Below are positions 1 through 64,000 of a stretch of DNA of 64,000 bases, one piece after another. The DNA comes from a bacterium (GTDB lineage: Bacteria; Patescibacteriota; Minisyncoccia; UBA6257; HR35). The translations under genes were made by a program, and so were the position numbers. The notes under the pieces were generated by a model, which had not been told where the DNA came from, made no database searches, and worked only from the letters and a program-made list of their open reading frames with translations. Position 1 is the stretch's first letter. Each line of letters begins with the position of its first letter. The stretch is taken from contig JBEQAR010000004.1 of the NCBI GenBank assembly GCA_041640295.1, forward strand, positions 3,128 through 67,127. The letters are read 5' to 3'.

Positions 1-2847
1 ATTATTAATCAGCTGTTAAGATCACCCGGAGTTTATTTTAGTTTTATTTTATTTGGTGAAAAAAAATTGTTTGGAGCAAAAGTTATTCCTCTTCGAGGAG
101 CTTGGTTAGAATTTCAAATTGAATCCAATAATCTATTACAGGTAAGGATTGATCGAAGAAAAAAAGTTTTAGCTACTGTACTTTTGAAAGCTTTTGGGGT
201 TTCTGAAGAAGAAATCAAAGAAGAATTTAAAGATTTAGACCACAATTTGAATGTCATCCGCGATACTCTTAAAAAAGATGATTTAAAAGATAGCGAAGAT
301 GCTTTACTATATCTTCACTACAAATTAAGAAGCCTTGAACCTAATACTTTTGATAATGCACTTCTGCTTTTTGAAAATCTTTTTAGAAAAAAAGAAAGAT
401 ATTCTCTTTCAGAAGTTGGCCGTTATCATATCAATCGAAGATTAAATTTAGAGAGTAATTCATTATTAATTGAAAAAGAAGATTTGATAGCGATTATAAA
501 AGAAATTTTGAAACTTCAAGCTGATCCTAATGCTCAAGCAGATGAAATCGATGCCCTTTGGAATAGAAGAATTAAGGGTATTGATGAGCTTTTAGAAAAT
601 CAGACAAGAATTGCTTTGACCAGAATGATGAAAACAATTAAAGATAAAATTGCTGTTATAGATAAGTCAGATAAGGTTTACCCCGGGCAATTAATTTATT
701 CTAAAATTTTCTCATCTTCAATTAATGAATTTTTTAATGTTTCACCCTTATCTCAAGTAGCTACTCAAATTAATCTTCTATCTGAATTAGAACATAAAAG
801 AAGATTAACAGCCAGCGGTCCTGGTGGAGTTTCAAAAGAAAGAGCTGGTTTTGAGGTGAGAGATGTTAACCCTACTCATTATGGAAGAATTTGCTGTGTC
901 CAAACACCTGAAGGAACAAATATTGGTTTAATTACTTACCGAGCATTATGTAGCCGAATTAATGATTATGGATTTTTAGAAGCTCCTTATTACCGAGTAA
1001 AAAATGGAAAAGTTGATAAAAGTAAAATTGTTTACTTAACTGCCTTAGAAGAAAAAAAACATAAAATTGCTAGCTCATCAACAAAAATTGATAAAAACGG
1101 AAAAATTTTAGATGATTTAATAGAAGGTAGAGTAAATAACGAACCTACCCTTATTCCTAAAGAAGAAGTAGAATTTATTGATGTTTCTCCTAATCAAATT
1201 TTTTCTGTAGCTGCTAATCTTATTCCATTTTTAAGTAATGATGATGCTAATCGAGCACAAATGGGAGCTAATATGCAAAAACAAGCTGTTCCTTTAATTA
1301 ATCCCCAAGTTCCAATTGTTAGTACTGGTGTTGAAGAAATAGCAGCAAAAAATAGTGGTTATTTAATATGCGCTGAAGCTGATGGTGAAGTCATTGAAGT
1401 TGATGCTGAGCATATTGTTGTTCGTTATCGATATGGAAATAAAAAAGAAAAGAAAGTTTATCATCTTAAAAAATATATTAAAACTAATGATTTTACATTT
1501 ATTAATCAAAAACCAATAGTAAAAATTGGTCAGCGGGTGAAAAAGGGTGATGTTTTAGCTGATGCTGCTGGTACCAAAGATGGTATTTTAGCTTTAGGAA
1601 CTAATTTATTGGTTGCCTTTTTATCGTTTAAGGGGTATAACTTTGAAGACGCGATTGTAGTTTCTGAAAGATTGTTGAAAAACGATACATTTACTTCTAT
1701 TTCTATTGAACAATTTTCAATTGATGTTAGAGATACAAAGTTGGGTAGAGAAGAAACAACATCAGATATTCCTGGAGTTCATGAAAATAAGTTAAGAAAT
1801 CTTGATGAAGAGGGAATCATTAGAATTGGAGCTAAGGTTAAATCAGGAGATATTTTAGTTGGTAAAATTACACCTAAAAAAGATATTGAATTAACACCTG
1901 AAGAAAAATTATTGAAAGCGATATTTGGAGAAAAAGTGCGAGAAGTTAAAGATACATCTCTTTACTTAGAACCAGGTAAATCAGGAAGAGTAACAAGAAT
2001 TAAAGTTCTTGAAAGAAGTCGAGGAGATCTTTTTGATCCTGGAGTAATTAAGAGAATATATGTTGAAATTTCTAAACTAAAAAAATTACAAATTGGTGAT
2101 AAATTAGCTAATAGGCATGGTAACAAAGGTGTTATTTCTGTTATTTTACCTGAAGAGGATATGCCATTTTTGCCTGATGGTAGACCGGTTGATATTATTT
2201 TAAATCCATTAGGTGTAGTTTCGAGAATGAATTTAGGTCAAATACTTGAGATGCATTTAGGTTATGCTGGTTATAAATTAGGATATAGAGCAATAATTCC
2301 AGCAATTTCTGGGGTTTCTGAAGATATTATTAGAGAAGAATTAAAGAAAGCTAATCTACCAGAAGATGGTAAAATGACTCTTTATGATGGAGAAACTGGC
2401 GAACCTTATAAAGAAAAAATTGCTGTAGGAGTAATGTATTTGATGAAATTAGTTCATATGTCAGAAGATAAAATTCACGCTCGATCAATAGGACCATATT
2501 CTTTGATTACCCAACAACCATTAGGAGGTAAGGCTCAATTTGGTGGTCAAAGATTGGGAGAAATGGAAGTTTGGGCATTAGAAGCTTATAGTGCTGTAAA
2601 TATTATTCAAGAAATGTTGACTATTAAATCAGATGATGTTATTGGTCGAGGGCAAACATATACCAAAATAATAAAAGGAGAACCAATAAAATCACCCAGC
2701 ATTCCTTCATCTTTCAATTTATTAGTGAAAGAATTAAATGGTTTAGGATTATCTGTTAAGGTTAAATATTTTGAGGAAAAAGAAAAACAAAAAGAACAAC
2801 CAGAAGAAGTTTTGGGAGAAGAAATTAAAATTAAGGAAGAAAATTAA
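1..2847 (+). CDS. rpoB: DNA-directed RNA polymerase beta subunit, 5'-truncated at window edge
   Basis: Frame is open from nt 1 (RSPGVYF motif before the first Met at 67). Conserved beta-subunit C-terminal motifs are present ([22 protein letters not shown]). Followed 2 nt later by rpoC. Confidence 0.95.
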
Positions 2848-2849
2848 AA

Positions 2850-5800
2850 ATGGCAATTACTAATCAGGAAGAAATCAAATCAATTTTAATTAAGTTGTCA
2901 TCGCCGGAAGAAATTTTGGAAAATTCTTATGGTGAAGTTTCTAAACCAGAAACGATAAATTATAGAACTGGTAAACCAGATAGAGATGGTTTATTTTCTG
3001 AAGTTATTTTTGGTCCCTTAAAAGATTTTGAATGTTCTTGTGGCAAATATAAAGGTCAACAATTTGCTGGTTTAAAATGTGATCGTTGTGGGGTTGATGT
3101 TATTAGATCTTATGCTCGAAGAGAACGATTGGGACATATTACTTTAGCTACCCCTATTGTTCATATTTGGTTTTTAAAAGTTTATCCCTACCCTATCTCT
3201 TTGATTTTAGATATTCCTAATTTTCAATTAGAAAGAGTTGTTTACTATTCAGCTTATATTATTACTAAAGTAAATGAAGAAGAAAAGGAAAAATTATTAA
3301 AAAATATTGAAAAGGAATATAAAGAGAAAATTAAAGAAACTAAAAATAAAAAAGAAATTGAAGAAACATTTAAAAAGATTAAAGAAGAAATCAATGGCTT
3401 AAAAGTCAAAAGAGTGCTTTCTGATGTTGAATATTATCTTCTCTCCAAAAAATACCCCAATATTTTCGAAGTGGGTATGGGAGCAGAAGTAATTAGAAGA
3501 TTTTTAGAAGAATTAGATTTAAATTCTGCTTACAAAGAAGCTTTAGAAAAATTTAAAAAGGCTAAAGATATTGAAAAGAAGAGGCTTTCGTTAAAGCTTA
3601 AATTACTTAAATCTTTTATTAAAAATAATATTAGACCAGAATGGATGGTTCTAACTATTTTACCTGTTATTCCTCCAGACTTAAGACCAATTGTTACTTT
3701 AGAGGGAGGTAAATTAGTTTCATCAGACCTTAATGATCTTTATAGAAGGATAATTAATCGAAATAACCGCTTGAAAAGATTATACGAAGTTAAAACTCCA
3801 GAAATAATTATCAGAAATGAAAAAAGAATGCTTCAAGAAGCTGTTGATGCCTTATTGGATAATTCTCTTAGAAAAGAGAAGCTAATTGTTTCTAAAAGAA
3901 AAGTTTTAAAATCATTAGCTGATATGTTGAGAGGTAAACAAGGAAGATTTAGACAGAATCTCTTAGGAAAGAGAGTTGATTATTCTGGTAGAGCGGTGAT
4001 TGTTGTTGATCCTAAATTAGCCATTGATGAATTTGGTCTACCTAAAAAAATGGCTTTAGAAATTTTTAAACCATTTATTATTCATGAATTATTAGCTAAA
4101 GAAATTGCTGGTACAATTAAACAAGCATTATATTTAATTGAATCCGAAGATCCCGAAGCCATCCAAGCTTTAAATAATATCATAAAAAACAAATATTGTT
4201 TATTGAACCGAGCACCAACTTTACACCGCTTAGGAATTCAAGCATTTAAACCAATTCTTGTTGAAGGAGTAGCATTAAAAATCCCACCATTAGTTTGTAC
4301 TGCCTTTAATGCTGATTTTGACGGTGATCAAATGGCAGTTTTCTTACCTTTATCTGAAGAAGCTCAAAAAGAAGCAAAAGAAATAATTTTAGCTTCTAAG
4401 AATCATCTTAAGCCAGGCACTGGCGAAATAATTACTAATCCAACTAAAGATATTATTTTGGGTATTTATTACCTTACGCAAATTCTTAAAAATCGAAAAG
4501 GAGAAAATAGTGTGGTCTATGATGGGCAAGAAGCTAAAATTCTTCTTGAACACAAGGTTATTGATTTACAAGCTGAGATTTTGGTTAAAAATTGTAAAAA
4601 TGAAAAAAATATAAAAACCAGCGTTGGAAGAATAATTTTCAATGATGTTTTACCCGATAGTTTTCCTTTTGTTAATAAGACTGTTGATAAAAAAACTATT
4701 GTTAAGATCATTGGAACAATTTATGAACAATATGGTGCAGAAAAAACCTCGTTAATTTTAGATAAAATAAAAGAATTAGGTTTTCACTACGCAACCTTTT
4801 CTGGAATTTCTTGGTCATACAGCGATTTAAGGGGTATTCCTAATAAAGAAGACTTTATTAAAGAAGGTTATGAAAAAGAAAAAGAAGCAATCCATCTCTA
4901 TGAAACTGGTTTTATTGACGAAAGAGAGAAAAAAATAAAAATTATTGATGTTTGGTTGGAAATTGTTGCGAAAATTAACAATAGATTAAAAGAAATTTTA
5001 GAAGACGATAATAATCCTAAAAGAATGATTGATTCTGGTGCTCGTGGTTCTTATACTCAATTAGGACAAATGGCAGGAATGAAAGGTTTGGTAGAAAATC
5101 CAAAAGGTGAAATTATTGACTTGCCTATTATCCATTCTTATAAAGAAGGTTTGACTGCTTTGGAATATTTCATTAGTACTCACGGAGCTAGAAAAGGAGC
5201 TTCAGATACAGCACTGAAAACAGCTCGCGCTGGTTATTTGACAAGAAGAATGGTTGATGTTGCTCATGATGTAATTGTGATTGAAGAAGATTGTAAAGAT
5301 GAAGAAGGAATTGTTTTAACAAAGGAAGAAGCAGAAGAAGTTGGTGAAACATTAGCAAGTAGAATTTTCTCTCGAGTTTCTTTAGAAACTATTGTTGATA
5401 AAGATAATAACATTATTGTTAATAAGGGTGAATACATAACTAAACAATTAGCTGAAGAAATAGAAAAAAATACCAATAAAATTAGAGTTAGGTCACCATT
5501 TACTTGCAAGTCTTTATTTGGAATTTGTGTTAAGTGTTATGGATTTGATTTAGCTTACAATCAGCCTGTTAAGGTTGGTACACCAGTAGGAATTATTGCT
5601 GCTCAATCAATTGGTGAACCGGCAACGCAGTTAACAATGCGTACTTTCCACTTCGGTGGTGTTGCTGGCGCTGGAGATATTACTCAAGGTGTACCTAGGG
5701 CAGAAGAACTTTTAGAAGTTAGAAAACCTAAAAATCAATGTATTTTTTCACCAATTAGCGGAAAAATCGTTCATTTAGAAAAAGTAAATAAATATTATAA

Positions 5801-6386
5801 AGTTACCATTAAAGGAGTTCATCAAAAAAAGATTACTCTTCATATACCTAGTTCAACAAATTTAACATTTAAATTAGGAGAAAGTGTAAAAAAGGGTAAC
5901 CCTCTTAATGATGGTAGCAAAGATCCCAAAGATATTTATGTTTATTACGGTAAAATGGCAGCCTTTAAGTATATAATTAATGAATTAAAGAAAGTTTATA
6001 ATTTCCAAGGCGCTGAAGTTCATGATAAACACATCGAAATTATAATCAGGAAAATGTTTTCCAGAGTAAAAATCAAAGAAATTGGTGATTCTGATTTTGT
6101 TTATGGTGATATTGTTGAAAAAGATATCTTTTTGTATACCAATCAAAAGCTTAAATCAGAAAATAAAAAACCAGCAAAAGGAATTTTATTATTAACCGGA
6201 ATTACTAAAACAGCTTTAACAACAGAAAGCTTTTTATCAGCTGCTTCTTTCCAAGAAACAGCTCGAGTGTTAACAAGAAGTGCTTTAGAATGTAAAGAAG
6301 ATTTATTGCGTGGTTTGAAAGAAAACATTATTTTAGGTAGAAAACCATTTATTGGTAGTAATTTTAAAAAATTTAGTATTGACTAA
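2850..6386 (+). CDS. rpoC: DNA-directed RNA polymerase beta' subunit
   Basis: 1178 aa. Zn-binding CxxC N-terminus, catalytic [11 protein letters not shown] motif and trigger-loop region. Immediately downstream of rpoB. Confidence 0.95.
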
Positions 6387-6505
6387 TTAAATTTTATTGC
6401 TTAAAATTATTTATTAAAGAAAATTACAGTTGAATTAACATTAAGATAATTAGTAAAAAATTTAATAAAAGGTCGTATTTAATTATTATCTTAAAAAATT
6501 GAAAA

Positions 6506-7702
6506 ATGGCAGCAAAATTTGAAAGAACAAAACCACACCTTAATGTAGGAACAATTGGTCATATTGACCATGGTAAAACAACATTAACTGCAGCTATTCA
6601 GCATGTCCTTAAATTAAAGGGAATGATAGAAAAGGCTGAATCGGTCGATGAAATTGATAATGCTCCAGAAGAAAAAGCAAGGGGTATTACAATCAATATT
6701 CACCACTCAGAATACGAGACAGAAAAAAGACACTATGCTCACATAGATTGTCCTGGACACGCTGATTATGTTAAAAATATGATTATAGGTGCAGCTCAAA
6801 TGGATGGCGCTATTTTAGTTGTCGCTGCTAATGATGGTGTTATGGCTCAAACTAAGGAACATATTCTTTTGGCTCGTCAGGTTAATGTGCCTGCTATTGT
6901 TGTGTTTTTAAATAAAGTTGATATGGTGCCAGATAAAGAATTAATTGATTTAGCCGAAGAAGATGTTAGAAATGAATTAAAAAAATACGGTTTTCCAGGA
7001 GATGAAGTGCCAGTCATTAGAGGTTCAGCTCTTAAAGCATTAGAAGCTAAATCATTAGATGATGAATGGGCAAAGCCTATTTTAGAACTTTTGGATGCTT
7101 TAGATAATTATATTCCTGAACCAGTTCGTGAAGTCGATAAACCATTTTTATTACCTGTAGAAGATGTTTTTTCTATTGCTGGTCGAGGAACAGTAGTAAC
7201 CGGTAGAGTAGAGCGAGGTATTTTAAAATTAAATGAAGAAGTTGAAATTGTTGGTTTAAGAGATAAATCAATGAAAACAGTCGTTACAGGAATTGAAATG
7301 TTCCATAAACAATTAGATGAAGCTCATCCAGGAGATAATGTCGGTTTACTTTTAAGAGGTATTGCTAAGGAAGATGTTGAAAGAGGAATGGTATTAGCTA
7401 AACCAGGTTCGATTACTCCCCATACTGAATTTGAAGCAGAAGTTTATGTCTTGACACCAGAAGAAGGTGGAAGACATACACCATTCCATTCAGGTTATAA
7501 GCCTCAATTTTATTTTAGAACAACTGATGTTACTGGAGAGATATTCTTAACTGAAGGCATTGAAGCTATTATGCCTGGCGATAATGCTACTTTTAAAGTA
7601 AAATTAATTTATCCTATTGCTCTTGAGGAAGGATTAAGATTTGCAATTCGTGAAGGAGGAAGAACTGTTGGTGCTGGTGTGGTAACAAAGATTATTAAAT
7701 AA
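6506..7702 (+). CDS. tuf: Elongation factor Tu
   Basis: [14 protein letters not shown]-loop, [12 protein letters not shown] motifs. 398 aa. Confidence 0.97.
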
Positions 7703-7748
7703 ATTTCATTTTAAATAAATATAAAAATGTAAAGTTAATTATTTATCA

Positions 7749-8078
7749 GTGATGTCTAACAAGCAAAAAATTGAACAAAAGCTTAGAATTAGGCTAAAAT
7801 CTTACGATCATAAATTAATAGATAAATATGCAAGACAATTGGTAGATTTGCTATTAAAAGAAGGTTTACAAATTAAAGGACCCATTCCGCTACCAACAGA
7901 AATAAAAAAATATACTGTCAACCGGTCAACATTTATTTATAAAGATTCGCGCGAACAATTCGAATTAAGGATTCACAAAAGATTAATTGATATTCTTAAT
8001 CCAAGTCAAAGGATTATTGAACTTTTTTCTTACTTAGATTTACCTTCAGGTGTTGAAATTGAATTAAAGATGATTTAA
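7749..8078 (+). CDS. rpsJ: 30S ribosomal protein S10
   Basis: 109 aa. Start of canonical S10 operon order S10-L3-L4-L23. KDSREQFELRIHKRLIDI motif. Confidence 0.93.
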   Translation: MMSNKQKIEQKLRIRLKSYDHKLIDKYARQLVDLLLKEGLQIKGPIPLPTEIKKYTVNRSTFIYKDSREQFELRIHKRLIDILNPSQRIIELFSYLDLPSGVEIELKMI

Positions 8079-8122
8079 TTATTAATTAGCTTTTGACCAT
8101 TCTCTAAATTTATATTGCAAAA

Positions 8123-8719
8123 ATGATTAAATTTGGATTAGCTAAAAAATTGAATATGATTACTTATTTTAAAGAGAATGAAGCCGTTCCAGCGACATTG
8201 ATTCAAATGATGAAGTGTACTGTTAAAAAATTGATAAAAGATAATTATACCGCCGTTCAGCTAGAATGTTATGATGATAAGAAAAAAAGATATTTAAAAG
8301 AATTTAGAGTGCCATCAGAATTTATTAATAATTTTCAAATTGGACAAGATATTGATATCAATTTTTTTAATATTGGTGATAAGGTTAATATTACCGGAAT
8401 TTCAAAGGGTAAAGGTTTTCAGGGTGTAGTAAAAAGATGGGGTTTTCGCGATGCTCCTCGAACTCATGGACAGACAACAAAATATCGTCATCCGGGATCA
8501 ATTGGAGCAACAACTCCCCAAAGAGTAAGAAAGGGGTTAAGAATGGCTGGTAGAATGGGTGCGGAAAGAGTGGTGGTTAAAAATTTAGAGATTTTAGATA
8601 TTGATCCAGAGAATAACTTATTGGTAGTTAAAGGAAGTCTTCCTGGGCACAGAAAAGGATTATTAGAAATTAGAAGCAATAATTTAACTCGCAAGGGAAA
8701 ATTACAGATTAAAAAATGA
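8123..8719 (+). CDS. rplC: 50S ribosomal protein L3
   Basis: GKGFQGVVKRWGF motif. Position after rpsJ. Confidence 0.9.
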   Translation: MIKFGLAKKLNMITYFKENEAVPATLIQMMKCTVKKLIKDNYTAVQLECYDDKKKRYLKEFRVPSEFINNFQIGQDIDINFFNIGDKVNITGISKGKGFQGVVKRWGFRDAPRTHGQTTKYRHPGSIGATTPQRVRKGLRMAGRMGAERVVVKNLEILDIDPENNLLVVKGSLPGHRKGLLEIRSNNLTRKGKLQIKK

Positions 8720-9363
8720 AGCTTAAAGTTTTTAATCAACAAGGTCAAGAAGTAGGAGAAATAGAAGTTAATGATATTTTTGATCAATTAGAATTTAATC
8801 CAGCATTAGTTCATCAGGTAATGAGATGGCAAATGATGAATACTTATTATCCTTGGGCTCATACTAAAATAAGAAGTGAGGTTAGTGGTGGTGGAAGAAA
8901 ACCTTGGCGTCAAAAGGGTACTGGTCGAGCTCGACATGGTTCAATTCGTTCTCCTATTTGGCGTGGTGGTGGTGTAGTTTTTGGTCCTCGAAAAGATAAA
9001 ATTAGGAAAATAAAAATAAATAAAAAAATGAAAAGAAAAGCTATTTTAATGGTTTTAGCAGAAAAAATGAAAAAAAATTATGTAAAAGTTTTAGATAATC
9101 TTACCCCGCCAGAGTTTAAAACTAAATTTATGGATAAAATTTTAAGTCAATTTTTAGAAAAAAGAAAAACAAGAAAAAAAAGAGAATCAGCTTTAGTTAT
9201 TATTCCAGAAAATAATAAAAACATCATAAGAGTAGTTAGAAATTTGCCTTATGCTGATGCTATTGAAGCAAGAAATTTAAATATTCTTTCTTTGTTAAGT
9301 CATAAATATTTATTTTTAGAACCAGAAACTATTAAAGTTATTAAGGAAACTTTTGTTAAATAA
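8716..9363 (+). CDS. rplD: 50S ribosomal protein L4
   Basis: GGGRKPWRQKGTGRARHGSIRSPIWRGGGVVFGP motif. 4-nt overlap with rplC stop. Confidence 0.9.
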   Translation: MKLKVFNQQGQEVGEIEVNDIFDQLEFNPALVHQVMRWQMMNTYYPWAHTKIRSEVSGGGRKPWRQKGTGRARHGSIRSPIWRGGGVVFGPRKDKIRKIKINKKMKRKAILMVLAEKMKKNYVKVLDNLTPPEFKTKFMDKILSQFLEKRKTRKKRESALVIIPENNKNIIRVVRNLPYADAIEARNLNILSLLSHKYLFLEPETIKVIKETFVK

Positions 9364-9369
9364 ATAACA

Positions 9370-9765
9370 ATGTGGTTTAAAAAACGAAAACAAGATCAAG
9401 AGCAAAAACAAGATAAAGAGAGGGAAGAAAAAGAAAAAACTGAGACAAAATCTTCAGCGACTAAAATTGGTAGTGATTTATTTTTAGAAAAAAACTTAGA
9501 ATTATTACCCATTATTAGTGAAAAAACAAAAGCTTTAGTTAATAAAGAAAATACTTATACATTTAAAATTAGACCAGTTAGTGTTAATAAAACGGAAATA
9601 AAAAAAGCAATTGAAAAAATTTTTAAAGTAAAGGTTTTAGGTGTAAGAACAGTTAACTATAAAAAAAGGATACGCGGTAGAACAAGAATTCCTAATGTTA
9701 GATATAGATTTAAAAAAGCTTATGTAAAAATAGCTGACGGACAAAAAATAAATATTTTTGAGTAA
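9370..9765 (+). CDS. rplW: 50S ribosomal protein L23 with KE-rich N-terminal extension
   Basis: C-terminal ~95 aa match L23 (IRPVSVNKTE...KVLGVRTVNYKKR). N-terminal ~35 aa Lys/Glu-rich extension. Confidence 0.85.
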   Translation: MWFKKRKQDQEQKQDKEREEKEKTETKSSATKIGSDLFLEKNLELLPIISEKTKALVNKENTYTFKIRPVSVNKTEIKKAIEKIFKVKVLGVRTVNYKKRIRGRTRIPNVRYRFKKAYVKIADGQKINIFE

Positions 9766-9767
9766 TT

Positions 9768-10535
9768 TTAAGGTTGTGTTCTGATACAAAAAGTTAAAGC
9801 TTCATCATCGCCACTACAATCTCCTAAGCAAATATGTTTTAATACTCCTCCTCTATTTTGTTCACCAAAACAATAATCGGGGTTTCTATATACAGCGATG
9901 TCATTACTACCACTTAAATTTCTTACCCATGTAGCTCCTGGTGGTTGAGTACCTCTTTTGTATACGCCTTCTTTACCTAGACAACTAACTTCATCTTGTT
10001 CACAAGAATAAACTGCTATTAAATCACCAATATCAGCATAAAGATAAGATAACAAAAATTGACCTTCAGTTAGATAAGAATTTTGGTTGCCGAAATCAAA
10101 AACGACTGACATTAATCGGGGTATCATCAATATTCTGCTGTAACTATTAGGATCAACCTGGGTACCAGCACCCAATCTGATTGCTGTTAAATTAGTTGTC
10201 GAATTATAATTTAGTATTCTAAAAATGTTTTTATTGAGATCTATTAAATAACCGCCAGCAGAAGGTTTAGGTTTAAATTCAAAAATCGGATAGCCAAAAG
10301 TACCGTTATCTCCTGAATAATTACCATAATTATCGTCTCTGTAGCTGGAAACACCAAATATCAATTCTCTTTCATAACCGGGTGCGCTTGTGGGATTATA
10401 ATAAAATTTAAAGCCACGATTATCAGTTTTAAAAACAGTAATTCGATTTTGAGCTAAAACAAAACTCGTGGACAATAATAAGATAAATAATAATATATTT
10501 AAAATTTTATCTAATGCAATTAAAAACCTTTTCAT
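9768..10535 (-). CDS. Secreted Cys-rich protein, paralog 1 of 3 (unknown family)
   Basis: N-terminal signal peptide. Motifs FKTDNRGF, IGDLIAVYSCE, CLGKEG, CFG and LTFCIRT are shared with the two ORFs immediately upstream on the same strand. Confidence 0.6.
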   Translation of the reverse strand: MKRFLIALDKILNILLFILLLSTSFVLAQNRITVFKTDNRGFKFYYNPTSAPGYERELIFGVSSYRDDNYGNYSGDNGTFGYPIFEFKPKPSAGGYLIDLNKNIFRILNYNSTTNLTAIRLGAGTQVDPNSYSRILMIPRLMSVVFDFGNQNSYLTEGQFLLSYLYADIGDLIAVYSCEQDEVSCLGKEGVYKRGTQPPGATWVRNLSGSNDIAVYRNPDYCFGEQNRGGVLKHICLGDCSGDDEALTFCIRTQP

Positions 10536-10537
10536 TT

Positions 10538-11197
10538 TTAAAAATTAGTTCTAACACAAATAGTTAAACCAGCCTCCACCCCGCTAATAATTCCCATTAA
10601 TAAACCCTCGTGAATAACCTTTCCAAAACCAGGAGAATTACCGAAACAAAAAGATGGATTACCTGATTTACCCAAACAAGTTGGTGGATTTGAATCCCAC
10701 CATTCTCTTTCTTCACAAGTATAAATAGCTATTAAATCTCCTATTAAACCATAAACTTTAGCATAATTTTGGTAATAACCGCCGTTAGGTGCCGGTTGAT
10801 AATGATAAAGGTAGATATTTCCATTGGAATTACCACCAGAAATATTAGGTGGAGCTAAATCAACTATTATTGATTGCTTTGTGATTGTATTGTAAGAATA
10901 AATAAGGGTTCTACCATAGAAAGGTCTAATTAATAATTGATGTTGATTTAAAGCATTATTAGTATTTGTTGAATAAAAAGATAGCTGAGAAAGAAGTCCA
11001 GAATCAGTAATTGCTTTTGAGATTTCGAAATTATAATTACCCCATTGTGTTGGAAAACGTAAAATAAAACCATTATTGTCTGATTTAAATGTTGTATAAT
11101 TAAATGATTGAGCAGAAACTAAATACAAATTTATTCCAATAAGTAAAACTATTATTAATTTTAAAAAAATCTTTATTTTTATATTTAAATTTTTCAT
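10538..11197 (-). CDS. Secreted Cys-rich protein, paralog 2 of 3
   Basis: Signal peptide. Shared motifs FKSDNNGF, IGDLIAIYTCE, CLGKSG, CFG, LTICVRT. Confidence 0.6.
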   Translation of the reverse strand: MKNLNIKIKIFLKLIIVLLIGINLYLVSAQSFNYTTFKSDNNGFILRFPTQWGNYNFEISKAITDSGLLSQLSFYSTNTNNALNQHQLLIRPFYGRTLIYSYNTITKQSIIVDLAPPNISGGNSNGNIYLYHYQPAPNGGYYQNYAKVYGLIGDLIAIYTCEEREWWDSNPPTCLGKSGNPSFCFGNSPGFGKVIHEGLLMGIISGVEAGLTICVRTNF

Positions 11198-11207
11198 TAT
11201 CTATGTA

Positions 11208-11873
11208 TTAATCTAAAACGCATATTGTTAAAGCAGAATCATCTCCATTTCCCCCTCCGCAATCACCTGTACATATTTCTTGTAAAACTCGACCAGCATT
11301 GTTTCCAAAACATGTATTTGGATTGGTATGAATTCTTCTATTTTGATTCCAGATTACTCCTGGTGGCAATTGTTCAGGCTGTGTTCCAGTATAATATCCT
11401 CTCTTTCCTAAGCATGTACCAACAGGTGAACTATCTAACCAATCATTCCAAGAACAATTATAAATAGCAATTGCTTTTTCTAAATTAGCGTATATTGCAG
11501 CATATTGAAGACCAGGTCTTAATCTATTTTCATACAAAAAATAAACTGAACCTGTATTTGGTCTTAGATTTATAGAAACATATTTATCTGCTTCAGTATA
11601 ATCACGCAGGGTTGAATAGATATAACTTCCACCATAATGTGATGGTCTAATAATAGCTCTTAATCCAGTTGAACTTCCAAATAATAAATAGGGTGAAATT
11701 TCATCACTATCTAATCTTAATTCAGCTCTACTATTCTGAGTGGTAATAAATTTAAATCCTCTATTTTCTGTTTTAAATAAAGTAAATTTGTTACTTTGGC
11801 CAAAAACAAAATTTATTATTAAGATAATAAAAATCAAAGATAAAGTTAATATCACTAATTTTTTATAATTCAT
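11208..11873 (-). CDS. Secreted Cys-rich protein, paralog 3 of 3
   Basis: Signal peptide. Shared motifs FKTENRGF, AIAIYNCS, CLGKRG, CFG, LTICV. Confidence 0.6.
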   Translation of the reverse strand: MNYKKLVILTLSLIFIILIINFVFGQSNKFTLFKTENRGFKFITTQNSRAELRLDSDEISPYLLFGSSTGLRAIIRPSHYGGSYIYSTLRDYTEADKYVSINLRPNTGSVYFLYENRLRPGLQYAAIYANLEKAIAIYNCSWNDWLDSSPVGTCLGKRGYYTGTQPEQLPPGVIWNQNRRIHTNPNTCFGNNAGRVLQEICTGDCGGGNGDDSALTICVLD

Positions 11874-11983
11874 TTTTATTTTATAATTTTATAATATTAA
11901 ATAATATTAAATTATAAAAATATTTCAAATTAATTCAAATAATCATAATTTATACTTGATTAAAAATTTTTTTTAACTAAGCT

Positions 11984-13489
11984 ATGGAAATTACTCCTAT
12001 TGGTATTTCACATTTTAGAAGCAGAGAAATAAGATTCGGTATTAAGCGCGAAGACCGGCGCCGACATATGTATATTATTGGTAAAACAGGAAGCGGTAAA
12101 ACAACATTAATGGAAAATCTTGTTTTTTATGATATTAACTCAAACGAAGGATTAGCTTATTTAGACCCTCACGGCGACAGCATCTTAAGAATATTATCTT
12201 ATATTCCTAAAGAAAGAATAGAGCAGGTAATTTACTTTGATCCGTCTGATTTAAATTACCCTATCTCTTTTAATCCTTTAGAAAATGTTTCTTACGAAGC
12301 TCGACACATAATTGCTTCCAGCATTCTGTCAGTGATGAAAAAAATATGGGTTGATGCATGGTCAGCAAGAATGGAATATATTCTTTTAAACACTTTGTTA
12401 GCCTTATTAGAATACCCTAATGCTACATTATTGGATATTAACCGTTTATTAGGTGATGATAGCTTTAGGAGAAAAGTTGTTGATGGTTTAAAAGATCCTA
12501 TAGTAAAAAATTTTTGGGAAAAAGAATTCGCTCGTTACCATATGAATTTCCGCACTGAAGCTATTGCTCCAATCCAGAATAAAGTTGGTCAATTTATTTC
12601 TAGTCCTTTAATTAGAAATATTATTGGTCAAGAAAAAAGTTCATTTGATTTAAGAAAGGTGATGGATGAAAAGAAAATATTTTTAGCTAATTTATCTAAG
12701 GGTAAATTAGGTGAAGAAAATTCAATGCTTTTAGGAGGATTGTTGATTACTAAATTCCAATTAACAGCAATGAGTCGCGTTGATATACCCGAAGAGGAAA
12801 GAAATGATTTTTATCTTTATATTGACGAATTTCAAAATTTTGCTACCGAATCGTTCGTTAATATTCTTTCTGAAGCGAGAAAATATAGATTAAACTTAAT
12901 TTTAGCCCATCAATATTTGGATCAAGTTCCAGAAAGTATTATTAAAGCTGTTTTTGGTAATGTAGGTAATATGATTGTTTTTAGATGTGGAAGTTTAGAT
13001 GCAGAAATTTTAAGTAAAGAATTTGTTGAAATCCAACCCTATGAATTTATTAATTTACCCAAATATCATATTTATGCTAGGTTGGTTGTTGATGGAATTG
13101 TAACTCGTCCTTTTATGGGAATTACTTATCCACCGAGACCTTTACCAGAAATTGATTACACTGATGAAATAATTAAAATTTCCCGATTAAAGTATGCTCA
13201 AAATAGAAAAATAGTAGAAAGTAAAATTTTCGCTAAATATCAGGAAGCAAGAACAGAGAAAATGAAGCTGAGAGAGTGTAGTCAGTGTCATCAGGAATTT
13301 TGGGTAGATGAAAAATCAGATAAGAATATTTGTTATGAATGCGAAGAAAAATCAATTGGGATAAATATTTCCTCCTTAAGTTCTAAAAATTTAAATGTTT
13401 ATTTTAAAAATACAACCAAAATGATTGCTGAAGAAGAAAGTGATGAAAAAATTGTCGATCAATTATTAAAAAGATTGCTTAATGAATAA
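11984..13489 (+). CDS. TraD/VirD4/TrwB-like P-loop ATPase (type IV coupling-protein-like) with C-terminal Zn-ribbon
   Basis: Walker A IIGKTGSGKTT, Walker B LYIDEFQNF, ILAHQYLDQ. No N-terminal TM helices. C-terminal CxxC...CxxC (CSQCHQ...CYEC). Confidence 0.6.
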   Translation: MEITPIGISHFRSREIRFGIKREDRRRHMYIIGKTGSGKTTLMENLVFYDINSNEGLAYLDPHGDSILRILSYIPKERIEQVIYFDPSDLNYPISFNPLENVSYEARHIIASSILSVMKKIWVDAWSARMEYILLNTLLALLEYPNATLLDINRLLGDDSFRRKVVDGLKDPIVKNFWEKEFARYHMNFRTEAIAPIQNKVGQFISSPLIRNIIGQEKSSFDLRKVMDEKKIFLANLSKGKLGEENSMLLGGLLITKFQLTAMSRVDIPEEERNDFYLYIDEFQNFATESFVNILSEARKYRLNLILAHQYLDQVPESIIKAVFGNVGNMIVFRCGSLDAEILSKEFVEIQPYEFINLPKYHIYARLVVDGIVTRPFMGITYPPRPLPEIDYTDEIIKISRLKYAQNRKIVESKIFAKYQEARTEKMKLRECSQCHQEFWVDEKSDKNICYECEEKSIGINISSLSSKNLNVYFKNTTKMIAEEESDEKIVDQLLKRLLNE

Positions 13490-14045
13490 AATAAAAATTA
13501 AAAATTTAACCGAGGGAGATATTATAAAATTAGAGAATGATTTTTGGAAAATTTTAGATTTAAAACATAGTCATTTAGGTAGAGGAGGAGCGAATATTCA
13601 AATTAAACTTAAGAATATAATTAATAATACTACAATTAGTAAAAATTTTAGTCCAGACGAAAATGTTGAATTAGTAGAAATTGAGGAAAAACCAATTAAG
13701 TTTGTTTATCAAAAAGATAATTTTTATTATTTTTTTGATAATCAAAATAAAAAATATCAATTAAGTAAAAATACTTTAGGTAATAAAGCAAACTTTGTAA
13801 AAAAAGATTTAGAAATCAAAGGATTATTTCTTGATGATCATTTGATTAATATTATCTTACCAGTTAAAGCTAAATATTTAGTAACTGAAGCACCACCTGG
13901 ATTAAAGGGTGACTCTCAAAAAAACAATACCAAAACAGTAACTATCGAAACCGGTTATCAATTAAGTGTACCGCTTTTTATTGATGCAGGAGATTATATT
14001 ATTATTAATACCGAAACAGGAGAATATGTTGAGCGAGCAAAATAA
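13482..14045 (+). CDS. efp: Elongation factor P
   Basis: 187 aa. KPGKG-like region GRGGANIQIKLKN. OB-domain pattern. Overlaps upstream ORF by 8 nt. Confidence 0.88.
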   Translation: MNKIKIKNLTEGDIIKLENDFWKILDLKHSHLGRGGANIQIKLKNIINNTTISKNFSPDENVELVEIEEKPIKFVYQKDNFYYFFDNQNKKYQLSKNTLGNKANFVKKDLEIKGLFLDDHLINIILPVKAKYLVTEAPPGLKGDSQKNNTKTVTIETGYQLSVPLFIDAGDYIIINTETGEYVERAK

Positions 14046-14060
14046 AATTTAATTTTTAAT

Positions 14061-15035
14061 TTATCTCAAACCAACTTTTGAAAGAATAATTTTTAAATTT
14101 TTATTAGCAATTCTGTTAATTTTAACTGCTGATTGTTGAAATATTTTATTTACTTGTTGATTGGTGATCTTATTTTTCTTTTTTCTAGCTTCTTGAAAAT
14201 AATTCATAAATTCTTCATAAATAGCTAATTTAAATTCATAATAACTTTTGTTTTTAAATAATTCTTCTATTTCCGGATAAGTTTTTTTTGATAAATATTT
14301 ATAAATAGTCATTAAATTGCTAATCCCTGGTTTTTTAATTGGGTCATAAATTATTTCTTTTCCTGAATCAGTAACAGCTGATAAAATTTTTTCTTTAATT
14401 TCTTTTGCTGGAGCAAATATTTCTAAACAGCCTTTAGGTAGTGATTTTGACATTTTCTTTGTTGGATCAGTTAAACTCATAATTTTAGCTGTTTCTTGAT
14501 GGAGATAAATTTCCGGAATTTTTATTTTAAGATTAAATCTTTTATTTAATCGCCGGGCTAATTCTCGAGCAAGTTCCAAATGCTGTCGCTGATCTTCACC
14601 TACTGGTACCAAATCAGCATTATAAATCAAAATATCAGCAGCCATTAAAACAGGATAGAGTAAAATACCAGCACCCACCCCTTCTTTTTTATATCGTTCG
14701 CTTTGTTCTTTGAATTCATGCATTCTTGTTAATTCACCTAAATAACAAATAGTTGAAAGTATCCAAAATAAATAAAGATGAGCTGGTATATCTGATTGTC
14801 TGAAAATAATTGTTTTTTGCGGATTAATACCCAAGGCAATTAAAGATTTAGTTAAATCATAAGTTAACAATCTTAATTGTTTAGGTGAATAAGGTACAGT
14901 TTGGGCATGTAAATCAGCAATCATCAAAAATACTTCATATTTTTCTTGCATAGCCACAAGTTCTTTAATTACTGAAAGATAATTACCTAACTGAATTTCT
15001 CCTGTTGGTTTAATGCCGGTTAATATCCTTTTCAT
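14061..15035 (-). CDS. trpS: Tryptophanyl-tRNA synthetase
   Basis: 324 aa class I aaRS. TGIKPTGEIQLGNY (HIGH-region equivalent) and KMSKS motif. Confidence 0.85.
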   Translation of the reverse strand: MKRILTGIKPTGEIQLGNYLSVIKELVAMQEKYEVFLMIADLHAQTVPYSPKQLRLLTYDLTKSLIALGINPQKTIIFRQSDIPAHLYLFWILSTICYLGELTRMHEFKEQSERYKKEGVGAGILLYPVLMAADILIYNADLVPVGEDQRQHLELARELARRLNKRFNLKIKIPEIYLHQETAKIMSLTDPTKKMSKSLPKGCLEIFAPAKEIKEKILSAVTDSGKEIIYDPIKKPGISNLMTIYKYLSKKTYPEIEELFKNKSYYEFKLAIYEEFMNYFQEARKKKNKITNQQVNKIFQQSAVKINRIANKNLKIILSKVGLR

Positions 15036-16492
15036 TTTAGGAAATTTTTTATTAATTGATTAAATTTTTCACCGCGATCAAATTCATTTTTAAATTTTTC
15101 AAAAGATGCTGCTGCTGGTGAAAACAAGATAATATTTTTTTTATTTTTCTTAACTAATTGTAATGCCCTTTGGGTACATTCAGATAGATTATTAAAAATT
15201 TGGCTTTCATCTAAATTATATTTTAATTTTTTTAATTCGGCGATAATTTTATTAGAAGCGCTCCCCTGAAGAATAATTAAGTTTTTATTTTTAATTTTTT
15301 GCTTGATAAGAGTGGATAATTCTTGATAATCTAAATTTTTATCAGTACCACCAATAATTAATATTAAGTTAATATTTTTTTTAAAAAATCTATTAATAGC
15401 TTCAAGAGTAGCTTGAGGAGCAGTACTAGCCGAATCATTAATAATAATTAAATTTTTATTTTTGTAAATCAACTCTTGCCTAAAAGAAGGAAATGATAAA
15501 ATTTTGTAGACATCTTTCAGCCTATTTTTATTTAATTTAATTCCTTTGTATTCAGAAAAAATTATTAAAGTTAATAGAGCAATCATTAAATTACTAAGAT
15601 TATGCTTACCTATATTTTTTATTATTTTTTTTATATTCAAATTAATTTTACTTTCCGAATAAGCATTTCTAAATAATAAATAATTATTTTTGATAAACAA
15701 ACCATTAAGCAACGATGGTAATTCTTTAAAAGAAATAAAATAAATTTTACTCTTTGGTTTAAGACTTAAGAAATACTTTATCCACGGGTTATCATAATTA
15801 AGAATTAAAAAATCATCTTTGTTTTGATTGCTAAATATTTTTGCTTTAATTTTTGCATACTCCTCCATATTTTGATAGCGATTTAAATGATCTTCATAGA
15901 TATTAGTAATGATGGCAATTTTGGGCGCTTTAAGGTTTTTTTGGTAAAATTCTAATTGAAAGGAAGAAAGTTCTAAAATAGAAATCGAATTTGGTGTAGT
16001 TTTATCAATAATTTTTAATAAACTTTTATCTGGTTGATTGCCGGCTAAAAAAATTTTTTTTGAAATAAAATTTTTGAATAATTGATAAATTAAATAAGTA
16101 GTTGTTGTTTTGCCCCTGGTGCCAGTTAAAGCAATTAGTTCACCTTGGCTATTTTTAAAAAATAAATAACAATCGTTAATAACTAATTTGCCTCTTTTTA
16201 GTGCATATCGAACAAATTCATTTTTATAACTGATTGCTGGATTAACTACAACTATATTTGACCAATCAAAATCTTCTTTGCGATGTTTGCCTAAGATATA
16301 AACAATTTTTTTATCATAATTATATTTTTGAGCGATCCTGTTTATTTTTTTAATTTCTTGATCTAATTTATCTTTCGTTTTTAAATCAGTGATTCTTAAA
16401 ATCGCTCTATGCTTAATAAAATATTCTACTGAGGCTAAACCACCTCCCAAAATTCCTAAACCAAAAATTAAGACCTTTTTATTTTTAAACAT
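15032..16492 (-). CDS. murD: UDP-N-acetylmuramoylalanine--D-glutamate ligase (Mur ligase family)
   Basis: N-terminal Rossmann GLGILGGG. Mur ligase ATP site LTGTRGKTTTT. 486 aa. Confidence 0.75.
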   Translation of the reverse strand: MFKNKKVLIFGLGILGGGLASVEYFIKHRAILRITDLKTKDKLDQEIKKINRIAQKYNYDKKIVYILGKHRKEDFDWSNIVVVNPAISYKNEFVRYALKRGKLVINDCYLFFKNSQGELIALTGTRGKTTTTYLIYQLFKNFISKKIFLAGNQPDKSLLKIIDKTTPNSISILELSSFQLEFYQKNLKAPKIAIITNIYEDHLNRYQNMEEYAKIKAKIFSNQNKDDFLILNYDNPWIKYFLSLKPKSKIYFISFKELPSLLNGLFIKNNYLLFRNAYSESKINLNIKKIIKNIGKHNLSNLMIALLTLIIFSEYKGIKLNKNRLKDVYKILSFPSFRQELIYKNKNLIIINDSASTAPQATLEAINRFFKKNINLILIIGGTDKNLDYQELSTLIKQKIKNKNLIILQGSASNKIIAELKKLKYNLDESQIFNNLSECTQRALQLVKKNKKNIILFSPAAASFEKFKNEFDRGEKFNQLIKNFLK

Positions 16493-16523
16493 TTTTTTAA
16501 TTTAAAATTATTATAATCACAAA

Positions 16524-16910
16524 ATGTATAAATTTTTACCACATACCGCTGATATAAAATTTAAAATAATTTCTAAGGATTTTTTTAACTTGGTAAAGGA
16601 ATCGCTTAAAGCAATAAATTTTTATCTAAAGCCCAAAATAATAAAAAATCAAAAGCCTAAAAAAGTTATTTTAAAAAGAGAATTAACCGAAAATATCAAC
16701 TCGTTAATTGATTTTTTAAATGAGATTTTAGCGTTAACTTATACTCAAAAAATGGTCTTTAGCTTGATTAAAATAGATAAAAAAGAAATCCATTTATTAG
16801 GTTATGCTTTTGAAAAGTTAAAAAAAGAAATTAAAGCTTTTACTTATCATCAAGCCCAACTCGGAAAAGAGGAAAATAAAATAACCTTCGAATTTATTGC
16901 CGATATTTAA
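16524..16910 (+). CDS. Archease-like protein
   Basis: N-terminal F-x-HTADI motif and C-terminal KAFTYHQAQL...FEFIADI, matching the archease family signature. Confidence 0.6.
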   Translation: MYKFLPHTADIKFKIISKDFFNLVKESLKAINFYLKPKIIKNQKPKKVILKRELTENINSLIDFLNEILALTYTQKMVFSLIKIDKKEIHLLGYAFEKLKKEIKAFTYHQAQLGKEENKITFEFIADI

Positions 16911-16915
16911 AAGAG

Positions 16916-17197
16916 TTATTTTATTGGTTCAACATTAACTACTTTAATCCACCTCTCTTTTTGGTTAAAGCCAAGTTTTCTTTTAGTCTTAAATACTACT
17001 CTGCCAAAAATTTTTGAATGAATAGTATAATCTTTACCTAAAAAAGTATTTTCTCCTGGATAATATTTTGTTCCTCTTTGGCGAACAATTATTTCTCCTG
17101 GCTTAACAATTTGACCACCAAATCTTTTAACTCCTAATCTTTTACTAATTGAATCTCGGGTTGATTTTGCTGCACCTGAAGCTTTTTTCTCAGCCAT
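16916..17197 (-). CDS. rpmA: 50S ribosomal protein L27
   Basis: [16 protein letters not shown]...KRFGGQ...VRQRGTK. Confidence 0.92.
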
Positions 17198-17230
17198 AAC
17201 AAAAATAATTATAAATTATTTAACATTTAA

Positions 17231-17821
17231 TTACAACCTCAAAAAACTTCTTCGATGATATTGAGAAAGTCCGTATTTTTTAATTTTTTTAAAATGATTA
17301 TATGTTCCATAACCCTTATTTTTTTCAAACTCGTAATTATTTATTTTTTTAGCTAATTTTTCCATATAACTATCTCTTAGAACTTTGGAAATAATAGAAA
17401 TTGCTCCTATAGATATTAGCAAACTATCGCCATTAACTAAAAATTTCACATTTTTTATTTTATTTTTTAAATATTTTATTTCCTTACCGTCAATTAAAAC
17501 AAAATCTGGCTTGAAAAAGCGATAAAGTTCAATAACACCCCGATTAAAACATTGACCAATTCCGTATTTATCGATTTTTTTATTAGAAAATTTCACTATT
17601 TTATAAGATAAATTAAGTTTCTGAATTAATTGGAAAATTATTTTTCTTTTCAAAGGATTTAATTTTTTTGAATCAGTAATTGAAATTTCTTTTAGTTCTT
17701 TAAATTGTTTAAAATTTAAAAGCAATCCACCAACATACAAAGGTCCAGCCAAACTTCCTCGTCCAACTTCATCAATAGCTAATATTTTTTTATACCCACT
17801 TTTAAATAACCTTTCTTCCAT
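17231..17821 (-). CDS. rnhB: Ribonuclease HII
   Basis: ILAIDEVGRGSLAGPL active-site motif. 196 aa. Confidence 0.85.
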   Translation of the reverse strand: MEERLFKSGYKKILAIDEVGRGSLAGPLYVGGLLLNFKQFKELKEISITDSKKLNPLKRKIIFQLIQKLNLSYKIVKFSNKKIDKYGIGQCFNRGVIELYRFFKPDFVLIDGKEIKYLKNKIKNVKFLVNGDSLLISIGAISIISKVLRDSYMEKLAKKINNYEFEKNKGYGTYNHFKKIKKYGLSQYHRRSFLRL

Positions 17822-17874
17822 TATTTACATCAAGTTAAATTTGAGTATAATATTTAAATTATAAAACTTCAAAA

Positions 17875-20800
17875 ATGAAATTTACTCATCTCCATGTTCA
17901 TACTAATTATAGTTTATTAGATGGATTAGCTAAAATTGACTTATTGATTAAAAGAGCAAAAGAATTAAATTACGATTCATTAGCAATTACTGATCACGGA
18001 AATCTTTATGGAGCAATTGAATTCTATAAATTATGTAAAAAGAATAATATTAAACCAATTATTGGTGTTGAAGCTTATTTAGCCCCACGAACTATTAATG
18101 ATCGAGTTTACCGAATTGATTCAAAGAGCTACCATTTAATATTATTAGCAAAAAATTATCAAGGTTATAAGAATTTAATTAAACTAATGACTATTGCCCA
18201 CTTAGATGGTTTTTACTATAAACCAAGAATTGACAAGCATCTTTTAGCTCAATACAGCGAAGGATTAATAATTTTATCTGGTTGCTTAAACGGTGAAATA
18301 GTTAGACTTTTATTAAATAATGATTATCAACAAGCAAAAAAAATAGTTTATCAATATTTCGATATAGTTGGCAAAGAAAATTTTTATTTAGAAATACAGA
18401 AACATCCCAACATTCAAGAAAGTTTAAGAGTTTACCCGCTTTTAAAAAAATTAGCTCAAGAGACTTCAGCTCCTTTAGTTGCTACTTATGATGTTCATTA
18501 TATTTATAAAGAAGATAGAGATATTCACGATGTTTTTTTAGCTATTCAAACAGGGAAAGATATTGAGGAAAAGGATAGATTAACTATGAAAGATGATTAT
18601 TTTCATTTAGCTAGTCAGGAAGAAGTTTTCGAGCTATTTCAAGATTTACCAGAAGCAATTGAAAATACACAAAAAATAGTAGCTGAATGTAATTTAGATA
18701 TTGAATTAGGTAAAATTAACCCACCCCTATACCAGCCACCCGATAACAATTCAGCCGATGATTATCTTAAAAAATTGTGTTATGATAAACTAAAAACAAA
18801 AAATTTAAATAAAAAAGATTATCAACAACGATTAGATTATGAGTTAGAAATTATTAAAAAAACAGGATTTTCTTCTTATTTTTTGATTGTACAAGATTTT
18901 GTTAATTGGGCAAAAAATAATGGTATAAAAGTTGGTCCAGGAAGAGGATCAGCTGCTGGAAGTTTAGTTTCTTATCTTTTAGGTATTACAGAAATTGATC
19001 CAATCAAATATGGTCTTATTTTTGAAAGATTTTTAACTCCAGAGAGGGTATCTTTTCCTGATATTGATGTTGATTTTTCTGATATTAAAAGAGATGAAGT
19101 TTTGAATTATCTTATTAATAAATACGGAAAAGATAAAGTAGCTCAAATTTCTACATTTGGTAAAATGGGAGCCCGAGCAGCAGTAAGAGATGCTGGTAGA
19201 GCTTTAGGATTACCTTATGCTTTTTGTGATAAAATTGCTAAATTAATTGGTTCTAATAGTACCATAGAAGAAGCATTAGAATCCGAAGAATTGTTTTCTA
19301 TTTATAGCAAAGATGAGCAAGCTAAAATACTTCTGGAGACTGCTCAAAAATTAGAAGGTACAGTAAGACATATTTCAGTTCATGCCTCAGGAGTAGTAAT
19401 TACCCCATTGCCCTTGGTAGAATATTTGCCCCTTCAATATGCACCTCAAGAAAAAAGAATTATTACTCAATACGATATGTATGCTGTAGAAGATTTAGGT
19501 TTACTGAAATTAGATCTTTTAGGTTTAAGAACTCTTTCTGAAATAGAAACTACAATTAATTTAGTTAAACAAAGAAGAGGAATAGAAGTTAATTTAGACT
19601 ATGAAAATTTAGATGATCCAAGGGTTTATGAAATTTATCGTCAAGGGCGAACATTGGGGGTTTTTCAGGTAGAAAGTAAGGGGATGACTGATTATTTCAA
19701 AAAACTTAATCCTAATAATATTAATGATATCAATGCAATGATTGCTCTTTATCGCCCAGGACCGGTAGAATTAATACCAAGTTATATTAAAAGAAAAAAT
19801 AATCAAGAAAAAGTTACATATTTACATCCCCTACTTAAAGATATATTAGAAGAAACATACGGGATAGCTGTTTACCAGGAACAATTAATGAAAATTGCCC
19901 AAGTTTTGGCAGGTTTTTCTTTAAGCGAAGCTGATGTTTTAAGAAAAGCAATTGGTAAAAAAATTAGTCATCTTTTAGAAGAACAAAAAAATAAAATGAT
20001 TGAAGGGATGATTAAAAATGGGATTGATCAAGAAACCGCGCAAAAAATTTGGAGCTGGTACGAACCATTTGCTCGATACGGTTTTAATAAAAGTCATAGT
20101 ATTTCCTATGCTTTAATTTCTTATCAAACAGCTTATTTAAAAGCCTATTTTACTATCGAATTTTTAAATTCTTTATTTATTCACGAAGGAAATGATATTG
20201 AAAGAATTAAAGAACTTTTTGAAGAGGCTAAAAGATGGAAAATAAAAATCTTACCACCAGATATAAACGAAAGCTTCGAAACCTTTACTATTGTTGACGA
20301 TCATACTATTAGATTTGGTCTTTCTTCGATTAAAAATGTAGGTGAAAGATTAACACAAGAAATAATTCAAGAAAGATTAACCAATGGCCCATATTCAAGT
20401 TTTTCTAATTTTATTAATAGAGCTAAAAAATTTAAAGATCTTAATCGTAAATCATTAGAAAGTTTAATAAAAGTAGGTACCTTTGATAGCTTGATTAGTC
20501 GAGATTTATTGTACTACAACATAGATGAAATTATTGAATTCATTAATAAAACCAAAAATTTTGTTTATAATGGTAATCGTCTTTTCGGTGGAGAACCAGA
20601 AATTATTCTTAAAGAAAAAGCAAAATTATCTCCTTTTGAAAAATTAAAATGGGAAAAAGAATTATTAGGAGTTTATCTTTCTGGTCATCCTTTAAATTTT
20701 GTTAAAACTAATGGGTATAACAAGATTTTCGAAGTTAAAAAATATAAAGAAAATTTAAAAGTAAAAATTTTAGGAGTAATTAATTCAATGAAAAGAGTGA

Positions 20801-20991
20801 TAACCAAAAATAATGAAACTATGATTTATTTAGATATTGAAGATCAAACAGATAATATAGAAATTATTGTTTTTCCTAATGTTTATAAAGAAACTAAAAT
20901 TTTATGGTCAGAAAATAAAATCGTTGCTGTTATTGGCGAATATCGAAACCAAAACCAAATAATAGCTGAAAAAATTATTGAATTAAGATGA
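17875..20991 (+). CDS. dnaE: DNA polymerase III alpha subunit
   Basis: N-terminal PHP domain HLHVHTNYSLLDG. 1038 aa. Polymerase core motifs and C-terminal OB region. Confidence 0.93.
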   Translation: MKFTHLHVHTNYSLLDGLAKIDLLIKRAKELNYDSLAITDHGNLYGAIEFYKLCKKNNIKPIIGVEAYLAPRTINDRVYRIDSKSYHLILLAKNYQGYKNLIKLMTIAHLDGFYYKPRIDKHLLAQYSEGLIILSGCLNGEIVRLLLNNDYQQAKKIVYQYFDIVGKENFYLEIQKHPNIQESLRVYPLLKKLAQETSAPLVATYDVHYIYKEDRDIHDVFLAIQTGKDIEEKDRLTMKDDYFHLASQEEVFELFQDLPEAIENTQKIVAECNLDIELGKINPPLYQPPDNNSADDYLKKLCYDKLKTKNLNKKDYQQRLDYELEIIKKTGFSSYFLIVQDFVNWAKNNGIKVGPGRGSAAGSLVSYLLGITEIDPIKYGLIFERFLTPERVSFPDIDVDFSDIKRDEVLNYLINKYGKDKVAQISTFGKMGARAAVRDAGRALGLPYAFCDKIAKLIGSNSTIEEALESEELFSIYSKDEQAKILLETAQKLEGTVRHISVHASGVVITPLPLVEYLPLQYAPQEKRIITQYDMYAVEDLGLLKLDLLGLRTLSEIETTINLVKQRRGIEVNLDYENLDDPRVYEIYRQGRTLGVFQVESKGMTDYFKKLNPNNINDINAMIALYRPGPVELIPSYIKRKNNQEKVTYLHPLLKDILEETYGIAVYQEQLMKIAQVLAGFSLSEADVLRKAIGKKISHLLEEQKNKMIEGMIKNGIDQETAQKIWSWYEPFARYGFNKSHSISYALISYQTAYLKAYFTIEFLNSLFIHEGNDIERIKELFEEAKRWKIKILPPDINESFETFTIVDDHTIRFGLSSIKNVGERLTQEIIQERLTNGPYSSFSNFINRAKKFKDLNRKSLESLIKVGTFDSLISRDLLYYNIDEIIEFINKTKNFVYNGNRLFGGEPEIILKEKAKLSPFEKLKWEKELLGVYLSGHPLNFVKTNGYNKIFEVKKYKENLKVKILGVINSMKRVITKNNETMIYLDIEDQTDNIEIIVFPNVYKETKILWSENKIVAVIGEYRNQNQIIAEKIIELR

Positions 20992-21548
20992 AAAAACGAC
21001 TATTTTTTGCCTTTCCGATTACTTATGGATTATATCCTAAAATTAGTCAATTAGAAAAAGAGATTAGTAAGAAATTAAAAATCAATTGGTTGCCGATTGA
21101 AAACCTTCATTTAACTTTATTATTTTTAGGTTGGTTAGATGTTAATGATATCGTTAGGATTATTGAAATTTTTGAAAAATCAGTTAAAGAAAACCAAGAT
21201 ATTTTTAGTACTTTAAAAATTAAAATCACTAAAGTTGATTACGGACCGCCAGGTAAAAATCGGATGATCTGGTTGTATTTAGAAAAAAATGCTCAATTAA
21301 TAGAAATGAAAAAGATATTAGAAAACAATCTTTCTCAAAATCAAATAGTTTATCAGAAAGAAGAAAGAGAATTACTGCCCCATATTAATTTAGCTCGGCT
21401 AAAATATAGTTATAACTTACCTGAAATTAAAAAAGAACTTCATTGGGGAATAATTTTGAATAAGCTTAATCTTTTTGAGAGTCAATTAGAAAAACCATTC
21501 GCACGTTATGAAGTTTTATCATCAGTAAGGTTATTTTCTAATACTTGA
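20988..21548 (+). CDS. thpR: RNA 2',3'-cyclic phosphodiesterase / 2'-5' RNA ligase (LigT/2H family)
   Basis: Two H-x-T/S motifs (LHLTLLFLG and HINLARL). 186 aa. Confidence 0.75.
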   Translation: MKKRLFFAFPITYGLYPKISQLEKEISKKLKINWLPIENLHLTLLFLGWLDVNDIVRIIEIFEKSVKENQDIFSTLKIKITKVDYGPPGKNRMIWLYLEKNAQLIEMKKILENNLSQNQIVYQKEERELLPHINLARLKYSYNLPEIKKELHWGIILNKLNLFESQLEKPFARYEVLSSVRLFSNT

Positions 21549-21871
21549 TTAGATTGATTTTCTTTAATATTTTTTAGATTCATTAAATGTTTTTCTGTCC
21601 ATACCTGTAATTTAAGAGATTCAGTTTTGAAGCGCTGAAGTATTTTAATTAATAAATTGACTATAAAACTTATTATTGATTGATATAGTTTAGTAATTTG
21701 AACATAACTTCTCACCTTTCTTTCGTAGTGATAAAACTTAAGATAGTCTTTAGGTAAAACCTTAATTCTTTTAAGTTTTGTTCTTAAATAACCAATAATG
21801 ATTACTAAAATAAAGATAGCCAATAATGGAGAAAGATAATAAAAATATTCTAAATAAAAATTTTTAATCAT
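21506..21871 (-). CDS. Hypothetical membrane protein
   Basis: One predicted TM helix near the N-terminus. Sits in the gap upstream of tsf on the same strand. No recognisable domain. Confidence 0.35.
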   Translation of the reverse strand: MIKNFYLEYFYYLSPLLAIFILVIIIGYLRTKLKRIKVLPKDYLKFYHYERKVRSYVQITKLYQSIISFIVNLLIKILQRFKTESLKLQVWTEKHLMNLKNIKENQSNQVLENNLTDDKTS

Positions 21872-22454
21872 TAATATCTAATCTGACAAATCTTTTAATT
21901 TCAATTTTCTCTCCAAATTTATTAACTGCTTGATGAATTAAATCTTTTATTTTAAGATCTTCATTTTTAAAATATCTTTGCTCAACTAAACAAATCTCTT
22001 CATACCATTTTTGCATTTTACTCTCAATAATTTTTTTTCTCACATCCTCAGTTTTTTCTTTAAATTCTTTTTCTAATTCTTCAATTTTTGATTGTTTAAT
22101 TTCATCAGGAATTTGATCAGGAGAAATATACAAAGGTCTCATCGTAGCCACCTGAAGAGCAATTTCATGAGCTAATTTTTTGAATTCTTCATTTTTAGCA
22201 ACAAAATCAGTTTCTGACCTTAATTCTACTAAAGCCCCTACACGTCCGTTGAAATGAATATAACCTTCAATAATGCCAAAACCAGTTTTTTTATCTTCCT
22301 TTTTACTAATAAGAGTTTCCCCTTTTTTGATAATATAATCTTTAGCTAAATTTAAATCATATTGACTTTGTTCTAAAGCTTCTTTACATAAATTAATGGG
22401 CGCACCTGTTTCTTCTCTTAATTTTTTTATTTTTTCTATTAAATCTTGGTTCAT
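21864..22454 (-). CDS. tsf: Elongation factor Ts
   Basis: N-terminal UBA-like motif IKKLREETGAPINLCKEAL. Downstream of rpsB as in the canonical rpsB-tsf operon. Confidence 0.85.
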   Translation of the reverse strand: MNQDLIEKIKKLREETGAPINLCKEALEQSQYDLNLAKDYIIKKGETLISKKEDKKTGFGIIEGYIHFNGRVGALVELRSETDFVAKNEEFKKLAHEIALQVATMRPLYISPDQIPDEIKQSKIEELEKEFKEKTEDVRKKIIESKMQKWYEEICLVEQRYFKNEDLKIKDLIHQAVNKFGEKIEIKRFVRLDIND

Positions 22455-23143
22455 TTTTGAATTAAGTTCATTAATTGCGAAATAATAAAATTAATACTTC
22501 TTGGTGCTTTATCATTTGCAGGAATAAAAGCTAATACCTTGGAAATATCGTTATCTGAACCTGAAAGAGAAATGACTGGAATATTTTTTTTAAGACATTC
22601 TTTATAAGCTGTTCTGTGGTTTTTAAAATTTAAGTCAACAATAAAAACATAATCCGGCAATTGATTTAGAGTAATTAAACCACTATAAATTTTTTTCATC
22701 TTTTCTAATTCTTTTTTCATTTTTTCTCGTTCGTAGGGAGGTAGTTCATTAATTTCTCCCCGCTCTTCTTTTTCTAATAAACTTTTAAAATAAACAATTC
22801 TTTTTTGAATAGTATCAAAATTAGTTAATAAGCCACCTATCCATTTATAAACTACATAGGGCATATTTAAATTTTGAGCAATTGTTTTAATTGGTTGTTC
22901 AGAAGCTGGTTTAGCGCCGACAAATAGAATTGTTTTATTTTCTGATAATATTTTCTTTATTAAATTAGCAACTTCATTTAGATGTTCTGAGGTTTTTTTT
23001 ATATTAAAAAATTCTATATTTGAATTTTTTGATTTCAATAAATAAGGCCTTATTGATGGATGGGTAAATCTTTTAGCCCGACCATAATGACAACCATTTT
23101 CAAAAAAAATTTTATAAATTTCTCTGTCTTGATTATTAATCAT
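22451..23143 (-). CDS. rpsB: 30S ribosomal protein S2
   Basis: GCHYGR (HFGH-equivalent) motif. 230 aa. Upstream of tsf. Confidence 0.85.
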   Translation of the reverse strand: MINNQDREIYKIFFENGCHYGRAKRFTHPSIRPYLLKSKNSNIEFFNIKKTSEHLNEVANLIKKILSENKTILFVGAKPASEQPIKTIAQNLNMPYVVYKWIGGLLTNFDTIQKRIVYFKSLLEKEERGEINELPPYEREKMKKELEKMKKIYSGLITLNQLPDYVFIVDLNFKNHRTAYKECLKKNIPVISLSGSDNDISKVLAFIPANDKAPRSINFIISQLMNLIQK

Positions 23144-23219
23144 TTTTAATTTATAATTTTAATTCATTAATATTTAATTTGGTAAATAAAATTAAAAGAT
23201 ATTTTAACATATTGTAAAA

Positions 23220-23429
23220 ATGAAAAGCAAGATTCATCCTAATTATTTTAAAACAACAGTTAAATGTGCTTGTGGTCAAACTTATGAAGTATTTTCAACT
23301 GAAAAAGAAATAAATGTTGAAATTTGTAAAAATTGCTCGCCAATTTTTATTGGAACGGAAGAAAAAAAGGTAATTACAGGCCAAATCGAAAAATTTAATA
23401 GAAAATATAAAAATAAAAAATCTTCCTAA
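23220..23429 (+). CDS. rpmE: 50S ribosomal protein L31
   Basis: MKSKIHPNY start and CxxC...CxxC zinc motif. Confidence 0.9.
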   Translation: MKSKIHPNYFKTTVKCACGQTYEVFSTEKEINVEICKNCSPIFIGTEEKKVITGQIEKFNRKYKNKKSS

Positions 23430-23457
23430 ATAAAATTTTACTTTACTTATCTCTAAA

Positions 23458-24198
23458 ATGCAAACCGAAGATTTAAATAATATTAATAATATTTTAATTG
23501 AAATTCGAGCGGGTGTAGGAGGTGAAGAAGCTGCTCTTTTTGCTCGTGATTTATGGCGAATGTATCTTAAGTTTTTTGAAAAAAATAACTTTAAGGTTAT
23601 TATTTATGATGAGGAGAAAACAAGCTTAGGGGGTATCAAGAATTTAATTGCTGAAGTAAGAGGAAGTGGTATTTATAATTTAATGAAAAACGAAGCAGGA
23701 GTTCATCGAGTACAAAGAATACCAGTGACTGAAAAGGGTGGTAGAATTCATACTTCGACAGCTTCAGTAGCTATTTTGCCTAAATTAGAAATCAAACCAG
23801 GAGAAATTAAAGAAAGTGATTTAGAGATAGAATTTTATCGTGCTTCTGGTCCTGGTGGTCAAAATGTTAATAAGGTTGAAACCGCTGTCAGAATTTTACA
23901 TAAACCAACAGGTATTATTGTCAATTGTCAATCAGAACGTACCCAACAAAGAAATAAAGAAATTGCTCTTCAAATATTAAAATCTAAACTTTGGCAAAAA
24001 GAACAAGAAGAATTATTAGGTAAAATAACAGAAGAAAGGAGAAAGCAAATTGGCAGTCAAGAACGATCAGAAAAAATAAGAACTTATAATTTTGTTCAAA
24101 ATAGAGTTACTGATCATCGTTTAGGAAAAAGTTGGTATAATTTAGATAATATTTTAGATGGTAATATCGAAGTAATTTTAAGAAGTTTTAATAAATAA
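23458..24198 (+). CDS. prfA: Peptide chain release factor 1-like, lacking N-terminal domain 1
   Basis: PVT codon-recognition tripeptide (RF1-type) and GGQ motif ([19 protein letters not shown]). Only 246 aa. Begins at the equivalent of E. coli RF1 residue ~105. Confidence 0.75.
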
Positions 24199-24214
24199 AA
24201 TTTTATTATTTTTA

Positions 24215-24340
24215 ATGGGAGAAAAAGAAAAATTTTTATTAATAATCTATTATATTATCGCTATAATTTTTATTTGGTTGTTTACTGATCCAGAAATTTG
24301 GCGAACAATAATTAATTCAATTTCTAAACCTATAAAATGA
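24215..24340 (+). CDS. Possible small membrane peptide (41 aa) overlapping trxB start
   Basis: ATG..TGA ORF MGEKEKFLLIIYYIIAIIFIWLFTDPEIWRTIINSISKPIK with one TM. Not in the ORF track and no homology. Confidence 0.2.
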   Translation: MGEKEKFLLIIYYIIAIIFIWLFTDPEIWRTIINSISKPIK

Positions 24341-25254
24341 TTTATGAAAGTATTATTATAGGCTTATCAGCGGCAGGTATTAGTTCAGCTATTTATCTTA
24401 AGCGTCGAGGTATAAATTTTATTATTATTGGTAAAGATATCGGAGGCGAATTAGCTCTTTCTGGTATAGTTGAAAATTACCCGGGTTTTTTAAGAATAAC
24501 TGGTTTGGAATTAGCTAAAAAATTTAAAGAACATCTTAATTATTATGAAATTAATTTTTTATTAGAGGAAGCTAAATCATTAACAAAAGAGGATAATTTA
24601 TTTAATGTTATCACTAATAAAAATCAATATAAAACAAAATCAGTGATTATTGCTACCGGTGCTAAACCTAAAAAACTTAATATCCCTGGCGAGAACGAAT
24701 TTTATCATCGTGGGGTGAGTTATTGTAGTGTATGTGATTTACCTTTATTTAAAAATAAAACCGTAGCCTTAATTGGGGGAGGAAATTCTGTTTTAGAAGC
24801 TGGAATTATGGCTAGTAATATTTGTTCTAAAGCTTATGTAATTAATAAAAATCCAAAATTTAAAGGAGATCAAATTTTGGTTCAAGAATTATCAAAAAAA
24901 AATAATATTGAAATAATTTATAATGCTTTAACACAAGAAATTTATGGGGATAATTTTGTTAGAGGGATTAAATACTTAAATCAATTAACGCAGGAAATTG
25001 TCACCTTAGAAGTTGAGGGAGTTTTTATTCATATTGGTTTAAGGCCCAATAGCGAATTTGTTCCTGATAATTGGAATATTAAAAATGAATTGGGTGAAAT
25101 TATTGTGAATGAATTAGCTCAGACATCAATCGATGGTTTATTTGCTGCCGGTGATGTGACGAATATTCCTTATAAACAAATTGGGATTGCGGTAGGACAA
25201 GGAATTACCGCTGCTCTTTCTAATATTTCTTATTTAAATAAACTAAACACTTAA
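24337..25254 (+). CDS. trxB: Thioredoxin reductase-like FAD/NAD(P) disulfide oxidoreductase
   Basis: FAD-binding N-terminus, redox CSVCD (CxxC) and NAD(P)-binding GGGNSVLEAG. 305 aa. Confidence 0.75.
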   Translation: MIYESIIIGLSAAGISSAIYLKRRGINFIIIGKDIGGELALSGIVENYPGFLRITGLELAKKFKEHLNYYEINFLLEEAKSLTKEDNLFNVITNKNQYKTKSVIIATGAKPKKLNIPGENEFYHRGVSYCSVCDLPLFKNKTVALIGGGNSVLEAGIMASNICSKAYVINKNPKFKGDQILVQELSKKNNIEIIYNALTQEIYGDNFVRGIKYLNQLTQEIVTLEVEGVFIHIGLRPNSEFVPDNWNIKNELGEIIVNELAQTSIDGLFAAGDVTNIPYKQIGIAVGQGITAALSNISYLNKLNT

Positions 25255-26805
25255 TTTTTTTAATAAACTTTCTCCCTCCATTTCCGAAGGAATAGGTAAG
25301 TTTAATATTTCTAAAATAGTTGGAGCGATATCTATTAAACTGCCGATTATTTCTCTTTCTTTAAGGGTTAGATAATCTGGTTTAAGCTCAAAATAAAGCT
25401 TAGGATGAATAAGAAAACAAGGAACAGGACTAAAATCATGAGAAGTTTCAGGTTCTCCAGTTTGAATATCAATCATTTTTTCCAAATTTCCATGATCACT
25501 GGTAATAATTAAAAAGTAATCTTCATCTTTTATTACTTCATAAATTTGTTTTAAATAATCATTAATACCCTCAACGACCTTGATACCTAAATTAATATTT
25601 CCTGTATGAGCAATAATATCAGGAGCAGCATAATTGACAGCAATAAAATGATAAATTTTTTCCTGAATTGAATTAATTAAAATACTTGTAATTTCTTCTG
25701 ATTTTAATAAAGGATTTTCAGAAAAAGACAATTCAGAACTTGGTAAAATTTTCCAAAATTCGTTAGGATGTGGTTCGCGATATAAACCATTAAAATAATA
25801 AGTTAAATGATAAGCCTTTACTTTTTCTGCAATTTTTAATTGGGTAAGATTATTTTCAGAAATAATTCTTGATAAAGAAGTATTAATTTTACTTTTTTCA
25901 AATGCTACTGGGTAATCGATATCTTCAAAATATTTAACCATCGAAGCAATAAATAAATTCTTTTTTAATGGTCGAGGAAAATAATTGAATTCCGGATCAA
26001 GGAAAGCTTTAGCTAATTGATACATTCCATCCTCTCTAAAATTAAAAAAGAAAACAGCATCATTATCTTTAATAATTCCACCTTCATTGACAACCAATGG
26101 TTCTAAATTTTCATCTATGAAATCTTTGTTTTCGTTATAGATATCAGATAAAAATTTTTTATAGTCTTCTACTTTCCTTCCTCGCCCTTCAACAATAAGA
26201 TAAAAAGCCATTTCTGTTTTTACTTTCCAATATTCATTTTTGTCCATTCCATACGATCTACCAATAAGCGTGGCAATGTTTCCTACGCCGAGATTATTTA
26301 TTTCATTTTCTAAGTTTTTTAATAATGACAATCCTGATTGAGGTGGGCTATCTCTACCATCTAAAAATAGATGAAGGAATACTCTATTAAAATTATTTTT
26401 TTGGAAAAAATTTAGTAGAGCAATTAAATGTTCAAAAGAACTATGAACAATACCCTCAGTTAATAAACCAATTAAATGAACATTACTTGAATATTTTTCA
26501 CAATGCTCAATAAGTTTTTTGAGAATTGAATTGTCAAAAAAACTGCCGTTTCTAATTGCTAAAGTTATTTTAGGATAATTTTGATAATAAACCTTTCCGG
26601 TACCTAATGTTAAATGACCAACTTCACTATTGCCTTCTTCGCGCCAAGGAAGACCTACTGCAATTCCCGAAGCCTGTAGTTGGCAAAAAGGATAATGATG
26701 TTTTAAAAAATCGATAAAATCCTTTTTAGCTAAATGAATAGGATTTGAAAAATTTTCTTTGCCAATACCCCAACCATCTAAAATAATTAGAATCACTTTA
26801 GTCAT
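25243..26805 (-). CDS. gpmI: 2,3-bisphosphoglycerate-independent phosphoglycerate mutase
   Basis: 520 aa. N-terminal ILDGWGIG motif characteristic of iPGM. Confidence 0.9.
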   Translation of the reverse strand: MTKVILIILDGWGIGKENFSNPIHLAKKDFIDFLKHHYPFCQLQASGIAVGLPWREEGNSEVGHLTLGTGKVYYQNYPKITLAIRNGSFFDNSILKKLIEHCEKYSSNVHLIGLLTEGIVHSSFEHLIALLNFFQKNNFNRVFLHLFLDGRDSPPQSGLSLLKNLENEINNLGVGNIATLIGRSYGMDKNEYWKVKTEMAFYLIVEGRGRKVEDYKKFLSDIYNENKDFIDENLEPLVVNEGGIIKDNDAVFFFNFREDGMYQLAKAFLDPEFNYFPRPLKKNLFIASMVKYFEDIDYPVAFEKSKINTSLSRIISENNLTQLKIAEKVKAYHLTYYFNGLYREPHPNEFWKILPSSELSFSENPLLKSEEITSILINSIQEKIYHFIAVNYAAPDIIAHTGNINLGIKVVEGINDYLKQIYEVIKDEDYFLIITSDHGNLEKMIDIQTGEPETSHDFSPVPCFLIHPKLYFELKPDYLTLKEREIIGSLIDIAPTILEILNLPIPSEMEGESLLKKLSV

Positions 26806-26953
26806 AATTTTTAAATTAATATATAAAAATATTATTTTTAAATTATTTTTTTAAATCTCCTTATTAATCTCTATGTTATGTTATAATTTTAATATTAAAT
26901 TTAATTATAAGCACTAAAAATGAAGGCCGCAATTTTCTTCCCTAAACTAACAA

Positions 26954-28480
26954 ATGAATATTTATATTACTTTAGAAAAGATTATTATTTTTATCATTGG
27001 AATCCTTTTGGGGTTTTTAATCAGATATCTTTTAGCTTACTTCCAAGCTTCTTCTTTAGAATATAAATTAAAGCAGAAACTTGATGATCTTAAAAAGAAA
27101 GAGAAGGAAATAATTTTAAATGCCGAAAAGCAAGCTTTAGAAATATTAGAAAATTCTCGAAAAGAAAGAGAAAGTTTGATTAATGATTTAAGAAAAAGAG
27201 AAGAAAGATTAATTAATAAAGAAGTTATTTTAGAAAATAGAGAAAAAGAATTAGAATCAGAGAAAGAAAGAATTAAACTTAAACTACAAGAGTTAGAAAA
27301 CAAAGAGCAAGAAGTGACAAAACTAAAATTAGACTACGAGAGTCATTTAGAAAAAATTTCCGGTATTACTAAAGAAGAAGCTTTAGATTTACTTTTTCAG
27401 AAAATAGAAAAAGAAAATGAGCAATTGCTATTACAAAAAATTTCTAAGCTAATTAATAATCAAAAAGAAGAAATAGAGAAAAAAGCTAATGAAATTATTG
27501 TTCAAGCTTTACCTCGTTATAGTCGATCGGTAGCTAATGAAATTAATTTAAGTGTTGTTTCCTTACCAAGTGAAGAAATGAAGGGTAGAATTATTGGTAA
27601 GGAAGGTAGAAATATTAGATATTTTGAAAAATTAAGTGGAGTGCAAATAATCATTGATGAAACACCAGAGATTGTTACTTTGTCTTCTTTCGATCCGATT
27701 AGACGAGAAATAGCTAAAATTGCTTTAGAAAAGTTAGTACAAGATGGAAGAATACACCCCTCATCTATTGAAGAAGCTCTCCTGTGGGCAAAAGATAAAA
27801 TTGAAGAAGAAATAAAAAACGCTGGTAAAGATTCAGCCTTCGAGCTTGGTATTTTAGATTTACCCGAAGAAATTTTGCATTTAATGGGGCGGTTGAAATT
27901 TAGATATAGTTATGGTCAAAATGTTTTACAACACTCAATTGAAGTTGCAATCTTTTCCAGAATGATTGCTGAAGAATTGAAATTAGATGCCGAAACTGCA
28001 AAAAGAGCAGGATTTTTGCACGATATAGGTAAATCAGTCAGTCATGAAATAGAAGGTTCACATCTAGAAATTGGAATTAAAATTTTAGAAAAATATAATA
28101 TTGATGAAAAAATTATTTTAGCTATGAGATCTCACCATGAAACATACCCATTTGCTATTCCTGAAGCTTATATTGTTTTAGCTGCTGATGTAATTTCCTC
28201 TAAAAGATTAGGTGCTCGTTCTGAAACTTTGGAAGCTTATCTCCAGAGATTAGAAAACCTTGAAAAAATAGCTTTAAGCTTTAAAGGTGTGGATAAAGCC
28301 TATTCAATAAGTGGAGGAAGAGAAGTTTGGGTTTTTGCTAGATCTGATGAGGTAAGTGATTTAGAAATGGTAAAATTAGCCCAAAATATAGCAAAAAAAA
28401 TAGAGGAAAATCTTAAATATCCAGGAGAAATTAAAGTAGTAGTTATTCGAGAAAGTAGGGCAATAGAATATGCTAAGTAA
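26954..28480 (+). CDS. rny: Ribonuclease Y
   Basis: N-terminal TM, coiled coil, KH domain (GRIIGKEGRNIRYFE), HD domain (LHDIGK). 508 aa. Confidence 0.9.
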   Translation: MNIYITLEKIIIFIIGILLGFLIRYLLAYFQASSLEYKLKQKLDDLKKKEKEIILNAEKQALEILENSRKERESLINDLRKREERLINKEVILENREKELESEKERIKLKLQELENKEQEVTKLKLDYESHLEKISGITKEEALDLLFQKIEKENEQLLLQKISKLINNQKEEIEKKANEIIVQALPRYSRSVANEINLSVVSLPSEEMKGRIIGKEGRNIRYFEKLSGVQIIIDETPEIVTLSSFDPIRREIAKIALEKLVQDGRIHPSSIEEALLWAKDKIEEEIKNAGKDSAFELGILDLPEEILHLMGRLKFRYSYGQNVLQHSIEVAIFSRMIAEELKLDAETAKRAGFLHDIGKSVSHEIEGSHLEIGIKILEKYNIDEKIILAMRSHHETYPFAIPEAYIVLAADVISSKRLGARSETLEAYLQRLENLEKIALSFKGVDKAYSISGGREVWVFARSDEVSDLEMVKLAQNIAKKIEENLKYPGEIKVVVIRESRAIEYAK

Positions 28481-28548
28481 TCTTTTAAATTTAAATATTT
28501 TGCTTTATAATCTTTATTGAGGTCGAATTAATATTAAATAAACAAAAA

Positions 28549-28839
28549 ATGGCAAGTCAAAACACAGTAAAAAGAGAAGCTTTGGCTCAAAAAATCGCCG
28601 AAAAATTTGATTTACCCAAAAAAACAGCGGTCGAAATATTAAATTATTTTGTTGAATTGGTTTCTTCCAATCTTAAATCAGGTAACAAAGTTAAATTGCC
28701 AGGTTTAGGAACTTTTAAGGTTAGAGAAAGAAAGGCAAGAACCGCTATTAATCCAAAAACAGGCGAAAAAATTACTGTTCCTGCTACACGCGTTCCTAAA
28801 TTTACTCCAGCAAAAGAATTAAAAGCATTATTTAAATAA
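28549..28839 (+). CDS. hup: DNA-binding protein HU
   Basis: 96 aa. GLGTFKVRERKARTAINPKTGEKI arm motif. Confidence 0.9.
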   Translation: MASQNTVKREALAQKIAEKFDLPKKTAVEILNYFVELVSSNLKSGNKVKLPGLGTFKVRERKARTAINPKTGEKITVPATRVPKFTPAKELKALFK

Positions 28840-28924
28840 ACAATTAAAATTAAACCTCTTATTAGTGGAAAATATAATTCTATATCAAGATTTTTTAATG
28901 TTGTTAAAATTATTTTGAGATAAA

Positions 28925-29023
28925 ATGGTTAAAAAGGAAAGTAAATCTAATATTTTTTTGATAATACTTATCGTTGTGATTATTTTAGGAATGATTTTAA
29001 GTTCATTAGCTTTTATTTTTTAA
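28925..29023 (+). CDS. Possible small hydrophobic peptide (32 aa), not in the ORF track
   Basis: ATG...TAA ORF encoding MVKKESKSNIFLIILIVVIILGMILSSLAFIF with a single TM-like helix. No homology support. Confidence 0.2.
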   Translation: MVKKESKSNIFLIILIVVIILGMILSSLAFIF

Positions 29024-29070
29024 TTATATTAATAAAAAATTATATTAATGTGTGAGAATTATTAAATAAA

Positions 29071-29637
29071 ATGGCAGGAATAAAAAATGACGAATGGATA
29101 AAACATATGGCTAAAAAGCATAAAATGATTGAACCTTTTGTTGAAAAGCTTGTTTCCAAAGGCAAAGTTTCTTATGGTCTTTCAAGTTATGGTTATGATA
29201 TGAGAGTTGCTGATGAGTTTTATATTTTTCATAACGCTTATCCAACTGAAGTTATTGATCCTAAAAATGCTAAAGAAAGTTACTTTATTAGACATAAAGG
29301 TAAGGTTTGTATTATCCCTCCCAATTCTTTTGTTTTAGCTAGATCAGTTGAATATTTTCGAATTCCAAGAAATGTTTTGGGTATTGTTTTTGGAAAATCA
29401 ACTTATGCCCGCTGTGGGATTATTGTTAATGTGACCCCATTAGAGCCAGAATGGACTGGAACGCTGGTTATAGAAATCTCTAACACAACACCTCTGCCAG
29501 CTAAAATTTATGCTAATGAGGGAATCGCTCAAGTGATATTTTTAGAAGCTGATGAACCCTGCAAGGTTTCTTATGCTGATCGCAAAGGAAAATATCAAAA
29601 ACAAAAAGGCATAGTTTTACCAAAAGTAATTAAATAA
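29071..29637 (+). CDS. dcd: dCTP deaminase
   Basis: 188 aa, length and overall pattern consistent with dCTP deaminase. Confidence 0.85.
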
Positions 29638-29649
29638 AAGTCGGCCATT

Positions 29650-29825
29650 AAATCAACCGCGAACTAGTGCAAACGGCGATAATAAACGCGAACCAATGCG
29701 AACAAGTGAGTATAATCACTACCCATGCAAACAAACAAAAGTTCGCAGGAGTTCGCGTGAAACCTTACCTGACGCCCGCCTATCTGGCGGACAGGGCAGG
29801 CAGAGTTTGCAGTAGTTCGCATTAT
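29650..29825. repeat. GC-rich palindromic repeat element: left arm RCGAAC units, right arm GTTCGCR units (intergenic copy)
   Basis: Left arm has ccgcgaac, gcaaac, acgcgaac, gcgaac, gcaaac. Right arm has gttcgca, gttcgcg, gtttgca, gttcgca. Central GC palindrome gcccgcc...ggcggac. GC far above the flanking ~28%. Confidence 0.7.
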
Positions 29826-29835
29826 ATTATCAAAA

Positions 29836-30225
29836 ATGGAATTTATCTTCCTTCTTTCAAGACTTATTCTTGGTCTTTATTTTTTATTTAATGCTTTTAA
29901 TCATTTTACAAAATTAGCTATGCTTGCTGAATATGCTAAAAGTAAAAATGTTCCAATGCCAAAATTGGCTGTTATATTTACGGGTTTTCTTTTATTAATT
30001 GGAGGCATTTCAATTTTGTTAGGAATTTATATAGAAATAGGAGTTTTAGCTTTAACTATATTCTTTTTACCAGTAACTTTTATAATGCATAATTTCTGGC
30101 AAATTCAAGATCCGCAAATGAAAATGATGGAAATGATAAATTTTTCAAAAAATATAGCAATTTGGGCAGGAGTTTTACTTTTACTTTTTGTTCCTCAACC
30201 TTGGATTTATTCGTTGGGCTGGTAA
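29836..30225 (+). CDS. DoxX family membrane protein
   Basis: 129 aa. Four TM helices, DoxX-like LILGLYFLFNAFNHF. Confidence 0.65.
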   Translation: MEFIFLLSRLILGLYFLFNAFNHFTKLAMLAEYAKSKNVPMPKLAVIFTGFLLLIGGISILLGIYIEIGVLALTIFFLPVTFIMHNFWQIQDPQMKMMEMINFSKNIAIWAGVLLLLFVPQPWIYSLGW

Positions 30226-30264
30226 ATTTAATTCGGAATTAGTTCTCAATATTATCAAGAAAAA

Positions 30265-30684
30265 ATGATAATCAAAAAATTAAATAACAACAATTATCTT
30301 TTACGGATTGAACCCAACGAAGAATTATTCGGTTCGCTTTTAAATTTTGCCCAAAAACACAAAATTAAGTCAGGATTTTTCTATGGTATTGGTGCTTGTA
30401 AAACTTGTATAATTGGAAGATATAATGAGAAGAAAAAAGATTATGATTGGAAAAAAATTAAACAGCAAATGGAGATCGGTAGTTTAATTGGTAATTTAAC
30501 TTATAAAGAAGGGCATTACTATTTACATATTCACACTGTTTTTGGAGATAAAAATTTAAAAACTTTGTCAGGACATTTAAAAGAACTTATAGTTTTTCCA
30601 ACTTGTGAGATAATGTTTTTTGCTTTTGATAAGAAAATTGAAAGAAAATATGACAAATTAACAAATCTGTTTTTGATTGGGTAA
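30265..30684 (+). CDS. PPC (DUF296) domain protein
   Basis: LRIEPNEEL...GIGA...YLHIHTVFGD...SGHLKELIVFPTCEI pattern typical of PPC/DUF296. Confidence 0.55.
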   Translation: MIIKKLNNNNYLLRIEPNEELFGSLLNFAQKHKIKSGFFYGIGACKTCIIGRYNEKKKDYDWKKIKQQMEIGSLIGNLTYKEGHYYLHIHTVFGDKNLKTLSGHLKELIVFPTCEIMFFAFDKKIERKYDKLTNLFLIG

Positions 30685-31133
30685 TGTTATCAAAAATAGA
30701 TCAATTTATAATCAGAACCCTACAAAAAATCTGGAGACCATTAGCAAAAATTTCTATCTTTATTATTTTCTTTTATTTTGGGTTTTTGAAAGTTCTGGGC
30801 TTAAGTCCAGCTAATCCTTTAGTCTCAGCCCTACTTCAGCAAACTATTGATTTTGTTCCTTTTGAAAAATTTGTTATTCTTTGGGGATTTTTTGAAATGC
30901 TTATTGGTTTAACATTTATTACTCCCAGATTAGAAAGAATAGCAATTTTTCTTTTATTACTTCATATGATTATAGTTGCTTTACCATTAATATTACTTCC
31001 TCAAATTACTTGGCAGAAATTCTTAGTTCCAACATTAGAAGGTCAATATATAATTAAAAATTTAGCTATAATTTCTTTAGCTTTAGTTATTGGCGCTCAT
31101 TTAAAAAATAACCAAGATAAAATTTTTAAATAA
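30684..31133 (+). CDS. Hypothetical integral membrane protein
   Basis: 149 aa. Four predicted TM helices. Translationally coupled to the upstream ORF. Confidence 0.4.
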   Translation: MLSKIDQFIIRTLQKIWRPLAKISIFIIFFYFGFLKVLGLSPANPLVSALLQQTIDFVPFEKFVILWGFFEMLIGLTFITPRLERIAIFLLLLHMIIVALPLILLPQITWQKFLVPTLEGQYIIKNLAIISLALVIGAHLKNNQDKIFK

Positions 31134-31165
31134 AAATTTATTAAATTTATTAAATTGAAAATTAT

Positions 31166-32110
31166 ATGGAAAAATTTTTACAAGAATTCAAATTACAATT
31201 TCAATTCAAACCAGTAATAGAAAATTTAAATAACTTTAAAGGTAAAAACAAATTCTTAATCGTTGGGATGGGTGGTTCTCATTTAGCAGCTGATTTATTA
31301 AAAATAACCCATCCCTTTTTAGATTTAACTATCATTAGTGATTTTAATTTACCTCAATTGTCAGATTTATTAGAAAGGAAAATTATTTTAATTTCTTATT
31401 CTGGAAATACTTTAGAAACTATTAATGCTTTGCAAAAATTAGAACGAACCAAAATTAAACCTTTGATGATTTCAGCTAATGGCTTACTCTTAGCTCGAGC
31501 GAAAATTAATAAATATCCTTATATTGAATTACCAGAGAAAAATTTACCACCTAGATTAGCGATTGGTTATCTTTACTTAAGTCTATTAAAAGCTATTAAT
31601 GATGAGAATTCTTTAAAAAAGATTAGTGGAGACTTAATAAAATTTAATTTTTCAAAAATTCAAAAAAGAGCTTTAACCTTGTCATTGAAATTGAAAGGAA
31701 AAATTCCTATTATTTATTCATCTTTTATTAATTATCCGTTGGCTTATAATTTTAAAATAAGATTTAACGAAACAGCGAAAATTCCAGCTTTTTGCCATTA
31801 TTTACCCGAAGCGAATCACAATGAAATTCAGGGTTTTTATAGGTTGAAAAAAATTTTTTATTTTTTGCTATTAGAAGATAAAACAGACTCTAAAGAATTA
31901 ATAGCAACATTCAAAACAATTAAGAAATTTTTAAAAGATAAAAAATTTTTTGTTGAAAGTTTAACTCTTGATGAAAAAGATGTATTTAAAAAAATTTTTT
32001 CAGCAATTCATTTAGCGGATTTGTTAAGTTTTTATCTAGCGAAAATTTATAAGTTAGATCCATTATCTACACCATTTATTGATGAAATTAAAAAAAGATT
32101 AAAAATTTAA
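31166..32110 (+). CDS. SIS-domain bifunctional phosphoglucose/phosphomannose isomerase-like protein
   Basis: IVGMGGSHLAADLLK SIS motif. 314 aa. Directly upstream of the glucokinase. Confidence 0.55.
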   Translation: MEKFLQEFKLQFQFKPVIENLNNFKGKNKFLIVGMGGSHLAADLLKITHPFLDLTIISDFNLPQLSDLLERKIILISYSGNTLETINALQKLERTKIKPLMISANGLLLARAKINKYPYIELPEKNLPPRLAIGYLYLSLLKAINDENSLKKISGDLIKFNFSKIQKRALTLSLKLKGKIPIIYSSFINYPLAYNFKIRFNETAKIPAFCHYLPEANHNEIQGFYRLKKIFYFLLLEDKTDSKELIATFKTIKKFLKDKKFFVESLTLDEKDVFKKIFSAIHLADLLSFYLAKIYKLDPLSTPFIDEIKKRLKI

Positions 32111-33273
32111 TGGGATTTTTCTTAGGCGACATTGGCGGAAGTAAAACAAGATTGATTTTTCTTGATTCAGAGAAAGATTTAAAAAAGCAAAATTTGAAAA
32201 TTTTTAAAACCCCTCAGAAGTATAAAGAATTTTTGGAATTATTAAGAAATGAGTATGTGGTACGAATTAATAGAAACCACAATAAACTAATACAAACAGA
32301 TAAAAATACTAACAATAATCGCGACTCTATACAAAAAAATAAAGTTCGCATCAATTTGCGTGAAAGTTCGCAATGGTTTGCGGCAAAGAAAACGAGAAAG
32401 ACTGTTTTTGGGTTTGCAGGTATGCTTGATGAAAAGAGAGAAAAATTAATTTATGCTCCGAATTTAAAAGATTTTGAAAATAAAAATTTAAAAAGAGATT
32501 TAGAAAAAATCTTGGAAACAGAAGTTATTTTAGAAAATGATGCTACTTTAGCTGGTTTAGGAGAAGGGAAATACGGAGTAGGTAAAAATTTTGATGTTTT
32601 TGGATATATAACTTTGTCAACAGGAGTAGGAGGCGCAAAAATTGTTAAGACGCGAACTAATACGAACTATAGCGAACTGATGCGAATAGATACTACAACA
32701 CGAACGGATACGAACAATGATAATAACCACGAACCAATACGAACAAATAATAGTTTATATGAGTTCGCGCCTAATGATAATGTTCGCAATAGTTCGCGAG
32801 AAAGTTCGCAATGGTTCGCGGTTGATATAAATAAATTTGGTTTTGAGCCTGGACACTCTTTTTTGTTATTAACGCAGACAGCCGCGGACTTAACGCAGAC
32901 ACTCTTTAACAATGTTCGCGGCAGTTCGCGTATAGTTCGCGGTAGTTGGCGTAAAAACTTATTTGAGATCGAAGAACTGCTTGGTGGAGAAAATATTGAG
33001 AAAACTTTTGGTAAAAAACCTGAAGAGATAAAAGACAAAAAATTTTGGAACTTTTATCATCAAATTCTTTCAATTTTTTTAATCAATGTTTCAATTTTTT
33101 GGTCTGTTGATAAAATAATTTTAGGCGGCGGAATTACAAAAAGTTTAGATTTTAAAAAATTAAATTCTCTAGTGAACAAACTCCACCCCTTGCCGATAAA
33201 AATACAAATAATAAAATCAAAACTCGGTGAAATGAGTGTTTTATATGGAGGATTAGTAAGGAGCGGTATCTAA
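32110..33273 (+). CDS. glk: ROK-family glucokinase carrying two in-frame GC-rich repeat insertions
   Basis: ROK motifs MGFFLGDIGGSKTRL, ENDATLAGLGE, GYITLSTGVGGA, ILGGGI. Two insert segments of about 45 aa and about 100 aa encode low-complexity peptide, including a duplicated RESSQWFA. Confidence 0.7.
   Translation: MGFFLGDIGGSKTRLIFLDSEKDLKKQNLKIFKTPQKYKEFLELLRNEYVVRINRNHNKLIQTDKNTNNNRDSIQKNKVRINLRESSQWFAAKKTRKTVFGFAGMLDEKREKLIYAPNLKDFENKNLKRDLEKILETEVILENDATLAGLGEGKYGVGKNFDVFGYITLSTGVGGAKIVKTRTNTNYSELMRIDTTTRTDTNNDNNHEPIRTNNSLYEFAPNDNVRNSSRESSQWFAVDINKFGFEPGHSFLLLTQTAADLTQTLFNNVRGSSRIVRGSWRKNLFEIEELLGGENIEKTFGKKPEEIKDKKFWNFYHQILSIFLINVSIFWSVDKIILGGGITKSLDFKKLNSLVNKLHPLPIKIQIIKSKLGEMSVLYGGLVRSGI
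32265..32400. repeat. GC-rich GTTCGCR-type repeat element, in-frame insertion 1 in glk
   Basis: Right part has gttcgca, tttgcgt, gttcgca, gtttgcg. Left part has degenerate caaac/aacaa units. Confidence 0.6.
32650..32960. repeat. GC-rich inverted tandem-repeat element, in-frame insertion 2 in glk
   Basis: Left arm is 8 copies of RCGAAC spaced by a ~10-bp period (with two ~18-19-bp lapses). Right arm is 5 copies of GTTCGCR at 10-12 bp spacing (one ~19-bp lapse), then ttaacgcagaca x2, then 3 more GTTCGCG at 10-11 bp. Arms are reverse complements. Confidence 0.75.
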
Positions 33274-33318
33274 TTTACGCTATTTTTAAATTTTCACAAT
33301 TTATTTTATAATTAATCT

Positions 33319-33540
33319 ATGTCAAGAATAATTTTTGACCCAAAGATTTTAAGAGGGAAGCCGATTATTAAAGGAACAAGAATTTCTGTTGATTTAATTT
33401 TGGAACTTTTGGCTAATAATTGGTCAATTGAAGATATTTTAAAACAATATCCCCAACTAAAAAAACAAGACATTCTCGATGCTTTAAAATATTCTGCTAA
33501 GAGAATTAAGAGAGAAGAAACTATTTTAATTTCTAAATGA
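33319..33540 (+). CDS. DUF433 family putative antitoxin
   Basis: 73 aa. FDPKILRGKPIIKGTRISVDLILELL matches the DUF433 signature. 4-nt overlap with downstream ORF. Confidence 0.65.
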   Translation: MSRIIFDPKILRGKPIIKGTRISVDLILELLANNWSIEDILKQYPQLKKQDILDALKYSAKRIKREETILISK

Positions 33541-33857
33541 AATTTCTTTTGGATGAAAATATTCCTTTTGAACTTCAAAATTATTTAGCAAAATATAAAA
33601 TTTCAAGCTCTCATCTTTTAGGTTTGAAACTGAAAGGACTAAGCGATGAGGAAGTTTTCGATTATGCACAGAAAAGAAAATTTATAATAATTACTTTCGA
33701 TAAGGATTTCTTAAATGAGAAATTTTATACCCAATCCCATTACGGAGTAATTTATATTTCACCTAAAATCAAAGATTTAGATAAATTAGCAGAAGCAATT
33801 TTTAAAACGATTAAAAGTTATAAAAGTTTTAAAAACAAAGTTGTTATTATTCAATAA
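33537..33857 (+). CDS. DUF5615 (PIN-like, Mut7-C-type) putative toxin
   Basis: MKFLLDENIP start and acidic PIN-like residues. Canonical partner of DUF433. Confidence 0.6.
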   Translation: MKFLLDENIPFELQNYLAKYKISSSHLLGLKLKGLSDEEVFDYAQKRKFIIITFDKDFLNEKFYTQSHYGVIYISPKIKDLDKLAEAIFKTIKSYKSFKNKVVIIQ

Positions 33858-33926
33858 AGATAAGCTTTGACAAAATTAGAATTTAATATGAGGCTTTTTA
33901 ATAGCCTAAGGGCTAGCGGTTAGTTT

Positions 33927-33998
33927 CGGGCTGTGGTGCAGTGGAAGCACGCTGGCTTCGGGTGCCAGAGGTCGTGGGTTCAAATCCCACCAGCCCGA
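33927..33998 (+). tRNA. tRNA-Pro (anticodon CGG)
   Basis: Manual fold: acceptor CGGGCTG/CAGCCCG (7 bp), D-arm GTGC-AGTGGAA-GCAC, anticodon arm CTGGC-TTCGGGT-GCCAG (anticodon CGG, G37), T-arm GTGGG-TTCAAAT-CCCAC, discriminator A. No encoded CCA. Confidence 0.85.
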
Positions 33999-34021
33999 AA
34001 AGAATATGTTAAAATATCAAA

Positions 34022-34432
34022 ATGACTGCTTTGGCTTTAATTTTTACTTTAGCGGCAATTGGAATTAGTGAAACTGTTTATCTTATTCGCAAAAGAATTG
34101 CTTCGGAAAAACCTGTTTGTATTTTAGGTGAAGATTGTGTAACTGTTTTAACCAGCAAATATAGTCGATTATTTATTATTCCCAATGATGTTTTAGGTTT
34201 TTTAGCGTATATTGTTATTGCAACAATTTCAGCATTTTTAGTAATTGGCGTTGAACCAATTTATTTTTGGAGTCTAATTCTTAAAATTCTAGTCTTTGTC
34301 GCTTCATTAATATCTCTTTTATTTACTTATCTTCAGTGGCGTGTTATTAAAGCTTGGTGTTTTTGGTGTTTAATGTCAGCTTTTACGATTTGGCTAATGG
34401 GTGTTATAATATTAGCAAGCCCAACAATTTGA
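34022..34432 (+). CDS. VKOR (vitamin K epoxide reductase) family disulfide-forming membrane protein
   Basis: 136 aa with several TM helices. Loop Cys pair CILGEDC and TM CxxC (WCFWCL) typical of bacterial VKOR. Confidence 0.55.
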   Translation: MTALALIFTLAAIGISETVYLIRKRIASEKPVCILGEDCVTVLTSKYSRLFIIPNDVLGFLAYIVIATISAFLVIGVEPIYFWSLILKILVFVASLISLLFTYLQWRVIKAWCFWCLMSAFTIWLMGVIILASPTI

Positions 34433-34449
34433 GAATAAAGCTAATAGTT

Positions 34450-35700
34450 TTACAGACCAACTTCGTGGGGAAGGTTATTTAAAATAAACTCCTGTGGTTT
34501 TTCTGTAAAAATAATTCTTTTACCTAAACATTGAGCAAAACCGATTTCTAAGAGAGCCGAAGCTCCTACATATCCATCTGGATCACAAACTATTAAAGCA
34601 TCTGAGTTAGCAATTGAGTTTAAATGATAACGTTCTAATTCTAAAGGAGATAAACCTTCTTCGCCAGTGAAAATAACAAATTCTTCTCCAGGATTTTTAG
34701 GTTCGACAAACCTCGGACTAAGAACTTTTACACCTTTATTTTCTAATTCCTCTTTGATCTTTAAAATATAATCCAAATGTTTTCTAAAGCTTCCGCTCAA
34801 AGTTACATATCTAAATTCTTGTCTAATAACGCCATTTATCAAATTTGAATCAGAAGGAATAATTTTTTCAATATTATACTCTTCGCAGATAGCTTGAGCG
34901 ATTCCTGAAAAAGCTCGAGCTCCATGCATCCATTTAGGGTTATCAGGCATCAATCCTTCTAATTCTTTTAAAGTTATTTTTTCGTATATTTCCTTATTTT
35001 TATTTTTATAATCTTTTAAATCAATTAAGAATGGATGATCTTCGTCTTCAAATAAATAGTTTTTTCTTAATGGATAATTTGCTAATTTCATATAAGTTAA
35101 TTCTCCTCCTGAAAGAAAGGCTATTTTTGGTTTATTCTCTAAAGGAACAAGTTTCTGTTTTACATAACTCACAATCTCTTCTAATTTTATTTTTGAAATC
35201 TCCTCATTAATTTCTGGGAATTCAGTTAAAATTGTACCAACTCCTAATTCTAAATTTTTTCTTTCAATTGCCTCATTACCGTACATTATTACTAGTTCAG
35301 TTGTTCCTCCTCCAATATTAATCAAAAGGATCGGCTCATCAAGGTGACACTTTCCTATTAAAGCTTTTTCTAAATAAAAATTCTCTAAATCTTGAGAAAT
35401 AATATTGAAGTATAAACCTGTTCTTAAGAAGACTTCATCAATGAAGGATACTTTAGTTTGCGGAGATAACTTCCGAAAAATACCTGTAGCATAGATTTTA
35501 ATTGGGATGTTAGGATGTTGGGCTTTAACTGCGTCTAAAAGTTCAAAAAGTTCCTTTTTATTTTCTGGAGATATTCCTCCTTCGGGATCAAAACCTTCTT
35601 TAAAAAAGAGTGAACGCTGCATGTGGAGCTCCAATCTTTGTTTTGAATATTTATAAACCTTTACCGTTGAAGAACCTATATCTAAAAGAATTTTTTCCAT
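34450..35700 (-). CDS. Ppx/GppA-family phosphatase fused to a nucleoside 2-deoxyribosyltransferase-like C-terminal domain
   Basis: N-terminal ASKHA fold LLDIGSSTVKVY...INIGGGTTEL. C-terminal ~110 aa with DPDGYVGASALLEIGFAQCLGKRII resembling the NDT-like Rossmann motif. Confidence 0.5.
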   Translation of the reverse strand: MEKILLDIGSSTVKVYKYSKQRLELHMQRSLFFKEGFDPEGGISPENKKELFELLDAVKAQHPNIPIKIYATGIFRKLSPQTKVSFIDEVFLRTGLYFNIISQDLENFYLEKALIGKCHLDEPILLINIGGGTTELVIMYGNEAIERKNLELGVGTILTEFPEINEEISKIKLEEIVSYVKQKLVPLENKPKIAFLSGGELTYMKLANYPLRKNYLFEDEDHPFLIDLKDYKNKNKEIYEKITLKELEGLMPDNPKWMHGARAFSGIAQAICEEYNIEKIIPSDSNLINGVIRQEFRYVTLSGSFRKHLDYILKIKEELENKGVKVLSPRFVEPKNPGEEFVIFTGEEGLSPLELERYHLNSIANSDALIVCDPDGYVGASALLEIGFAQCLGKRIIFTEKPQEFILNNLPHEVGL

Positions 35701-35888
35701 TTGTTTGTTTTGCGAAAATAGACGACTTTTAATATTTAATTTTAATTTATAATTTAGACCACGATAGACTCCACCTTAAGATGTTCTAAAACTTTTATAA
35801 CATAAAACCCCCTATGTCAAGCTTCTTATATTTGAATATTAGGTTATAACCTCTATAATATAATTAAGTATTTAAATTAAGTATTTAA

Positions 35889-36269
35889 ATGACAAAAGCA
35901 GGGTTTCATATTTTAAGGGTTGGATTAGGGATAACATTTTTGTGGATTGGGGTTTTGATTTTTAAGCAGCCTGAAGCTTGGGGAGGATATTTAAAACCTT
36001 GGGCAGCTGGTCTTTTGCCTGTTCCTCTTTCGCAAGCAATGATAGGCACCGCAATTTTAGATATTGTTATAGGTTTTTTATTTCTTGTCGACACTTTTAC
36101 TTGGTTAGCCTCACTACTTGCAACTATTCATCTTATCATTGTTTTAACTGTTAGTGGTATCACTGATATAACTGTAAGAGATATAGCTATTTTAGCTGGC
36201 GCGATAGCAGTTTTACTTGATTCCTTACCGCAAAAGTTTCTTGACAAATTTAAAATTTTTAAAAAGTAA
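35889..36269 (+). CDS. Hypothetical membrane protein
   Basis: 126 aa. Predicted TM helices. No domain recognised. Confidence 0.4.
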   Translation: MTKAGFHILRVGLGITFLWIGVLIFKQPEAWGGYLKPWAAGLLPVPLSQAMIGTAILDIVIGFLFLVDTFTWLASLLATIHLIIVLTVSGITDITVRDIAILAGAIAVLLDSLPQKFLDKFKIFKK

Positions 36270-36310
36270 AGTATAATTGATACAAGTCGTCATTAACTAA
36301 ATAAAATTCT

Positions 36311-36847
36311 ATGAAAAATAAAATTCCTATAATCACTATAGCCGTCGGTTTAGTTATTATTTTAGGGTTTGCTGGTTATTACTTTTATAAAAAATCTACC
36401 CCTAGCCCAACACCAGAATTTCAAATTTCTCAACCACTTCAACCATCAGAAGAGGTTCAGCCACTACCAGAAGTAACACCTCCAGCTCCAACTGAACCTA
36501 CAGCAACTCCTTCATCCGAAGTTCAACCCCCAACCCAAAATGTTGTTATTTATACTGACTCTGGTTATTCGCCAAGTACTTTAAGAATCAAAGTTGGAGA
36601 AACTGTTACATTCAAAAATCAAAGCTCTCAAGCAATGTGGCCAGCTTCTGCTATGCATCCAAGCCATACAGTCTATAGTGGTACTTCTTTAGATGAACAT
36701 TGTCCTGATACAGCGGGAATAGCTTTTGATGCTTGTACTGGAATTCAACCAGGTAATTCTTGGAATTTTACCTTTAACAAAAAAGGAAGCTGGAAATACC
36801 ACGACCATCTAAATCCTTCATTTACCGGTACAATTATTGTTGAATAA
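36311..36847 (+). CDS. Secreted/membrane-anchored protein with Pro/Thr-rich linker and cupredoxin-like domain
   Basis: N-terminal TM or signal, PT-rich low-complexity linker, then beta-rich domain. TLRIKVGETVTFKNQS resembles the cupredoxin strand 1 pattern. His/Cys residues present but the ligand set is not canonical. Confidence 0.35.
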   Translation: MKNKIPIITIAVGLVIILGFAGYYFYKKSTPSPTPEFQISQPLQPSEEVQPLPEVTPPAPTEPTATPSSEVQPPTQNVVIYTDSGYSPSTLRIKVGETVTFKNQSSQAMWPASAMHPSHTVYSGTSLDEHCPDTAGIAFDACTGIQPGNSWNFTFNKKGSWKYHDHLNPSFTGTIIVE

Positions 36848-36849
36848 CA

Positions 36850-37719
36850 ATGAAGAAAATTATTTTTACTTTATCCCTTCTCTTTTTATTTAATTATCTT
36901 AATCAATTTACTTTTGCACAAGAAATCAATCTATCTCGTGATTTATATCTTGGTTTAAAAGGAAAAGATATAGAATTTTTGCAACAATTTTTAGCTAATG
37001 AAGGTGTTTATCCAGAAAAATATATCACTGGTTACTTTGGTCCTTTAACTAAAAAAGCAGTTATTAGATTTCAACAAAAATACAATATCTTTCCTCAACT
37101 TGGTTATGTTGGTCCCAAAACAAGAGCAAAGATTAACGAATTAATTTTACAAACAAAGTCAACAAAATCTTGTCCGACTATCGCACTTGATACCTCTAAA
37201 GGCAAAGAAGAATGTTTAAAATCAGCTGAATATCTTAATAAGATATATCCTGGATGTAATTATGCAAAAATATGTGAAGCAACTTCTTACCAAAAACCAT
37301 TTTTAGATTGTGGTCCAGCTCCAGGAGCGCCAGGAACTTGGAGATGTATTGATGGTATTTGGAAAAATATTAGTCAATGTGGAAAAATTCAATGTATCAG
37401 ATACGATCCAGTTTGTGGTACTGATGGTAGAACTTACGCTTGCGGAGAAGCTGATGCTGAATCTTGCGGTGTAGAAGTAGCTTACAAAGGAGAATGCAAA
37501 AAACAAGAATATCCAGCTCCGCCTCTTCCTAAGGAACGACCAGCAACATCATCAAAAAGTGTTCCAGCTCAAAGATTGCCTCAACCAATTTTCTGCACTC
37601 AAGAATGGAATCCAGTTTGTGGAGTAGATAATAAAACCTATTCTAATGAATGTATGGCAAGAGCAGCTGGCGTTGAAGTTAAATATAAAGGTGAGTGTCA
37701 ATCGACAATGAGTCGTTGA
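36850..37719 (+). CDS. Secreted protein with peptidoglycan-binding domain and two Kazal-type inhibitor domains
   Basis: Signal peptide. PG_binding_1-like LKGKDIEFLQQFL...GYFGPLTKKAVIRFQ. Two Kazal signatures, C-x(5)-PVCGTDGRTYA-C...C and C-x(5)-PVCGVDNKTYSNEC...C. Confidence 0.65.
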   Translation: MKKIIFTLSLLFLFNYLNQFTFAQEINLSRDLYLGLKGKDIEFLQQFLANEGVYPEKYITGYFGPLTKKAVIRFQQKYNIFPQLGYVGPKTRAKINELILQTKSTKSCPTIALDTSKGKEECLKSAEYLNKIYPGCNYAKICEATSYQKPFLDCGPAPGAPGTWRCIDGIWKNISQCGKIQCIRYDPVCGTDGRTYACGEADAESCGVEVAYKGECKKQEYPAPPLPKERPATSSKSVPAQRLPQPIFCTQEWNPVCGVDNKTYSNECMARAAGVEVKYKGECQSTMSR

Positions 37720-37736
37720 TTTTAAATATTTTATAA

Positions 37737-38180
37737 ATGGAAACAAAAACACATTATCCTTTAATCAGAACAATTTATCTTTATATTTTTGCTCTTTTGG
37801 GTTTGGTTCTTCTAATTGTTGGCAGCGTACGGTTTTTGGATATGGCTCTTAGGGCCTTTGTTTTTACTGCGGCTGAAAAAGAGGAAAGATTATGGAGTAA
37901 ACAACCTCCATTTCCGCCAATAGAAATAGCAAAGATTGGCAGAGTCGAAGGCGAAAAATTGTCTCCCAAAGAAGAAGTTAATCTTTCTAATGAAGAAAAA
38001 GCAATAATTGATAACTGGATTATTCAGTATAATAATTGGCGTGAAGAACGAGCTAAGATTGACCCGGTAACTTCAAGAAGACATCGAGAAGCATCTTTAA
38101 ATTTAGCTTTTATTCTAATAGGGTTGCCCTTATATCTCTATCACTGGTCTATAATCAGAAGAGAAACAAAAAAACAATAA
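37737..38180 (+). CDS. Hypothetical membrane protein
   Basis: 147 aa, two predicted TM helices. No domain recognised. Confidence 0.35.
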   Translation: METKTHYPLIRTIYLYIFALLGLVLLIVGSVRFLDMALRAFVFTAAEKEERLWSKQPPFPPIEIAKIGRVEGEKLSPKEEVNLSNEEKAIIDNWIIQYNNWREERAKIDPVTSRRHREASLNLAFILIGLPLYLYHWSIIRRETKKQ

Positions 38181-38355
38181 ATAATTTATAAAAATTGTCG
38201 CTTATTCTTATAAAAATTTATTAAAGAAGCTATTATTTTTCATAATTAATTTTTAGAAATAACATAAAAAACAAAATAATCTTAAATAAAAACTTGAGGA
38301 GTTAATTAAAAAGAAAGTGGTTTCAAAAATAAAGCTAAAAATTTATTAGCAAGTT

Positions 38356-38577
38356 ATGTTAATAAAAGTAAAAGTTTTCCCAAATTCAAAAGAAGAGATA
38401 ATAATTAAAAAATCTGAAGATAGTTTTGATGTTAAAATAAAAGAAAAATCTGAAAGAGGATTAGCTAATAAAGCAGTTATCAAAATTTTATCTTCTTATT
38501 TTAAGATTCCAATATCACAGATAAAATTAATTAAAGGCGCAAAACAAAGAAATAAAATTTTTGAGATAAAAATTTAA
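38356..38577 (+). CDS. DUF167 (YggU/UPF0235) family protein
   Basis: 73 aa. VKVFPNSKEEII...GLANKAVIKIL...IKLIKGAKQRNKIFEI matches DUF167 conservation. Confidence 0.5.
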   Translation: MLIKVKVFPNSKEEIIIKKSEDSFDVKIKEKSERGLANKAVIKILSSYFKIPISQIKLIKGAKQRNKIFEIKI

Positions 38578-38584
38578 TAATACT

Positions 38585-39310
38585 ATGAAACTTTATATCG
38601 TAGCAACGCCGATTGGGAATTTAAAAGATATAACCTTAAGAGCTTTGGAGGTTTTAAAATCTGTTAATTATATTGTTTGCGAAGATACAAGAAGAACAAA
38701 AAAATTATTAGATCATTATGGAATTAAAAATAAAAAATTAATTTCTTATTTTGCACCCCGAGAAGAAGAGAAGATTCCTTTGATTTTAAAAATTTTAGAA
38801 AAAGAAAATGTTGCCTTAGTTGTTGATGCGGGAATGCCGGGAATTTCTGATCCTGGTTATAAATTAATTAAGGCTTGTTTAGAGAAAACGCGGATTTACG
38901 CGGATATGACGAAAGATAATCAGCGTCTATCAGCGTCGAATCAGCGTGAATCAGCGTTAATAGAAATAGAGGTTTTACCGGGACCATCAGCATTTTTAAC
39001 TGCTCTTATTGGTTCAGGACTGCCAACTGATAAATTTTTATTTTTAGGATTTCTACCGAAAAAGGGATTAGAAAATTATTTAAGTAAATTTGAAAATTTA
39101 GAAGCAACAATAATTTTCTATGAATCGCCCCAAAGAATTCCAAAAACTTTAGATGTTATTGAAAAAGTTTTTGGAAATGTTGATATTGTTATTGCCCGCG
39201 AAATCTCGAAAATTTATGAGGAATATATAAGAGGAAAATTAAGCGAAATCAAAGAAAAATTAAAAAACAAAAAATTAAAAGGAGAACTAACTGTTATTTT
39301 TAGAAAATAG
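38585..39310 (+). CDS. rsmI: 16S rRNA (cytidine1402-2'-O)-methyltransferase with in-frame repeat insertion
   Basis: MKLYIVATPIGNLKDITLRALEVL...VCEDTRRT and PGISDPGYKLI motifs. About 24 extra aa (RIYADMTKDNQRLSASNQRESALIEI) sit between the KACLEKT and EVLPGPSAF blocks that are contiguous in E. coli RsmI. Confidence 0.85.
   Translation: MKLYIVATPIGNLKDITLRALEVLKSVNYIVCEDTRRTKKLLDHYGIKNKKLISYFAPREEEKIPLILKILEKENVALVVDAGMPGISDPGYKLIKACLEKTRIYADMTKDNQRLSASNQRESALIEIEVLPGPSAFLTALIGSGLPTDKFLFLGFLPKKGLENYLSKFENLEATIIFYESPQRIPKTLDVIEKVFGNVDIVIAREISKIYEEYIRGKLSEIKEKLKNKKLKGELTVIFRK
38885..38962. repeat. GC-rich inverted tandem-repeat element (ATCAGCGT type), in-frame in rsmI
   Basis: Left arm ACGCGGAT x2. 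Right arm ATCAGCGT x4 at 10-11 bp period. Arms are near reverse complements (ATCCGCGT vs ATCAGCGT). Confidence 0.7.
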
Positions 39311-39328
39311 TGATAATGTTATCGTGTT

Positions 39329-40039
39329 TTATTTAGAATTAATCTTTTGGCAAATTTTTATGAAATTTTTAGGAATTAAACTTTGGGAACCTATTAAAAA
39401 TCCTAATAAAGGTAAATTAAGGTAATTTTCAATAGTTTCCAAAAAAACTGACCCGCCATAAATTACTCTATTTTCGATATTCCAATTTTTAACAAATTGA
39501 ATAAATTCCGAAACAATTTCTTTAGGAACTGATCCTTGGCGGTAAGTACTAATTGCCCAAGTAGGTTCATAGGCAATCAAAATATTTTTGTTTTTTAAAT
39601 CAATATTCTTAAATAAAATTTTAAATTGTTTTTGCCATTCAGTTTTTAGCTTGCTTAAATTAGTTATTTGCTTTTCTTCACCTAAACATACTACCGCCTT
39701 TAAATTGTTTTTTAATACAATATCAATTTTTTTATTCGCTATTTCTAAATTTTCGCCCAACTTTCTTCTTTCTGAATGATTAATAATAACAAAACGAGCG
39801 CCTATATTTTTAATCATCTTGACAGAAATCTCACCAGTATAAGCACCCTTCTCTTCGAAATAAATATTTTGAGCTCCAAAAATACAATTTTTAAATTTAT
39901 CAATTAGTGGTTTTAAAAAAATCGCTGGCGGAGCAATCCAAATATTTATTTTTTTTATTTTTTGATATTTTTTTACCAATCTAAAAGCTTCATTCAAAGT
40001 CAAAGGATTCATTTTCCAGTTGGCAATAACTAATTTCAT
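39329..40039 (-). CDS. tpiA: Triosephosphate isomerase
   Basis: MKLVIANWKMN start and AYEPTWAI region. 236 aa. Confidence 0.85.
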   Translation of the reverse strand: MKLVIANWKMNPLTLNEAFRLVKKYQKIKKINIWIAPPAIFLKPLIDKFKNCIFGAQNIYFEEKGAYTGEISVKMIKNIGARFVIINHSERRKLGENLEIANKKIDIVLKNNLKAVVCLGEEKQITNLSKLKTEWQKQFKILFKNIDLKNKNILIAYEPTWAISTYRQGSVPKEIVSEFIQFVKNWNIENRVIYGGSVFLETIENYLNLPLLGFLIGSQSLIPKNFIKICQKINSK

Positions 40040-40062
40040 TCTTTTTATAATATTTTACCAGT

Positions 40063-40743
40063 TTAACCAAAATTTAAAAGGGAAGCGCAAATAAAAAAAA
40101 CTGTTTCTGTTCGTAAATTTGTTTGACCTAAACTAACAAATTGGCTATTTTTATTTTTTAAAATTTCCAATTCTTTATTTGAAAACCCTCCTTCTGGTCC
40201 GATTAATAAAGAAATAGAGTGAGGAAAAATAATTTCGTTTATTGGTTTTCCGTTTTTTTCTAAAACATAAATATTCTTAGGGACATCTTTTAAATTAATA
40301 GGCAAACCAATTTCTGGTAAATAATTCCAATCACCAATTTCTAAACCTTTATACATTATTTTTAGCCATCGCTCAGAAACTTCATCGCTTATCCAAGGAC
40401 TTCTTTCGGTTTTAACTGGAATAATTTTTTTAACGCCCAATTCAAAACTTTTGCTTAAAATTAATTCAAAATTTTCTTTTTTAATAAAACTAAGATAAAA
40501 AAATAATTCTTTAGGTGGCAATAAATTTCTAATAATTGATTCTTGAAATTCAAAAATTAACTTATTTTTGCTCCGTTCTTTTAAAGTGTAATAACCCTCA
40601 AATAAATCTTTACCGATAAAAATTAAACTTTCGCCCAATTCTAAACGGTAAACTTTAATAATTCTTGAGATGATTTCTTGGTCTGTAATTTTTAATAATT
40701 GATTATTAGCTAAATTTTGATCAAGAAAAATTTTTCTTTTCAT
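40063..40743 (-). CDS. rsmE: 16S rRNA (uracil1498-N3)-methyltransferase
   Basis: C-terminal LLIGPEGGFSNKELEIL motif of RsmE. Confidence 0.8.
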   Translation of the reverse strand: MKRKIFLDQNLANNQLLKITDQEIISRIIKVYRLELGESLIFIGKDLFEGYYTLKERSKNKLIFEFQESIIRNLLPPKELFFYLSFIKKENFELILSKSFELGVKKIIPVKTERSPWISDEVSERWLKIMYKGLEIGDWNYLPEIGLPINLKDVPKNIYVLEKNGKPINEIIFPHSISLLIGPEGGFSNKELEILKNKNSQFVSLGQTNLRTETVFFICASLLNFG

Positions 40744-41429
40744 TTACAAATAGTTAAAGCAATAATATTTTTACACCCTTTATCTTTAAGAACTTTAGCT
40801 AACTCAAAGATAGTACTACCAGTGGTGATAATATCGTCAACAATTATTAAATTTTGGGGTGGCGGTTGATTAACGGCAAAACAATCTTTAATATTTATCA
40901 ATCTTTGATGATAATCTAATTTAGCTTGATATTCTGTTTCCTTAATTTTTTTAATGCCTTTAAAAATTGGTAAATTTAAATTGCGAGCAATTTTTTTAGC
41001 AAGAACTTCAGATTGGTTAAATCCGCGAAGTTTTTCTATTTTCTTACTTAAGGGAACATATGTTAGAGAAAAATTTTTAAGATTTAATATTTTTAGTTTT
41101 TCTGAAATTAATTCCCCCCACCAGAGAAATATTCGCCAATAGTTATTAAATTTACCATCAATAATTAATTGCGCTATAGGTAAATTTTGATAATCATTGA
41201 AGGTAATTAAAGTTTTTACTAAATTACTGCAACAAACTGAAGTTAATTTTTCATCAATTGGTTTTCTTCTTTGACATTTAGGGCAAAAAAGAAATAAATC
41301 AAAATTTAATTTTTGCAAGCAATTATTACATAAATAAGATGAATTTAAAAAATTTAAGCATTGATAGCAGAAATAAGGAAATAAAAAATTTTCAGAAATG
41401 TTATATAATTTTCTTATTATGTTTAACAT
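40740..41429 (-). CDS. comFC: ComF family phosphoribosyltransferase-domain competence protein
   Basis: N-terminal Cys-rich zinc finger (CPKCQRR) and C-terminal PRTase motif IVDDIITTGST. Confidence 0.75.
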   Translation of the reverse strand: MLNIIRKLYNISENFLFPYFCYQCLNFLNSSYLCNNCLQKLNFDLFLFCPKCQRRKPIDEKLTSVCCSNLVKTLITFNDYQNLPIAQLIIDGKFNNYWRIFLWWGELISEKLKILNLKNFSLTYVPLSKKIEKLRGFNQSEVLAKKIARNLNLPIFKGIKKIKETEYQAKLDYHQRLINIKDCFAVNQPPPQNLIIVDDIITTGSTIFELAKVLKDKGCKNIIALTICK

Positions 41430-42471
41430 TTTTGGTTCAAAAAAAATTTTAGGCGTAGATTTGGGTTCAAAGAATATTAAAATAGCTGAGATAGAAAAAT
41501 ATAAAAACTCTTTTATTTTAACTAATTATATTATAATTGAACTTGAAGGTGGCGAGAGGATATCATCCTTATTAGAAACTTCACAGATTTATGAGGAGAA
41601 TTTATCCAAAATTTTAGAAAATGGATTTAAAGAATTTAAAATCAAAGATGTAGTTTATTCAGTTTCTATTTTTTATTATTTTTATACGAATTTCTCTTTA
41701 CCCTATATTCCACCCAATGCTCTGAAGAATGCAATTAATTTTGAATATCGGAAGTATATCCCTGTTGGTTATGAAAAATTTCAAATAGAGTGGCGTAATA
41801 TTAAACACTCACCCTTCAATTTAGAAGGGCAAGATAAATGGTTAATTTTTTTTACCGCTATACCCGAAAGTTATTTAAACAAAATTAAAAATATCTCCCA
41901 ATTAGCTAAAGTAAGATTTCAAAAAGCCTACCCCGAATTTTTAACTCTCGAACCATTTTTTAAAGAAAATAAAGAAAATATTATTTTGATTGATATTGGT
42001 TATTCTTATTCTTATGCTGTTTTAATAAAAGAAAATCAAGTTATCAATGCTAAAAAATTTAATTTAACCACAAAGAATATTATTGATACTTTAATGAATC
42101 TTCTAAGTGTTGGTCATCAGGAAGCTGAAGATTTTTTTATTAAGAAAGGTTTTCAAATTGCTCCCGAAGAACTTGATTTAAAAAAAGCTTTAGGAGAAAT
42201 TATTGACAATTTTTCTTCTCAGGTTTTAAGCTTAAAAGAAAGTTGGGAAGCAACATTTGGTACAAAAATTAGCTTAATTTATCTGACCGGCGGCTTAAGT
42301 TTGGCTAAGGGATTATTAGATGTTGTTAGTACTAAAATACCCAATATTTCCTTTGCAATTTTTAATCCTTTAGAGAAAAACATTATTCCTGGTGATAATA
42401 TTCAGAATCGATTGAATGGTTCGGTTTTAGTTCAGGCAATGGGTTCTTGTCTAAAATTTTTCTTAAGTTAA
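41398..42471 (+). CDS. pilM: Type IV pilus assembly protein PilM (actin-like ATPase)
   Basis: ILGVDLGSKNIKIAEI N-terminus. 357 aa. Heads the pil cluster. Confidence 0.8.
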   Translation: MLYNFLIMFNIFGSKKILGVDLGSKNIKIAEIEKYKNSFILTNYIIIELEGGERISSLLETSQIYEENLSKILENGFKEFKIKDVVYSVSIFYYFYTNFSLPYIPPNALKNAINFEYRKYIPVGYEKFQIEWRNIKHSPFNLEGQDKWLIFFTAIPESYLNKIKNISQLAKVRFQKAYPEFLTLEPFFKENKENIILIDIGYSYSYAVLIKENQVINAKKFNLTTKNIIDTLMNLLSVGHQEAEDFFIKKGFQIAPEELDLKKALGEIIDNFSSQVLSLKESWEATFGTKISLIYLTGGLSLAKGLLDVVSTKIPNISFAIFNPLEKNIIPGDNIQNRLNGSVLVQAMGSCLKFFLS

Positions 42472-42490
42472 AATATTAATAAATAAAGAT

Positions 42491-42994
42491 ATGTTTAAAA
42501 ATATTTGGGAATTAATACCACATCGTTTATTTTATTTTTTGGTTATTGGTTTGATTTTAAGTTATGTTGGAAGTTATAGTTTAGATTATTTAACTAAAAT
42601 TAACAATAGAAAGATTAATGAATTAAAAGCTGAGATTGAAAATATCAAATCACAATATTCAGAACAAGTTAATACTGAAGCTTATCAAGCCTTAATGCAC
42701 TTTTTATCCCTTAAATATTTAATAGATCAAAAAAAATCTATCCTACCTTTAATTCAACAACCACCGAGATATTTACCTAAATTTCTTAAAATTACATCAG
42801 TTTCAATTGAAAATCAAACCAATAAAATTAAATTAACCGGTCAAGTTAATGGTTGGGTAAATTATTCAAGATTGATTAATTATTTTGAATCCCAAAATAA
42901 TATTTTTAAAGATTTTAAAATTGAAAGTTATTCTTTTGATAATTCAACTGGATTAATTAATGTCAATTTAAGTTTTATTTATAATATCCAATGA
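42491..42994 (+). CDS. pilN: PilN-like inner-membrane pilus assembly protein
   Basis: Single N-terminal TM plus coiled coil. Position after pilM. Confidence 0.5.
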   Translation: MFKNIWELIPHRLFYFLVIGLILSYVGSYSLDYLTKINNRKINELKAEIENIKSQYSEQVNTEAYQALMHFLSLKYLIDQKKSILPLIQQPPRYLPKFLKITSVSIENQTNKIKLTGQVNGWVNYSRLINYFESQNNIFKDFKIESYSFDNSTGLINVNLSFIYNIQ

Positions 42995-43551
42995 GGTTGT
43001 TAATTAATTTAATTTTTATAATTTTATTTTTCTTCTTTATTAATTCAGTATTTACTTCTTTGATTCCTTCGTATAAAAATTATCTGTCATCAGCTAAAGC
43101 AAAAAATGAAATTGAAAATGAATTAATTAAAACAAAAGCAATTGAGGAACAATTTAAATTTTTACAATCCAAAAGCGTTGCTGACATCTTAAAAATAAAA
43201 AAAGCAAATTTTTTTGATTATTTTTTACCCTCAAAATTCATTGATTATGAATTAACAATGTTTATTAATCAAATTTTTTATATTAGTAATTTTCCTCAGC
43301 CCAATATTTATTCTTTTAACAAAACAGAATTCACCCACCCTGAGTTTAAAAAAGCAAAAATGACTAAATTTAGTTTTTCAGTCAGTGAAAAAAGTAATTT
43401 AGATGATTTGATAAAATTAATTAATAATTTAGAAAATAGTAGTCGAATTTTTGTTATTGAATCTATTAATTTTAGCCCAGCTTCTGAAGGAAATGTTATT
43501 AATGCTAGTTTAAATATTTCAACTTATTACTACAATTATCAACAACAATGA
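42991..43551 (+). CDS. pilO: PilO-like pilus assembly protein
   Basis: N-terminal TM, coiled coil. Position. Confidence 0.45.
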   Translation: MRLLINLIFIILFFFFINSVFTSLIPSYKNYLSSAKAKNEIENELIKTKAIEEQFKFLQSKSVADILKIKKANFFDYFLPSKFIDYELTMFINQIFYISNFPQPNIYSFNKTEFTHPEFKKAKMTKFSFSVSEKSNLDDLIKLINNLENSSRIFVIESINFSPASEGNVINASLNISTYYYNYQQQ

Positions 43552-43841
43552 AATTTGATAATTTATTAAAATTCAAAGCTTTTAATTTAATTTCGTTAAT
43601 TTTAAGCCTGGTTATTTTAGGAGCAATTATCTATATTGCTTTTTGGGAATTAAATATTTTTAAAAAGGAAAAAGAAATTCCATTAGAAATTAAAGAAATA
43701 GAAAATGAATTAACTATTCTTTCAAAGTTAAATTTAACTTTATTATCTGAAGAGTTAAGGTCTAAATTACCCCAACCTCAGGTTTTATCTCAACCAACTA
43801 TCTCTCCTGATATGATAGGTAAAAATAATTGGTTTGAATAA
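43548..43841 (+). CDS. Small membrane protein of the pilus assembly operon
   Basis: 97 aa, one TM. Translationally coupled between pilO-like and pilB. Confidence 0.35.
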   Translation: MKFDNLLKFKAFNLISLILSLVILGAIIYIAFWELNIFKKEKEIPLEIKEIENELTILSKLNLTLLSEELRSKLPQPQVLSQPTISPDMIGKNNWFE

Positions 43842-43854
43842 AAGTTAAGTAATA

Positions 43855-45573
43855 ATGACTTTTAACGAATTTTTAAAAGAAAAATTAAAAGATAAGATAG
43901 AAAATATCGACGAGTTAATTAAAGAAGCAGAAAAAAATAAGATATATATAGAAGAATTTTTTTATCGTTTGGGCTTATTAGATGATAACTTTTTGGATTT
44001 AAAGGCTGAATTTTATAAATTGCCTGCTAAAAAATTTCTTTATGACGAGCAAATCCCTTCAGAAATTTTAAATTTAATTTCTGAGGATTTTTCTAAACAA
44101 CGACAGGTGATAGCTTTTGATAAAAAAGAAGATGGTATTTATATCGGTGTTGTTAATCCTGAAATTCCACCCTTGATGGAAACTGTTAATTATTTACAAT
44201 CCACCTATAATCAAGAAATTAAAACTTTTCTTATTTCAATTAAAGATTATTTTTTAATTTTTAGACAATATCATAAATTTTCCGATGTATTAAAAGAAAT
44301 TTTGTTTTCACTGAGAAAAACAAAACCATTAATTACTGAAGCGGAAATTGTTAAATTGGAAGAAGAATTATTACCCACAGAAGAAGCACCGGTTATTAAA
44401 TTAGTCCAATCATTAATTGAAGAAGCTGTCTATTTACAAGCTTCAGACATTCATATTGAACCACTTTCTCGCAAATTAAAAATTAGATTTCGTCTTTTGG
44501 GTGATTTAAAAACAATTGCTTATTTACCAAAAGACTTACATCAACAAATAACTAATCGTATAAAAGTCTTAGCTAAACTAAAATTAGATGAATCTCGTAT
44601 TCCTCAAGATGGACGAATTAGGGTCTTTGTTCATGGTCGAGAAATAGACTTAAGGATAGGTATATTTCCAACAATTGAAGGAGAAAAAGTCGAAATTAGA
44701 ATCTTAGATCCTTTAGTTGGGTTGAAAAAAATATCTGGATTAGGAGTTTTAAATTATCATGAAAATAAATTGAATGAAGGGATTAAAAGTCCTTATGGAT
44801 TAATTTTAATTACTGGCCCAACTGGCTCTGGAAAAACAACTACTCTCTATGCTATTTTACAAGAATTGGCTAATGAAAAAATAAATATTGTTAGTTTAGA
44901 AGATCCAGTTGAATATCGATTAGATGGAATAAATCAATCTCAAGTTAGACCAGAAATTAATTATACTTTCGCTAATGGCTTAAGAAGTATTTTAAGGCAA
45001 GACCCTGATGTTATTTTTGTTGGTGAAGTAAGAGATTTAGAAACTGCTGATTTATGTATACATGCTTCTCTTACGGGTCACTTAGTTTTATCAACGCTTC
45101 ATACTAATACTGCTATTGGTGCTATTTCAAGATTAATTGATTTAGGTATAGAAAGGTTTTTACTGCCAGAAACAATTAGATTAATTATAAGCCAAAGATT
45201 AGCTAAAAGATTGTGTGATAATTGTAAAAAGGAAATTGAACCACCTCAAGATATTAAAAAAATAATTTTAGAAAATTTAACAGATGTTGATAAAGAAATT
45301 ATTTCTAATTTAAATATTGATATTAATAATCCTAAAATTTATCATCCTGAAGGTTGTGAAAGATGTAATTATCGCGGATATATTGGTAGAAGTGGTATTT
45401 TTGAAATTGTAATTATGACTGATGAGTTGAGGAATGCTGTTTATGAAGGAAAAAAAATTGATGAAATTGAAAAACTTTTAAAAAATCAAAAATTTGTTAG
45501 TTTAAGGCAAGATGGAATTATTAAATCTTTGATAGGTTGGTTTACTATTGAAGAAATTATAAAAATAACTTAA
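43855..45573 (+). CDS. pilB: Type IV pilus assembly ATPase PilB (GspE family)
   Basis: Walker A GPTGSGKTTTL, Asp box, His box, tetracysteine CDNC...CERC. Confidence 0.9.
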   Translation: MTFNEFLKEKLKDKIENIDELIKEAEKNKIYIEEFFYRLGLLDDNFLDLKAEFYKLPAKKFLYDEQIPSEILNLISEDFSKQRQVIAFDKKEDGIYIGVVNPEIPPLMETVNYLQSTYNQEIKTFLISIKDYFLIFRQYHKFSDVLKEILFSLRKTKPLITEAEIVKLEEELLPTEEAPVIKLVQSLIEEAVYLQASDIHIEPLSRKLKIRFRLLGDLKTIAYLPKDLHQQITNRIKVLAKLKLDESRIPQDGRIRVFVHGREIDLRIGIFPTIEGEKVEIRILDPLVGLKKISGLGVLNYHENKLNEGIKSPYGLILITGPTGSGKTTTLYAILQELANEKINIVSLEDPVEYRLDGINQSQVRPEINYTFANGLRSILRQDPDVIFVGEVRDLETADLCIHASLTGHLVLSTLHTNTAIGAISRLIDLGIERFLLPETIRLIISQRLAKRLCDNCKKEIEPPQDIKKIILENLTDVDKEIISNLNIDINNPKIYHPEGCERCNYRGYIGRSGIFEIVIMTDELRNAVYEGKKIDEIEKLLKNQKFVSLRQDGIIKSLIGWFTIEEIIKIT

Positions 45574-45584
45574 AATTTTAAAAA

Positions 45585-46646
45585 ATGAATGAAAAATTAA
45601 AAAGAATTTTTTATATTGCTTCTCAAAGAAATGCTTCTGATGTTCATATTACTCCAGTAAGATACCCAACCTTAAGAATAGATGGTAATTTGCTTACTTT
45701 AAATGAGGAAGGAATTATTTCTTCAAGTGAATCAAAAGAATTATTATTTTCTTTATTAACTGAAGAACAAAGAAACTATTTATTAAAATACAAAGATTTA
45801 GATTTTTCTTTTAATATTGATGATAAAATAAGGATTCGGGCCAATATCTATTTTCAAAATAATGGTTTAGCAGGAGCTTTTCGATTAATTACTACCGAAA
45901 TCAAAACTATTGAAGAATTAAATTTACCCCCCATACTACATGAATTTATTAAAAGAAAACAGGGTTTAATACTGATTACTGGTCCAGCAGGCGTTGGTAA
46001 ATCAACCACTTTAGCTGCTCTAATTGATGAAATAAATCACACCCGACCAGCTCATATTATTACTATTGAAGAACCAATTGAATATATCTTTATCCCAGAT
46101 TTAGCTTTAATTTCCCAAAGAGAGATACCAAGAGATTCTCCTACTTGGCATCGAGCTTTAAGGGCAGCATTGAGAGAAGATCCAGATATTATTATGATTG
46201 GTGAATTAAGAGATGAAGTTTCAATTCAAATTGCCTTAACTGCTGCTGAAACAGGTCATTTAGTTTTAGGTACTCTTCATACTAATTCAGCTTCCCAAAC
46301 AATTGATAGAATTTTGGATGTTTTACCTGAAGATAAGAAAAATCAGGCGAGATATCAACTTGCGTCAACATTAGTTGGTATTATTTCCCAAAGATTAGTA
46401 AATAGGATCAAGGGCGGTAGAATTCCTGCTTGTGAAGTTTTAATTGCTAATACTGCTGTTAAAAATCTTATCAGAGAAAATAAAATTTATCAAATAGATC
46501 TTGTTATTGAAACAAGTTTTGAATCTGGTATGTTTACTTTAGAAAGATCCTTAGCAACCTTAGTTAATTTAGGTGAAGTAAGTTTAGAAACTGCTTATAA
46601 TTACGCTCTTAATATTGATAGATTAAATAATTTGTTAAAAAGATAA
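45585..46646 (+). CDS. pilT: Twitching motility / pilus retraction ATPase PilT
   Basis: GPAGVGKSTTLAALI. 353 aa. No tetracysteine. PilT length. Confidence 0.88.
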   Translation: MNEKLKRIFYIASQRNASDVHITPVRYPTLRIDGNLLTLNEEGIISSSESKELLFSLLTEEQRNYLLKYKDLDFSFNIDDKIRIRANIYFQNNGLAGAFRLITTEIKTIEELNLPPILHEFIKRKQGLILITGPAGVGKSTTLAALIDEINHTRPAHIITIEEPIEYIFIPDLALISQREIPRDSPTWHRALRAALREDPDIIMIGELRDEVSIQIALTAAETGHLVLGTLHTNSASQTIDRILDVLPEDKKNQARYQLASTLVGIISQRLVNRIKGGRIPACEVLIANTAVKNLIRENKIYQIDLVIETSFESGMFTLERSLATLVNLGEVSLETAYNYALNIDRLNNLLKR

Positions 46647-46661
46647 TTTCAATAAAATAAA

Positions 46662-47867
46662 ATGAAATTTGAATTTAGGGGTTTTGATCGCGATGGTAAT
46701 TTTAAAACTGGGATAATAGAGGCTGCTAATCAACAAGAGGCTATTTCTTTACTTCAAAATCAAGGATTAGTAGTAACTTATATTAGCAAACCAACTGTTC
46801 CTAAATTTTTAATTACTTTTTCTAAAATTTCTTTATTAGATTTAGCTTTTTTTTGTAGTTCTTTTAAATTTTTACTTAAATCAAGAACACCTCTTGATGA
46901 AGCAGTTAAAACCTTATCCTATCAAGTTACTAAACCAAGATTTAAAACCATTCTAGAAGATATTTACCAGCAAATTATTAGTGGTTTACCATTATCTGAA
47001 GCTTTAGAGAAATATCCAGAAACATTCCCTAAATCAATGACTAAGTTAATTAAAATAGGAGAAGTGGCAGGAAAACTTGAAGAAGTTTTTGATAATTTAG
47101 CAGAATATTTTGAAAATCAACACAAACTTCTTAGTAAGGTTATACAATCTTTATATTATCCAGTAATTGTTATTTTAATTTTTCTTGCAACAATGGCTTT
47201 TATATTTTTTCAAGTTGTACCCCAAATTAGTAAGCTTTTTATAGAAAATGGAATTGCTCTTCCCGCTGTTACTCAAAAATTTTTAACTATTTCTAATTTT
47301 TTATTTTCTTATTGGTATTATATTTTAGCAGGTTTAATTATTTTTAATTATATTTTGATAGAATTTTTAAAAACAGATGACGGAAAGCTTTTTCTATATA
47401 ACTTTTTTGTTAATGTTCCAATAGTTGGTGTTCTATTGAAAGAAATCTATATTATTGCCTTTTTGCAATCATTAATTTTTCTTATTAAAGGAGGACTTCC
47501 ACTTTCTGAAAGTTTAGAAATTGTTGCTAATAGTATTACTAATCCTTATTATAAAAATGCTATTAGTTATTTAGCCGAAGAAACAAGACGAGGTAAACCA
47601 GTTTCTGAAGCTATCAAAATTTTCCCTGATTTATTTCCACCTTTTGTTGTTCAATCTTTTGCTACAGGAGAAAAAACTGGTGAATTATCTAATACCTTAG
47701 GAACAATTTTAGAATATTATAATTTAGATGTTAATAATAAAACTGCTAATTTGGGTGAGGCAATTCAACCAATAATCATTATTGTTTTAGCTATTGGTTT
47801 AATTTTTATTGAACTTTCTTTAATTATTCCTATTTCTGAATTAGCTAAAACAATTAGACAATTTTAG
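46662..47867 (+). CDS. pilC: Type IV pilus inner-membrane platform protein PilC (GspF family)
   Basis: Two T2SS-F repeats. 401 aa. Position after pilB/pilT. Confidence 0.85.
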   Translation: MKFEFRGFDRDGNFKTGIIEAANQQEAISLLQNQGLVVTYISKPTVPKFLITFSKISLLDLAFFCSSFKFLLKSRTPLDEAVKTLSYQVTKPRFKTILEDIYQQIISGLPLSEALEKYPETFPKSMTKLIKIGEVAGKLEEVFDNLAEYFENQHKLLSKVIQSLYYPVIVILIFLATMAFIFFQVVPQISKLFIENGIALPAVTQKFLTISNFLFSYWYYILAGLIIFNYILIEFLKTDDGKLFLYNFFVNVPIVGVLLKEIYIIAFLQSLIFLIKGGLPLSESLEIVANSITNPYYKNAISYLAEETRRGKPVSEAIKIFPDLFPPFVVQSFATGEKTGELSNTLGTILEYYNLDVNNKTANLGEAIQPIIIIVLAIGLIFIELSLIIPISELAKTIRQF

Positions 47868-47901
47868 TTATCCACAATTTATGAAATTTTTACTAAATTT
47901 A

Positions 47902-47910
47902 TGATATAAT
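47902..47910 (+). promoter_or_regulatory. Putative extended -10 promoter element (TGaTATAAT) upstream of the pilin gene
   Basis: Perfect TGnTATAAT about 85 nt upstream of the pilin start. Weak -35 (tgaaat at 17-nt spacing). Confidence 0.3.
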
Positions 47911-47995
47911 TATTTTTGATAAACCTTATAACTCAATATTAAAATTGAAAATTGGTCGAATATTAAGAAAATTATTAAAAATTAAATAATTAAAA

Positions 47996-48547
47996 ATGAA
48001 AAACAGATATTTTAAAGCTTTTACATTAGTCGAATTAGCAGTTGTTCTTTTAGTTATTGGTATTTTAGCTGGTATTTTAATAAGAAACTATGGTGGTTTT
48101 ACTTCAGCAGCCAGAGATGCCAGAATTTTAGCTGATTTAAGGAATGTATCAACAATGTTAGCTGCTTATTATTCAAAAGCTGGTAATTTTCCCGATGTAA
48201 CAATGGCAGCTAGTAGCGCTAGCTGGACTGACCAATTTGCGGACACTTTAATAAATATGGGGGTAATTACAAACAGAAACGAATTACCGCGTCATCCTTT
48301 AAGTGGAAAATTTTATCAGTATTTTGCCTGTGATAGAGATGGCGCTAGCACTACATATTCGACTGGTAGTGCTTATATTTTAGCTGCAGATTTAGAAGCA
48401 CCAACCAGCAATGTTCAAATATATTCAGGTAGCGTAAGCGAAAACGCGGCTGTTTCATGCGTCAAGACTGACGGCTCCTCATTTAGTCAACCATCTGAGA
48501 TTAGATGTTATCCTAGTGGACAAAGATATTGTTTATATAATTACTAA
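47996..48547 (+). CDS. Type IV (major) pilin with class III signal peptide
   Basis: MKNRYFKAFTLVELAVVLLVIGILAGI prepilin leader. C-terminal Cys pair. Confidence 0.75.
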   Translation: MKNRYFKAFTLVELAVVLLVIGILAGILIRNYGGFTSAARDARILADLRNVSTMLAAYYSKAGNFPDVTMAASSASWTDQFADTLINMGVITNRNELPRHPLSGKFYQYFACDRDGASTTYSTGSAYILAADLEAPTSNVQIYSGSVSENAAVSCVKTDGSSFSQPSEIRCYPSGQRYCLYNY

Positions 48548-48628
48548 AAACTAATAAAAACTAACTAATAAAAATCTAAAAATTGAAAAAAAATTTAGAC
48601 TATAATATTCAAATTAACAGAGAAAGTA

Positions 48629-49477
48629 ATGTTATTTTTTATCTTTGGTTTATTTTTAGGTAGTTTGTTGAATAATATTGCTTATCGATTAGTTAGAGGA
48701 GAAAATTTTGTTATCGGTTCATCTAAATGTGATTATTGCCAAAAAAAACTTAATTGGTATGAGCTTATACCTATTTTAAGTTATATAATTCAAAAAGGTC
48801 AATGTCGAAATTGTAAAACAAAAATTTCTTTTCGCTATCCATTAACTGAATTAATTTCTGGATTATTTGCTTATAAAATTGCTGAAAAAACATTATTGCT
48901 AAACGCTTTTAATCTAACTAATTTTATTTATTTTTTATATTTTTTATTTATTGTTTCTCTTTTATTGATTTTAGCCCTTTACGATTTAGAAACATTTTAT
49001 ATTGAAGAAAGAATTATTTATTTTGCCATTATTTTTTGGTTGATATTTATTATTTCCTTTGATTATGTTAATTTCCCACACGTTAATTTTGCTGATAGTT
49101 TTAATTATTTAATCTACTTACCCCAAACCAATATTAAAGAATATGCTTTTAATAGATTATATTTTGGTTATCTTTTGGCTTTAGGAATTGTGATTATTTT
49201 TCTTTTAACATTAGGAAAAGGAATTGGTTTAGGAGATGCTAAAATTTTATTTATTTTAGGGTTATATTTTAATTTCGGTGATATAATTTTAACCTTAGTT
49301 TTTTCAATTATTATTGGTGGAATTTTTAGTTTATTTATATTATTCAAAAAAAGAAAAACCAAACAATCAATACCCTTTGTACCTTTTATATTTATTAGTC
49401 TATTTTTAACTATTATAGCAGGCGAATTAGTATCAAATATTTTATTTGAAAATTTGATTAATCTTGATTTAAAATAA
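48629..49477 (+). CDS. pilD: Prepilin peptidase (A24 family)
   Basis: N-terminal CDYC...CRNC zinc site. Polytopic membrane protein. Confidence 0.85.
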   Translation: MLFFIFGLFLGSLLNNIAYRLVRGENFVIGSSKCDYCQKKLNWYELIPILSYIIQKGQCRNCKTKISFRYPLTELISGLFAYKIAEKTLLLNAFNLTNFIYFLYFLFIVSLLLILALYDLETFYIEERIIYFAIIFWLIFIISFDYVNFPHVNFADSFNYLIYLPQTNIKEYAFNRLYFGYLLALGIVIIFLLTLGKGIGLGDAKILFILGLYFNFGDIILTLVFSIIIGGIFSLFILFKKRKTKQSIPFVPFIFISLFLTIIAGELVSNILFENLINLDLK

Positions 49478-49530
49478 TTTTAGATTATTTGTTATAATTA
49501 ATCAGTAAAGAGCTTAACTTTTCAAAATAA

Positions 49531-50727
49531 ATGGAAAAAAATAATTTAATAATCTTATTATTTTTTTTGTTAGGAATTATTAGTTTATTTTTTGTTGTCG
49601 ATAATTCAATGCTGAAATTTAAATTCGGTTTAGATTTAGCTGGAGGAATTATTTTAACTTATGATGCTGATTTAAGTCAAATAAGAATTAGTGAGCAAGA
49701 AGCAACCTTATCAGCAGTAAAAGATTTAATCGAAAGAAGAATTAATACTTTGGGTTTAGCAGAAACGAGTATTAATTATAGCCGAAGCGGAAGAATTATT
49801 GTTGAGATTCCCAATGTAAAAGATTATCAAGAAGCAGTTAATTTAATTGGTCAAACACCCCTATTAGAATTCAGAGTTCCGCAAATCGTTGGTACACAAA
49901 CTGTTTTTGTTCCATCAGAGTTGACTGGTAAATATTTAAAAAGTGCTGAAGTAAGAATTAATCCTAATACTGGCTTGCCATTAGTTGCTTTAAAGTTTGA
50001 TAATCAAGGAGCTAAAATTTTCGAGCAATTAACTCAGAAATATTTAAATCAACCGATTGCTATTTATATTGATGGTCAACCAATTTCTATTCCGAATGTC
50101 AGAGAAACTATTACCGGAGGAGAAGCAGTTATCGAAGGCAATTTTACCTTAGAAGAAGCAAAAAAATTAGCCGGCAACTTACAGCAAGGAGCATTACCTG
50201 TACCATTAAAATTAATTAGTATTAATCAAGTTAATCCAAAATTAGGAATAAAATTTAAAGATTTAGCTGTTAAGGGAGGTGCAATTGGTTTTATTTTAGT
50301 TTTAGCTTTTATGATTGGCTATTATCGTCTTCAAGGTGTAATTGCTTCTATTTGTTTGTTTATTTATCTTTTAATTAATTTATTTATCTATAAACTATTC
50401 GGAGTAGTTCTTACTTTAGCTGGTATAACTGGTTTAATTTTATCAATCGGAATGGCTGTAGATGCTAATATTTTGGTTGCAGAAAGAATTAAAGAAGAAA
50501 TTAGAAGGGGATTAGAAAAAAAACAAGCAATTAAGGCGGGCTTTAGTCGGGCTTGGACATCAATTCGTGATTCTAATATTACTACCATTATTTCTGCATT
50601 ATTAGTTTATTTTTTGACTACTTCATTTGTGAGAGGATTTGCTTTGACATTACTGATTGGTGTTATAATTAGTTTTATTACTGCTTTTTATCTAACTAGA
50701 ATTCTTACAGAAAAGATTTCTAGTTAA
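49531..50727 (+). CDS. secD: Protein translocase subunit SecD (short form)
   Basis: GLDLAGG motif, periplasmic domain, six C-terminal TM helices with GMAVDANIL. No secF adjacent. Confidence 0.7.
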   Translation: MEKNNLIILLFFLLGIISLFFVVDNSMLKFKFGLDLAGGIILTYDADLSQIRISEQEATLSAVKDLIERRINTLGLAETSINYSRSGRIIVEIPNVKDYQEAVNLIGQTPLLEFRVPQIVGTQTVFVPSELTGKYLKSAEVRINPNTGLPLVALKFDNQGAKIFEQLTQKYLNQPIAIYIDGQPISIPNVRETITGGEAVIEGNFTLEEAKKLAGNLQQGALPVPLKLISINQVNPKLGIKFKDLAVKGGAIGFILVLAFMIGYYRLQGVIASICLFIYLLINLFIYKLFGVVLTLAGITGLILSIGMAVDANILVAERIKEEIRRGLEKKQAIKAGFSRAWTSIRDSNITTIISALLVYFLTTSFVRGFALTLLIGVIISFITAFYLTRILTEKISS

Positions 50728-50733
50728 TAATAG

Positions 50734-53317
<2,584 letters not shown>

Positions 53318-53407
53318 TTATTTTTTTATTATAAACAATAAAGAATTGATTTTGGATTGATTATTTAAAGCTTTTTACAATGATTTATATGGATTCTATT
53401 GTTATGG

Positions 53408-53920
53408 TTATCTACAAACAACAGGCCAGTTAAATGTTTTAAGATTAGCTAATTTATTTCTTACAACCCCTTGAGAATTAATAGAAGTTTTAACAAAAGT
53501 TGTTCCTCCAATAGTGGTGGCATTATTAGTAGTAGCTAATCTTAAATTTAAGTAGCCACTTAAACCACTACCACTAAACACTCTTGATAAATGACAAAAT
53601 TTTGAAGTTCTGTTTAATTGATTTCTACCTTGGTATTGATCAAAACCACAAACACTAGTTCTATCAGAACTATAACAACTACCATCAGTACCTCTTGAAG
53701 TAGTATTAGCTAATAAATCAAAACCATTAAAAGTTATAGTTAAATATGCTATTTCTAAACCACTATTAGCAATATTTATTGCTTGATAATAATCTGTAGT
53801 TTCCCTAATAGATGTTAATAATTTAGTAATAGGAAGAAAAGAAATATATACTACTACTAACATAATAATAAGAGAAATAGTAGTTATGATAATAATTTGA
53901 CCCTTATTTTTTTTATACAT
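53408..53920 (-). CDS. Minor pilin/pseudopilin-like protein
   Basis: N-terminal hydrophobic helix after a basic stretch. Last gene of a four-gene same-strand cluster. Confidence 0.4.
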   Translation of the reverse strand: MYKKNKGQIIIITTISLIIMLVVVYISFLPITKLLTSIRETTDYYQAINIANSGLEIAYLTITFNGFDLLANTTSRGTDGSCYSSDRTSVCGFDQYQGRNQLNRTSKFCHLSRVFSGSGLSGYLNLRLATTNNATTIGGTTFVKTSINSQGVVRNKLANLKTFNWPVVCR

Positions 53921-53921
53921 T

Positions 53922-54503
53922 TTATTGAAAATAACAATCAGGAATACCGGTAAAACTATTAAATGGTTGAACTGTTAATTGAAGATTAAAGGGTATATGT
54001 AAGCCCTTAGTTAATAAACTATTAGCTTCTATAGATAACGTAACAGCTTTAGTTGAACTTATACGATAGTGTGGTTGACCAAATATATTTATGGTAGGAG
54101 TAGCAGGATTAAGTATTCCCCAAAGATTGATATTGAAATTTTTTATATCAATTAAATCCAAATCAGTTAAAGTAATTGTTGTGTTATCTTTTATTAACGC
54201 TAAATAACCAATATTTTCGGGTGAAGAAGCAAAAACTATTGTTTTAGTTGCACAATCTTGAGTGCTAATAAACATAATTCCTTGAGTAGTGGTTGATATA
54301 TTTTCACTGAATTTTAATTCATAATAAATTCTATCTAAGGCAGTTTTTAAATTTTGTAAAGCTAATAATTGATTATTAGTAATTAGATGAGTATTAACAA
54401 TTCCTAAATAAGAACTAATAATTGTTCCTAAGACAATTAAAAAGATAAATAAACCAAGTAATACTTCCTCTATAGTAAACGATTGGTTTATTTTTTTAAA
54501 CAT
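53922..54503 (-). CDS. Minor pilin-like protein
   Basis: QSFTIEEVLLGLFIFLIVLG prepilin-like N-terminus. Confidence 0.5.
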   Translation of the reverse strand: MFKKINQSFTIEEVLLGLFIFLIVLGTIISSYLGIVNTHLITNNQLLALQNLKTALDRIYYELKFSENISTTTQGIMFISTQDCATKTIVFASSPENIGYLALIKDNTTITLTDLDLIDIKNFNINLWGILNPATPTINIFGQPHYRISSTKAVTLSIEANSLLTKGLHIPFNLQLTVQPFNSFTGIPDCYFQ

Positions 54504-54533
54504 ATTTAATTTAAGATTAATGCAAACAAATTT

Positions 54534-55139
54534 TTACCGCTCTATTTTAGAAATATTATATATAATTCCTTTAATTTCTAAATTATTATTATCCCATTCT
54601 ATTTTACTAGTTACTATTACCGAGGTAGCATTTTCTATGTAGCTATTAGATTCAATAGTGATTAATCTTTTAAATTTAGTAGAAGTACCCGAAGGATTGA
54701 TAGAAAAAAATCCTTGACTATTTAAATATAGAGTTTGAGGTTCATCGCAAGATGAAGTAGCAAGATTGTAATCTAAGCAAAGTTTCGTTGTAGTAACGCC
54801 ATTTCCCCAACCACCCAACCAAGTAGAACTAGTGTATTCTTCACAATATGGATATTCTAAGTTACCACCCAAAATTTCTACAGAATTTCTACAACTATTA
54901 ATTGCATAATAATAATTTCGATAAGCCCTTACCAATTCTATACCTTCTAATGCTAAAAAATTAGCAATTATTCTATTATTTGCTGATTTTAGATTAATAA
55001 GATAGTTATAAACCAAAGTATAAAAACCTACAAAAGCAATTAAAAATACTAAAATAGCTAACAATGATTCTATAAGTAATTGTCCTCTATTTAGAAATAA
55101 TTTTTCCTGTTTTGAAAATAGTTGTTGTTGATCTTTCAT
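54534..55139 (-). CDS. Minor pilin-like protein
   Basis: GQLLIESLLAILVFLIAF prepilin-like N-terminus. Confidence 0.5.
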   Translation of the reverse strand: MKDQQQLFSKQEKLFLNRGQLLIESLLAILVFLIAFVGFYTLVYNYLINLKSANNRIIANFLALEGIELVRAYRNYYYAINSCRNSVEILGGNLEYPYCEEYTSSTWLGGWGNGVTTTKLCLDYNLATSSCDEPQTLYLNSQGFFSINPSGTSTKFKRLITIESNSYIENATSVIVTSKIEWDNNNLEIKGIIYNISKIER

Positions 55140-55740
55140 TATTTTTGATAAAAATTATATGAAAACTATCATCAAAGTTTAATTTATAACTATTAGAGCT
55201 AGTACTATAGAAACCTATTGGTTCACCCAATGGATTAATAAAAACTATAGAAGCAGTAGCAAAGTCAATTAAAGTATTAGTAGCTAATTTAATGTCTTCT
55301 ACCAGTTCTAAGTTTCTTATTAAAGCTTCAGATGATGAATTAGTAAAATTACCAGTTTTCGAGATGTAGATATTAGGACTATTGATTGAAAAATCAAAAG
55401 AATTAGGAGAAGTTGAAGCAATTTCCAAACAATCAATTACTGTTGAGCTAGAAATAGTAGCATAAGCAATTAAATAATATTTCTTTTCTTGACTATTTAA
55501 AACAATACCAGTACCGCACAAAGTAGAAGTTGTTCCTGATAAGTTGAATTCATTCCCCTTAGTGCTTAAATCTAAAACATATTTCAAATCCTGATTAAAT
55601 AAGAAAATATTTTCTTGAAATTTTCTGTATGATTTAGTAATATTACTTAAAGAAAAAAAGCTTCCCAAAATTACTGTAGTAATTAACAACACTGCGGTTG
55701 ATTCTAAAATAGTAAAAGCTAAATTTGTTTTATTTTTCAT
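55087..55740 (-). CDS. Minor pilin-like protein
   Basis: LAFTILESTAVLLITTVILG class III prepilin motif. Confidence 0.6.
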   Translation of the reverse strand: MKNKTNLAFTILESTAVLLITTVILGSFFSLSNITKSYRKFQENIFLFNQDLKYVLDLSTKGNEFNLSGTTSTLCGTGIVLNSQEKKYYLIAYATISSSTVIDCLEIASTSPNSFDFSINSPNIYISKTGNFTNSSSEALIRNLELVEDIKLATNTLIDFATASIVFINPLGEPIGFYSTSSNSYKLNFDDSFHIIFIKNNERSTTTIFKTGKIISK

Positions 55741-55848
55741 TATTTTATATTATAACACAAAACAATAATTATTAGTCTATCTTTAATATCAATTAATTAC
55801 TGGTTAAAATTTGTTAAAATTATTCAATTTAACTAAAATTTTTATATT

Positions 55849-56733
55849 ATGGTCTATTTATTAATAGGAGGGGATAACTATTTTATAAAAGAAAAAATAA
55901 AAGAAATAGCGGGTGATAATTATTATTCATTTTCTTTAAAAAAAGATAAAGATTATTTATTACAAATAGAAAGCTTGATTAACCAAAAACTTTTCTCCTT
56001 CCCACCATTTATTGTTTTATTTGATTTAGATAAAATAGAATTTAAAGATGAGATATTTTCAAAAATCAGTAAAGGAAATTTCATTTTAATTTTTAAAACC
56101 AAACCCCAAATTTTAATCAAAAAGTTTATTAAATTAGGTATCCCCTATCAAGAAATTAAAGTAGAAAACTTAAATTTTAGAAATGAACGAGATTTTAAAT
56201 TATTTTTAATTAATTATTTAAAAAATAAAAATATTTATTTATCAGAAAAAGTTATAAATGTTTTAGCAAAAATTTTCTTAGCTAATCCTGAGATACTTTT
56301 GAACGAATTAAAAAAAATAGAATTTGTTAAGTTAAATCAAGAAGAAATTTTAAGCTTAATCAAATGGCCAAATGATTCAATGATTTTTCAATTAGTAGAT
56401 GATTTACTTGATGATAAATATTCCGATTTTATTTTGAGACTAAAACGAGAATTAGGTTTTGGTAATTCTTTAAACAATATTCTTTCGTTAATTTATAAAA
56501 CTTTGATTCGAATTTATCTTTTGAAAAAAGCTTATAGTGTTAAGCAAGAAAATGCTTTAGGTTTAAATCCTTATTATAAAGAAATTTTAAAGAGAAAAGC
56601 ACAAAAAATTTCAGAAAAGAAAATTAATTATTTAATTAAAATAGTTAGCGAAATAGATAGAAAATATAAAAAATTTATTATTAATGAAAACGAAGCTGTT
56701 TATTATCTGGCAGAATTGCTCAACTCAAAATAA
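55849..56733 (+). CDS. holA: Probable DNA polymerase III delta subunit
   Basis: N-terminal VYLLIGGDNYFIKEKIKEI resembles HolA. All-helical C-terminus. 294 aa. Weak. Confidence 0.45.
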   Translation: MVYLLIGGDNYFIKEKIKEIAGDNYYSFSLKKDKDYLLQIESLINQKLFSFPPFIVLFDLDKIEFKDEIFSKISKGNFILIFKTKPQILIKKFIKLGIPYQEIKVENLNFRNERDFKLFLINYLKNKNIYLSEKVINVLAKIFLANPEILLNELKKIEFVKLNQEEILSLIKWPNDSMIFQLVDDLLDDKYSDFILRLKRELGFGNSLNNILSLIYKTLIRIYLLKKAYSVKQENALGLNPYYKEILKRKAQKISEKKINYLIKIVSEIDRKYKKFIINENEAVYYLAELLNSK

Positions 56734-56915
56734 TTCTTAAGACTACTTTCCAAATCATTAATTATTGTTTTCAATTCTTCAGTATTATTTTCTGGTAAAC
56801 TAGGCCTAACAAATAAATTCTTTAAATTGCTAAAATTTTTAACAAAAATGACAGTAAAAAAAGCAATAATGAAAATTATTATAACTAAATTAACGACTAA
56901 AGTTATTTTCTTCAT
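56703..56915 (-). CDS. Small membrane protein
   Basis: 70 aa with one TM, coupled to the upstream ORF. Confidence 0.25.
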   Translation of the reverse strand: MKKITLVVNLVIIIFIIAFFTVIFVKNFSNLKNLFVRPSLPENNTEELKTIINDLESSLKNYFELSNSAR

Positions 56916-57382
56916 TTTAATTCAATTTCAAATTTTAATTGATTATTTTCTAACTTACCCGTTAATTGATTAATTTCTATTTTTTTATTTTTTAAAAAAT
57001 TAATCAATTTTAAAAAATTATTTAAATCCGCCTTATCATTTAAAATGATTTTTGAGTCAGATAGAGAAATATCTATTTGATTACTTGAAGCAAAGGATAA
57101 AATCTCTTGATTAATTGCTGATTGATCTTTATTTAATTCTTCTTTAAGGTTTTCAAAATTAAAATTATATTTTTTTTCTAATTGACTAATTGTTGATCGA
57201 ATTTTAATTGTTTCTTTTTCTTTTTCCAATCTAGTTTCTTTTTCAATAATTAAATTATTAATTTCTTGAACTGAACTAAATATTTTTTTTGTTAAATAAT
57301 CAGTCAAAAAATAAATTGTTGTCAGAATAATAACAAAAATTGCGATAAGGATTATTAATCTTTTAACAAGATTTTGGACCAT
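56912..57382 (-). CDS. Membrane-anchored coiled-coil protein
   Basis: N-terminal TM then heptad-rich region. 156 aa. Confidence 0.35.
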   Translation of the reverse strand: MVQNLVKRLIILIAIFVIILTTIYFLTDYLTKKIFSSVQEINNLIIEKETRLEKEKETIKIRSTISQLEKKYNFNFENLKEELNKDQSAINQEILSFASSNQIDISLSDSKIILNDKADLNNFLKLINFLKNKKIEINQLTGKLENNQLKFEIELK

Positions 57383-57389
57383 TTAAAAA

Positions 57390-59297
57390 TTATAAGTTAT
57401 TTCTTTCTTCTTCCAAAAAGATGATCAATTCTTCTTTATTTATTTCTTTTTCCCTTTGAGCGAATTCTTCTAAGGGGGTTTTAATTAACTCTTTGATAAT
57501 TGGCTGGGGTTTAAGATTATATTTTTTATTAAATTGAAGTTGATAATTTCTCCTTCTTTCTGTTTCTTCAATTGCTTCTTTCATTGATTTTGTTATTTTA
57601 TTTGCATAGAGAATTACTTTTCCATTGATATTTCTTGAAGCTCGCCCGATAGCTTGAATTAAAGTAGTAGTATTTCTTAAAAATCCTTCTTTATCGGCAT
57701 CTAAAATACAAACCAAAGAAACTTCTGGTAGATCTAAACCTTCTCTTAATAAATTAACGCCAATCAAAATATCTATTTCCCCTTTTCTTAATTTTCTTAT
57801 AATTTCAGGTCTTTTTAAGGTTTTAATATCAGAATGGATATATTCAACCCTTAATTCATAATTTGCTAAAAATTCTGTTAAATTTTCAGCTGATTTTTTA
57901 GTTGCAGTTAAGATAAGAACTCTTTCTTTATTTTTTAATCTTACTTCGATTTCTCTTAATAAATCTATAATCTGGTTATCAGAAGGCCTGACTTCAACAA
58001 TCGGATCAGCAATAAATGTTGGTCGAATAAGTTGTTCTACTATTTGTTGAGAATGTTTTTTTTCAAAAGGCCCTGGTGTAGCTGAAACAAAAATTATCTG
58101 AAAATTTTTAGCAAAAAATTCATCAAAAGTTAACGGTCGATGATCAATTGCCGAAGGTAATCGCCAACCATATTCAACCAAAACTTCTTTTCTTTTTCGA
58201 TCACCGCGTGCCATTGCTTTAATTTGGGGAATAGTCAGATGAGATTCGTCAATAAAAATAATAGTTTCTGGAGGTAGATAATCCAAGATAGTATAAGGTG
58301 GTTCACCTGGTTGTTTGAAATTTAAATGTCTTTCATAGTTTTCAATTCCTTGACAATAACCTTTTGTTTTTAACATTTCAATATCAATCAATGTTCGTCT
58401 TTTTAATCTTTCGGCTTCAATTATTTTTCCTTCTTTTAACAATTGCCAATATCTTTCATCTAATTCTTGTTTAATATTACTAATTGCTATTTCTAATTTT
58501 TCTTTATCAGTTACAAATAATTTTGCTGGATAAATTTTAATTTTTTCTAAATCCATTTCAGAATCTCTTTTGATTATTAATCTCAAGCGATTATCAATTT
58601 TTTTTAAAATAGTCAATTTTTTAATTTCTTTAATAATATTACTCTCAACTTTAATAACAAAAAAATCATTAGCATTGGCGGAAACTATTTCTATTTGCTT
58701 TTCTTTTCTATTTAAAGAACTAATCTTAAATGTTCCTGCTTTAATTTCATCTTTTAATTTACCATATTGAAGAGTTTTTAGAGCAGAAATAAATTCTTTA
58801 ATATTTAAATGTTGATTTAATTTTACTTCTACGCCAACTCGTTGATATTCATCAGGATTTCCTATACCATAAAGACAGGAAACAGAAGAGACAACTATAA
58901 AATCTTGGTGATTTAAAATTGCCTGAATAGCTCCATGCCTTAATTGATCTAAGTATTCATTAATTCGGGCATCTTTAGCAATATAAGTATCAGTTTCTGG
59001 CAAATAAGCTTCAGGTTGGTAATAATCATAATAGCTAACAAAATAATGTATTTGATTAACAGGAAAAAAAGATTTAAATTCTTGATAAAGTTGAGCAGCC
59101 AACATTTTATTATGAGAAATAATAAAAGCAGGTCTTTTGGTTTTTTCAATAACCCAGGCTATGGTTGCTGTTTTACCACTTCCTGTCACCCCTAATAAGG
59201 TTTGATATCTATACCCCCTATTTAAACCATTAACCAACTTTTTAATTGCTTGTGGCTGATCTCCAGTAGGTTTTATATTTTGTGAAAAAATAAACAT
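57390..59297 (-). CDS. uvrB: Excinuclease ABC subunit B
   Basis: GVTGSGKTATIA Walker A, helicase motifs, beta-hairpin region. 635 aa. Confidence 0.93.
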   Translation of the reverse strand: MFIFSQNIKPTGDQPQAIKKLVNGLNRGYRYQTLLGVTGSGKTATIAWVIEKTKRPAFIISHNKMLAAQLYQEFKSFFPVNQIHYFVSYYDYYQPEAYLPETDTYIAKDARINEYLDQLRHGAIQAILNHQDFIVVSSVSCLYGIGNPDEYQRVGVEVKLNQHLNIKEFISALKTLQYGKLKDEIKAGTFKISSLNRKEKQIEIVSANANDFFVIKVESNIIKEIKKLTILKKIDNRLRLIIKRDSEMDLEKIKIYPAKLFVTDKEKLEIAISNIKQELDERYWQLLKEGKIIEAERLKRRTLIDIEMLKTKGYCQGIENYERHLNFKQPGEPPYTILDYLPPETIIFIDESHLTIPQIKAMARGDRKRKEVLVEYGWRLPSAIDHRPLTFDEFFAKNFQIIFVSATPGPFEKKHSQQIVEQLIRPTFIADPIVEVRPSDNQIIDLLREIEVRLKNKERVLILTATKKSAENLTEFLANYELRVEYIHSDIKTLKRPEIIRKLRKGEIDILIGVNLLREGLDLPEVSLVCILDADKEGFLRNTTTLIQAIGRASRNINGKVILYANKITKSMKEAIEETERRRNYQLQFNKKYNLKPQPIIKELIKTPLEEFAQREKEINKEELIIFLEEERNNL

Positions 59298-59527
59298 TAT
59301 GATAAAAATGTGGATAACTTAAATTAATTAATTACCCAATTGAAAAATTATATTAAAATCGTTATTTTTAATTAATTTTATCCATTAAATTCTTTCTTTA
59401 TTTCTTTCTTATTTTCTTTCTTATTTTTTTTGTAATTTATAATTTTACTATAACTATAATTAAATTATTTATTTAATTAATTATATAAAAATGGTCGATT
59501 ATTTTAAATTAAATTAATTTTTAAAAA

Positions 59528-62500
59528 ATGAAAAATCTAAAAAGAAAAACTTCAATATATTTTTTAATATTTTTGTTTGTTATTACCTCTTCACCTTTTA
59601 ATTTTTTGCTAAATAAAGACAATCCTAACAAAACTTATGCGCAATATAATAATACTGAAAGTATTATAAGAGATTTTATTAGATTAAATAATTTAGAAGT
59701 TATTCCTCCAGGACAAAAAGATCTTTTATTAACCGGTTTTCGTTTTGAAAATGTTCCAACAAATAGTAGCAGTACTATATATGTATCTTTAAGAAACTTA
59801 GGGGTTACAGGAGATCCAAATACCACTTATTTAGTTGATAGAAACATAATAAGATATAATCTTAATCAAACTGTTCAACAGAACGATGCTGTTGGTATAG
59901 AAGAACCACCATTAATTAATTACGAAGAATTAAAAGAGTTTGTTCTTTCTAATGAAAATATTGATAAACTAAAAATATCTGAAGGGATATGGAATGTTAG
60001 AAGTGAAGAAGATTTAGAAAATAATCAGACTGGCAATAGAGATATTAACTTAAATCAAAATCAACAATCATTAAATACAATTATAAGAGGGATTAGAAAT
60101 CTATCCAAAATTCAAGGAGAAGAAAATATTTCAAAAATAGCTGAAGATCTTTCTAATGATGGTGAAGCTCGAGTAATTATTAAATTAAACACAGGTATTC
60201 AAAGTGTTTATCCAACTATTCTACCTGCTATAAGAAAAACTAAATCACAACTTCAACAAGAATTTTCGGATAATAAAAATAGAGTTAGTAGAATAGCCTC
60301 AGAGGTAAAAAATATAATCAGGATTGGAGGAGGTGAGGTAAAGCTAGATGAAAGAAACTTCTATTTAACCGGTGGTTTAATAGTTGCCGAAGTTAACCAA
60401 AATACATTAAATAACTTAAATAATTCTAATAAAGTAGAAGCTATTTATCATGATTATAAAGTAAAAGTTTTTTTGGATGAATCGATATCACAAATAGGAG
60501 CTAATTTAGTTTGGAATCAAGGTGATAGGGAAAGCACGCCGCTAAGAGGTTTTGGAAAAAAAATAGCTATTATTGACACTGGCGTTGATTATACTCATCC
60601 ATTTTTAGGTGGTTGTTTTGGTTCTAATTGTAAAGTATATGGTGGTTGGGATTTTGCTAATAATGACGGTGATCCAATGGATGATCATTATCATGGTACA
60701 CATGTTGCTGGTATTGCTGCTGGTAAAGATCCAAATAATGTTTATAATGGTGTAGCGCCTGAGGCAAAAATATTAGCAGTTAAAGTTTTAAATGCCAATG
60801 GTTCTGGTTTTCATTCTAATGTTCTTGCGGGTATTAATTATGCTGTTGATCCAAATAGAGATGGAGACTTTTCTGATAGAGTTGATGTTATTAACCTAAG
60901 CTTAGGTGCAGATGTACCACCAGATCCTGAAACAGAAAGAGTAATTACTCAAGCGGTAGATAGAGGTGTTGTAGTTGTAGCTGCAGCTGGTAATTCAGGA
61001 CCATTAGGAAAGGTGGGTAGTCCTGCTAATTCGAGAGATGCTATTGCTGTTGCTGCTTCTTGTAAAACAATTGATATTGGTAATAATAATAGGTGTAGTA
61101 AACCAATTGCTAATTTTAGTTCGAGGGGTCCGATATATAATAATGGGGTAAATTATTTTAAACCAGATGTTGCTGCGCCTGGTGTAAGAATAATGTCATC
61201 ATTACCCGGAAATAGAATAAGAGCACTTAATGGAACATCTATGGCTTCACCGCATATTGCTGGCGTAGTGGCTATTTTAAGACAAGCCTTCCCTGATTTA
61301 ACTGCTAGAGAGATAAAAGAGATGGTTAAAAATTCCTCTCGTAATTTAGATAGTGATGGTAGATATGGTTTAACTTATGATGATCAAGGTAGCGGAGAGT
61401 TTGATTTTCGCCTAGCACCTGTTTTTGGTTTAGGTTTTTTAAGATTTGATCCACTTCCTTATATTCAGATTATTTCAGATCCTACCCAAAGATATACGAA
61501 TCGTGATTTCCAATTCAGAATTAGAGGATTAAACTATAGCGGATTGGTATTTGCTAGAGCTAGCTCAGTTCCAGGTGTTAATATTAATTTTCAAAATGAT
61601 AGATTTAATCTTAATAATAACCAAACTGTAAATTTTGATTTTTCCCTTAGGCTTGATAATGATTCATTACCCTTAAGCGATGATAAAATATTAACAGGTA
61701 TTCAATTTTTAGATGAAACTGGTCGAATTATTGGAATTATTCACTTAGAGATTAATTTAAGAAGGCAAATAGAAATTAACCCCGAAGTAATTGATTATGG
61801 TGTTTCTCCTGGATCTCTAAATAATTGGGCTTCGGAATGGATAACTCTAACTATCGTTAATAAAAGAAGAGATAGATCATTTACTTTTAATATAAACCCA
61901 CAACAACCTTCTGGAGTTTCTTTGGATTTCGGCCTCAGTAATACTAGCTTTAATCTTCCTCCAGGCGGATCTGTTAATTTAAATTCAAGGGCTTTAACTA
62001 ATTCAAATGCTCAAAGAGGCGAGCTTAATGGCAGATTATTATTTTTATCTACAGATGGCAGAAATGTTTCTATTCCAACTAAATTATTCAAAGGCTATGT
62101 TTTAGATATTACTACTTCAGATCAACCCGAACAAAGCTTAAACTCTTTGATGATTCATACAAAGCTGTCTAATTATAACAGTTTATTAATAGTAAGAAGC
62201 TTTAATCCTAATGAAAATATAAGAGTTTACCTACCTATAGATGGTCATTTTGATATAATTTTGAATAATTTTAAAGATTCATATTATTCTGGATTAGCAT
62301 TAGTCGATACTGAAAATGTCATTATACCTAAATCTATCTATATTAGTGGTGGCAATCCTATATACTCAATACACTTTAACAACAGAGAGGCAAATAGAAA
62401 AGTTACTTATAAATACTTCAATGAAAATAACGAAAGAATTCTTAGTTTTCTTCATCAAAATTTAATTTATTTTAAAACATGGCAACCGGAAAATAGGTAT

Positions 62501-64000
62501 TTCCATGCTGATTTCCGCTATCTTGCTATTGGTGTATCATCTAAATTTAGAGACACAATACGATATCCATCTCATTTAGATCGTAGATATAATACTCTAG
62601 AATTCCTTTCTTCACCTACAATTCAACCAGCTAGTAAATTTTATGTATTTTATGACAATATATTAACTAATCAATTAGAAAATATTAATTTTGGGGGCTC
62701 AAGTAGATTTAAAACAGTTGATTATTTATTAACAAGGAAGTTTAATGATAATAGAAACGAAACACTACCTCCTATCTTTGATATAAGAATTACAAAAAAT
62801 TTCGGTGGTTGGATATCTGCTCTGTTTAGATTCATTAGTCCAACAAGAGTACCTTTTCCTTTTACAACGAGGATTTATTATGATTTGAATGGAAATAGCG
62901 GTGATCTGATCAGTGTATTCAACAGATCAACCCTAGCAAGAACGCCTTATAATCTTTACTTTAGTCCAGTTATTTATTTAGATACTAATAAAAGGTCAAA
63001 TTTAAGGCACGTAGCTTATTATGAGTTAGGAAGATTAATTCCTGATGAATTTAGAGTAGAAAAAGCAGAACAGAATAAAAATTATGTTAATTTAGGACCT
63101 GTTTATTTTTCTGGTAAATTATTAAATGAATTTAATAGAATAAATTTGTATCCTCGTTTATATTTTCAACAAAACCTTAATCCTGGTATTGTGAACTACC
63201 GTCCAATATACTTAACCCTCAGTAGTTTGTTGAATTCTCAAGATTTTTCAGCCGTTTCTTATCCTCCTGTACCAATCAAAATTTATATTAACAACGAATT
63301 ATATCTAACTACTCAAACCCCACCATTCGAAAGTATACACCAATTAATGTATACTGGTATTTATGAAAGAGGTGAAGGAAGGTTTGCGCCTATTGCTAAA
63401 ATCGACATTTCTGATGGATTGAGAAGAAATGATATTAAAATGGATATCGGACCATTTGAATGGAATTGGTCAGAAAATGAATTTAACCTTCGTAGTTGGG
63501 CAACATTTATTTTTAACTTGTTAAGAAATGACAGAAATCCTCCAGCTATGAAGGCGTTAAGATTATATAATAATAATCAATTTAGTGAATATTATCATCC
63601 TGATAAAGAAAATAAAATAAGAGCTATTTTCGATCCTATTGATGGTCAAATAAGCAATATTAAATTAAGTTATTTTTATGAAAATCAAAGCCCTATTGAA
63701 TTAGCTAATGTTAATAATACTGACACTATTGAGGCTATAATACCTAATAATATTAGATCCCAATTGATTACATTAATTTTTGAAGCTACTGATGATTCCA
63801 ATAATAAACTAATCAATAAAATCGAAATACCTAATATTAACAACATAGTTTCAGATAGCCAGCCTCCTACAGTAAGAATAATTTCACCAGAGGATAACCA
63901 ATCTCTTTCAGGAATCGTAAATATTACAGCAGAAGCTGAAGATAATATTGGCATTAGTAATGTAAAATTTTATATTAATCACGAACATAAACATACCAAA
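59528..64000 (+). CDS. Large secreted subtilisin-like (S8) serine protease with C-terminal beta-rich repeat domains, 3'-truncated at window end
   Basis: Not in the ORF track because no stop occurs in the window. Reading the frame ≡2 mod 3 by eye gives signal peptide MKNLKRKTSIYFLIFLFVITSSP. Catalytic triad motifs AIIDTGVD (~60570), HGTHVAG (~60700), GTSMASPHIAG (~61235). Still open at 64000. Confidence 0.8.
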   Translation, partial: MKNLKRKTSIYFLIFLFVITSSPFNFLLNKDNPNKTYAQYNNTESIIRDFIRLNNLEVIPPGQKDLLLTGFRFENVPTNSSSTIYVSLRNLGVTGDPNTTYLVDRNIIRYNLNQTVQQNDAVGIEEPPLINYEELKEFVLSNENIDKLKISEGIWNVRSEEDLENNQTGNRDINLNQNQQSLNTIIRGIRNLSKIQGEENISKIAEDLSNDGEARVIIKLNTGIQSVYPTILPAIRKTKSQLQQEFSDNKNRVSRIASEVKNIIRIGGGEVKLDERNFYLTGGLIVAEVNQNTLNNLNNSNKVEAIYHDYKVKVFLDESISQIGANLVWNQGDRESTPLRGFGKKIAIIDTGVDYTHPFLGGCFGSNCKVYGGWDFANNDGDPMDDHYHGTHVAGIAAGKDPNNVYNGVAPEAKILAVKVLNANGSGFHSNVLAGINYAVDPNRDGDFSDRVDVINLSLGADVPPDPETERVITQAVDRGVVVVAAAGNSGPLGKVGSPANSRDAIAVAASCKTIDIGNNNRCSKPIANFSSRGPIYNNGVNYFKPDVAAPGVRIMSSLPGNRIRALNGTSMASPHIAGVVAILRQAFPDLTAREIKEMVKNSSRNLDSDGRYGLTYDDQGSGEFDFRLAPVFGLGFLRFDPLPYIQIISDPTQRYTNRDFQFRIRGLNYSGLVFARASSVPGVNINFQNDRFNLNNNQTVNFDFSLRLDNDSLPLSDDKILTGIQFLDETGRIIGIIHLEINLRRQIEINPEVIDYGVSPGSLNNWASEWITLTIVNKRRDRSFTFNINPQQPSGVSLDFGLSNTSFNLPPGGSVNLNSRALTNSNAQRGELNGRLLFLSTDGRNVSIPTKLFKGYVLDITTSDQPEQSLNSLMIHTKLSNYNSLLIVRSFNPNENIRVYLPIDGHFDIILNNFKDSYYSGLALVDTENVIIPKSIYISGGNPIYSIHFNNREANRKVTYKYFNENNERILSFLHQNLIYFKTWQPENRYFHADFRYLAIGVSSKFRDTIRYPSHLDRRYNTLEFLSSPTIQPASKFYVFYDNILTNQLENINFGGSSRFKTVDYLLTRKFNDNRNETLPPIFDIRITKNFGGWISALFRFISPTRVPFPFTTRIYYDLNGNSGDLISVFNRSTLARTPYNLYFSPVIYLDTNKRSNLRHVAYYELGRLIPDEFRVEKAEQNKNYVNLGPVYFSGKLLNEFNRINLYPRLYFQQNLNPGIVNYRPIYLTLSSLLNSQDFSAVSYPPVPIKIYINNELYLTTQTPPFESIHQLMYTGIYERGEGRFAPIAKIDISDGLRRNDIKMDIGPFEWNWSENEFNLRSWATFIFNLLRNDRNPPAMKALRLYNNNQFSEYYHPDKENKIRAIFDPIDGQISNIKLSYFYENQSPIELANVNNTDTIEAIIPNNIRSQLITLIFEATDDSNNKLINKIEIPNINNIVSDSQPPTVRIISPEDNQSLSGIVNITAEAEDNIGISNVKFYINHEHKHTK

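What the first reader, a model, noticed from the sequence alone, without database searches (positions are those of the whole stretch)
9768..11873. Tandem triplet of paralogous secreted Cys-rich proteins of unknown family replacing the distal S10 operon
Three consecutive minus-strand genes of 219-255 aa each have a signal peptide and a shared motif order: FK(T/S)(D/E)N(R/N)GF, then IRP, then (I/A)GDLIA(V/I)Y.CE, then CLGK.G, then CFG, then LT(F/I)C(V/I). The C-terminal module is a 5-6-Cys knot-like region. I do not recognise a known domain. They sit convergent to rplW exactly where rplB-rpsS-rplV-rpsC would normally continue, so the most conserved operon in bacteria is interrupted by a lineage-specific secreted family. 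The co-encoded VKOR-like disulfide-forming protein at 34022-34432 is consistent with oxidative folding of such proteins.
Basis: partly seen in the sequence, partly recalled or inferred. Interest (0 to 1): 0.6.

Follow-up and report, generated by a model that had tools for sequence, protein, structure and literature searches.

The report
Orphan secreted three-gene paralog operon
Three neighbouring genes in a tiny, uncultured Paceibacteria (Patescibacteria) genome encode related exported, disulfide-bonded beta-sheet proteins with no detectable relatives outside one small clade; they are real and conserved, but their function is unknown and they did not cause the break in the ribosomal-protein operon beside them.

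Summary
Three adjacent minus-strand genes (C 11208-11873, B 10538-11197, A 9768-10535) are significant paralogs (BLASTP E 2e-11 to 4e-14). Each has one N-terminal signal peptide, a conserved motif just after the predicted cleavage site, and a C-terminal module with 4 (B) or 6 (A, C) cysteines.

The same C-B-A operon, convergent on rplW, occurs in every lineage found that carries the family. The three orthogroups give the same species tree, so there was one old triplication and no loss since.

A profile search of 1.84 billion representative proteins found only 12 real relatives. Pfam, NCBIfam, PHROGs, PADLOC, PDB sequences and Foldseek (PDB, BFVD) gave nothing, even with a pLDDT-87 model. No charged or catalytic-type residue is invariant. 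Cysteine counts are always even.

Best reading: Sec-exported, disulfide-stabilised, non-enzymatic all-beta proteins that probably co-assemble at the cell surface. The export and disulfide steps are supported; the assembly and role are inferred.

"Replacing the distal S10 operon" is not supported. A close relative (L011) has rplW followed directly by the ATPase-efp genes, with no triplet and no rplB. The break therefore exists without the triplet. The neighbouring VirD4-like ATPase is Patescibacteria-wide and not specifically linked. Interest is modest.

The parts
11208..11873 (-). Gene C, first gene of the operon (221 aa). Signal peptide residues 1-25 (11799-11873); predicted mature N-terminus QSNKFTLFKTENRGF; 6-Cys C-terminal module at 11211-11495.
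   Evidence: ORF and translation; hydropathy and Cys positions; orthogroup C conserved in L001, L003, L006, L008, L010, L091, L092.
10538..11197 (-). Gene B, middle gene (219 aa). Minimal core of the family. Signal peptide residues 1-29 (11111-11197); 4-Cys C-terminal module at 10541-10756.
   Evidence: AF2 model of the mature protein: pLDDT 87.3, pTM 0.58, eleven beta-strands (the first nine a consecutive run) and one short helix. No Foldseek match in PDB or BFVD.
9768..10535 (-). Gene A, last gene (255 aa). Signal peptide residues 1-28 (10452-10535); conserved N-terminal motif QNRITVFKTDNRGFKFYY (10398-10451); 6-Cys C-terminal module at 9771-10043. Its stop codon lies 2 bp from the rplW stop codon.
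   Evidence: 11 orthologs at 45-99% identity. AF2 full-length model pLDDT 69, with residues 30-41 below 50.
11874..11983 (.). 110-bp AT-rich divergent intergenic region between gene C and the ATPase gene. Contains sigma-70-like hexamers on the minus strand (TTGAAT-16-TATAAT, 11938-11911), a candidate promoter for the C-B-A operon.
   Evidence: These are consensus matches only; the number found is not above the shuffled expectation (15 found against a mean of 20.4).
9370..9765 (+). rplW (L23), the last gene of the truncated rpsJ-rplC-rplD-rplW block. It forms the boundary of the triplet and is not part of it.
   Evidence: Pfam Ribosomal_L23 in the sibling loci.
11984..13489 (+). Soluble VirD4/TraD-like (T4CP-like) ATPase with a C-terminal zinc ribbon, overlapping efp by 8 nt. 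It is a neighbour, not a demonstrated partner.
   Evidence: Pfam TrwB_AAD_bind 1.3e-6; NCBIfam hits all below cut-off. At least 596 related loci across Patescibacteria, and none of the best 80 carries the triplet. Literature: PMC12102498.
34022..34432 (+). VKOR-family membrane protein, a candidate oxidant for disulfide formation in exported proteins. Its link to the triplet is an inference.
   Evidence: Pfam PF07884, E 9e-23.

Best explanation
The three genes form one vertically inherited operon (C then B then A). It encodes three non-redundant paralogs of an orphan protein family confined to one small Paceibacteria clade.

Proposed mechanism, step by step:
1. Each protein is exported by the Sec pathway.
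2. Signal peptidase I cleaves it just before a conserved Gln (V-x-A/S/G | Q).
3. Two (B) or three (A, C) disulfide bonds form outside the cell, plausibly oxidised by the genome's VKOR.
4. The mature 21-25 kDa proteins are all-beta and non-enzymatic.
5. They most likely co-assemble into, or decorate, an extracellular or cell-surface structure of this wall-bounded episymbiont. This structure would be an envelope or host-contact component.

The triplet sits at a junction between rplW and the T4CP-like ATPase-efp genes. That junction is also present in a close relative (L011) that lacks the triplet. The triplet does not replace rplB and the downstream genes, and it is not specifically tied to the ATPase.

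Shown here: real genes, paralogy, conservation, signal-peptide features, the even-cysteine rule, absence of relatives, and the synteny history. Inferred: disulfide formation by VKOR, co-assembly, surface location, and role.
For: Paralogy.

Conserved operon: C-B-A convergent on rplW is found in every lineage carrying the family, namely the contigs L001-L010, L091-L092 and L093-L097.

Single triplication, no loss: the three orthogroups each give the same species topology.

Tight operon: gaps of -4 to 34 nt between the genes.

Export: one N-terminal hydrophobic segment and no second TM segment, lipobox, Tat motif, type IV pilin motif or C-terminal sorting signal. The -1 residue is A/S/G in 24 of 24 members and -3 is V/S/A/I/L.

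Disulfides: mature Cys count is 4, 6 or 8 in all 31 members once a signal-peptide Cys is excluded, and extra cysteines appear only in pairs. VKOR is present.

Not an enzyme: no invariant D/E/H/S/K. The invariant residues are Cys, Gly, Pro, Asn, aromatic or aliphatic.

Fold: all-beta model with pLDDT 87.

Rate: these proteins evolve faster than their neighbours (35-58% identity against 75-95% for the ATPase and tuf), as exposed proteins often do, while keeping intact ORFs.

Orphan status.

Junction history.
Against: No direct evidence of expression, localisation or interaction.

No multimer prediction was possible.

There is no anchoring motif (lipobox, LPXTG, C-terminal TM), so the proteins could simply be released into the medium.

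SignalP was not available; the signal-peptide call rests on hydropathy and the -3/-1 rule.

Strict co-retention of the three genes also fits three independent but individually useful effectors.
Confidence: 0.45

Rival explanations
1. The three proteins are independent soluble secreted effectors, such as lectins, host-targeting toxins or binding proteins. They are released into the medium and act separately on the host cell, not as a co-assembled structure.
For: No anchoring motif of any kind. Fast evolution relative to neighbouring genes. Small, disulfide-stabilised extracellular domains.
Against: All three orthogroups are retained in fixed order, without loss or further duplication, in every lineage. 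The genes are tightly spaced or overlapping. A shared conserved N-terminal motif suggests a common processing or assembly step. None of this is decisive.
Confidence: 0.25
2. The proteins are subunits of a donor-strand-type fibre, a non-type-IV pilus. The conserved strand right after the signal-peptide cleavage site inserts into the neighbouring subunit. A, B and C would act as major, minor and tip subunits.
For: The segment just after the cleavage site is among the most conserved parts of the family (T33 100%, N39 97%). Yet it is the least confidently placed part of both monomer models: below 50 pLDDT in A and 65 in B against 87-93 elsewhere. The tandem paralogous small beta proteins resemble pilin operons.
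Against: No sequence or structural match to TasA, Csu/SCPU, chaperone-usher, or archaeal thread or bundling pilins. No chaperone, usher, SipW-type peptidase or sortase is adjacent. In the B model the N-terminus forms some beta-bridges within the monomer. The genome already has a full type IV pilus system.
Confidence: 0.1
3. The triplet is functionally coupled to the adjacent VirD4/TraD-like ATPase, as substrates or components of a type IV secretion-like apparatus.
For: Divergent arrangement with a shared 110-bp intergenic region, conserved in every family-bearing contig that reaches the ATPase gene.
Against: The ATPase is conserved across Patescibacteria at 46-73% identity. None of the 80 best loci outside the clade has the triplet, including L011, which has the same rplW-ATPase-efp synteny. 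The proteins carry Sec signal peptides, which T4SS substrates do not need. There are no T4SS Pfam hits. The literature reports such T4CP homologues as widespread and mostly unlinked to virB4 (PMC12102498). In L008 another gene separates the two.
Confidence: 0.04
4. The ORFs are gene-call artefacts or decaying pseudogenes filling a rearrangement scar next to rplW.
For: No known domain. AT-rich genome in which long ORFs arise easily. Located at an operon breakpoint.
Against: Intact orthologs at 35-65% identity in several distinct lineages, with invariant cysteines and motifs. A high-confidence fold prediction. Pairwise paralog E-values down to 4e-14.
Confidence: 0.01

Closest known systems
Csu / 'spore coat protein U' (SCPU) archaic chaperone-usher pilins
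   Same: Small Sec-exported beta proteins with paired cysteines, encoded as several tandem paralogs. They have a conserved N-terminal strand used for assembly.
   Different: No Pfam SCPU hit in any of 28 members. No chaperone or usher genes nearby. Patescibacteria lack the outer membrane that system needs (my own knowledge). This is an analogy only.
TasA/camelysin fibres and archaeal donor-strand filaments (bundling pili, threads)
   Same: Signal-peptide-cleaved beta-rich subunits of monoderm or archaeal envelopes. The segment just after the cleavage site is conserved and mediates polymerisation.
   Different: No sequence hit. No Foldseek hit to any such structure in the PDB. No SipW-type peptidase or accessory gene adjacent. 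Strand exchange was not tested here.
Type IV pilins of Patescibacteria
   Same: Surface appendage proteins of the same organism. Pilin genes in this window also carry paired cysteines (47996-48547; 53408-55740).
   Different: A, B and C lack the class III leader and the G|F-T-L-x-E N-methylation motif and the Pfam N_methyl hit that the window's pilin gives. They are ordinary Sec/SPase I substrates.
OspA-type antiparallel beta-meander surface proteins
   Same: The secondary structure is a run of consecutive beta-strands. OspA chains appear among the top Foldseek rows for the B model.
   Different: The matches are not significant (E 0.4-1.6, TM 0.14-0.17). OspA is a lipoprotein without disulfides, and A, B and C have no lipobox.
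Lineage-specific hypothetical secreted proteins of CPR/Patescibacteria genomes
   Same: Narrow distribution, no annotation, signal peptide. NCBI and JGI call these proteins 'hypothetical protein'.
   Different: This one is unusually well defined: a fixed three-gene operon, a fixed genomic position and a confidently predicted fold.

Membership tests
Sec / signal peptidase I secretory proteins | N-terminal positively charged n-region, a 10-20 residue hydrophobic h-region, and small residues at -1 and -3 of the cleavage site | tested here: met
   One hydrophobic 19-mer at the N-terminus only (KD 2.3-3.0). The -1 residue is A/S/G in 24 of 24 members and -3 is V/S/A/I/L. This is a heuristic; SignalP was not available.
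Disulfide-bonded exported proteins (VKOR/Dsb-dependent) | Even number of conserved cysteines in the exported part, and an oxidant encoded in the genome | tested here: met
   Mature parts have 4, 6 or 8 Cys in all 31 members. The two apparent '7' counts include a Cys inside a longer signal peptide. Extra cysteines occur only as pairs. VKOR at 34022-34432. Actual disulfides and dependence on VKOR are not testable here.
Cystine-knot / knottin-like modules | At least three disulfides (six Cys), with one threading through the ring formed by the other two | tested here: not met
   Paralog group B keeps only four cysteines in the homologous module. The shared core therefore cannot be a cystine knot. 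The topology in A and C is not testable without coordinates.
Type IV pilins / pseudopilins | Class III leader ending in Gly, followed by F/M-T/S-L-x-E and a hydrophobic helix (Pfam N_methyl) | tested here: not met
   Regex found 0 of 31. No N_methyl hit, whereas the window's pilin at 47996-48547 does hit N_methyl.
Bacterial lipoproteins | Lipobox [LVI][ASTVI][GAS]C at the end of the signal peptide | tested here: not met
   0 of 31 members.
Sortase-anchored (LPXTG) surface proteins | C-terminal LPXTG-like motif, followed by a hydrophobic segment and a basic tail | tested here: not met
   The proteins end in ...GLTIC(V/I)R(T/K)x with no C-terminal hydrophobic segment. The only two LPxTx regex hits lie near the N-terminus, at about residue 37.
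TasA/camelysin (Peptidase_M73) and SCPU pilin families | Match to the family profile or fold | tested here: not met
   No Pfam hit at E<=10 in any of 28 members. No Foldseek PDB hit with E<0.1.
Type IV secretion system components or substrates | Homology to VirB/Prg/Trs components, or co-occurrence with the T4SS/T4CP across genomes | tested here: not met
   No T4SS profile hit. The T4CP-like ATPase occurs in at least 596 loci, and the 80 best loci outside the clade all lack the family.
Anti-phage defence systems (PADLOC) | Match to a defence-protein profile | tested here: not met
   0 hits for A, B and C.
Secreted hydrolases / enzymes in general | Invariant catalytic-type residues (D/E/H/S/K) across the family | tested here: not met
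   The positions that are at least 85% identical across all groups are T, N, G, F, P, I, Y, C, L, Q and R only. None is D/E/H/S/K.

The most novel reading that the evidence does not exclude
A, B and C are the subunits of a previously unknown heteromeric extracellular structure with a new fold, such as a fibre or envelope lattice. It would be assembled through the conserved N-terminal strand and locked by disulfides. A Paceibacteria lineage (several members come from MAG series whose names suggest hot springs; habitat not verified) would use it to attach to its host.
Probability: 0.12. Interest if true: 0.55.

Novelty: categorically new. Interest (0 to 1): 0.3.

Why it matters
How Patescibacteria build their envelopes and attach to hosts is largely unknown, and their genomes are full of unannotated secreted proteins. 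This trio is a clean, tractable case: a fixed operon, a confident fold prediction, obligatory disulfides, and no relatives in 1.84 billion representative proteins (standing for about 15 billion). It could be expressed and solved to test whether it is a new surface structure.

'Categorically new' is meant here only in the narrow sense of an orphan family and fold with no detectable relatives. No new mechanism has been demonstrated. The family is restricted to one small uncultured clade, so its general importance is limited.

The synteny result also corrects the operon claim. The S10 cluster in this group ends at rplW whether or not the triplet is present.

Tried and rejected
- Pfam, NCBIfam, PHROGs and PADLOC on the three proteins, and Pfam on all 28 family members at E<=10: no recurrent hit. 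The single RSV_NS2 hit (16.4 bits against a cut-off of 27) overlaps the signal peptide and is spurious.
- Profile search against PDB sequences at E<=10: 0 hits.
- Foldseek of both AF2 models against PDB, and of the B model against BFVD: nothing with E<0.02 or TM>0.34.
- P0028, the only hit outside the family in the exhaustive search, is a 1062-aa repetitive sequence and was rejected.
- Looked for further paralogs in the window with the family HMM at E<=100: none.
- Looked for an ATP-cone remnant in the window and sibling loci: none.
- Tried to fetch a >=90% identical sibling genome for dN/dS. P0031 was not on record, and the other contigs carry identical proteins, so no unsaturated dN/dS could be computed.
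- The family alignment A4 was too divergent for the metagenome scan. The A-group alignment found only two more loci, with the same layout.
- Literature searches on operon splitting in Patescibacteria and on the KatS3mg MAGs gave nothing relevant.
- The location of rplB and the rest of the cluster could not be determined with the tools and caps available.

Full report
**What is there.** The window is a low-GC (about 28%) Patescibacteria genome segment. On the plus strand it carries rpoB, rpoC, tuf, rpsJ, rplC, rplD and rplW (9370-9765). Three minus-strand ORFs follow: A 9768-10535 (255 aa), B 10538-11197 (219 aa) and C 11208-11873 (221 aa). After them, on the plus strand, come a 501-aa ATPase (11984-13489), efp, and then trpS and murD on the minus strand. 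GC content across the triplet (0.282) does not differ from its surroundings.

The three proteins are paralogs: BLASTP A/B 2e-11, A/C 4e-14, B/C 1e-12. Each protein has one N-terminal hydrophobic segment and no other. Predicted mature sizes are 21-25 kDa.

**Are the genes real?** A word-indexed search found 11 orthologs of A at 45-99% identity, all from Parcubacteria/Patescibacteria MAGs. A profile search added the B group.

An exhaustive HMMER profile search was run over 1.84 billion representatives, standing for about 15 billion proteins. It returned 13 hits. Twelve are family members. The thirteenth is a repetitive 1062-aa sequence and is spurious.

Genomic look-ups show the same layout everywhere the family occurs: rpoB-rpoC-tuf-rpsJ-rplC-rplD-rplW, then C-B-A convergent on rplW, then the divergent ATPase-efp. 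This holds in:
- L001 (KatS3mg094, a 634-kb contig), L003, L006, L008 and L010;
- two further metagenome loci, L091 and L092;
- five contigs carrying the identical protein.

A neighbour-joining tree separates three orthogroups, each with the topology ((window, L001), L003), (L006, L008). The triplication therefore predates the clade, and no copy has been lost since. Gaps between the genes are -4 to 34 nt, so this is a tight operon. Amino-acid identity to the siblings is 35-58% for A, B and C. It is 90-95% for tuf, 75-80% for the ATPase and 50-60% for L23. The genes evolve fast but stay intact, and they are not artefacts.

**What kind of proteins?**
- *No known family.* There is no Pfam, NCBIfam, PHROGs or PADLOC match. 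No Pfam family recurs among 28 members even at E<=10. There is no PDB sequence match at E<=10.
- *Structure.* AlphaFold2 on full-length A gave pLDDT 69. On mature B, with a 27-sequence alignment, it gave pLDDT 87.3 and pTM 0.58. That model has eleven beta-strands, the first nine in a consecutive run, and one short helix.
- *Export signal.* Residues before the conserved Gln obey the signal peptidase I rule: -1 is A/S/G in 24 of 24 members and -3 is V/S/A/I/L. No lipobox, Tat motif, type IV pilin motif, C-terminal LPXTG or second TM segment exists.
- *Cysteines.* Mature cysteine counts are 4, 6 or 8 in all 31 members. The two apparent 7s include a cysteine inside a longer signal peptide. Additional cysteines arise only in pairs: the ICxGDC pair in A and C, and a further pair in some A orthologs. 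This is the signature of obligatory disulfides.
- *No catalytic signature.* No D/E/H/S/K is conserved across the family. The conserved positions are Cys, Gly, Pro, Asn, Thr, aromatic and aliphatic residues. This argues for a structural or binding role rather than catalysis.

**Context and the operon claim.** The S10 cluster therefore does stop at rplW here.

The ATPase is a soluble VirD4/TraD-like protein: Pfam TrwB_AAD_bind 1.3e-6, with NCBIfam TraD/VirD4 models hitting below cut-off. It has at least 596 related loci in one-genome-per-species GTDB contigs. The top 80 are 46-73% identical and spread over many Patescibacteria lineages. A family HMM search of the six-frame ORFs of those 80 loci found no member of the A/B/C family.

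The closest of these loci is L011 (Ca. Paceibacter sp. KUB_Bin06, ATPase 73% identical). It has rpoC-tuf-rpsJ-rplC-rplD-rplW, then a 92-aa ATP-cone gene, then ATPase-efp, all on one strand, with no triplet and no rplB. In trees, L011 falls just outside the triplet-bearing clade, or at its base, on a short branch. Gain after the L011 split and loss in L011 are therefore both possible.

Either way, the junction between rplW and the ATPase-efp genes, that is, the break of the S10 cluster, exists without the triplet. The triplet occupies a variable spot:
- an ATP-cone gene in L011;
- the triplet in the window clade;
- the triplet plus a 670-aa secreted orphan in L008.

It does not 'replace' rplB and the downstream genes. 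[quoted passage not shown] This fits the ATPase being a widespread gene with no specific tie to the triplet.

VKOR at 34022-34432 is confirmed and is a reasonable oxidant. It lies 22 kb away, and the window has other exported Cys-containing proteins, so the link is only circumstantial.

**Most likely mechanism.**
- *Shown or strongly supported:* an operon of three non-redundant, Sec-exported, SPase I-processed, disulfide-bonded, non-enzymatic all-beta proteins under purifying selection.
- *Inferred:* they co-assemble, probably in fixed stoichiometry, into or onto an extracellular or cell-surface structure. That structure would serve envelope or host-contact functions in this episymbiotic lineage.

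The inference rests on four points: strict co-retention in fixed order, tight gene spacing, a shared conserved motif just after the cleavage site, and faster evolution than neighbouring genes. A donor-strand type of assembly is a speculative sub-hypothesis. The N-terminal motif is highly conserved but is the least confidently placed part of both monomer models. There is no similarity to any known donor-strand pilin.

The rivals are independent soluble effectors, T4SS-coupled function and artefact. They are weighed in the structured fields. The last two are essentially excluded.

**Comparison with known systems.** The defining features of the following were tested and not met: type IV pilins, lipoproteins, LPXTG proteins, TasA/SCPU pilins, T4SS components, defence proteins and cystine knots. 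Only the generic classes are met: Sec/SPase I substrate and disulfide-bonded exported protein.

**Verdict.** This is a real, well-defined orphan family with no detectable sequence or Foldseek relatives, confined to a small Paceibacteria clade. It is new as a family and apparently as a fold. No new mechanism is demonstrated, and such lineage-specific secreted proteins are common in these genomes. The eye-catching part of the original claim, that the family interrupts the S10 operon, is not supported. Interest is modest (0.3).

Noticed in passing
window 11984-13489 (+); L013 8662-9984: The ATPase is a soluble VirD4/TraD-like protein with no TM segment and a C-terminal CxxC...CxxC zinc ribbon. 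It overlaps efp by 8 nt. It is conserved at 46-73% identity across many Patescibacteria lineages (at least 596 loci). In L013 a 440-aa membrane protein lies directly upstream, which may be its partner. The literature notes such T4CP homologues are mostly unlinked to virB4 and may be exapted.
   Followed up: partly
window 9370-9765 (+): Ribosomal protein L23 is 131 aa, with a Lys/Glu-rich N-terminal extension of about 35 aa. L23 is 135-139 aa in the other triplet-bearing lineages. In L011, which lacks the triplet, it is only 99 aa.
   Followed up: no
window 9763-9770: The stop codons of rplW and gene A are convergent and only 2 bp apart. No terminator-like hairpin was found anywhere near the junction, so the convergent transcripts must overlap or end by some other means.
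   Followed up: partly
L011 9719-9997; L008 5204-7216: The rplW|ATPase junction is a variable spot. L011 has a stand-alone 92-aa ATP-cone protein there. L008 and L009 have an extra 670-aa signal-peptide-bearing orphan protein with no Pfam hit, between the ATPase and gene C.
   Followed up: partly
window 41398-49477 (+) and 53408-55740 (-): A complete type IV pilus gene set is present: a PilM-like gene, two small genes (only the second with a weak PilO/T2SSM-like hit), PilB, PilT, PilC, a pilin with an N_methyl motif, and the prepilin peptidase. Four further pilin-like genes with hydrophobic N-termini and paired cysteines lie on the minus strand.
   Followed up: partly
window 36850-37719 (+): A secreted protein combines a peptidoglycan-binding domain (PG_binding_1) with a Kazal-type serine protease inhibitor domain (E 6.5e-13). 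I believe Kazal domains are uncommon in bacteria (not checked here).
   Followed up: no
window 59528-64000 (+): A very large ORF of at least 1,490 aa runs off the window end. It has an N-terminal signal-like segment and a subtilisin-like D-T-G/H-G-T-H motif region, and is probably a giant secreted protease.
   Followed up: no
window 23221-24198 (+): The peptide chain release factor ORF is only 246 aa. Its PCRF match starts at profile position 94, so the N-terminal domain appears to be missing. An L31-like small ORF (23221-23429) sits directly upstream.
   Followed up: no
window 29836-30225, 34022-34432, 35889-36847: A cluster of redox and membrane genes lies near tRNA-Pro (33926-33999): two DoxX-family proteins, VKOR and a cupredoxin-like secreted protein. 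I believe cupredoxin and DoxX genes are unusual for a reduced fermentative Patescibacteria genome (not checked here).
   Followed up: no

Follow-up and report, generated by a model that had tools for sequence, protein, structure and literature searches.

Between the dcd and doxX genes of this Patescibacterium lies a palindromic insert (29655-29826) that is probably a non-autonomous, gene-less derivative, resembling MITEs and Rickettsia palindromic elements (RPEs), of a nuclease-associated selfish repeat element. The neighbouring genes assign the locus to Patescibacteria. In the family that we propose, short GC-rich units would lie one helical turn apart in arrays whose orientation is first reverse and then forward. 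A full-length member would carry the gene for a predicted GxxExxY nuclease of the PD-(D/E)XK type between the two arrays, and in gene-less members the arrays would abut or enclose a short loop. Coordinates refer to the window, the whole stretch of 64,000 nucleotides that was analysed, and the underlying data are metagenome assemblies throughout.

An insertion between dcd and doxX

Locus comparison identifies 29655-29826 as an insertion relative to the nearest relatives, as judged from aligned sequence. The two closest relatives, L246 and L245/L244, were found via the ROK protein (60% and 56% ROK identity, respectively). The spacer between dcd and doxX measures 198 nt in the window versus 25 nt in L246 and 28 nt in L245/L244, and its flanks are conserved (AAGTCGgccATTAAATC ... 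TTATCAAAAATG in the window versus AGGTCGaaATTAATC-TTTTTTAAAAATG in L246), so that about 172 nt are extra in the window. The insert sequence is identical in three independent assemblies (L001, L002, and L003), where the one SNP lies outside the element, and it is therefore not an assembly artefact. Comparing copies for a consensus and for termini, as the preliminary description had envisaged, yielded the former (the di-unit consensus described below) and not the latter, since sharp conserved termini were found neither against L246 nor in the comparison of L209 with L211. Target-site duplications, likewise envisaged there, did not emerge from these two filled/empty comparisons: none is clear relative to the empty site in L246, and none was seen at the L209/L211 sites. 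In the KatS3mg097-type relative (L245/L244, 4450-5458), dcd is called as a 95-aa fragment and doxX encodes 230 aa through a Cys-rich C-terminal extension that is missing in the window doxX.

The insert and its flanks comprise the following features:

29071..29637, plus strand: dcd (dCTP deaminase), the upstream flank; Pfam DCD, E = 2e-35
29655..29826, no strand: entire insert of ~172 nt, delimited by the spacer length in relatives and bounded by the conserved remnants ATTAAATC (29647-29654) and TTATCAAAA (29827-29835)
29657..29675, minus strand: outer left arm, reverse di-unit CCGCGAAC-TAG-TGCAAAC; pairs with 29805-29821 in the predicted fold
29686..29704, minus strand: inner left arm, reverse di-unit ACGCGAAC-CAA-TGCGAAC; pairs with 29741-29758; repeat families D5, D7, and D8
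29705..29740, no strand: inner loop with one degenerate reverse unit, GCAAAC (29727-29732); alignable to the loop of ROK insertion 2
29741..29758, plus strand: inner right arm, forward di-unit GTTCGCA-GGA-GTTCGCG; reference copy of repeat family D1; fits the cross-species di-unit consensus
29768..29800, no strand: GC-rich hairpin module CCTGaCGCCCGCC-tatct-GGCGGaCAGG+GCAGG, nested among forward units; a separate hairpin in the fold
29805..29821, plus strand: outer right arm, forward di-unit GTTTGCA-GTA-GTTCGCA; pairs with the outer left arm
29836..30225, plus strand: doxX, the downstream flank; Pfam DoxX, E = 2.6e-11

Five reverse units (GCGAAC at 29659, 29688, and 29698; GCAAAC at 29669 and 29727) precede four forward units (GTTCGC at 29741, 29751, and 29815; GTTTGC at 29805) with a spacing of 10 nt and the polarity -----++++, confirming the five RCGAAC-type and four GTTCGCR-type units reported in the preliminary description. 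The GC-rich palindrome reported with them exists as well (29768-29800, core gcccgcctatctggcggac), but it is not central. The forward units at 29741 and 29751 precede it, and the hairpin sits between forward units instead of separating five units from four. GTTCGC occurs 27 times in the 64-kb window, which has a base composition of about 28% GC, versus an expectation of 4.9 +/- 2.6, and none of 100 shuffles reached 27 occurrences; all clustered copies lie at 29659-29820 or within the ROK gene (32110-33273).

Complementarity extends to 15 of the 17 positions of the outer arms (29658-29674 and 29805-29821), and the inner arms (29686-29703 and 29741-29758) also pair. In the predicted nested fold, an outer stem (29659-29675 with 29805-29821) surrounds the inner hairpin (29686-29703 with 29741-29758) and the GC hairpin. 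The GTTTGC variant on the right of the outer stem pairs with the GCAAAC variant on the left, so that the variant units are still complementary. Predicted fold energies of -67.8 kcal/mol as RNA (z = -6.6) and -38.7 kcal/mol as DNA (z = -5.6) mark the segment as strongly palindromic, in agreement with its earlier description as a palindromic element. The independent Logan contig L003 begins at window position 29715, with its terminus exactly in the palindrome loop, which suggests that such elements break short-read assemblies, a point of practical relevance.

A predicted fold of this stability could reflect a functional RNA hairpin kept for the regulation of doxX, be it a terminator (one of the roles raised in the preliminary description), an attenuator, or an mRNA-stabilising or processing structure. 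Such a role would be in keeping with the co-orientation of dcd and doxX, with the fixation of the insert in three assemblies, and with the complementarity that the GCAAAC and GTTTGC variants retain in the outer stem. However, no T-run lies behind any plus-strand stem (the stems are followed by AGAGTTTGCAG and ATTATATTATC), and a terminator scan of 29000-30400 returned no Rho-independent site on the plus strand. Moreover, in the closest relatives dcd and doxX are separated by only 25-28 nt without a hairpin, and the same element occurs in frame within ROK and, elsewhere, within many housekeeping genes, a setting in which termination would do harm. A search of 28500-33500 with Rfam 15 gave chance-level matches alone (E >= 0.79), none of them overlapping the insert, and promoter-like sites in a promoter scan were at chance level. 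We consider a regulatory hairpin quite unlikely, and the terminator suggestion is not supported. Most likely the insert has no host function and is a neutral gene-less relic or derivative, whose main effect would most likely be the long hairpin that it adds to the dcd-doxX transcript.

Both strands of the insert contain an open frame, 29667-29891 on the plus strand (74 aa, GTG start) and 29664-29822 on the minus strand, as a short protein-coding gene or pseudogene would. The frames are open because the units are stop-poor, however, and neither has a significant Pfam match (the best, to DUF3138, has E = 0.016, below the curated cut-off). In addition, the plus-strand frame runs into the doxX start and the whole segment is absent from relatives. 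That the segment is or was a gene is extremely improbable, and ORF 29667..29891 is probably spurious, as had been supposed at the outset.

No second copy of the GC hairpin (29768-29800) was found in the window, and exact-pattern matches in other loci represent the same locus or chance. GC-rich hairpin modules of this kind (GCCCGCC...GGCGG, CCTGCC...GGCAGG) occur among unit arrays in the insert and in two different ROK genes of Parcubacteria, one of them that of L330, where they lie among the units at about 1640-1680 and 1990-2140. They may represent a small palindromic element in their own right or an optional part of the same family.

Related copies in the window and in other Patescibacteria

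Alignment supports homology of the intergenic insert to in-frame insertions in the ROK gene 3 kb away, which encodes a sugar kinase. The match to ROK insertion 2 extends over ~100 nt including the loop, with a score of 55 versus 17.4 +/- 2.5 for shuffled sequence (~15 sd), and the two loci have repeat families of 21-46 nt in common. Complementarity of the outer left arm (29657..29675) to the ROK copy at 32804-32830 reaches 85%, and the match takes in the common tail GGTTGAT. The preliminary description had placed the intergenic and coding copies in one family, a grouping that would have failed if nothing beyond a hexamer were common to them; the alignment upholds it. Four GTTCGC-unit copies are present in the 64-kb window, and an insertion of the same architecture as the dcd-doxX insert with a different unit type lies in an RsmI-like methyltransferase gene. 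The coding copies are as follows:

32275..32385, plus strand: ROK insertion 1; degenerate reverse units, then four forward units; peptide VRINLRESSQWFAA; missing in most homologues; low pLDDT
32650..32823, plus strand: ROK insertion 2; seven reverse units (GCGAAC/ACGAAC), loop, five forward GTTCGC; in frame
32872..32961, plus strand: ROK insertion 3; unlike arms, 2 x ACGCAGAC, then GTTCGCG x3 and one GTTGGCG; in frame
38885..38962, plus strand: insertion in the RsmI-like methyltransferase gene (38585-39310); 78 nt, in frame; 2 x ACGCGGAT, then 4 x ATCAGCGT, at 10-11-nt spacing; peptide RIYADMTKDNQRLSASNQRESAL

The ROK protein, found in identical form on 11 contigs including the NCBI MAG GCA_964468575.1, has 387 aa versus about 259-290 aa in most homologues listed, and its three separate insertions fall at loops that are also variable in other homologues. 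An AlphaFold model with pLDDT values of 80-94 in the core and 40-60 in the three inserted segments fits the idea that the inserts are tolerated surface loops. The Pfam ROK match is narrowed to residues 97-180, an example of how such inserts disturb annotation, domain detection, and alignments. The arrangement of insertion 3, GCAGAC units and then GTTCGC units, recurs in the glutamate dehydrogenase gene of L183, and the unit type of the RsmI-like insertion also flanks free-standing GxxExxY genes in L249 and L247. At the same loop as insertion 2, L246 (6001-6924) and L245 (6001-6960) carry an inverted array of a different unit, CCGAAT ... ATTCGG, which could mean that a permissive loop was invaded independently or that both arms changed in concert. 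Directly downstream of the ROK gene, in all assemblies of the locus, is a DUF433 / DUF5615 (PIN-like) gene pair (33319-33857) that looks like a toxin-antitoxin module from its gene organisation.

The units are organised as an ordered di-unit, GTTCGC-A-NNN-GTTCGC-G with a 10-nt step, and not as a loose 'GTTCGCR'. In 47 di-units from 10 sources, A follows the first GTTCGC in 40 and G follows the second in 40. Arrays of GTTCGCA-NNN-GTTCGCG occur in at least six other Patescibacteria assemblies, or seven with one labelled Ignavibacteria; among the matches listed, GTTCGC arrays were found in L162, L173, L183, L190, L204, L208, L209, L211, and L233. A three-unit pattern scan of the genome collection yielded mostly high-GC chance matches, with at least about 10 informative loci in AT-rich Patescibacteria, and the same scan of viral contigs gave simple tandem repeats and chance matches alone. 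Six of 10 arrays lie within long reading frames, encoding transketolase, class II ribonucleotide reductase (RNR), glutamate dehydrogenase (GDH), TruB-acylphosphatase (twice), and enolase. The arrays elsewhere are built of 44-48-nt modules, in tandem and/or inverted, and the module spacers ATCAACC and GATAATAA are common to different genes and different species. Between the TruB orthologues of L209 and L211, which have high nucleotide identity, the differences are one 51-nt module and one GCAGAC/GTCTGC palindrome of 13+3 units, neither of them bounded by direct repeats; arrays therefore appear, disappear, and change in size over short times. Some arrays run in one direction only (L173 and L233) or have non-complementary arms (GCAGAC, then GTTCGC), which does not fit a simple inverted-repeat element.

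Conserved cores of 6-7 nt at 10-nt spacing with variable spacers, in the inverted arrangement typical of cooperative binding sites, could also be read as an operator, iteron, or centromere-like array to which a protein of the host binds along one helix face, serving the regulation of neighbouring genes or chromosome organisation. This reading is very unlikely in view of copies that lie in the coding sequence of unrelated genes, different ones in each species, and whose presence varies among close orthologues. No protein other than the GxxExxY nuclease shows a consistent link to such arrays, and the locus has no GC-skew turn or origin-like context. A replication origin with iterons was rejected on the lack of a skew change, a CRISPR array because the units are too short and spacers are absent, and a DNA uptake sequence because the copies are clustered and not dispersed.

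Unit arrays and the GxxExxY nuclease gene

Returning to the selfish-element reading, the unit arrays of the insert are also found around a gene in other genomes. A transketolase reading frame in L190 contains, in order, six reverse units, a complete PDDEXK_3/GxxExxY domain (PF13366, E = 3e-32; TIGR04256, E = 5.6e-34), and four forward GTTCGCG units, and free-standing GxxExxY genes in L249 and L247/L248 are flanked by GCTGAT...ATCAGC units. We took 80 GxxExxY loci from metagenomes, 72 of them scorable, and scored an array as a hexamer occurring at least twice just downstream of the gene with its reverse complement at least twice just upstream. Inverted arrays surrounded the gene in 43 of the 72 loci, whereas none of the 211 positions used as controls within these loci had them; with three occurrences required, the count was 15 of 72. 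The cores vary a single theme (ATTCGT, ATCCGT, TCCGCG, TTCGCG, ATCTGC, and ATCAGC), mostly spaced 8-11 nt apart and nearly constant in polarity relative to the gene. The dcd-doxX insert, with its -----++++ polarity and 10-nt spacing, fits this arrangement of reverse and then forward cores (5-7 nt, 8-11-nt spacing, polarity RCGAAY...RTTCGY). Unit type covaries with protein clade (permutation p ~2e-4), a small effect (mean distance 0.578 versus 0.609) that could come from co-inheritance alone.

The RecG gene of L256 carries a gene-less copy 290 nt from a full-length copy, with identical GCAGAT/ATCTGC units and the two arrays abutting, and L190 and L204 provide a full-length/gene-less pairing inside one MAG. 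This is the relationship expected of an autonomous element and its miniature derivative. The 64-kb window itself yielded no GxxExxY homologue by tblastn or by a profile search of its six-frame translation (best E = 0.14), nor did the inner loop (29705..29740) yield a coding remnant of the gene in these searches. With inverted unit arrays but no GxxExxY ORF, the insert is classed as a derivative and not as a full element. The proposal that the intergenic copy may be closest to the ancestral or mobile form is not supported, given its nested composite structure, its degenerate units (GCAAAC and GTTTGC), and the most complete forms, which carry the GxxExxY gene between the arms and occur in other genomes. 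The arrays could also be preferred landing sites for the nuclease gene, outside the mobile unit proper.

The association with the gene (43 of 72 loci versus none of 211 controls) bears on whether a mobile element is involved at all. In an AT-rich genome, the palindrome could instead have arisen locally, through slippage and through duplication templated by hairpins, with no link to a nuclease and with similar units elsewhere being convergent. The variable number of tandem modules among orthologues would then be expected, as would unequal arms (13 versus 3 units in L209), the use of different units at one ROK loop (GCGAAC/GTTCGC in the window versus CCGAAT/ATTCGG in L246/L245), and the failure to find target-site duplications. 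Besides the strong GxxExxY association, what argues against local origin is the recurrence of the same ordered 17-nt di-unit and of common module spacers in different genes and species, together with the ~100-nt alignment of the intergenic and ROK copies, which takes in the loop. On this evidence a purely local origin is unlikely, and we favour descent from a nuclease-associated element.

The GxxExxY gene product, a putative nuclease (~125 aa, PF13366/TIGR04256), belongs to a family listed as 'function unknown' for PF13366 (PMC3424549). Its structure model (pLDDT 93) has a generic PD-(D/E)XK fold, and D69, E79, and K81 are invariant. Foldseek matches with TM scores of 0.4-0.5 include Cas4, lambda-exonuclease-like enzymes, Hjc, splicing endonucleases, and a homing endonuclease; a PDB sequence profile search gave a marginal match to T7 endonuclease I (E = 0.054), and PHROG and PADLOC matches are weak. 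Matches that are generic, marginal, or weak allow no claim of a nuclease subtype such as a junction resolvase.

At eight of 84 loci the GxxExxY gene is in frame within a longer ORF: between G2 and G3 of LepA (four contigs), between motifs II and III of RecG (three), and in transketolase (one). Complete in-frame domains were noted in L250-L254 (LepA), L253/L256/L259 (RecG), and L190 (transketolase), and in proteins P0221-P0281. The insertion site in LepA and in RecG is the same across divergent lineages, and intein or intron features are absent. A profile search of 1.84 billion representatives (clusters at 50% identity) returned 24,579 family members. Among the best 150 of these, 54 have at least 300 aa, often with an internal domain. 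Ten of the 54 were checked: four are RecG (one cut short), one each is LepA, LeuRS, GatB, asparagine synthase, O-antigen ligase, and glycosyltransferase; one has no other domain. Many top family members of about 260-280 aa are tandem double-domain proteins with two PDDEXK_3 domains per ORF.

The reading frame is kept through both junctions in every coding copy examined, which argues for translation through the insert and against its removal at the RNA level. Judged from the frames, the insert, including the nuclease domain and unit-encoded linkers, is apparently translated within the host protein. With somewhat less than even confidence, we propose that GxxExxY nucleases with flanking inverted, helical-turn-spaced arrays constitute an unrecognised and widespread class of mobile element. 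Such elements would invade conserved genes (LepA, RecG, LeuRS, GatB, asparagine synthase, and transketolase) without intron or intein, remain in frame and be translated through, with the arrays encoding hydrophilic linkers, and leave gene-less palindromic copies across Patescibacteria genomes. The literature searched, the coverage of which is incomplete, described neither these repeats nor GxxExxY genes with flanking repeats, and an earlier description may exist. If true, the proposal would give the large family PF13366/TIGR04256 a biological role, that of a selfish-element enzyme, and would account for many otherwise unexplained differences in length, and for low-complexity inserts, among the housekeeping proteins of Patescibacteria. 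It would also add a third lifestyle for nuclease-type selfish elements in essential genes, translated-through in-frame insertion, to those of introns and inteins.

Proposed mode of spread and known systems

In the mechanism that we envisage, the unit arrays would be the recognition or binding sites of the nuclease, which would drive spread by break-and-repair copying, as in homing, rather than by cut-and-paste transposition. Copying of this kind would explain both the missing target-site duplications and the recurrence of the element at identical LepA and RecG sites. Arrays would grow and shrink through tandem duplication of modules.

By analogy, the closest functional counterparts of the insert are the Rickettsia RPEs and bacterial MITEs, while its mosaic structure recalls REP/BIME sequences and the distribution of full-length members recalls homing endonuclease genes. 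RPEs, as Ogata and colleagues reportedly described them in 2000, are short palindromic selfish DNAs found in spacers and in frame in housekeeping genes. The insert family resembles them in its size (~100-170 nt), its palindromic nature, its reduced AT-rich host genome, its occupation of spacers and in-frame sites, and its loops tolerated by proteins; in the window, three in-frame ROK copies and one intergenic copy display this trait. It differs from them in that its arms are arrays of 6-7-nt units at 10-nt spacing, whereas an RPE is a single long inverted repeat, and in having a variable number of modules and several unit types on one architecture. To our knowledge, RPEs have no encoded enzyme, whereas the insert family has full-length relatives with a nuclease gene. 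Given a Patescibacterium as host, we would not expect sequence homology to RPEs.

Among MITEs, QMITE1 and QMITE2 of Coxiella are small, non-coding, multi-copy elements with inverted-repeat arms and direct repeats of 2-11 nt at their ends; they overlap annotated ORFs, lie in 3' regions, and have been interpreted as derivatives of larger elements that lost the enzyme gene (PMC5896051). The insert is similar in its small size (~172 nt), its inverted-repeat arms, its multiple copies in the window, its ORFs without significant Pfam match, and its probable derivation from a larger element with an enzyme gene. It has no visible terminal direct repeats or target-site duplication, however, and its putative parent is a gene for a ~125-aa PD-(D/E)XK nuclease, not an insertion sequence with a transposase. 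Candidate autonomous relatives, all in other genomes, are the GTTCGC units around the GxxExxY gene of L190 and the full-length/gene-less pair of L256.

REP/BIME sequences are extragenic, individually palindromic hairpins of 20-40 nt with a GTAG or CGTC tag, and the associated RAYT is an HUH tyrosine transposase (PMC3733652). Likeness lies in the short GC-rich units, in the mosaics of alternating orientation, and in a single small gene flanked by repeats that are thought to be its target. The units described here are nonetheless only 6-7 nt long (GTTCGCA/GTTCGCG), singly non-palindromic, periodic at ~10 nt, and often coding, and the associated protein has a PD-(D/E)XK fold and not that of an HUH tyrosine transposase.

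With homing endonuclease genes, as found in inteins and introns, the full-length elements have in common a small nuclease gene at the same position in conserved motifs of essential genes across divergent lineages, and the absence of target-site duplications. They differ in having no intein or intron machinery and in staying in frame and apparently being translated. Two further systems offer an architectural resemblance alone, as they belong to other domains of life and involve other enzymes. In yeast mitochondria, where the genome is very AT-rich, GC clusters form palindromic GC-rich mini-elements that at times lie inside coding genes; transposons of the Ac/Ds type carry multiple short motifs for transposase binding, oppositely oriented in the two subterminal regions. 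Finally, one class II ribonucleotide reductase ORF (L204, 838-4980, minus strand) contains two inserts. One is a gene-less GTTCGC palindromic array, and the other is a ~330-aa segment that, judged from its translation, resembles an intein with a LAGLIDADG-type endonuclease.

Follow-up and report, generated by a model that had tools for sequence, protein, structure and literature searches.

Hairpin-forming arrays of short words inserted in Parcubacteria genes: an apparently undescribed and fast-changing family

Results

Separate insertions in a glucokinase gene

A single GC-rich element of about 310 bp, lying in frame in a glucokinase gene, had been proposed in a preliminary description of a 64,000-nucleotide stretch of DNA (referred to as the window in the rest of the paper). 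Alignment with orthologues indicates instead that the flagged stretch comprises two distinct insertions, and that this Parcubacteria gene contains three such GC-rich insertions in all (Table 1). They are members of a family that seems not to have been described before and that changes quickly: arrays able to form hairpins, in which words of 6-8 bases lie one DNA turn apart. We put the chances at about even that these arrays constitute a foldback-type, non-autonomous and hypervariable element family that is tolerated as translated disordered loops, and we hold with the same middling confidence that the hosts of the family are hot-spring-type Parcubacteria.

Table 1. Coordinates of the glucokinase gene, its insertions and the other copies in the window.
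Feature	Position	Strand	Remarks
Intergenic copy, dcd-doxX	29655..29825		Ends 10 nt before the doxX start codon
ROK-family glucokinase ORF (glk)	32110..33273	+	387 aa; hosts three insertions
Insertion 1	32254..32394	+	aa 49-95; decayed, upstream of insertions 2 and 3
Insertion 2	32647..32820	+	aa 180-237; 58 aa; complete two-armed element
Conserved glucokinase block VDINKFGFEPGHSFLLL	32821..32871	+	Between insertions 2 and 3; outside every element
Insertion 3	32872..32958	+	aa 255-283; 29 aa; second element
In-frame rsmI copy	38878..38966	+	ACGCGGAT x2, then ATCAGCGT x4; 10-11 bp period

The glk reading frame is open across the whole repeat region and its product contains a ROK domain (Pfam, E = 1.1e-18), which bears out the in-frame position claimed for the flagged stretch. 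We found 675 homologues, the nearest named ones of which are Candidatus Parcubacteria by annotation. Orthologues are mostly 265-280 aa long compared to 387 aa in the window, and most of them have either no inserts or other arrays in the corresponding loops. All 17 residues of the block VDINKFGFEPGHSFLLL align in 18 of 19 orthologues, in which the EPGH motif is nearly invariant. Because this block is conserved, the 310 bp consists of an insertion of 58 aa and another of 29 aa rather than one element. Nor does the GC content stay near 50% throughout, as had been reported; it is 40% in insertion 2, 25.5% in the conserved block and 53% in insertion 3.

The repeat words and spacings given earlier were otherwise recovered where stated (8 CGAAY, 5 GTTCG, TTAACGCAGACA x2 and 3-4 GTTCGCG). 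The left arm of insertion 2 (32653-32744) consists of eight CGAAY words at positions 32653-32740, spaced by 10, 10, 10, 18, 10, 19 and 10 bp, and its right arm (32763-32820) of five GTTCG(C) words spaced by 19, 10, 12 and 10 bp (32763-32814). The insertion begins with ACGCGAAC and ends with GGTTCGCG. Its RNA is predicted to form an extended, imperfect hairpin (-51.7 kcal/mol, z = -4.9), in agreement with the inverted arms and the hairpin expected earlier. It is stop-free solely in the frame used, and most orthologues have 3 aa at its site. The last three GTTCGCG words, formerly assigned to the right arm of the single element, form the right arm of insertion 3, which has a left arm of its own. 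The left words (32872-32901) read ACGCAGAC / CCGCGGAC / ACGCAGAC, the two copies of TTAACGCAGACA starting at 32869 and 32890, while the right arm (32914-32951) comprises three GTTCGCG (32914, 32924 and 32935) and one GTTGGCG (32945) with a 21-bp dimer period. Insertion 3 is stop-free in the frame used as well, and the loop that it occupies has four different contents among close relatives whose flanks are about 95% identical.

Insertion 1 had been overlooked. Its left arm has decayed to the AT-rich words ACGAAT, AGAAAC, ATAAAC and ACAAAC at a 10-bp period, and its right arm (32341-32388) reads GTTCGCA / TTTGCG / GTTCGCA / GTTTGCG. Over 45 nt it matches the right arm of insertion 2 at 84% identity, and just 2-20 of 43 residues can be aligned in orthologues. 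In the AlphaFold model, residues 51-93 of insertion 1 and residues 183-233 of insertion 2 have pLDDT values below 50. The peptide NSSRESSQWFAVDINK is an example of a predicted insert-encoded sequence.

Other copies in the window

The window contains further copies, one between dcd and doxX and another within rsmI. The three conditions named earlier as refuting (an assembly artefact, a segment shared by orthologues, no other copies) were all checked, and each outcome favours an element that is real, not ancestral and present in several copies. The left arm of the intergenic copy reads CGCGAAC / GCAAAC / CGCGAAC / GCGAAC and its right arm GTTCGCA / GTTCGCG ... GTTTGCA / GTTCGCA, with a GC-rich mini-hairpin at about 29766-29806; the predicted RNA fold has an energy of -67.8 kcal/mol (z = -6.1). 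The same sequence is found in other assemblies, and the site is empty in the relatives L130 and L001. A possible ATTAATC-like duplication flanks this copy. The rsmI product with its insert is 241 aa long, compared to 219-220 aa for orthologues without it, and this allele occurs on 3 further contigs. A different array, 93 bp longer, occupies the same site in the L124/L126 allele (CGCAGACA words ... GTTCGCG x2, GTCTGCG).

Altogether the window holds five copies, four of which lie inside ORFs of chromosomal housekeeping genes (glk and rsmI). GTTCGCR occurs 20 times, whereas 2.3 occurrences are expected and none of 100 shuffles gave more than 7, and there are 21 chains of 5-mers at 9-12 bp spacing compared to 2.1 in Markov simulations, almost all of them in glk and rsmI. 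An insertion in LigA, suspected from two stretches of Pfam match, proved on inspection to be normal-looking sequence.

Architecture shared by the elements

Further arrays, spanning at least six related genomes, are found in glk, tmk, mnmA, a murD-like gene, pyrG, the end of a P-type ATPase gene and intergenic DNA. When 18 arrays are pooled, words are spaced by 10 bp (22 cases), 11 bp (18), 9 bp (6) or 12 bp (4), with double steps of 19-22 bp. The words take the general forms ACGCRRAC and CGRAN, are 6-8 nt long, contain a CpG and recur every 10-11 bp. Word pairs vary by element (CGAAC/GTTCG, CGAAT/ATTCG, CGGAT/ATCCG, CGGAA/TTCCG and CCGAA/TTCGG), and CGCAGAC is a further element-specific word. 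Two-armed elements without exception have all their word copies 5' of all reverse-complement copies. Because the word makes up the left arm and its reverse complement the right arm, elements end in 5'-ACGC...GCGT-3', and ends of the form 5'-ACGCxxAC ... GTxxGCGT-3' are seen in insertions 2 and 3, the rsmI copy, the L131 mnmA element and the L132 intergenic element. The arms are unequal (8 and 5 units in insertion 2, 9 and 5 in L133), some elements are nested and others are one-armed remnants. Hairpin folding compared with shuffled sequences gives z = -4.9 to -7.4, and the one-armed arrays (tmk, L131 glk and HR35 glk) are unable to form hairpins. A BLAST comparison of 13 elements with all related loci found no whole-element paralogues; matches of 18-38 nt link arms at different loci.

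Within genes, the length differences are 21, 24, 27, 87, 93 and 162 bp, 6 of 6 being multiples of three. The frame used contains no stop codon, compared to 1-12 stops in the other sense frames, and translation of the in-gene inserts is thereby implied. The inserts coincide with regions of pLDDT below 50 in the AlphaFold model and are predicted to be disordered loops.

Variation between close relatives

Between genomes of 92-96% identity, entire arrays of 21-257 bp are present in one and missing from the other, in glk, tmk, mnmA and intergenic DNA, giving presence/absence polymorphism at otherwise conserved sites. L131 and L132 (96% identical) are distinguished by a 162-bp mnmA element, a 27-bp tmk array and a 21-bp glk hairpin, and L132 and L133 by elements of 150 and 257 bp. 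Since the tmk array is absent from both L132 and L133, it was probably gained in L131. A 7-bp sequence, TGATAAT, is possibly duplicated at the flanks of the L132 intergenic element, for which the empty site in L133 contains a single TTAAAAT. In flanks as AT-rich as these, duplications of the target are ambiguous; none is evident for the mnmA element, the tmk array or the 21-bp hairpin, and the mnmA and tmk cases resemble a replacement of 13-24 bp more than a simple insertion. TTTTAAAA lies within about 12 bp of 4 of 5 empty sites, compared to a background of 2-5%. We do not claim a target preference for this motif because three of the sites immediately precede start codons, a position in which it may be usual.

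Database and literature searches

No described family had been recognised at the outset, and our searches agree: the elements had no match in Rfam (gathering threshold and E <= 1) or in collections of plasmids and phages, and a search of the literature uncovered neither a published description nor a database family. Identical element copies were not found. Pfam analyses of the window ORFs and of the annotated flanks of related loci revealed no transposase or integrase domain, no par-like gene among the ORFs scanned and no Nop/Tas match. The matches listed from a scan of genome contigs for four CGAAC words were mostly GC-rich (Streptomyces, Chloroflexota and Myxococcales), with no Parcubacteria among them. 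Those listed from scans of metagenome and viral contigs for three CGCGRAC words had a median locus GC of 0.67 and 0.61, respectively, and were mostly perfect tandem repeats with a 9-, 10- or 11-bp period. Finally, the six-frame peptides of insertions 2 and 3, concatenated and compared with 5.8 billion proteins, returned the self fragment P0001 alone, because short degenerate matches cannot reach significance.

Discussion

The leading alternative to a foldback-type family is in-place turnover, in which minisatellite-like repeats bound to their loci would be renewed in permissive loops through slippage during replication and repair templated by hairpins, with no transposition. We consider this rather unlikely. 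It fits with the different arrays that close relatives carry at the same site, with words that are homogeneous inside an array and different between arrays, and with the lack of whole-element copies elsewhere, of a transposase and of a clean target duplication; same-site replacement could be explained equally well by rapid turnover in place. That loci appear to share just 18-38-nt arm segments, whereas classical MITE families comprise many homogeneous copies, also speaks against a foldback-type family, as do the one-armed arrays that form no hairpin and the replacement-like changes in mnmA and tmk. However, slippage alone leaves unexplained why the word family, the period and the arm polarity (5'-ACGC...GCGT-3') are common to unrelated loci and genomes. 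In-place turnover likewise accounts neither for the de novo appearance of two-armed or nested elements of 150-257 bp at sites that are empty in 92-96% identical relatives, nor for the 84%-identical arm common to insertions 1 and 2.

The other explanations carry little weight. With their dominant 10-11 bp period, which places the words on one helix face, the arrays could function as sites to which a protein binds, in the manner of ParR/parC or iterons, as the earlier comparison with ParR-type centromeres implied, or as nucleoid-organising sites, and inverted arms also occur in some partition sites. This is very unlikely given that 4 of 5 window copies lie in housekeeping ORFs, that par-like genes are absent from the ORFs scanned and the annotated flanks, that words and lengths differ radically among strains of one population, and that copies decay to AT-rich sequence, as in insertion 1. 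Less probable still is a role of the hairpins in RNA, whether as structures that stabilise or regulate the mRNA or as intervening sequences that are excised and re-ligated. The strong folding relative to shuffles would suit such a role, and an Archease gene in the window (16524-16910) suggested RNA excision; yet excision requires neither lengths that are multiples of three nor a single stop-free frame, both of which are found here, and on this evidence we rejected it. One-armed arrays without a fold and the lack of an Rfam match argue against RNA-level roles in general. An assembly chimera or collapsed repeat is hardly credible. The 937-bp Logan contig P0001 ends inside insertion 2, where it reads NDNVRNGSR, the equivalent of a collapsed 22-bp unit, and L128 ends inside the dcd-doxX copy, so that short-read assemblers do seem to stumble at the inserts. 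Nevertheless, positions 19071-34413 of the window are 99.96% identical in L124 (NCBI), L125 (Logan) and L126 (ENA), with no differences in glk, and the 387-aa protein is encoded on 6 contigs; because independent assemblies from different samples carry identical glk inserts, we discard the artefact that the preliminary description had considered. It had also raised the case of an ancestral domain of this glucokinase lineage, to which we give just as little credence. P0002, P0003 and P0007 do carry an insert at the insertion 2 loop, but it is built from a different word (CGAAT/ATTCGG) and encodes unrelated peptides, most orthologues have 3 residues there, and the inserts are predicted to be disordered.

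We found neither a transposase, nor a clear target duplication, nor copies identical to one another, and can therefore only infer how a foldback-type family would propagate. Elements, or short seed units, would enter AT-rich DNA, and their arms would grow or shrink in unit steps through slippage or unequal exchange, a change that hairpin or cruciform formation may promote while keeping both arms complementary. Old copies would be eroded by AT-biased mutation, insertion 1 being a likely example. Within genes, the copies that survive would be those of a length divisible by three, stop-free and located in surface loops, and these would be translated as hydrophilic loops without fixed structure. 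Spacing by one helical turn hints at a DNA-binding protein, perhaps a transposase, that would act in trans and recognise the words along a single side of the double helix. A bolder reading, which seems to us possible though doubtful, is that the arrays represent a novel class of Parcubacteria DNA, selfish or hypermutable, whose propagating unit is the 10-11-bp CpG word and not a fixed element. The word would seed AT-rich sites, multiply into foldback arms, nest and be replaced within populations, through a mechanism guided by structure or by a protein for which no bacterial counterpart has been described, and as a by-product would continuously write disordered loops into essential enzymes.

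The analogy with Rickettsia palindromic elements (RPEs) drawn earlier holds for behaviour, but membership of their family is not supported. The copies within an RPE family are conserved in sequence and about 100-150 bp long. Like them, the elements described here are short palindromic repeats of a small AT-rich genome with predicted hairpins, and they sit in frame and stop-free at permissive loops of housekeeping genes as well as between genes. Unlike RPEs, they share a word grammar alone (6-8 nt, 10-11 bp period), range from 21 to 257 bp, are replaced between strains and have a Parcubacteria-like host; alignment among copies covers the 18-38-nt arm matches and not whole elements.

In foldback (FB) transposons the arms are made of 10-bp subrepeat units. 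The FB transposons of Drosophila and Mutator/Foldback elements such as Tm1 (PMC3169594) also fold back on unequal, variable arms of short tandem subrepeats. However, FB elements are eukaryotic and kilobase-scale, with transposase genes and 9-bp target duplications, whereas those studied here are bacterial, 50-260 bp long and accompanied by no transposase in the window or annotated flanks. Bacterial MITEs, REP/BIME and Correia elements (reviewed in PMC10969869) are similarly small and non-coding, with inverted ends, and intergenic or occasionally in genes, and the terminal inverted repeats of a MITE are present here. Those families nevertheless consist of homogeneous copies with single terminal inverted repeats, in contrast to the periodic, locus-specific word arrays that we describe. 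Yeast mitochondrial GC clusters and hairworm mitochondrial hairpin inserts (PMC10380579) are likewise GC-rich or palindromic inserts in AT-rich genomes, in-frame positions included, but are organellar, lack the 10-11 bp word periodicity and have unrelated sequences. ParR/parC centromeres and iterons share the short repeats of about one helical turn and sometimes the two arms; they are conserved, non-coding and adjoin partition or replication genes, while the arrays here are hypervariable, lie inside chromosomal ORFs and neighbour metabolic or translation genes. TIGR arrays, whose hosts include Parcubacteria, also have short-period repeats, but comprise 36-nt units with two alternating 8-12-nt repeats and 9-nt spacers, are non-coding and adjoin a Nop-domain Tas gene (PMC12045711). 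We rejected this identity since the present arrays have a single 6-8-nt word, 2-5-nt spacers and a 10-11 bp period, with no Nop/Tas match.

Among bacteria, the one classic case of selfish DNA residing within essential coding genes is that of the RPEs. If a foldback-type family is indeed at work here, it would be a second, architecturally different system, in the CPR, and would imply that tiny gene-dense genomes repeatedly tolerate such DNA. It would also provide a natural experiment on the birth and decay of disordered protein segments, and its hypervariable loci would be useful for strain tracking. Short-read assemblies and protein-length statistics of CPR are distorted at array sites, and the helical-turn word spacing and the covariation of the arms raise a concrete mechanistic question. 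The sampled loci contain about 2-5 arrays per 20 kb, which extrapolates to tens to perhaps a hundred copies per genome of 0.6-0.7 Mb.

Three insertions interrupt the glucokinase gene

The glk gene codes for a ROK-family sugar kinase whose nearest named homologues carry a Candidatus Parcubacteria annotation (Table). The preliminary description placed in this gene a single, in-frame element of ~310 bp at 32650-32960. All the repeats that it listed are present where it placed them, and they are far above chance, since the window (27.8% GC) contains 20 copies of GTTCGCR compared to 2.3 expected (maximum of 7 in 100 shuffles) and 5-mer chains with 9-12 bp spacing number 21 compared to 2.1 in simulations. 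CpG density reaches 9.4 per 100 bp in 32647-32955, against 1.4 window-wide. The boundaries had to be redrawn. We defined insert borders by aligning the protein with 19 orthologues and counting aligned residues, and residues 238-254 (VDINKFGFEPGHSFLLL, 32821-32871, 25.5% GC) are conserved glucokinase sequence in this alignment. The flagged 310 bp is therefore split into two elements, insertions 2 and 3. Insertion 2 is complete and two-armed; in insertion 3, the last GTTCGCG set forms the right arm, and the left words (short CpG-containing units) are ACGCAGAC, CCGCGGAC and ACGCAGAC. Insertion 1, missing from the earlier account, has a right arm 84% identical across 45 nt to that of insertion 2 and an eroded left arm of AGAAAC, ATAAAC and ACAAAC words retaining the 10-bp period. 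Together, the three inserts contribute most of the ~110 aa by which the protein exceeds typical orthologues (265-280 aa). In an AlphaFold model, pLDDT falls below 50 at residues 51-93, 183-233 and 239-285, which match the insert positions; because this model is weak overall (mean pLDDT 58), we take the match as supporting evidence only.

Coordinates and properties of the features (window coordinates unless a related locus, L, is named)
Feature	Position	Details
ROK-family sugar kinase (glk)	32110-33273 (+)	387 aa; Pfam ROK, E = 1.1e-18
glk insertion 1	32254-32394	right arm 32341-32388
glk insertion 2	32647-32820	58 aa; 40% GC
CGAAY x8	32653-32740	spacings 10,10,10,18,10,19,10
GTTCG x5	32763-32814	spacings 19,10,12,10
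TTAACGCAGACA x2	32869 and 32890	
glk insertion 3	32872-32958	29 aa; 53% GC
GTTCGCG x3 + GTTGGCG	32914-32951	
dcd-doxX intergenic copy	29655-29825	CGCGAAC + GCAAAC left; GTTCGC + GTTTGC right
rsmI in-frame copy	38878-38966	ACGCGGAT x2 then ATCAGCGT x4
Mini-hairpins	29766-29806; L132 10479-10499; L001 10362-10388; L133 10151-10174	
mnmA indel		+162 bp; ACGCAGAC x2 ... GTCCGCGT / GTCTGCGT x4
tmk indel		+27 bp; AATCCGCGT x4
glk indel		+21 bp; hairpin CCTGCCTTGTCGGCAGGCAGG
L133 glk indels		+24 bp and +87 bp
Intergenic nested element		+150 bp; outer GCAGAC / GTCCGCG, inner CCGAAT / ATTCGG
Further element (L131/L132/L133)		+257 bp; ACGGAT x9 then ATCCG x5
Coupling-protein-like ATPase (type IV secretion)	11984-13489	TrwB / TraG hits
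Archease (PF01951)	16524-16910	
DUF433 / DUF5615 (PIN-like) pair	33319-33857	directly downstream of glk
tRNA-Pro(CGG)	33926-33999	after the DUF433 / DUF5615 pair
ORFs in relatives	L374 7316-9148; L130 5271-7718; L131 14990-18454	

The elements form a polar, periodic family

Two more copies occur in the window outside glk, one in the dcd-doxX spacer and one in rsmI. The spacer copy holds an internal GC-rich mini-hairpin and folds as RNA at -67.8 kcal/mol (z = -6.1). Pooled over 18 arrays, word spacings were 10 bp (22 cases), 11 bp (18), 9 bp (6) and 12 bp (4); double steps measured 19-22 bp. In all two-armed elements every word copy lies 5' of every reverse-complement copy, so that elements start 5'-ACGC... 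and finish ...GCGT-3'. The word varies between elements while the arms within each remain complementary, and no whole element common to two loci was found, matches between loci covering no more than 18-38 nt of arm sequence.

The inserts also include a second type, GC-rich mini-hairpins of 21-24 bp with the pattern CCTGCC...GGCAGG or GCCCGCC...GGCGGAC. In the related loci L132, L133 and L001 these are in-frame parts of glk, and in the window the mini-hairpin sits inside the intergenic word-array element; the 21-bp glk mini-hairpin is present in L132 and L133 and precisely missing from L131. Four loci of ~29-33% GC (L015, L086, L102 and L103) carry a conserved ~120-bp repeated element, in two adjacent copies in L102, in which five CGCGAAC / ACGAAC words spaced 10-11 bp apart form the start and a tail containing GTTTG / GTTCGCG forms the end; L015 is a Cloacimonadota MAG, an unrelated lineage with a similar word grammar. 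Perfect tandem arrays of ~10 CGCGAACCAA and ~7 CGCGAACCGAT copies occur in low-GC contigs (L089 3592-3700; L164 ~8300-8370), the former preceded by a GGTTCGCAATGCATTGCGAACC palindrome.

Insert content changes between near-identical genomes

Where the window protein has insertions 2 and 3, most glk orthologues have ~3 residues. At the insertion 2 site, the relative KatS3mg097 and a Logan relative carry CGAAT x2-3 then ATTCGG x6-7. The insertion 3 site of a JGI relative (L003) holds CGAAC x7 then GTTCG x5, an element folding at -70.1 kcal/mol (z = -7.4). This site also has four different contents in four relatives with ~95% identical flanks. For rsmI, insert-free orthologues are 219-220 aa long. 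In a second allele of the same population (272 aa; contigs L124 and L126), the insert position is occupied by an array unlike that of the window and 93 bp longer; its left side has CGCAGACA words, its right side GTTCGCG x2 and GTCTGCG. The window's 241-aa allele and the 272-aa allele were each found again in independent assemblies.

We also aligned syntenic 20-kb loci, L131 with L132 (96% identity) and L132 with L133 (92%). Several of the largest indels in syntenic genes were word arrays or GC-rich hairpins, and the absence of the tmk array from both L132 and L133 implies its gain in L131. Further arrays lie in murD-like, pyrG and glk genes of the relatives HR35 and KatS3mg094. These are thus members of a multi-copy, polar, periodic and hairpin-capable family, gained, lost or replaced between near-identical genomes, whose in-gene copies keep the frame and are tolerated in loops predicted to be disordered.

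Origin of the arrays

An assembly artefact is unlikely. Breaks or collapses within arrays do affect some short-read contigs (e.g. L128 and the contig of the glk homologue P0001), but the glk inserts are identical in independent assemblies: the region recurs in contigs of NCBI GCA_964468575.1, Logan SRR34065980, SRR3961742 and SRR34066068, and ENA ERZ27314177 and ERZ1669417, 19071-34413 is 99.96% identical to the NCBI/Logan/ENA contigs with zero differences inside glk, and six contigs encode the exact 387-aa protein. An ancestral glk domain is likewise unlikely, most orthologues having no inserts and the insert-bearing ones differing. The stable folds might suggest function or excision at the RNA level; all six in-gene length differences are multiples of 3 (21, 24, 27, 87, 93 and 162 bp), and in-gene copies have no stops in the frame used, compared to 1-12 in other sense frames, which argues against RNA-level removal and leaves this explanation unlikely. 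The one-turn period had prompted a likeness to ParR-type centromeres, which was not supported, and a centromere or iteron function is unlikely.

On the favoured reading, about as likely as not, the arrays are foldback-type, non-autonomous elements. Arms would lengthen and shorten in unit steps, and hairpin formation, or a need for two matching ends, might hold them complementary; AT-biased mutation would wear elements down over time, and within genes selection would remove all copies except those that are in frame, free of stops and located in loops. Spacing by one turn hints at a protein that reads the words on one helix face. Counting against a foldback origin, the window and annotated flanks yielded no transposase, copies at different loci are not homogeneous, only one target duplication (TGATAAT) was reasonably convincing, the tmk and mnmA cases resemble replacement more than insertion, and some arrays have a single arm. 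Minisatellite-like turnover in place without transposition, the main rival, we consider somewhat unlikely. TTTTAAAA lies within ~12 bp of the insertion point at four of five empty sites (L132, L133 and L130; background 2-5%); three of these sites are directly upstream of start codons, and the motif may thus reflect either a target preference or merely the usual pre-ATG sequence.

Foldback transposons, with inverted arms likewise made of short tandem subrepeats, are closest in architecture, and Rickettsia palindromic elements, to which the preliminary description had likened the insert, are closest in behaviour; the latter likeness holds in spirit, and there is no support for placing the arrays in either family. 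TIGR arrays also occur in Parcubacteria but differ in unit structure and gene context. No description of the element was found in Rfam, plasmid and phage collections or the literature searched; literature coverage being incomplete, its novelty is probable, not proven. In-frame palindromic or foldback repeat elements are a kind already known, and there is a fair chance, though less than even, that the underlying mechanism is new.

Neighboring genes and a strain-variable segment

Identity between the window and L124 and L126 is 99.96% as far as 34413; beyond it the sequences cannot be aligned or match at just 92.6% (36536-37866), until 99% identity resumes at 38944, a point within the rsmI array. 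The segment 34413-38944 is thus strain-variable, with different gene content and its right border in the repeat array. The DUF433 / DUF5615 pair is probably a toxin-antitoxin module. Archease is normally a cofactor of the RtcB RNA ligase. The coupling-protein-like ATPase adjoins three ORFs of 218-254 aa on the opposite strand without Pfam match (region 9768-13489). A faint LAGLIDADG hit in the 610-aa dcd product of HR35 suggests a putative intein, and an 815-aa ORF of L130 gave faint intein hits. Both L131 and L132 encode a 1154-aa, reverse gyrase-like helicase-topoisomerase fusion, which would suggest thermophily.

Follow-up and report, generated by a model that had tools for sequence, protein, structure and literature searches.

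An in-frame insert in a bacterial glucokinase gene is a decayed copy of a dispersed modular inverted-repeat element

A 126-base insert in the glk gene, here termed element A, is a complete yet decayed copy of a modular inverted-repeat element. Below we establish the anatomy of this element family, its dispersal, its presence or absence at orthologous sites, its frame usage, its location in protein loops, the association of its arms with a nuclease, and its amplification and decay in situ. Element A is best read as an old copy, partly decayed and without a nuclease, of a modular selfish element resembling the Rickettsia palindromic elements (RPEs), a reading we consider likely; its mobilisation by the nuclease is inferred. 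The window is the whole stretch of DNA that was analysed (64,000 nucleotides, 64 kb), and its relevant features are as follows.

32110..33273, + strand: glk, the host gene, encoding a ROK-family sugar kinase (Pfam ROK, E=1e-18)
32260..32385, + strand: element A, the stretch originally flagged; in frame, glk amino acids 51-92 (VRINRNHNKLIQTDKNTNNNRDSIQKNKVRINLRESSQWFAA), 42 codons, 126 bases
Parts of element A: decayed L module, 32260-32302; centre, 32303-32340; R module, 32341-32383
32648..32822, + strand: element B, a large copy; left units, 8 of CGAAC type; right units, 5 of GTTCGC; in frame, glk amino acids ~180-238
32872..32952, + strand: element C, a hybrid; left units ACGCAGAC/CCGCGGAC, right units GTTCGCG x3 and GTTGGCG
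29655..29823, + strand: copy in the dcd-DoxX intergenic spacer; left units, 5; right units, 4
38885..38962, + strand: insert in rsmI (TP_methylase) of related architecture and another unit family (ACGCGGAT / ATCAGCGT), period 10-11; in frame

Four YGCGAAC units make up the left module of element A and four GTTYGCR units its right module, with a centre between the two; the units are phased at 10-12 nt. Right units are found at 32344 (GTTCGCA), ~32354 (ATTTGCG), 32366 (GTTCGCA) and 32376 (GTTTGCG). A preliminary description, made from sequence alone, had listed units of this type, all of which were located; its limits of 32265-32400 were only partly correct and are refined to ~32260-32385, the start having been placed 5 nt late and the end ~15 nt too far. 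GTTCGCR occurs 20 times in the 64-kb window against 2.3 expected, a count reached in 0/100 shuffles, and the occurrences are almost all concentrated at four places. A profile HMM of the R module, built from metagenomic copies only and without any window sequence, matched element A at 32344-32382 (E=3.1e-8), together with B (8.8e-14), C (2e-6) and the intergenic copy (3e-4). Every match in the 64-kb window at E<0.01 fell inside these four element sites. The right arms of A (32339-32383) and B (32777-32821) are 84% identical over 45 nt and both encode the peptide RESSQWFA; identity between the A right module and other R modules ranges from 77 to 84%.

The degenerate A-rich left arm of element A described earlier is a genuine but decayed L module, approximating the reverse complement of the right module. 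Ungapped comparison of 32260-32302 with the B left module (32650-32692) gave 28/43 matches, and no other non-self segment matched the B left module as well when ~128,000 positions, covering both strands, were compared. Of the 15 differences, ten have G/C in B where A has A/T. The left arm of A is far more decayed than its right arm, an asymmetry for which we have no explanation. Element A aligned over its whole length with an intact copy from the metagenomes (60% identity, z=7.3). It is read in the canonical stop-free frame of the family (...VRxxxRESSxxFA), with KVRINLRESSQWFA comparing to NVRISSRESSQEFA and similar peptides. Folding of element A was not significantly better than that of shuffles (z=-1.6).

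The earlier claim that A and B belong to the same element family, lie in frame and share a common DNA origin held, on the basis of the A-B alignment and the metagenomic profile. Pairwise alignment had been proposed as its test, with unrelated segments as the refuting outcome; this was not met, as the two are related end to end (z=8.5) with right arms at 84% identity.

The glk product is 387 amino acids long, compared with ~265-280 in most of 832 homologues. An identical 387-residue protein is encoded by 11 contigs, which come from four or more independent samples; this rules out an assembly artefact. The nearest named homologues are from Candidatus Parcubacteria MAGs, and the host is an ultra-small, low-GC, Parcubacteria/CPR-like bacterium. 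An AF2 model of the protein, calculated with 115 sequences, had a pLDDT of 83 and a pTM of 0.81, with the core above 90 and low pLDDT (43-68) confined to residues ~52-92, 180-238 and 257-283. In this model each of inserts A, B and C lies between core strands or helices and leaves the ROK fold intact; Foldseek comparison to PDB ROK kinases returned target-normalised TM-scores of ~0.72-0.76. The three inserts are predicted by the model to form three separate surface loops, disordered and free of contacts. Inserts of ≥8 residues were seen at roughly twelve positions in the alignment of 115 homologues. Those that recur (in up to nine sequences) correspond to loops A, B and C and to a loop after core column 92, and repeat peptides typical of these elements were present in many of the homologue inserts.

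These results correct the preliminary description, which had counted two inserts in glk; there are three, with C at ~32872-32952. It had also suggested either target preference or tolerance of a surface loop, to be examined by structural modelling of the ROK protein. The modelling was run and mapped A, B and C to loops, so that tolerance is supported by the model and the 115 homologues, for three loops rather than one. Target preference remains undecided.

In addition to the three glk inserts (A, B and C), a fourth copy occupies the dcd-DoxX spacer. No copy of the GTTCGC-type unit family was found elsewhere in the 64 kb, and all four lie within 3.3 kb, a distribution more readily explained by local duplication or conversion than by random transposition. 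Period-10 arrays were detected in the arms by TRF. The intergenic copy forms a long DNA hairpin (z=-6.4, 0/200 shuffles) with a nested GC-rich mini-palindrome at ~29760-29800. Element B also forms a long hairpin, of moderate folding (z=-2.4), and folding of element C, in frame as glk residues ~256-282, was not significantly above shuffles (z=-1.4). The rsmI site of a near-identical strain holds another insert, longer and with GTTCGCG units. An Rfam search of 29000-34000 matched no element, returning only a tRNA and one sub-threshold sRNA. An intein or intron was provisionally set aside: the inserts encode peptides of low complexity, no intron RNA was found by Rfam in 29000-34000, and no intein blocks were seen by eye, the latter being an informal inspection.

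Orthologous sites were compared in two genomes with syntenic dcd-DoxX-PCC-glk, L164 (encoding P0002) and L126 (AP024681, 'Candidatus Parcubacteria'). The C-terminal half of their glk is otherwise very similar to that of the window. Both lack element A, with the codons flanking site A retained, and both lack element C; their dcd-DoxX spacer measures 25-28 nt versus 198 nt in the window. The empty orthologous sites for A, C and the intergenic copy identify these as insertions and not ancestral sequence. The earlier claim that A is an independent insertion held, given its absence from glk of L164 and L126 and its location in a different loop from B.

Site B has a different history. In L164 and L126 it is filled by a variant element with CGAAT/ATTCGG units, in P0006 it holds four R modules, and remnants are found in P0009 (a solo L module) and P0004 (R then L). 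Site B is thus occupied clade-wide, with turnover of units and change in module copy number, indicating that B is old and evolving in place. The pattern reflects much in-situ evolution rather than frequent movement. Site C in another species (L125) contains a long CGAAC/GTTCG element in glk. Presence/absence polymorphism of the glk copies was not seen among four near-identical strains, all of which carry them. No convincing direct repeat that would indicate a target-site duplication was found in the empty-site comparisons, and no sharp terminus could be defined. In 7/13 copies a TTAA is found no more than 18 nt from the left end (p=0.017); none has one on the right.

The wider family was searched for by a DNA pattern scan of public metagenomes, which returned 28 loci. 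Eleven of these are on low-GC contigs (0.28-0.39) and share the same architecture. The remaining ~17 of 28 were rejected as unrelated, comprising high-GC tandem arrays or a Bacteroidetes-like 'GTTCGCaataGTTTGC' upstream motif. Peptide searches were far less productive: phmmer with the B peptide against 1.84 billion representatives recovered nothing beyond the same glk (P0001) and a single orthologue (P0006), and a word-indexed protein search with the insert-B peptide gave zero candidates. The inserts are short and variable, making peptide searches too insensitive where the DNA pattern scan succeeded. The matches returned by scanning genome contigs for GTTCGC x3 were chance ones in high-GC genomes. 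A scan of viral contigs yielded plain tandem 10-mers without the inverted architecture, which are unrelated.

The family L module is cGCGAAC-tgat-GCGAAC-ttaac-GCGAAC-taat-GCGAAC (~43 nt, with unit spacing of 10/11-12/10 nt). The R module, aatGTTCGC-ataa-GTTCGC-gtgaaa-GTTCGC-aaga-GTTCGCg, is roughly its reverse complement, and an optional centre (tttaccgctaactaacGCGAACaacacGCGAACtaatGCGAAC) may separate the two. Elements range from 80 to 290 nt. Modules can be multiplied, as in L146 (L-L-centre-R), L145 (L-centre-R-R) and L158 (four R), or stand alone (L134, L143). A hybrid subtype with ACGCAGAC units on the left and GTTCGC units on the right comprises window element C, L138, L139 and L160; its arms are non-complementary (CGCAGAC versus GTTCGC), so that the hairpin is not strictly conserved. 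In-frame metagenomic hosts encode an NAD-dependent epimerase/dehydratase, enolase, transketolase, a 2-hydroxyacid dehydrogenase, DUF411 and MnmA, along with a 590-residue protein of unknown family and a 1380-residue intein-bearing protein resembling class II ribonucleotide reductase (by eye, without a Pfam check). Intergenic copies also occur in the metagenomic set.

Genic copies with canonical modules mostly use one frame. The left arm then encodes (S/T)RT(D/N)AN or TQTxAD, and the right arm of most copies (N/D)VRxSSRE(S/G)SxxFA; partial deviants are W_C, L143, L125 and the L121 rsmI insert. The consensus element has stops in 4/6 frames and is open only in +1 and -2, of which +1 is hydrophilic (mean KD -1.33) and -2 hydrophobic (+0.85). 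A filter against stops and hydrophobic loops would therefore leave frame +1, accounting for the bias. The canonical frame of the inserts is also that of the nuclease ORF described below.

Element A had been described earlier as duplicating the RESSQWFA peptide of B. The peptide is indeed common to both, but is the local form of a family-wide peptide, RE[SG]S[QHR]xFA; specific to A and B is only the spacer 'aatgGTTyGCgg', which gives QW. The right module of A is 84% identical to that of B and equally 84% identical to the L139 copy, and the B right module is closest to L134 (91%) and L150b (88%). With A as near to L139 as to B, and B nearer to L134, the data indicate common origin at the level of the family and not a private A-B duplication.

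The arms of these elements are physically tied to a small PD-(D/E)XK nuclease, whose activity and specificity are inferred. In the L146 transketolase, a single ORF runs through host sequence, an L module (ccGCGAACtgacGCGAACaacacGCAAACtgaaGCGAAT), a PDDEXK_3/GxxExxY domain (PF13366, E=7e-31; TIGR04256, E=4.5e-34), an R module (GTTCGCgtgaaaGTTCGCatggGTTCGCgg) and host sequence again. The same nuclease fusion is present at the same transketolase site in L143 and P0121. Inverted phased arrays flank 7/7 GxxExxY genes inspected (L146 and six free-standing genes), although this sample was non-random, four having been picked for N-terminal repeat peptides. In the six free-standing genes the arrays are immediately adjacent and their units differ by nuclease lineage, with the following arms.

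L163: GCGAAC/GTTCGC
L162: ACAGACGC.../...GCGTATGTCT
L161: ACAGATGAT/ATCATCTGT
L165: AAATCTACAAAT/ATTTGTAGATTT
L167: CGCGAAT/ATTCGCG; 34-nt arms, 91% complementary
L169: ACACGAAT/ATTCGTGT

The start codon of several free-standing GxxExxY genes lies inside the left arm, with the arm in the canonical frame (P0174: MQTSRTSANAAN). The L163 left arm is GCGAAC-type and is likewise read in the canonical frame (MQTSRTSAN). No GxxExxY gene was found in the 64-kb window or the fetched flanks, the rest of the genome being outside the search. The function of PF13366 is given as 'Unknown' (PMC3424549).

We propose that copies of the element would have spread among low-GC Parcubacteria-like genomes. As these genomes are gene-dense, copies would survive only in spacers, or within genes where they present a stop-free hydrophilic frame and land in a surface loop. 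Full-length relatives, whose arms enclose a GxxExxY PD-(D/E)XK nuclease read in the same frame, are likely to represent the autonomous form, by inference. The nuclease may recognise the phased arrays or an extruded cruciform, its activity and specificity being unproven, and would move both itself and short L-R derivatives in trans by a MITE-like or homing-like route; the mechanism of transfer is inferred. Short L-R elements, including A, would then be non-autonomous derivatives. Insertion in frame may allow the nuclease to be expressed by host translation. A bolder reading holds that GxxExxY proteins (PF13366/TIGR04256), a widespread family, are the nucleases of an unrecognised class of mobile elements, each encoded between inverted arrays whose 6-8-bp units are in helical phase and change together with the nuclease, and that nuclease-less derivatives are scattered over surface loops of housekeeping enzymes in CPR. 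We advance this tentatively, since on present evidence the balance tilts slightly against it. If true, it would supply a CPR counterpart of the Rickettsia RPEs with its enzyme identified, in which the entire element is one ORF, expressible by translational fusion after landing in frame.

The main rival is a landing-pad model, in which L-R palindromes are a homing target and the GxxExxY gene enters the centre of pre-existing palindromes, which would themselves arise and spread independently of it, for example through template switching, hairpin-primed synthesis or recombination. In its favour, the nuclease occupies the exact position, between the L and R modules, that holds just a centre in short copies; short copies far outnumber nuclease-bearing ones among the loci seen; and the window lacks a nuclease. 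Against it, the L arm lies inside the nuclease ORF and supplies the start codon in free-standing copies, suggesting an integrated unit. Moreover, the unit sequence shifts along with nuclease lineage, and an independent spreading mechanism is not evident. We consider this model unlikely. A purely local origin can be all but excluded. Under it, slippage of a 10-11-nt unit and inverted duplication would generate the elements, and the likeness of A and B would stem from intragenic duplication or conversion. The period-10 arrays detected by TRF, the in-situ variation in R-module number (four at site B in P0006) and the clustering of four copies in 3.3 kb are consistent with this. However, the same 43-nt module with its spacers recurs in unrelated genes on unrelated contigs, A is equally near to the L139 copy and to B, and orthologous empty sites exist; slippage accounts for amplification but not for dispersal. 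Simple tandem repeat or low-complexity expansion failed its criterion and was rejected, the modules being dispersed over unrelated genes and contigs.

A third possibility is that the modules benefit the host and are selected as flexible hydrophilic loops altering the solubility, interactions or regulation of enzymes, as phased protein-binding arrays or as mRNA hairpins. One recurrent frame with a conserved hydrophilic peptide, inserts that are intact and identical across several strains, and a 10-11-nt phasing suggestive of protein binding along one helix face could all be cited in support. Such a role is nevertheless very unlikely: intergenic copies exist, the left arm of A is decaying towards A/T, the peptides vary freely, and unit families differ at the same site in close relatives. 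In addition, the inserts are predicted to be disordered without contacts, and stops and hydrophobicity account for the frame bias.

Coding palindromic selfish DNA has been treated as near-unique to Rickettsia, and a 2024 MITE review only speculates on others (PMC10969869). Here the same phenomenon is seen in Parcubacteria/CPR-like genomes, where it affects genes of central metabolism and of information processing: those for glucokinase, enolase, transketolase, a putative ribonucleotide reductase, MnmA and RsmI. Such inserts help to account for the unusual insertions and above-typical lengths of some proteins in these lineages, and bear on gene calling, homology search and structure prediction. 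The nuclease is a testable candidate for the missing enzyme and provides a first functional hypothesis for the GxxExxY family. Literature searches found nothing on such elements in CPR and did not find GxxExxY as a mobile-element enzyme; coverage was incomplete in both cases, and prior work cannot be excluded. The dispersed family appears to be undescribed, and the insert originally flagged is one visible piece of a larger phenomenon.

Among known systems, bacterial MITEs (ERIC, Correia, BOX and others, reviewed in PMC10969869) resemble the elements in being small and non-autonomous with inverted arms, in sometimes forming intragenic in-frame fusions, and in being presumably mobilised in trans. 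In size (<300-500 bp) and in having terminal inverted repeats, here the L/R modules, the elements satisfy a MITE criterion. Unlike MITEs, the elements show no target-site duplication that we could find and are not known to have a DDE or classical transposase relative. Their candidate partner is instead a ~125-residue GxxExxY nuclease of unknown activity, and their arms are arrays of short phased units as opposed to a single terminal inverted repeat. The REP/BIME-RAYT systems share short palindromic units, mosaic clusters with variable copy number, and a small enzyme between inverted repeats. REPs, however, are extragenic with a GTAG or CGTC head (PMC3733652), whereas the copies here are largely intragenic 7-mer arrays. 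RAYTs are Y1 (HUH) transposases; the enzyme here is PF13366, of the PD-(D/E)XK fold.

Homing endonucleases and inteins, and the rRNA insertions of CPR bacteria (PMC11270868), offer a parallel in that a nuclease is embedded in and expressed through a host gene, the same host-gene site is recurrently occupied, and selfish insertions are common in CPR genomes. In contrast to an intein, the insert is inferred to stay in the protein, the L146 junctions (FWIP/RTDAN... and ...HGFA/DVII, with the slash marking the boundary) showing no intein blocks by eye, and short copies carry no nuclease. Palindromes and PDDEXK both go unmentioned in the CPR rRNA-insertion paper (PMC11270868). Yeast mitochondrial GC clusters are also GC-rich palindromic selfish elements in an AT-rich genome, sometimes in frame (var1). 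They differ in being organellar, in having another sequence, and in having no known nuclease gene between the arms.

By analogy, the closest counterparts are the Rickettsia palindromic elements (Ogata et al. 2000 Science, 2002 Genome Res, summarised in PMC10969869). We regard the present elements as an RPE analogue, claiming neither membership nor sequence homology to the RPE-1..10 consensuses. Both are dispersed palindromes (~100-150 bp for RPEs) found in frame in unrelated housekeeping genes with a recurrent peptide, thought to be surface-located without loss of protein function, and both reside in hosts with reduced genomes. The host here is Parcubacteria/CPR-like and not a member of the Rickettsiales. 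The arms differ in being built from phased 7-mers, in four-unit modules that multiply in tandem and in several unit families. Finally, longer relatives of the elements described here carry a PD-(D/E)XK nuclease, whereas no RPE-associated enzyme is mentioned in PMC10969869.

The 64-kb window holds four GCGAAC/GTTCGC-type copies, all confined to a 3.3-kb stretch (29655-32952), and three of them are in one gene, the ROK-family sugar kinase gene glk. Local hopping, gene conversion and chance are all conceivable causes of this clustering. The genes downstream of glk, together with a second element-bearing gene, were as follows.

33319-33857, DUF433 / PIN-like (DUF5615) gene pair, directly 3' of glk, stop and start overlapping; probably a toxin-antitoxin pair
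33927-33998, tRNA gene (Rfam, 68.9 bits), downstream of glk
38585-39310, rsmI ORF, carrying an in-frame insert at 38885-38962

The rsmI insert shares the architecture of the GCGAAC/GTTCGC elements but is built from a different unit family (ACGCGGAT x2 / ATCAGCGT x4). In the near-identical strain L121, an insert of ~175 nt (L121:16406-16585) occupies the same codon position and has a different sequence, with left units CGCAGAC and right units GTTCGCG x2 and GTCTGCG. The flanks of the two inserts are 99.96% identical. Window positions 34413-38944 form a block that diverges from both L121 and a second near-identical strain, L122, with one part 92.6% identical and another part unalignable. On its right side the block stops where the rsmI element stops, which makes the element a possible marker of a recombination breakpoint.

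Copies from other sources were also noted. In P0006, a glk fragment from ENA, the element at the orthologous site B (the loop holding the second glk copy) has expanded to four right-hand R modules (NVRISSHQSLHKFA and variants), a copy-number change in situ. Locus L145 (ERZ1669249 NODE-406) encodes a 1380-aa ORF, by eye an apparent ribonucleotide reductase, that seems to contain an intein (CVTGDTL...VHNCAEY). About 25 codons past the intein end this ORF carries an L-centre-R-R element, and further downstream is a second, decayed repeat-peptide insert (TRIDTNKSHELNTNNYTNKSRIENTRMG...IRDKFVNNQFV).

The intergenic copy between dcd and DoxX itself contains a second, GC-rich mini-palindrome (CGCCTATCTGGCGGACAG; window 29760-29800). 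A near-identical 18-mer, CGCCTGTCCGGCGGACAG, forms an in-frame insert in the glk gene of AP024681 (L126:10361-10384; peptide VARLSGGQ). RVSPCLAGRQA-like inserts in proteins P0042, P0023 and P0028 could belong to the same mini-palindrome family.

Left junctions were examined in 13 elements drawn from the window and other loci. In 7 of the 13 copies TTAA occurred no more than 18 nt before the first unit (background 0.235, p=0.017); none of the 13 had it within 18 nt after the last one. It was found also at both empty sites examined (n=2). TTAA at left junctions is only a candidate target preference, with weak support.

Similar motifs were also seen outside the family. In the viral IMG/VR contigs L128, L129 and L132, 10-mers that include GTTCGC form simple tandem arrays in direct orientation (e.g. 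several copies of GTTCGCATAG); these arrays are iteron-like and without inverted arrangement. A conserved 'ttttcGTTCGCaataGTTTGCnnnnnGTTTGCaataGTT(C/T)GC' motif adjoins gene starts in L136, L147, L148, L151 and L154-L157, all non-CPR contigs of GC 0.44-0.53. This motif is unrelated to the elements; it resembles a regulatory operator or promoter motif.
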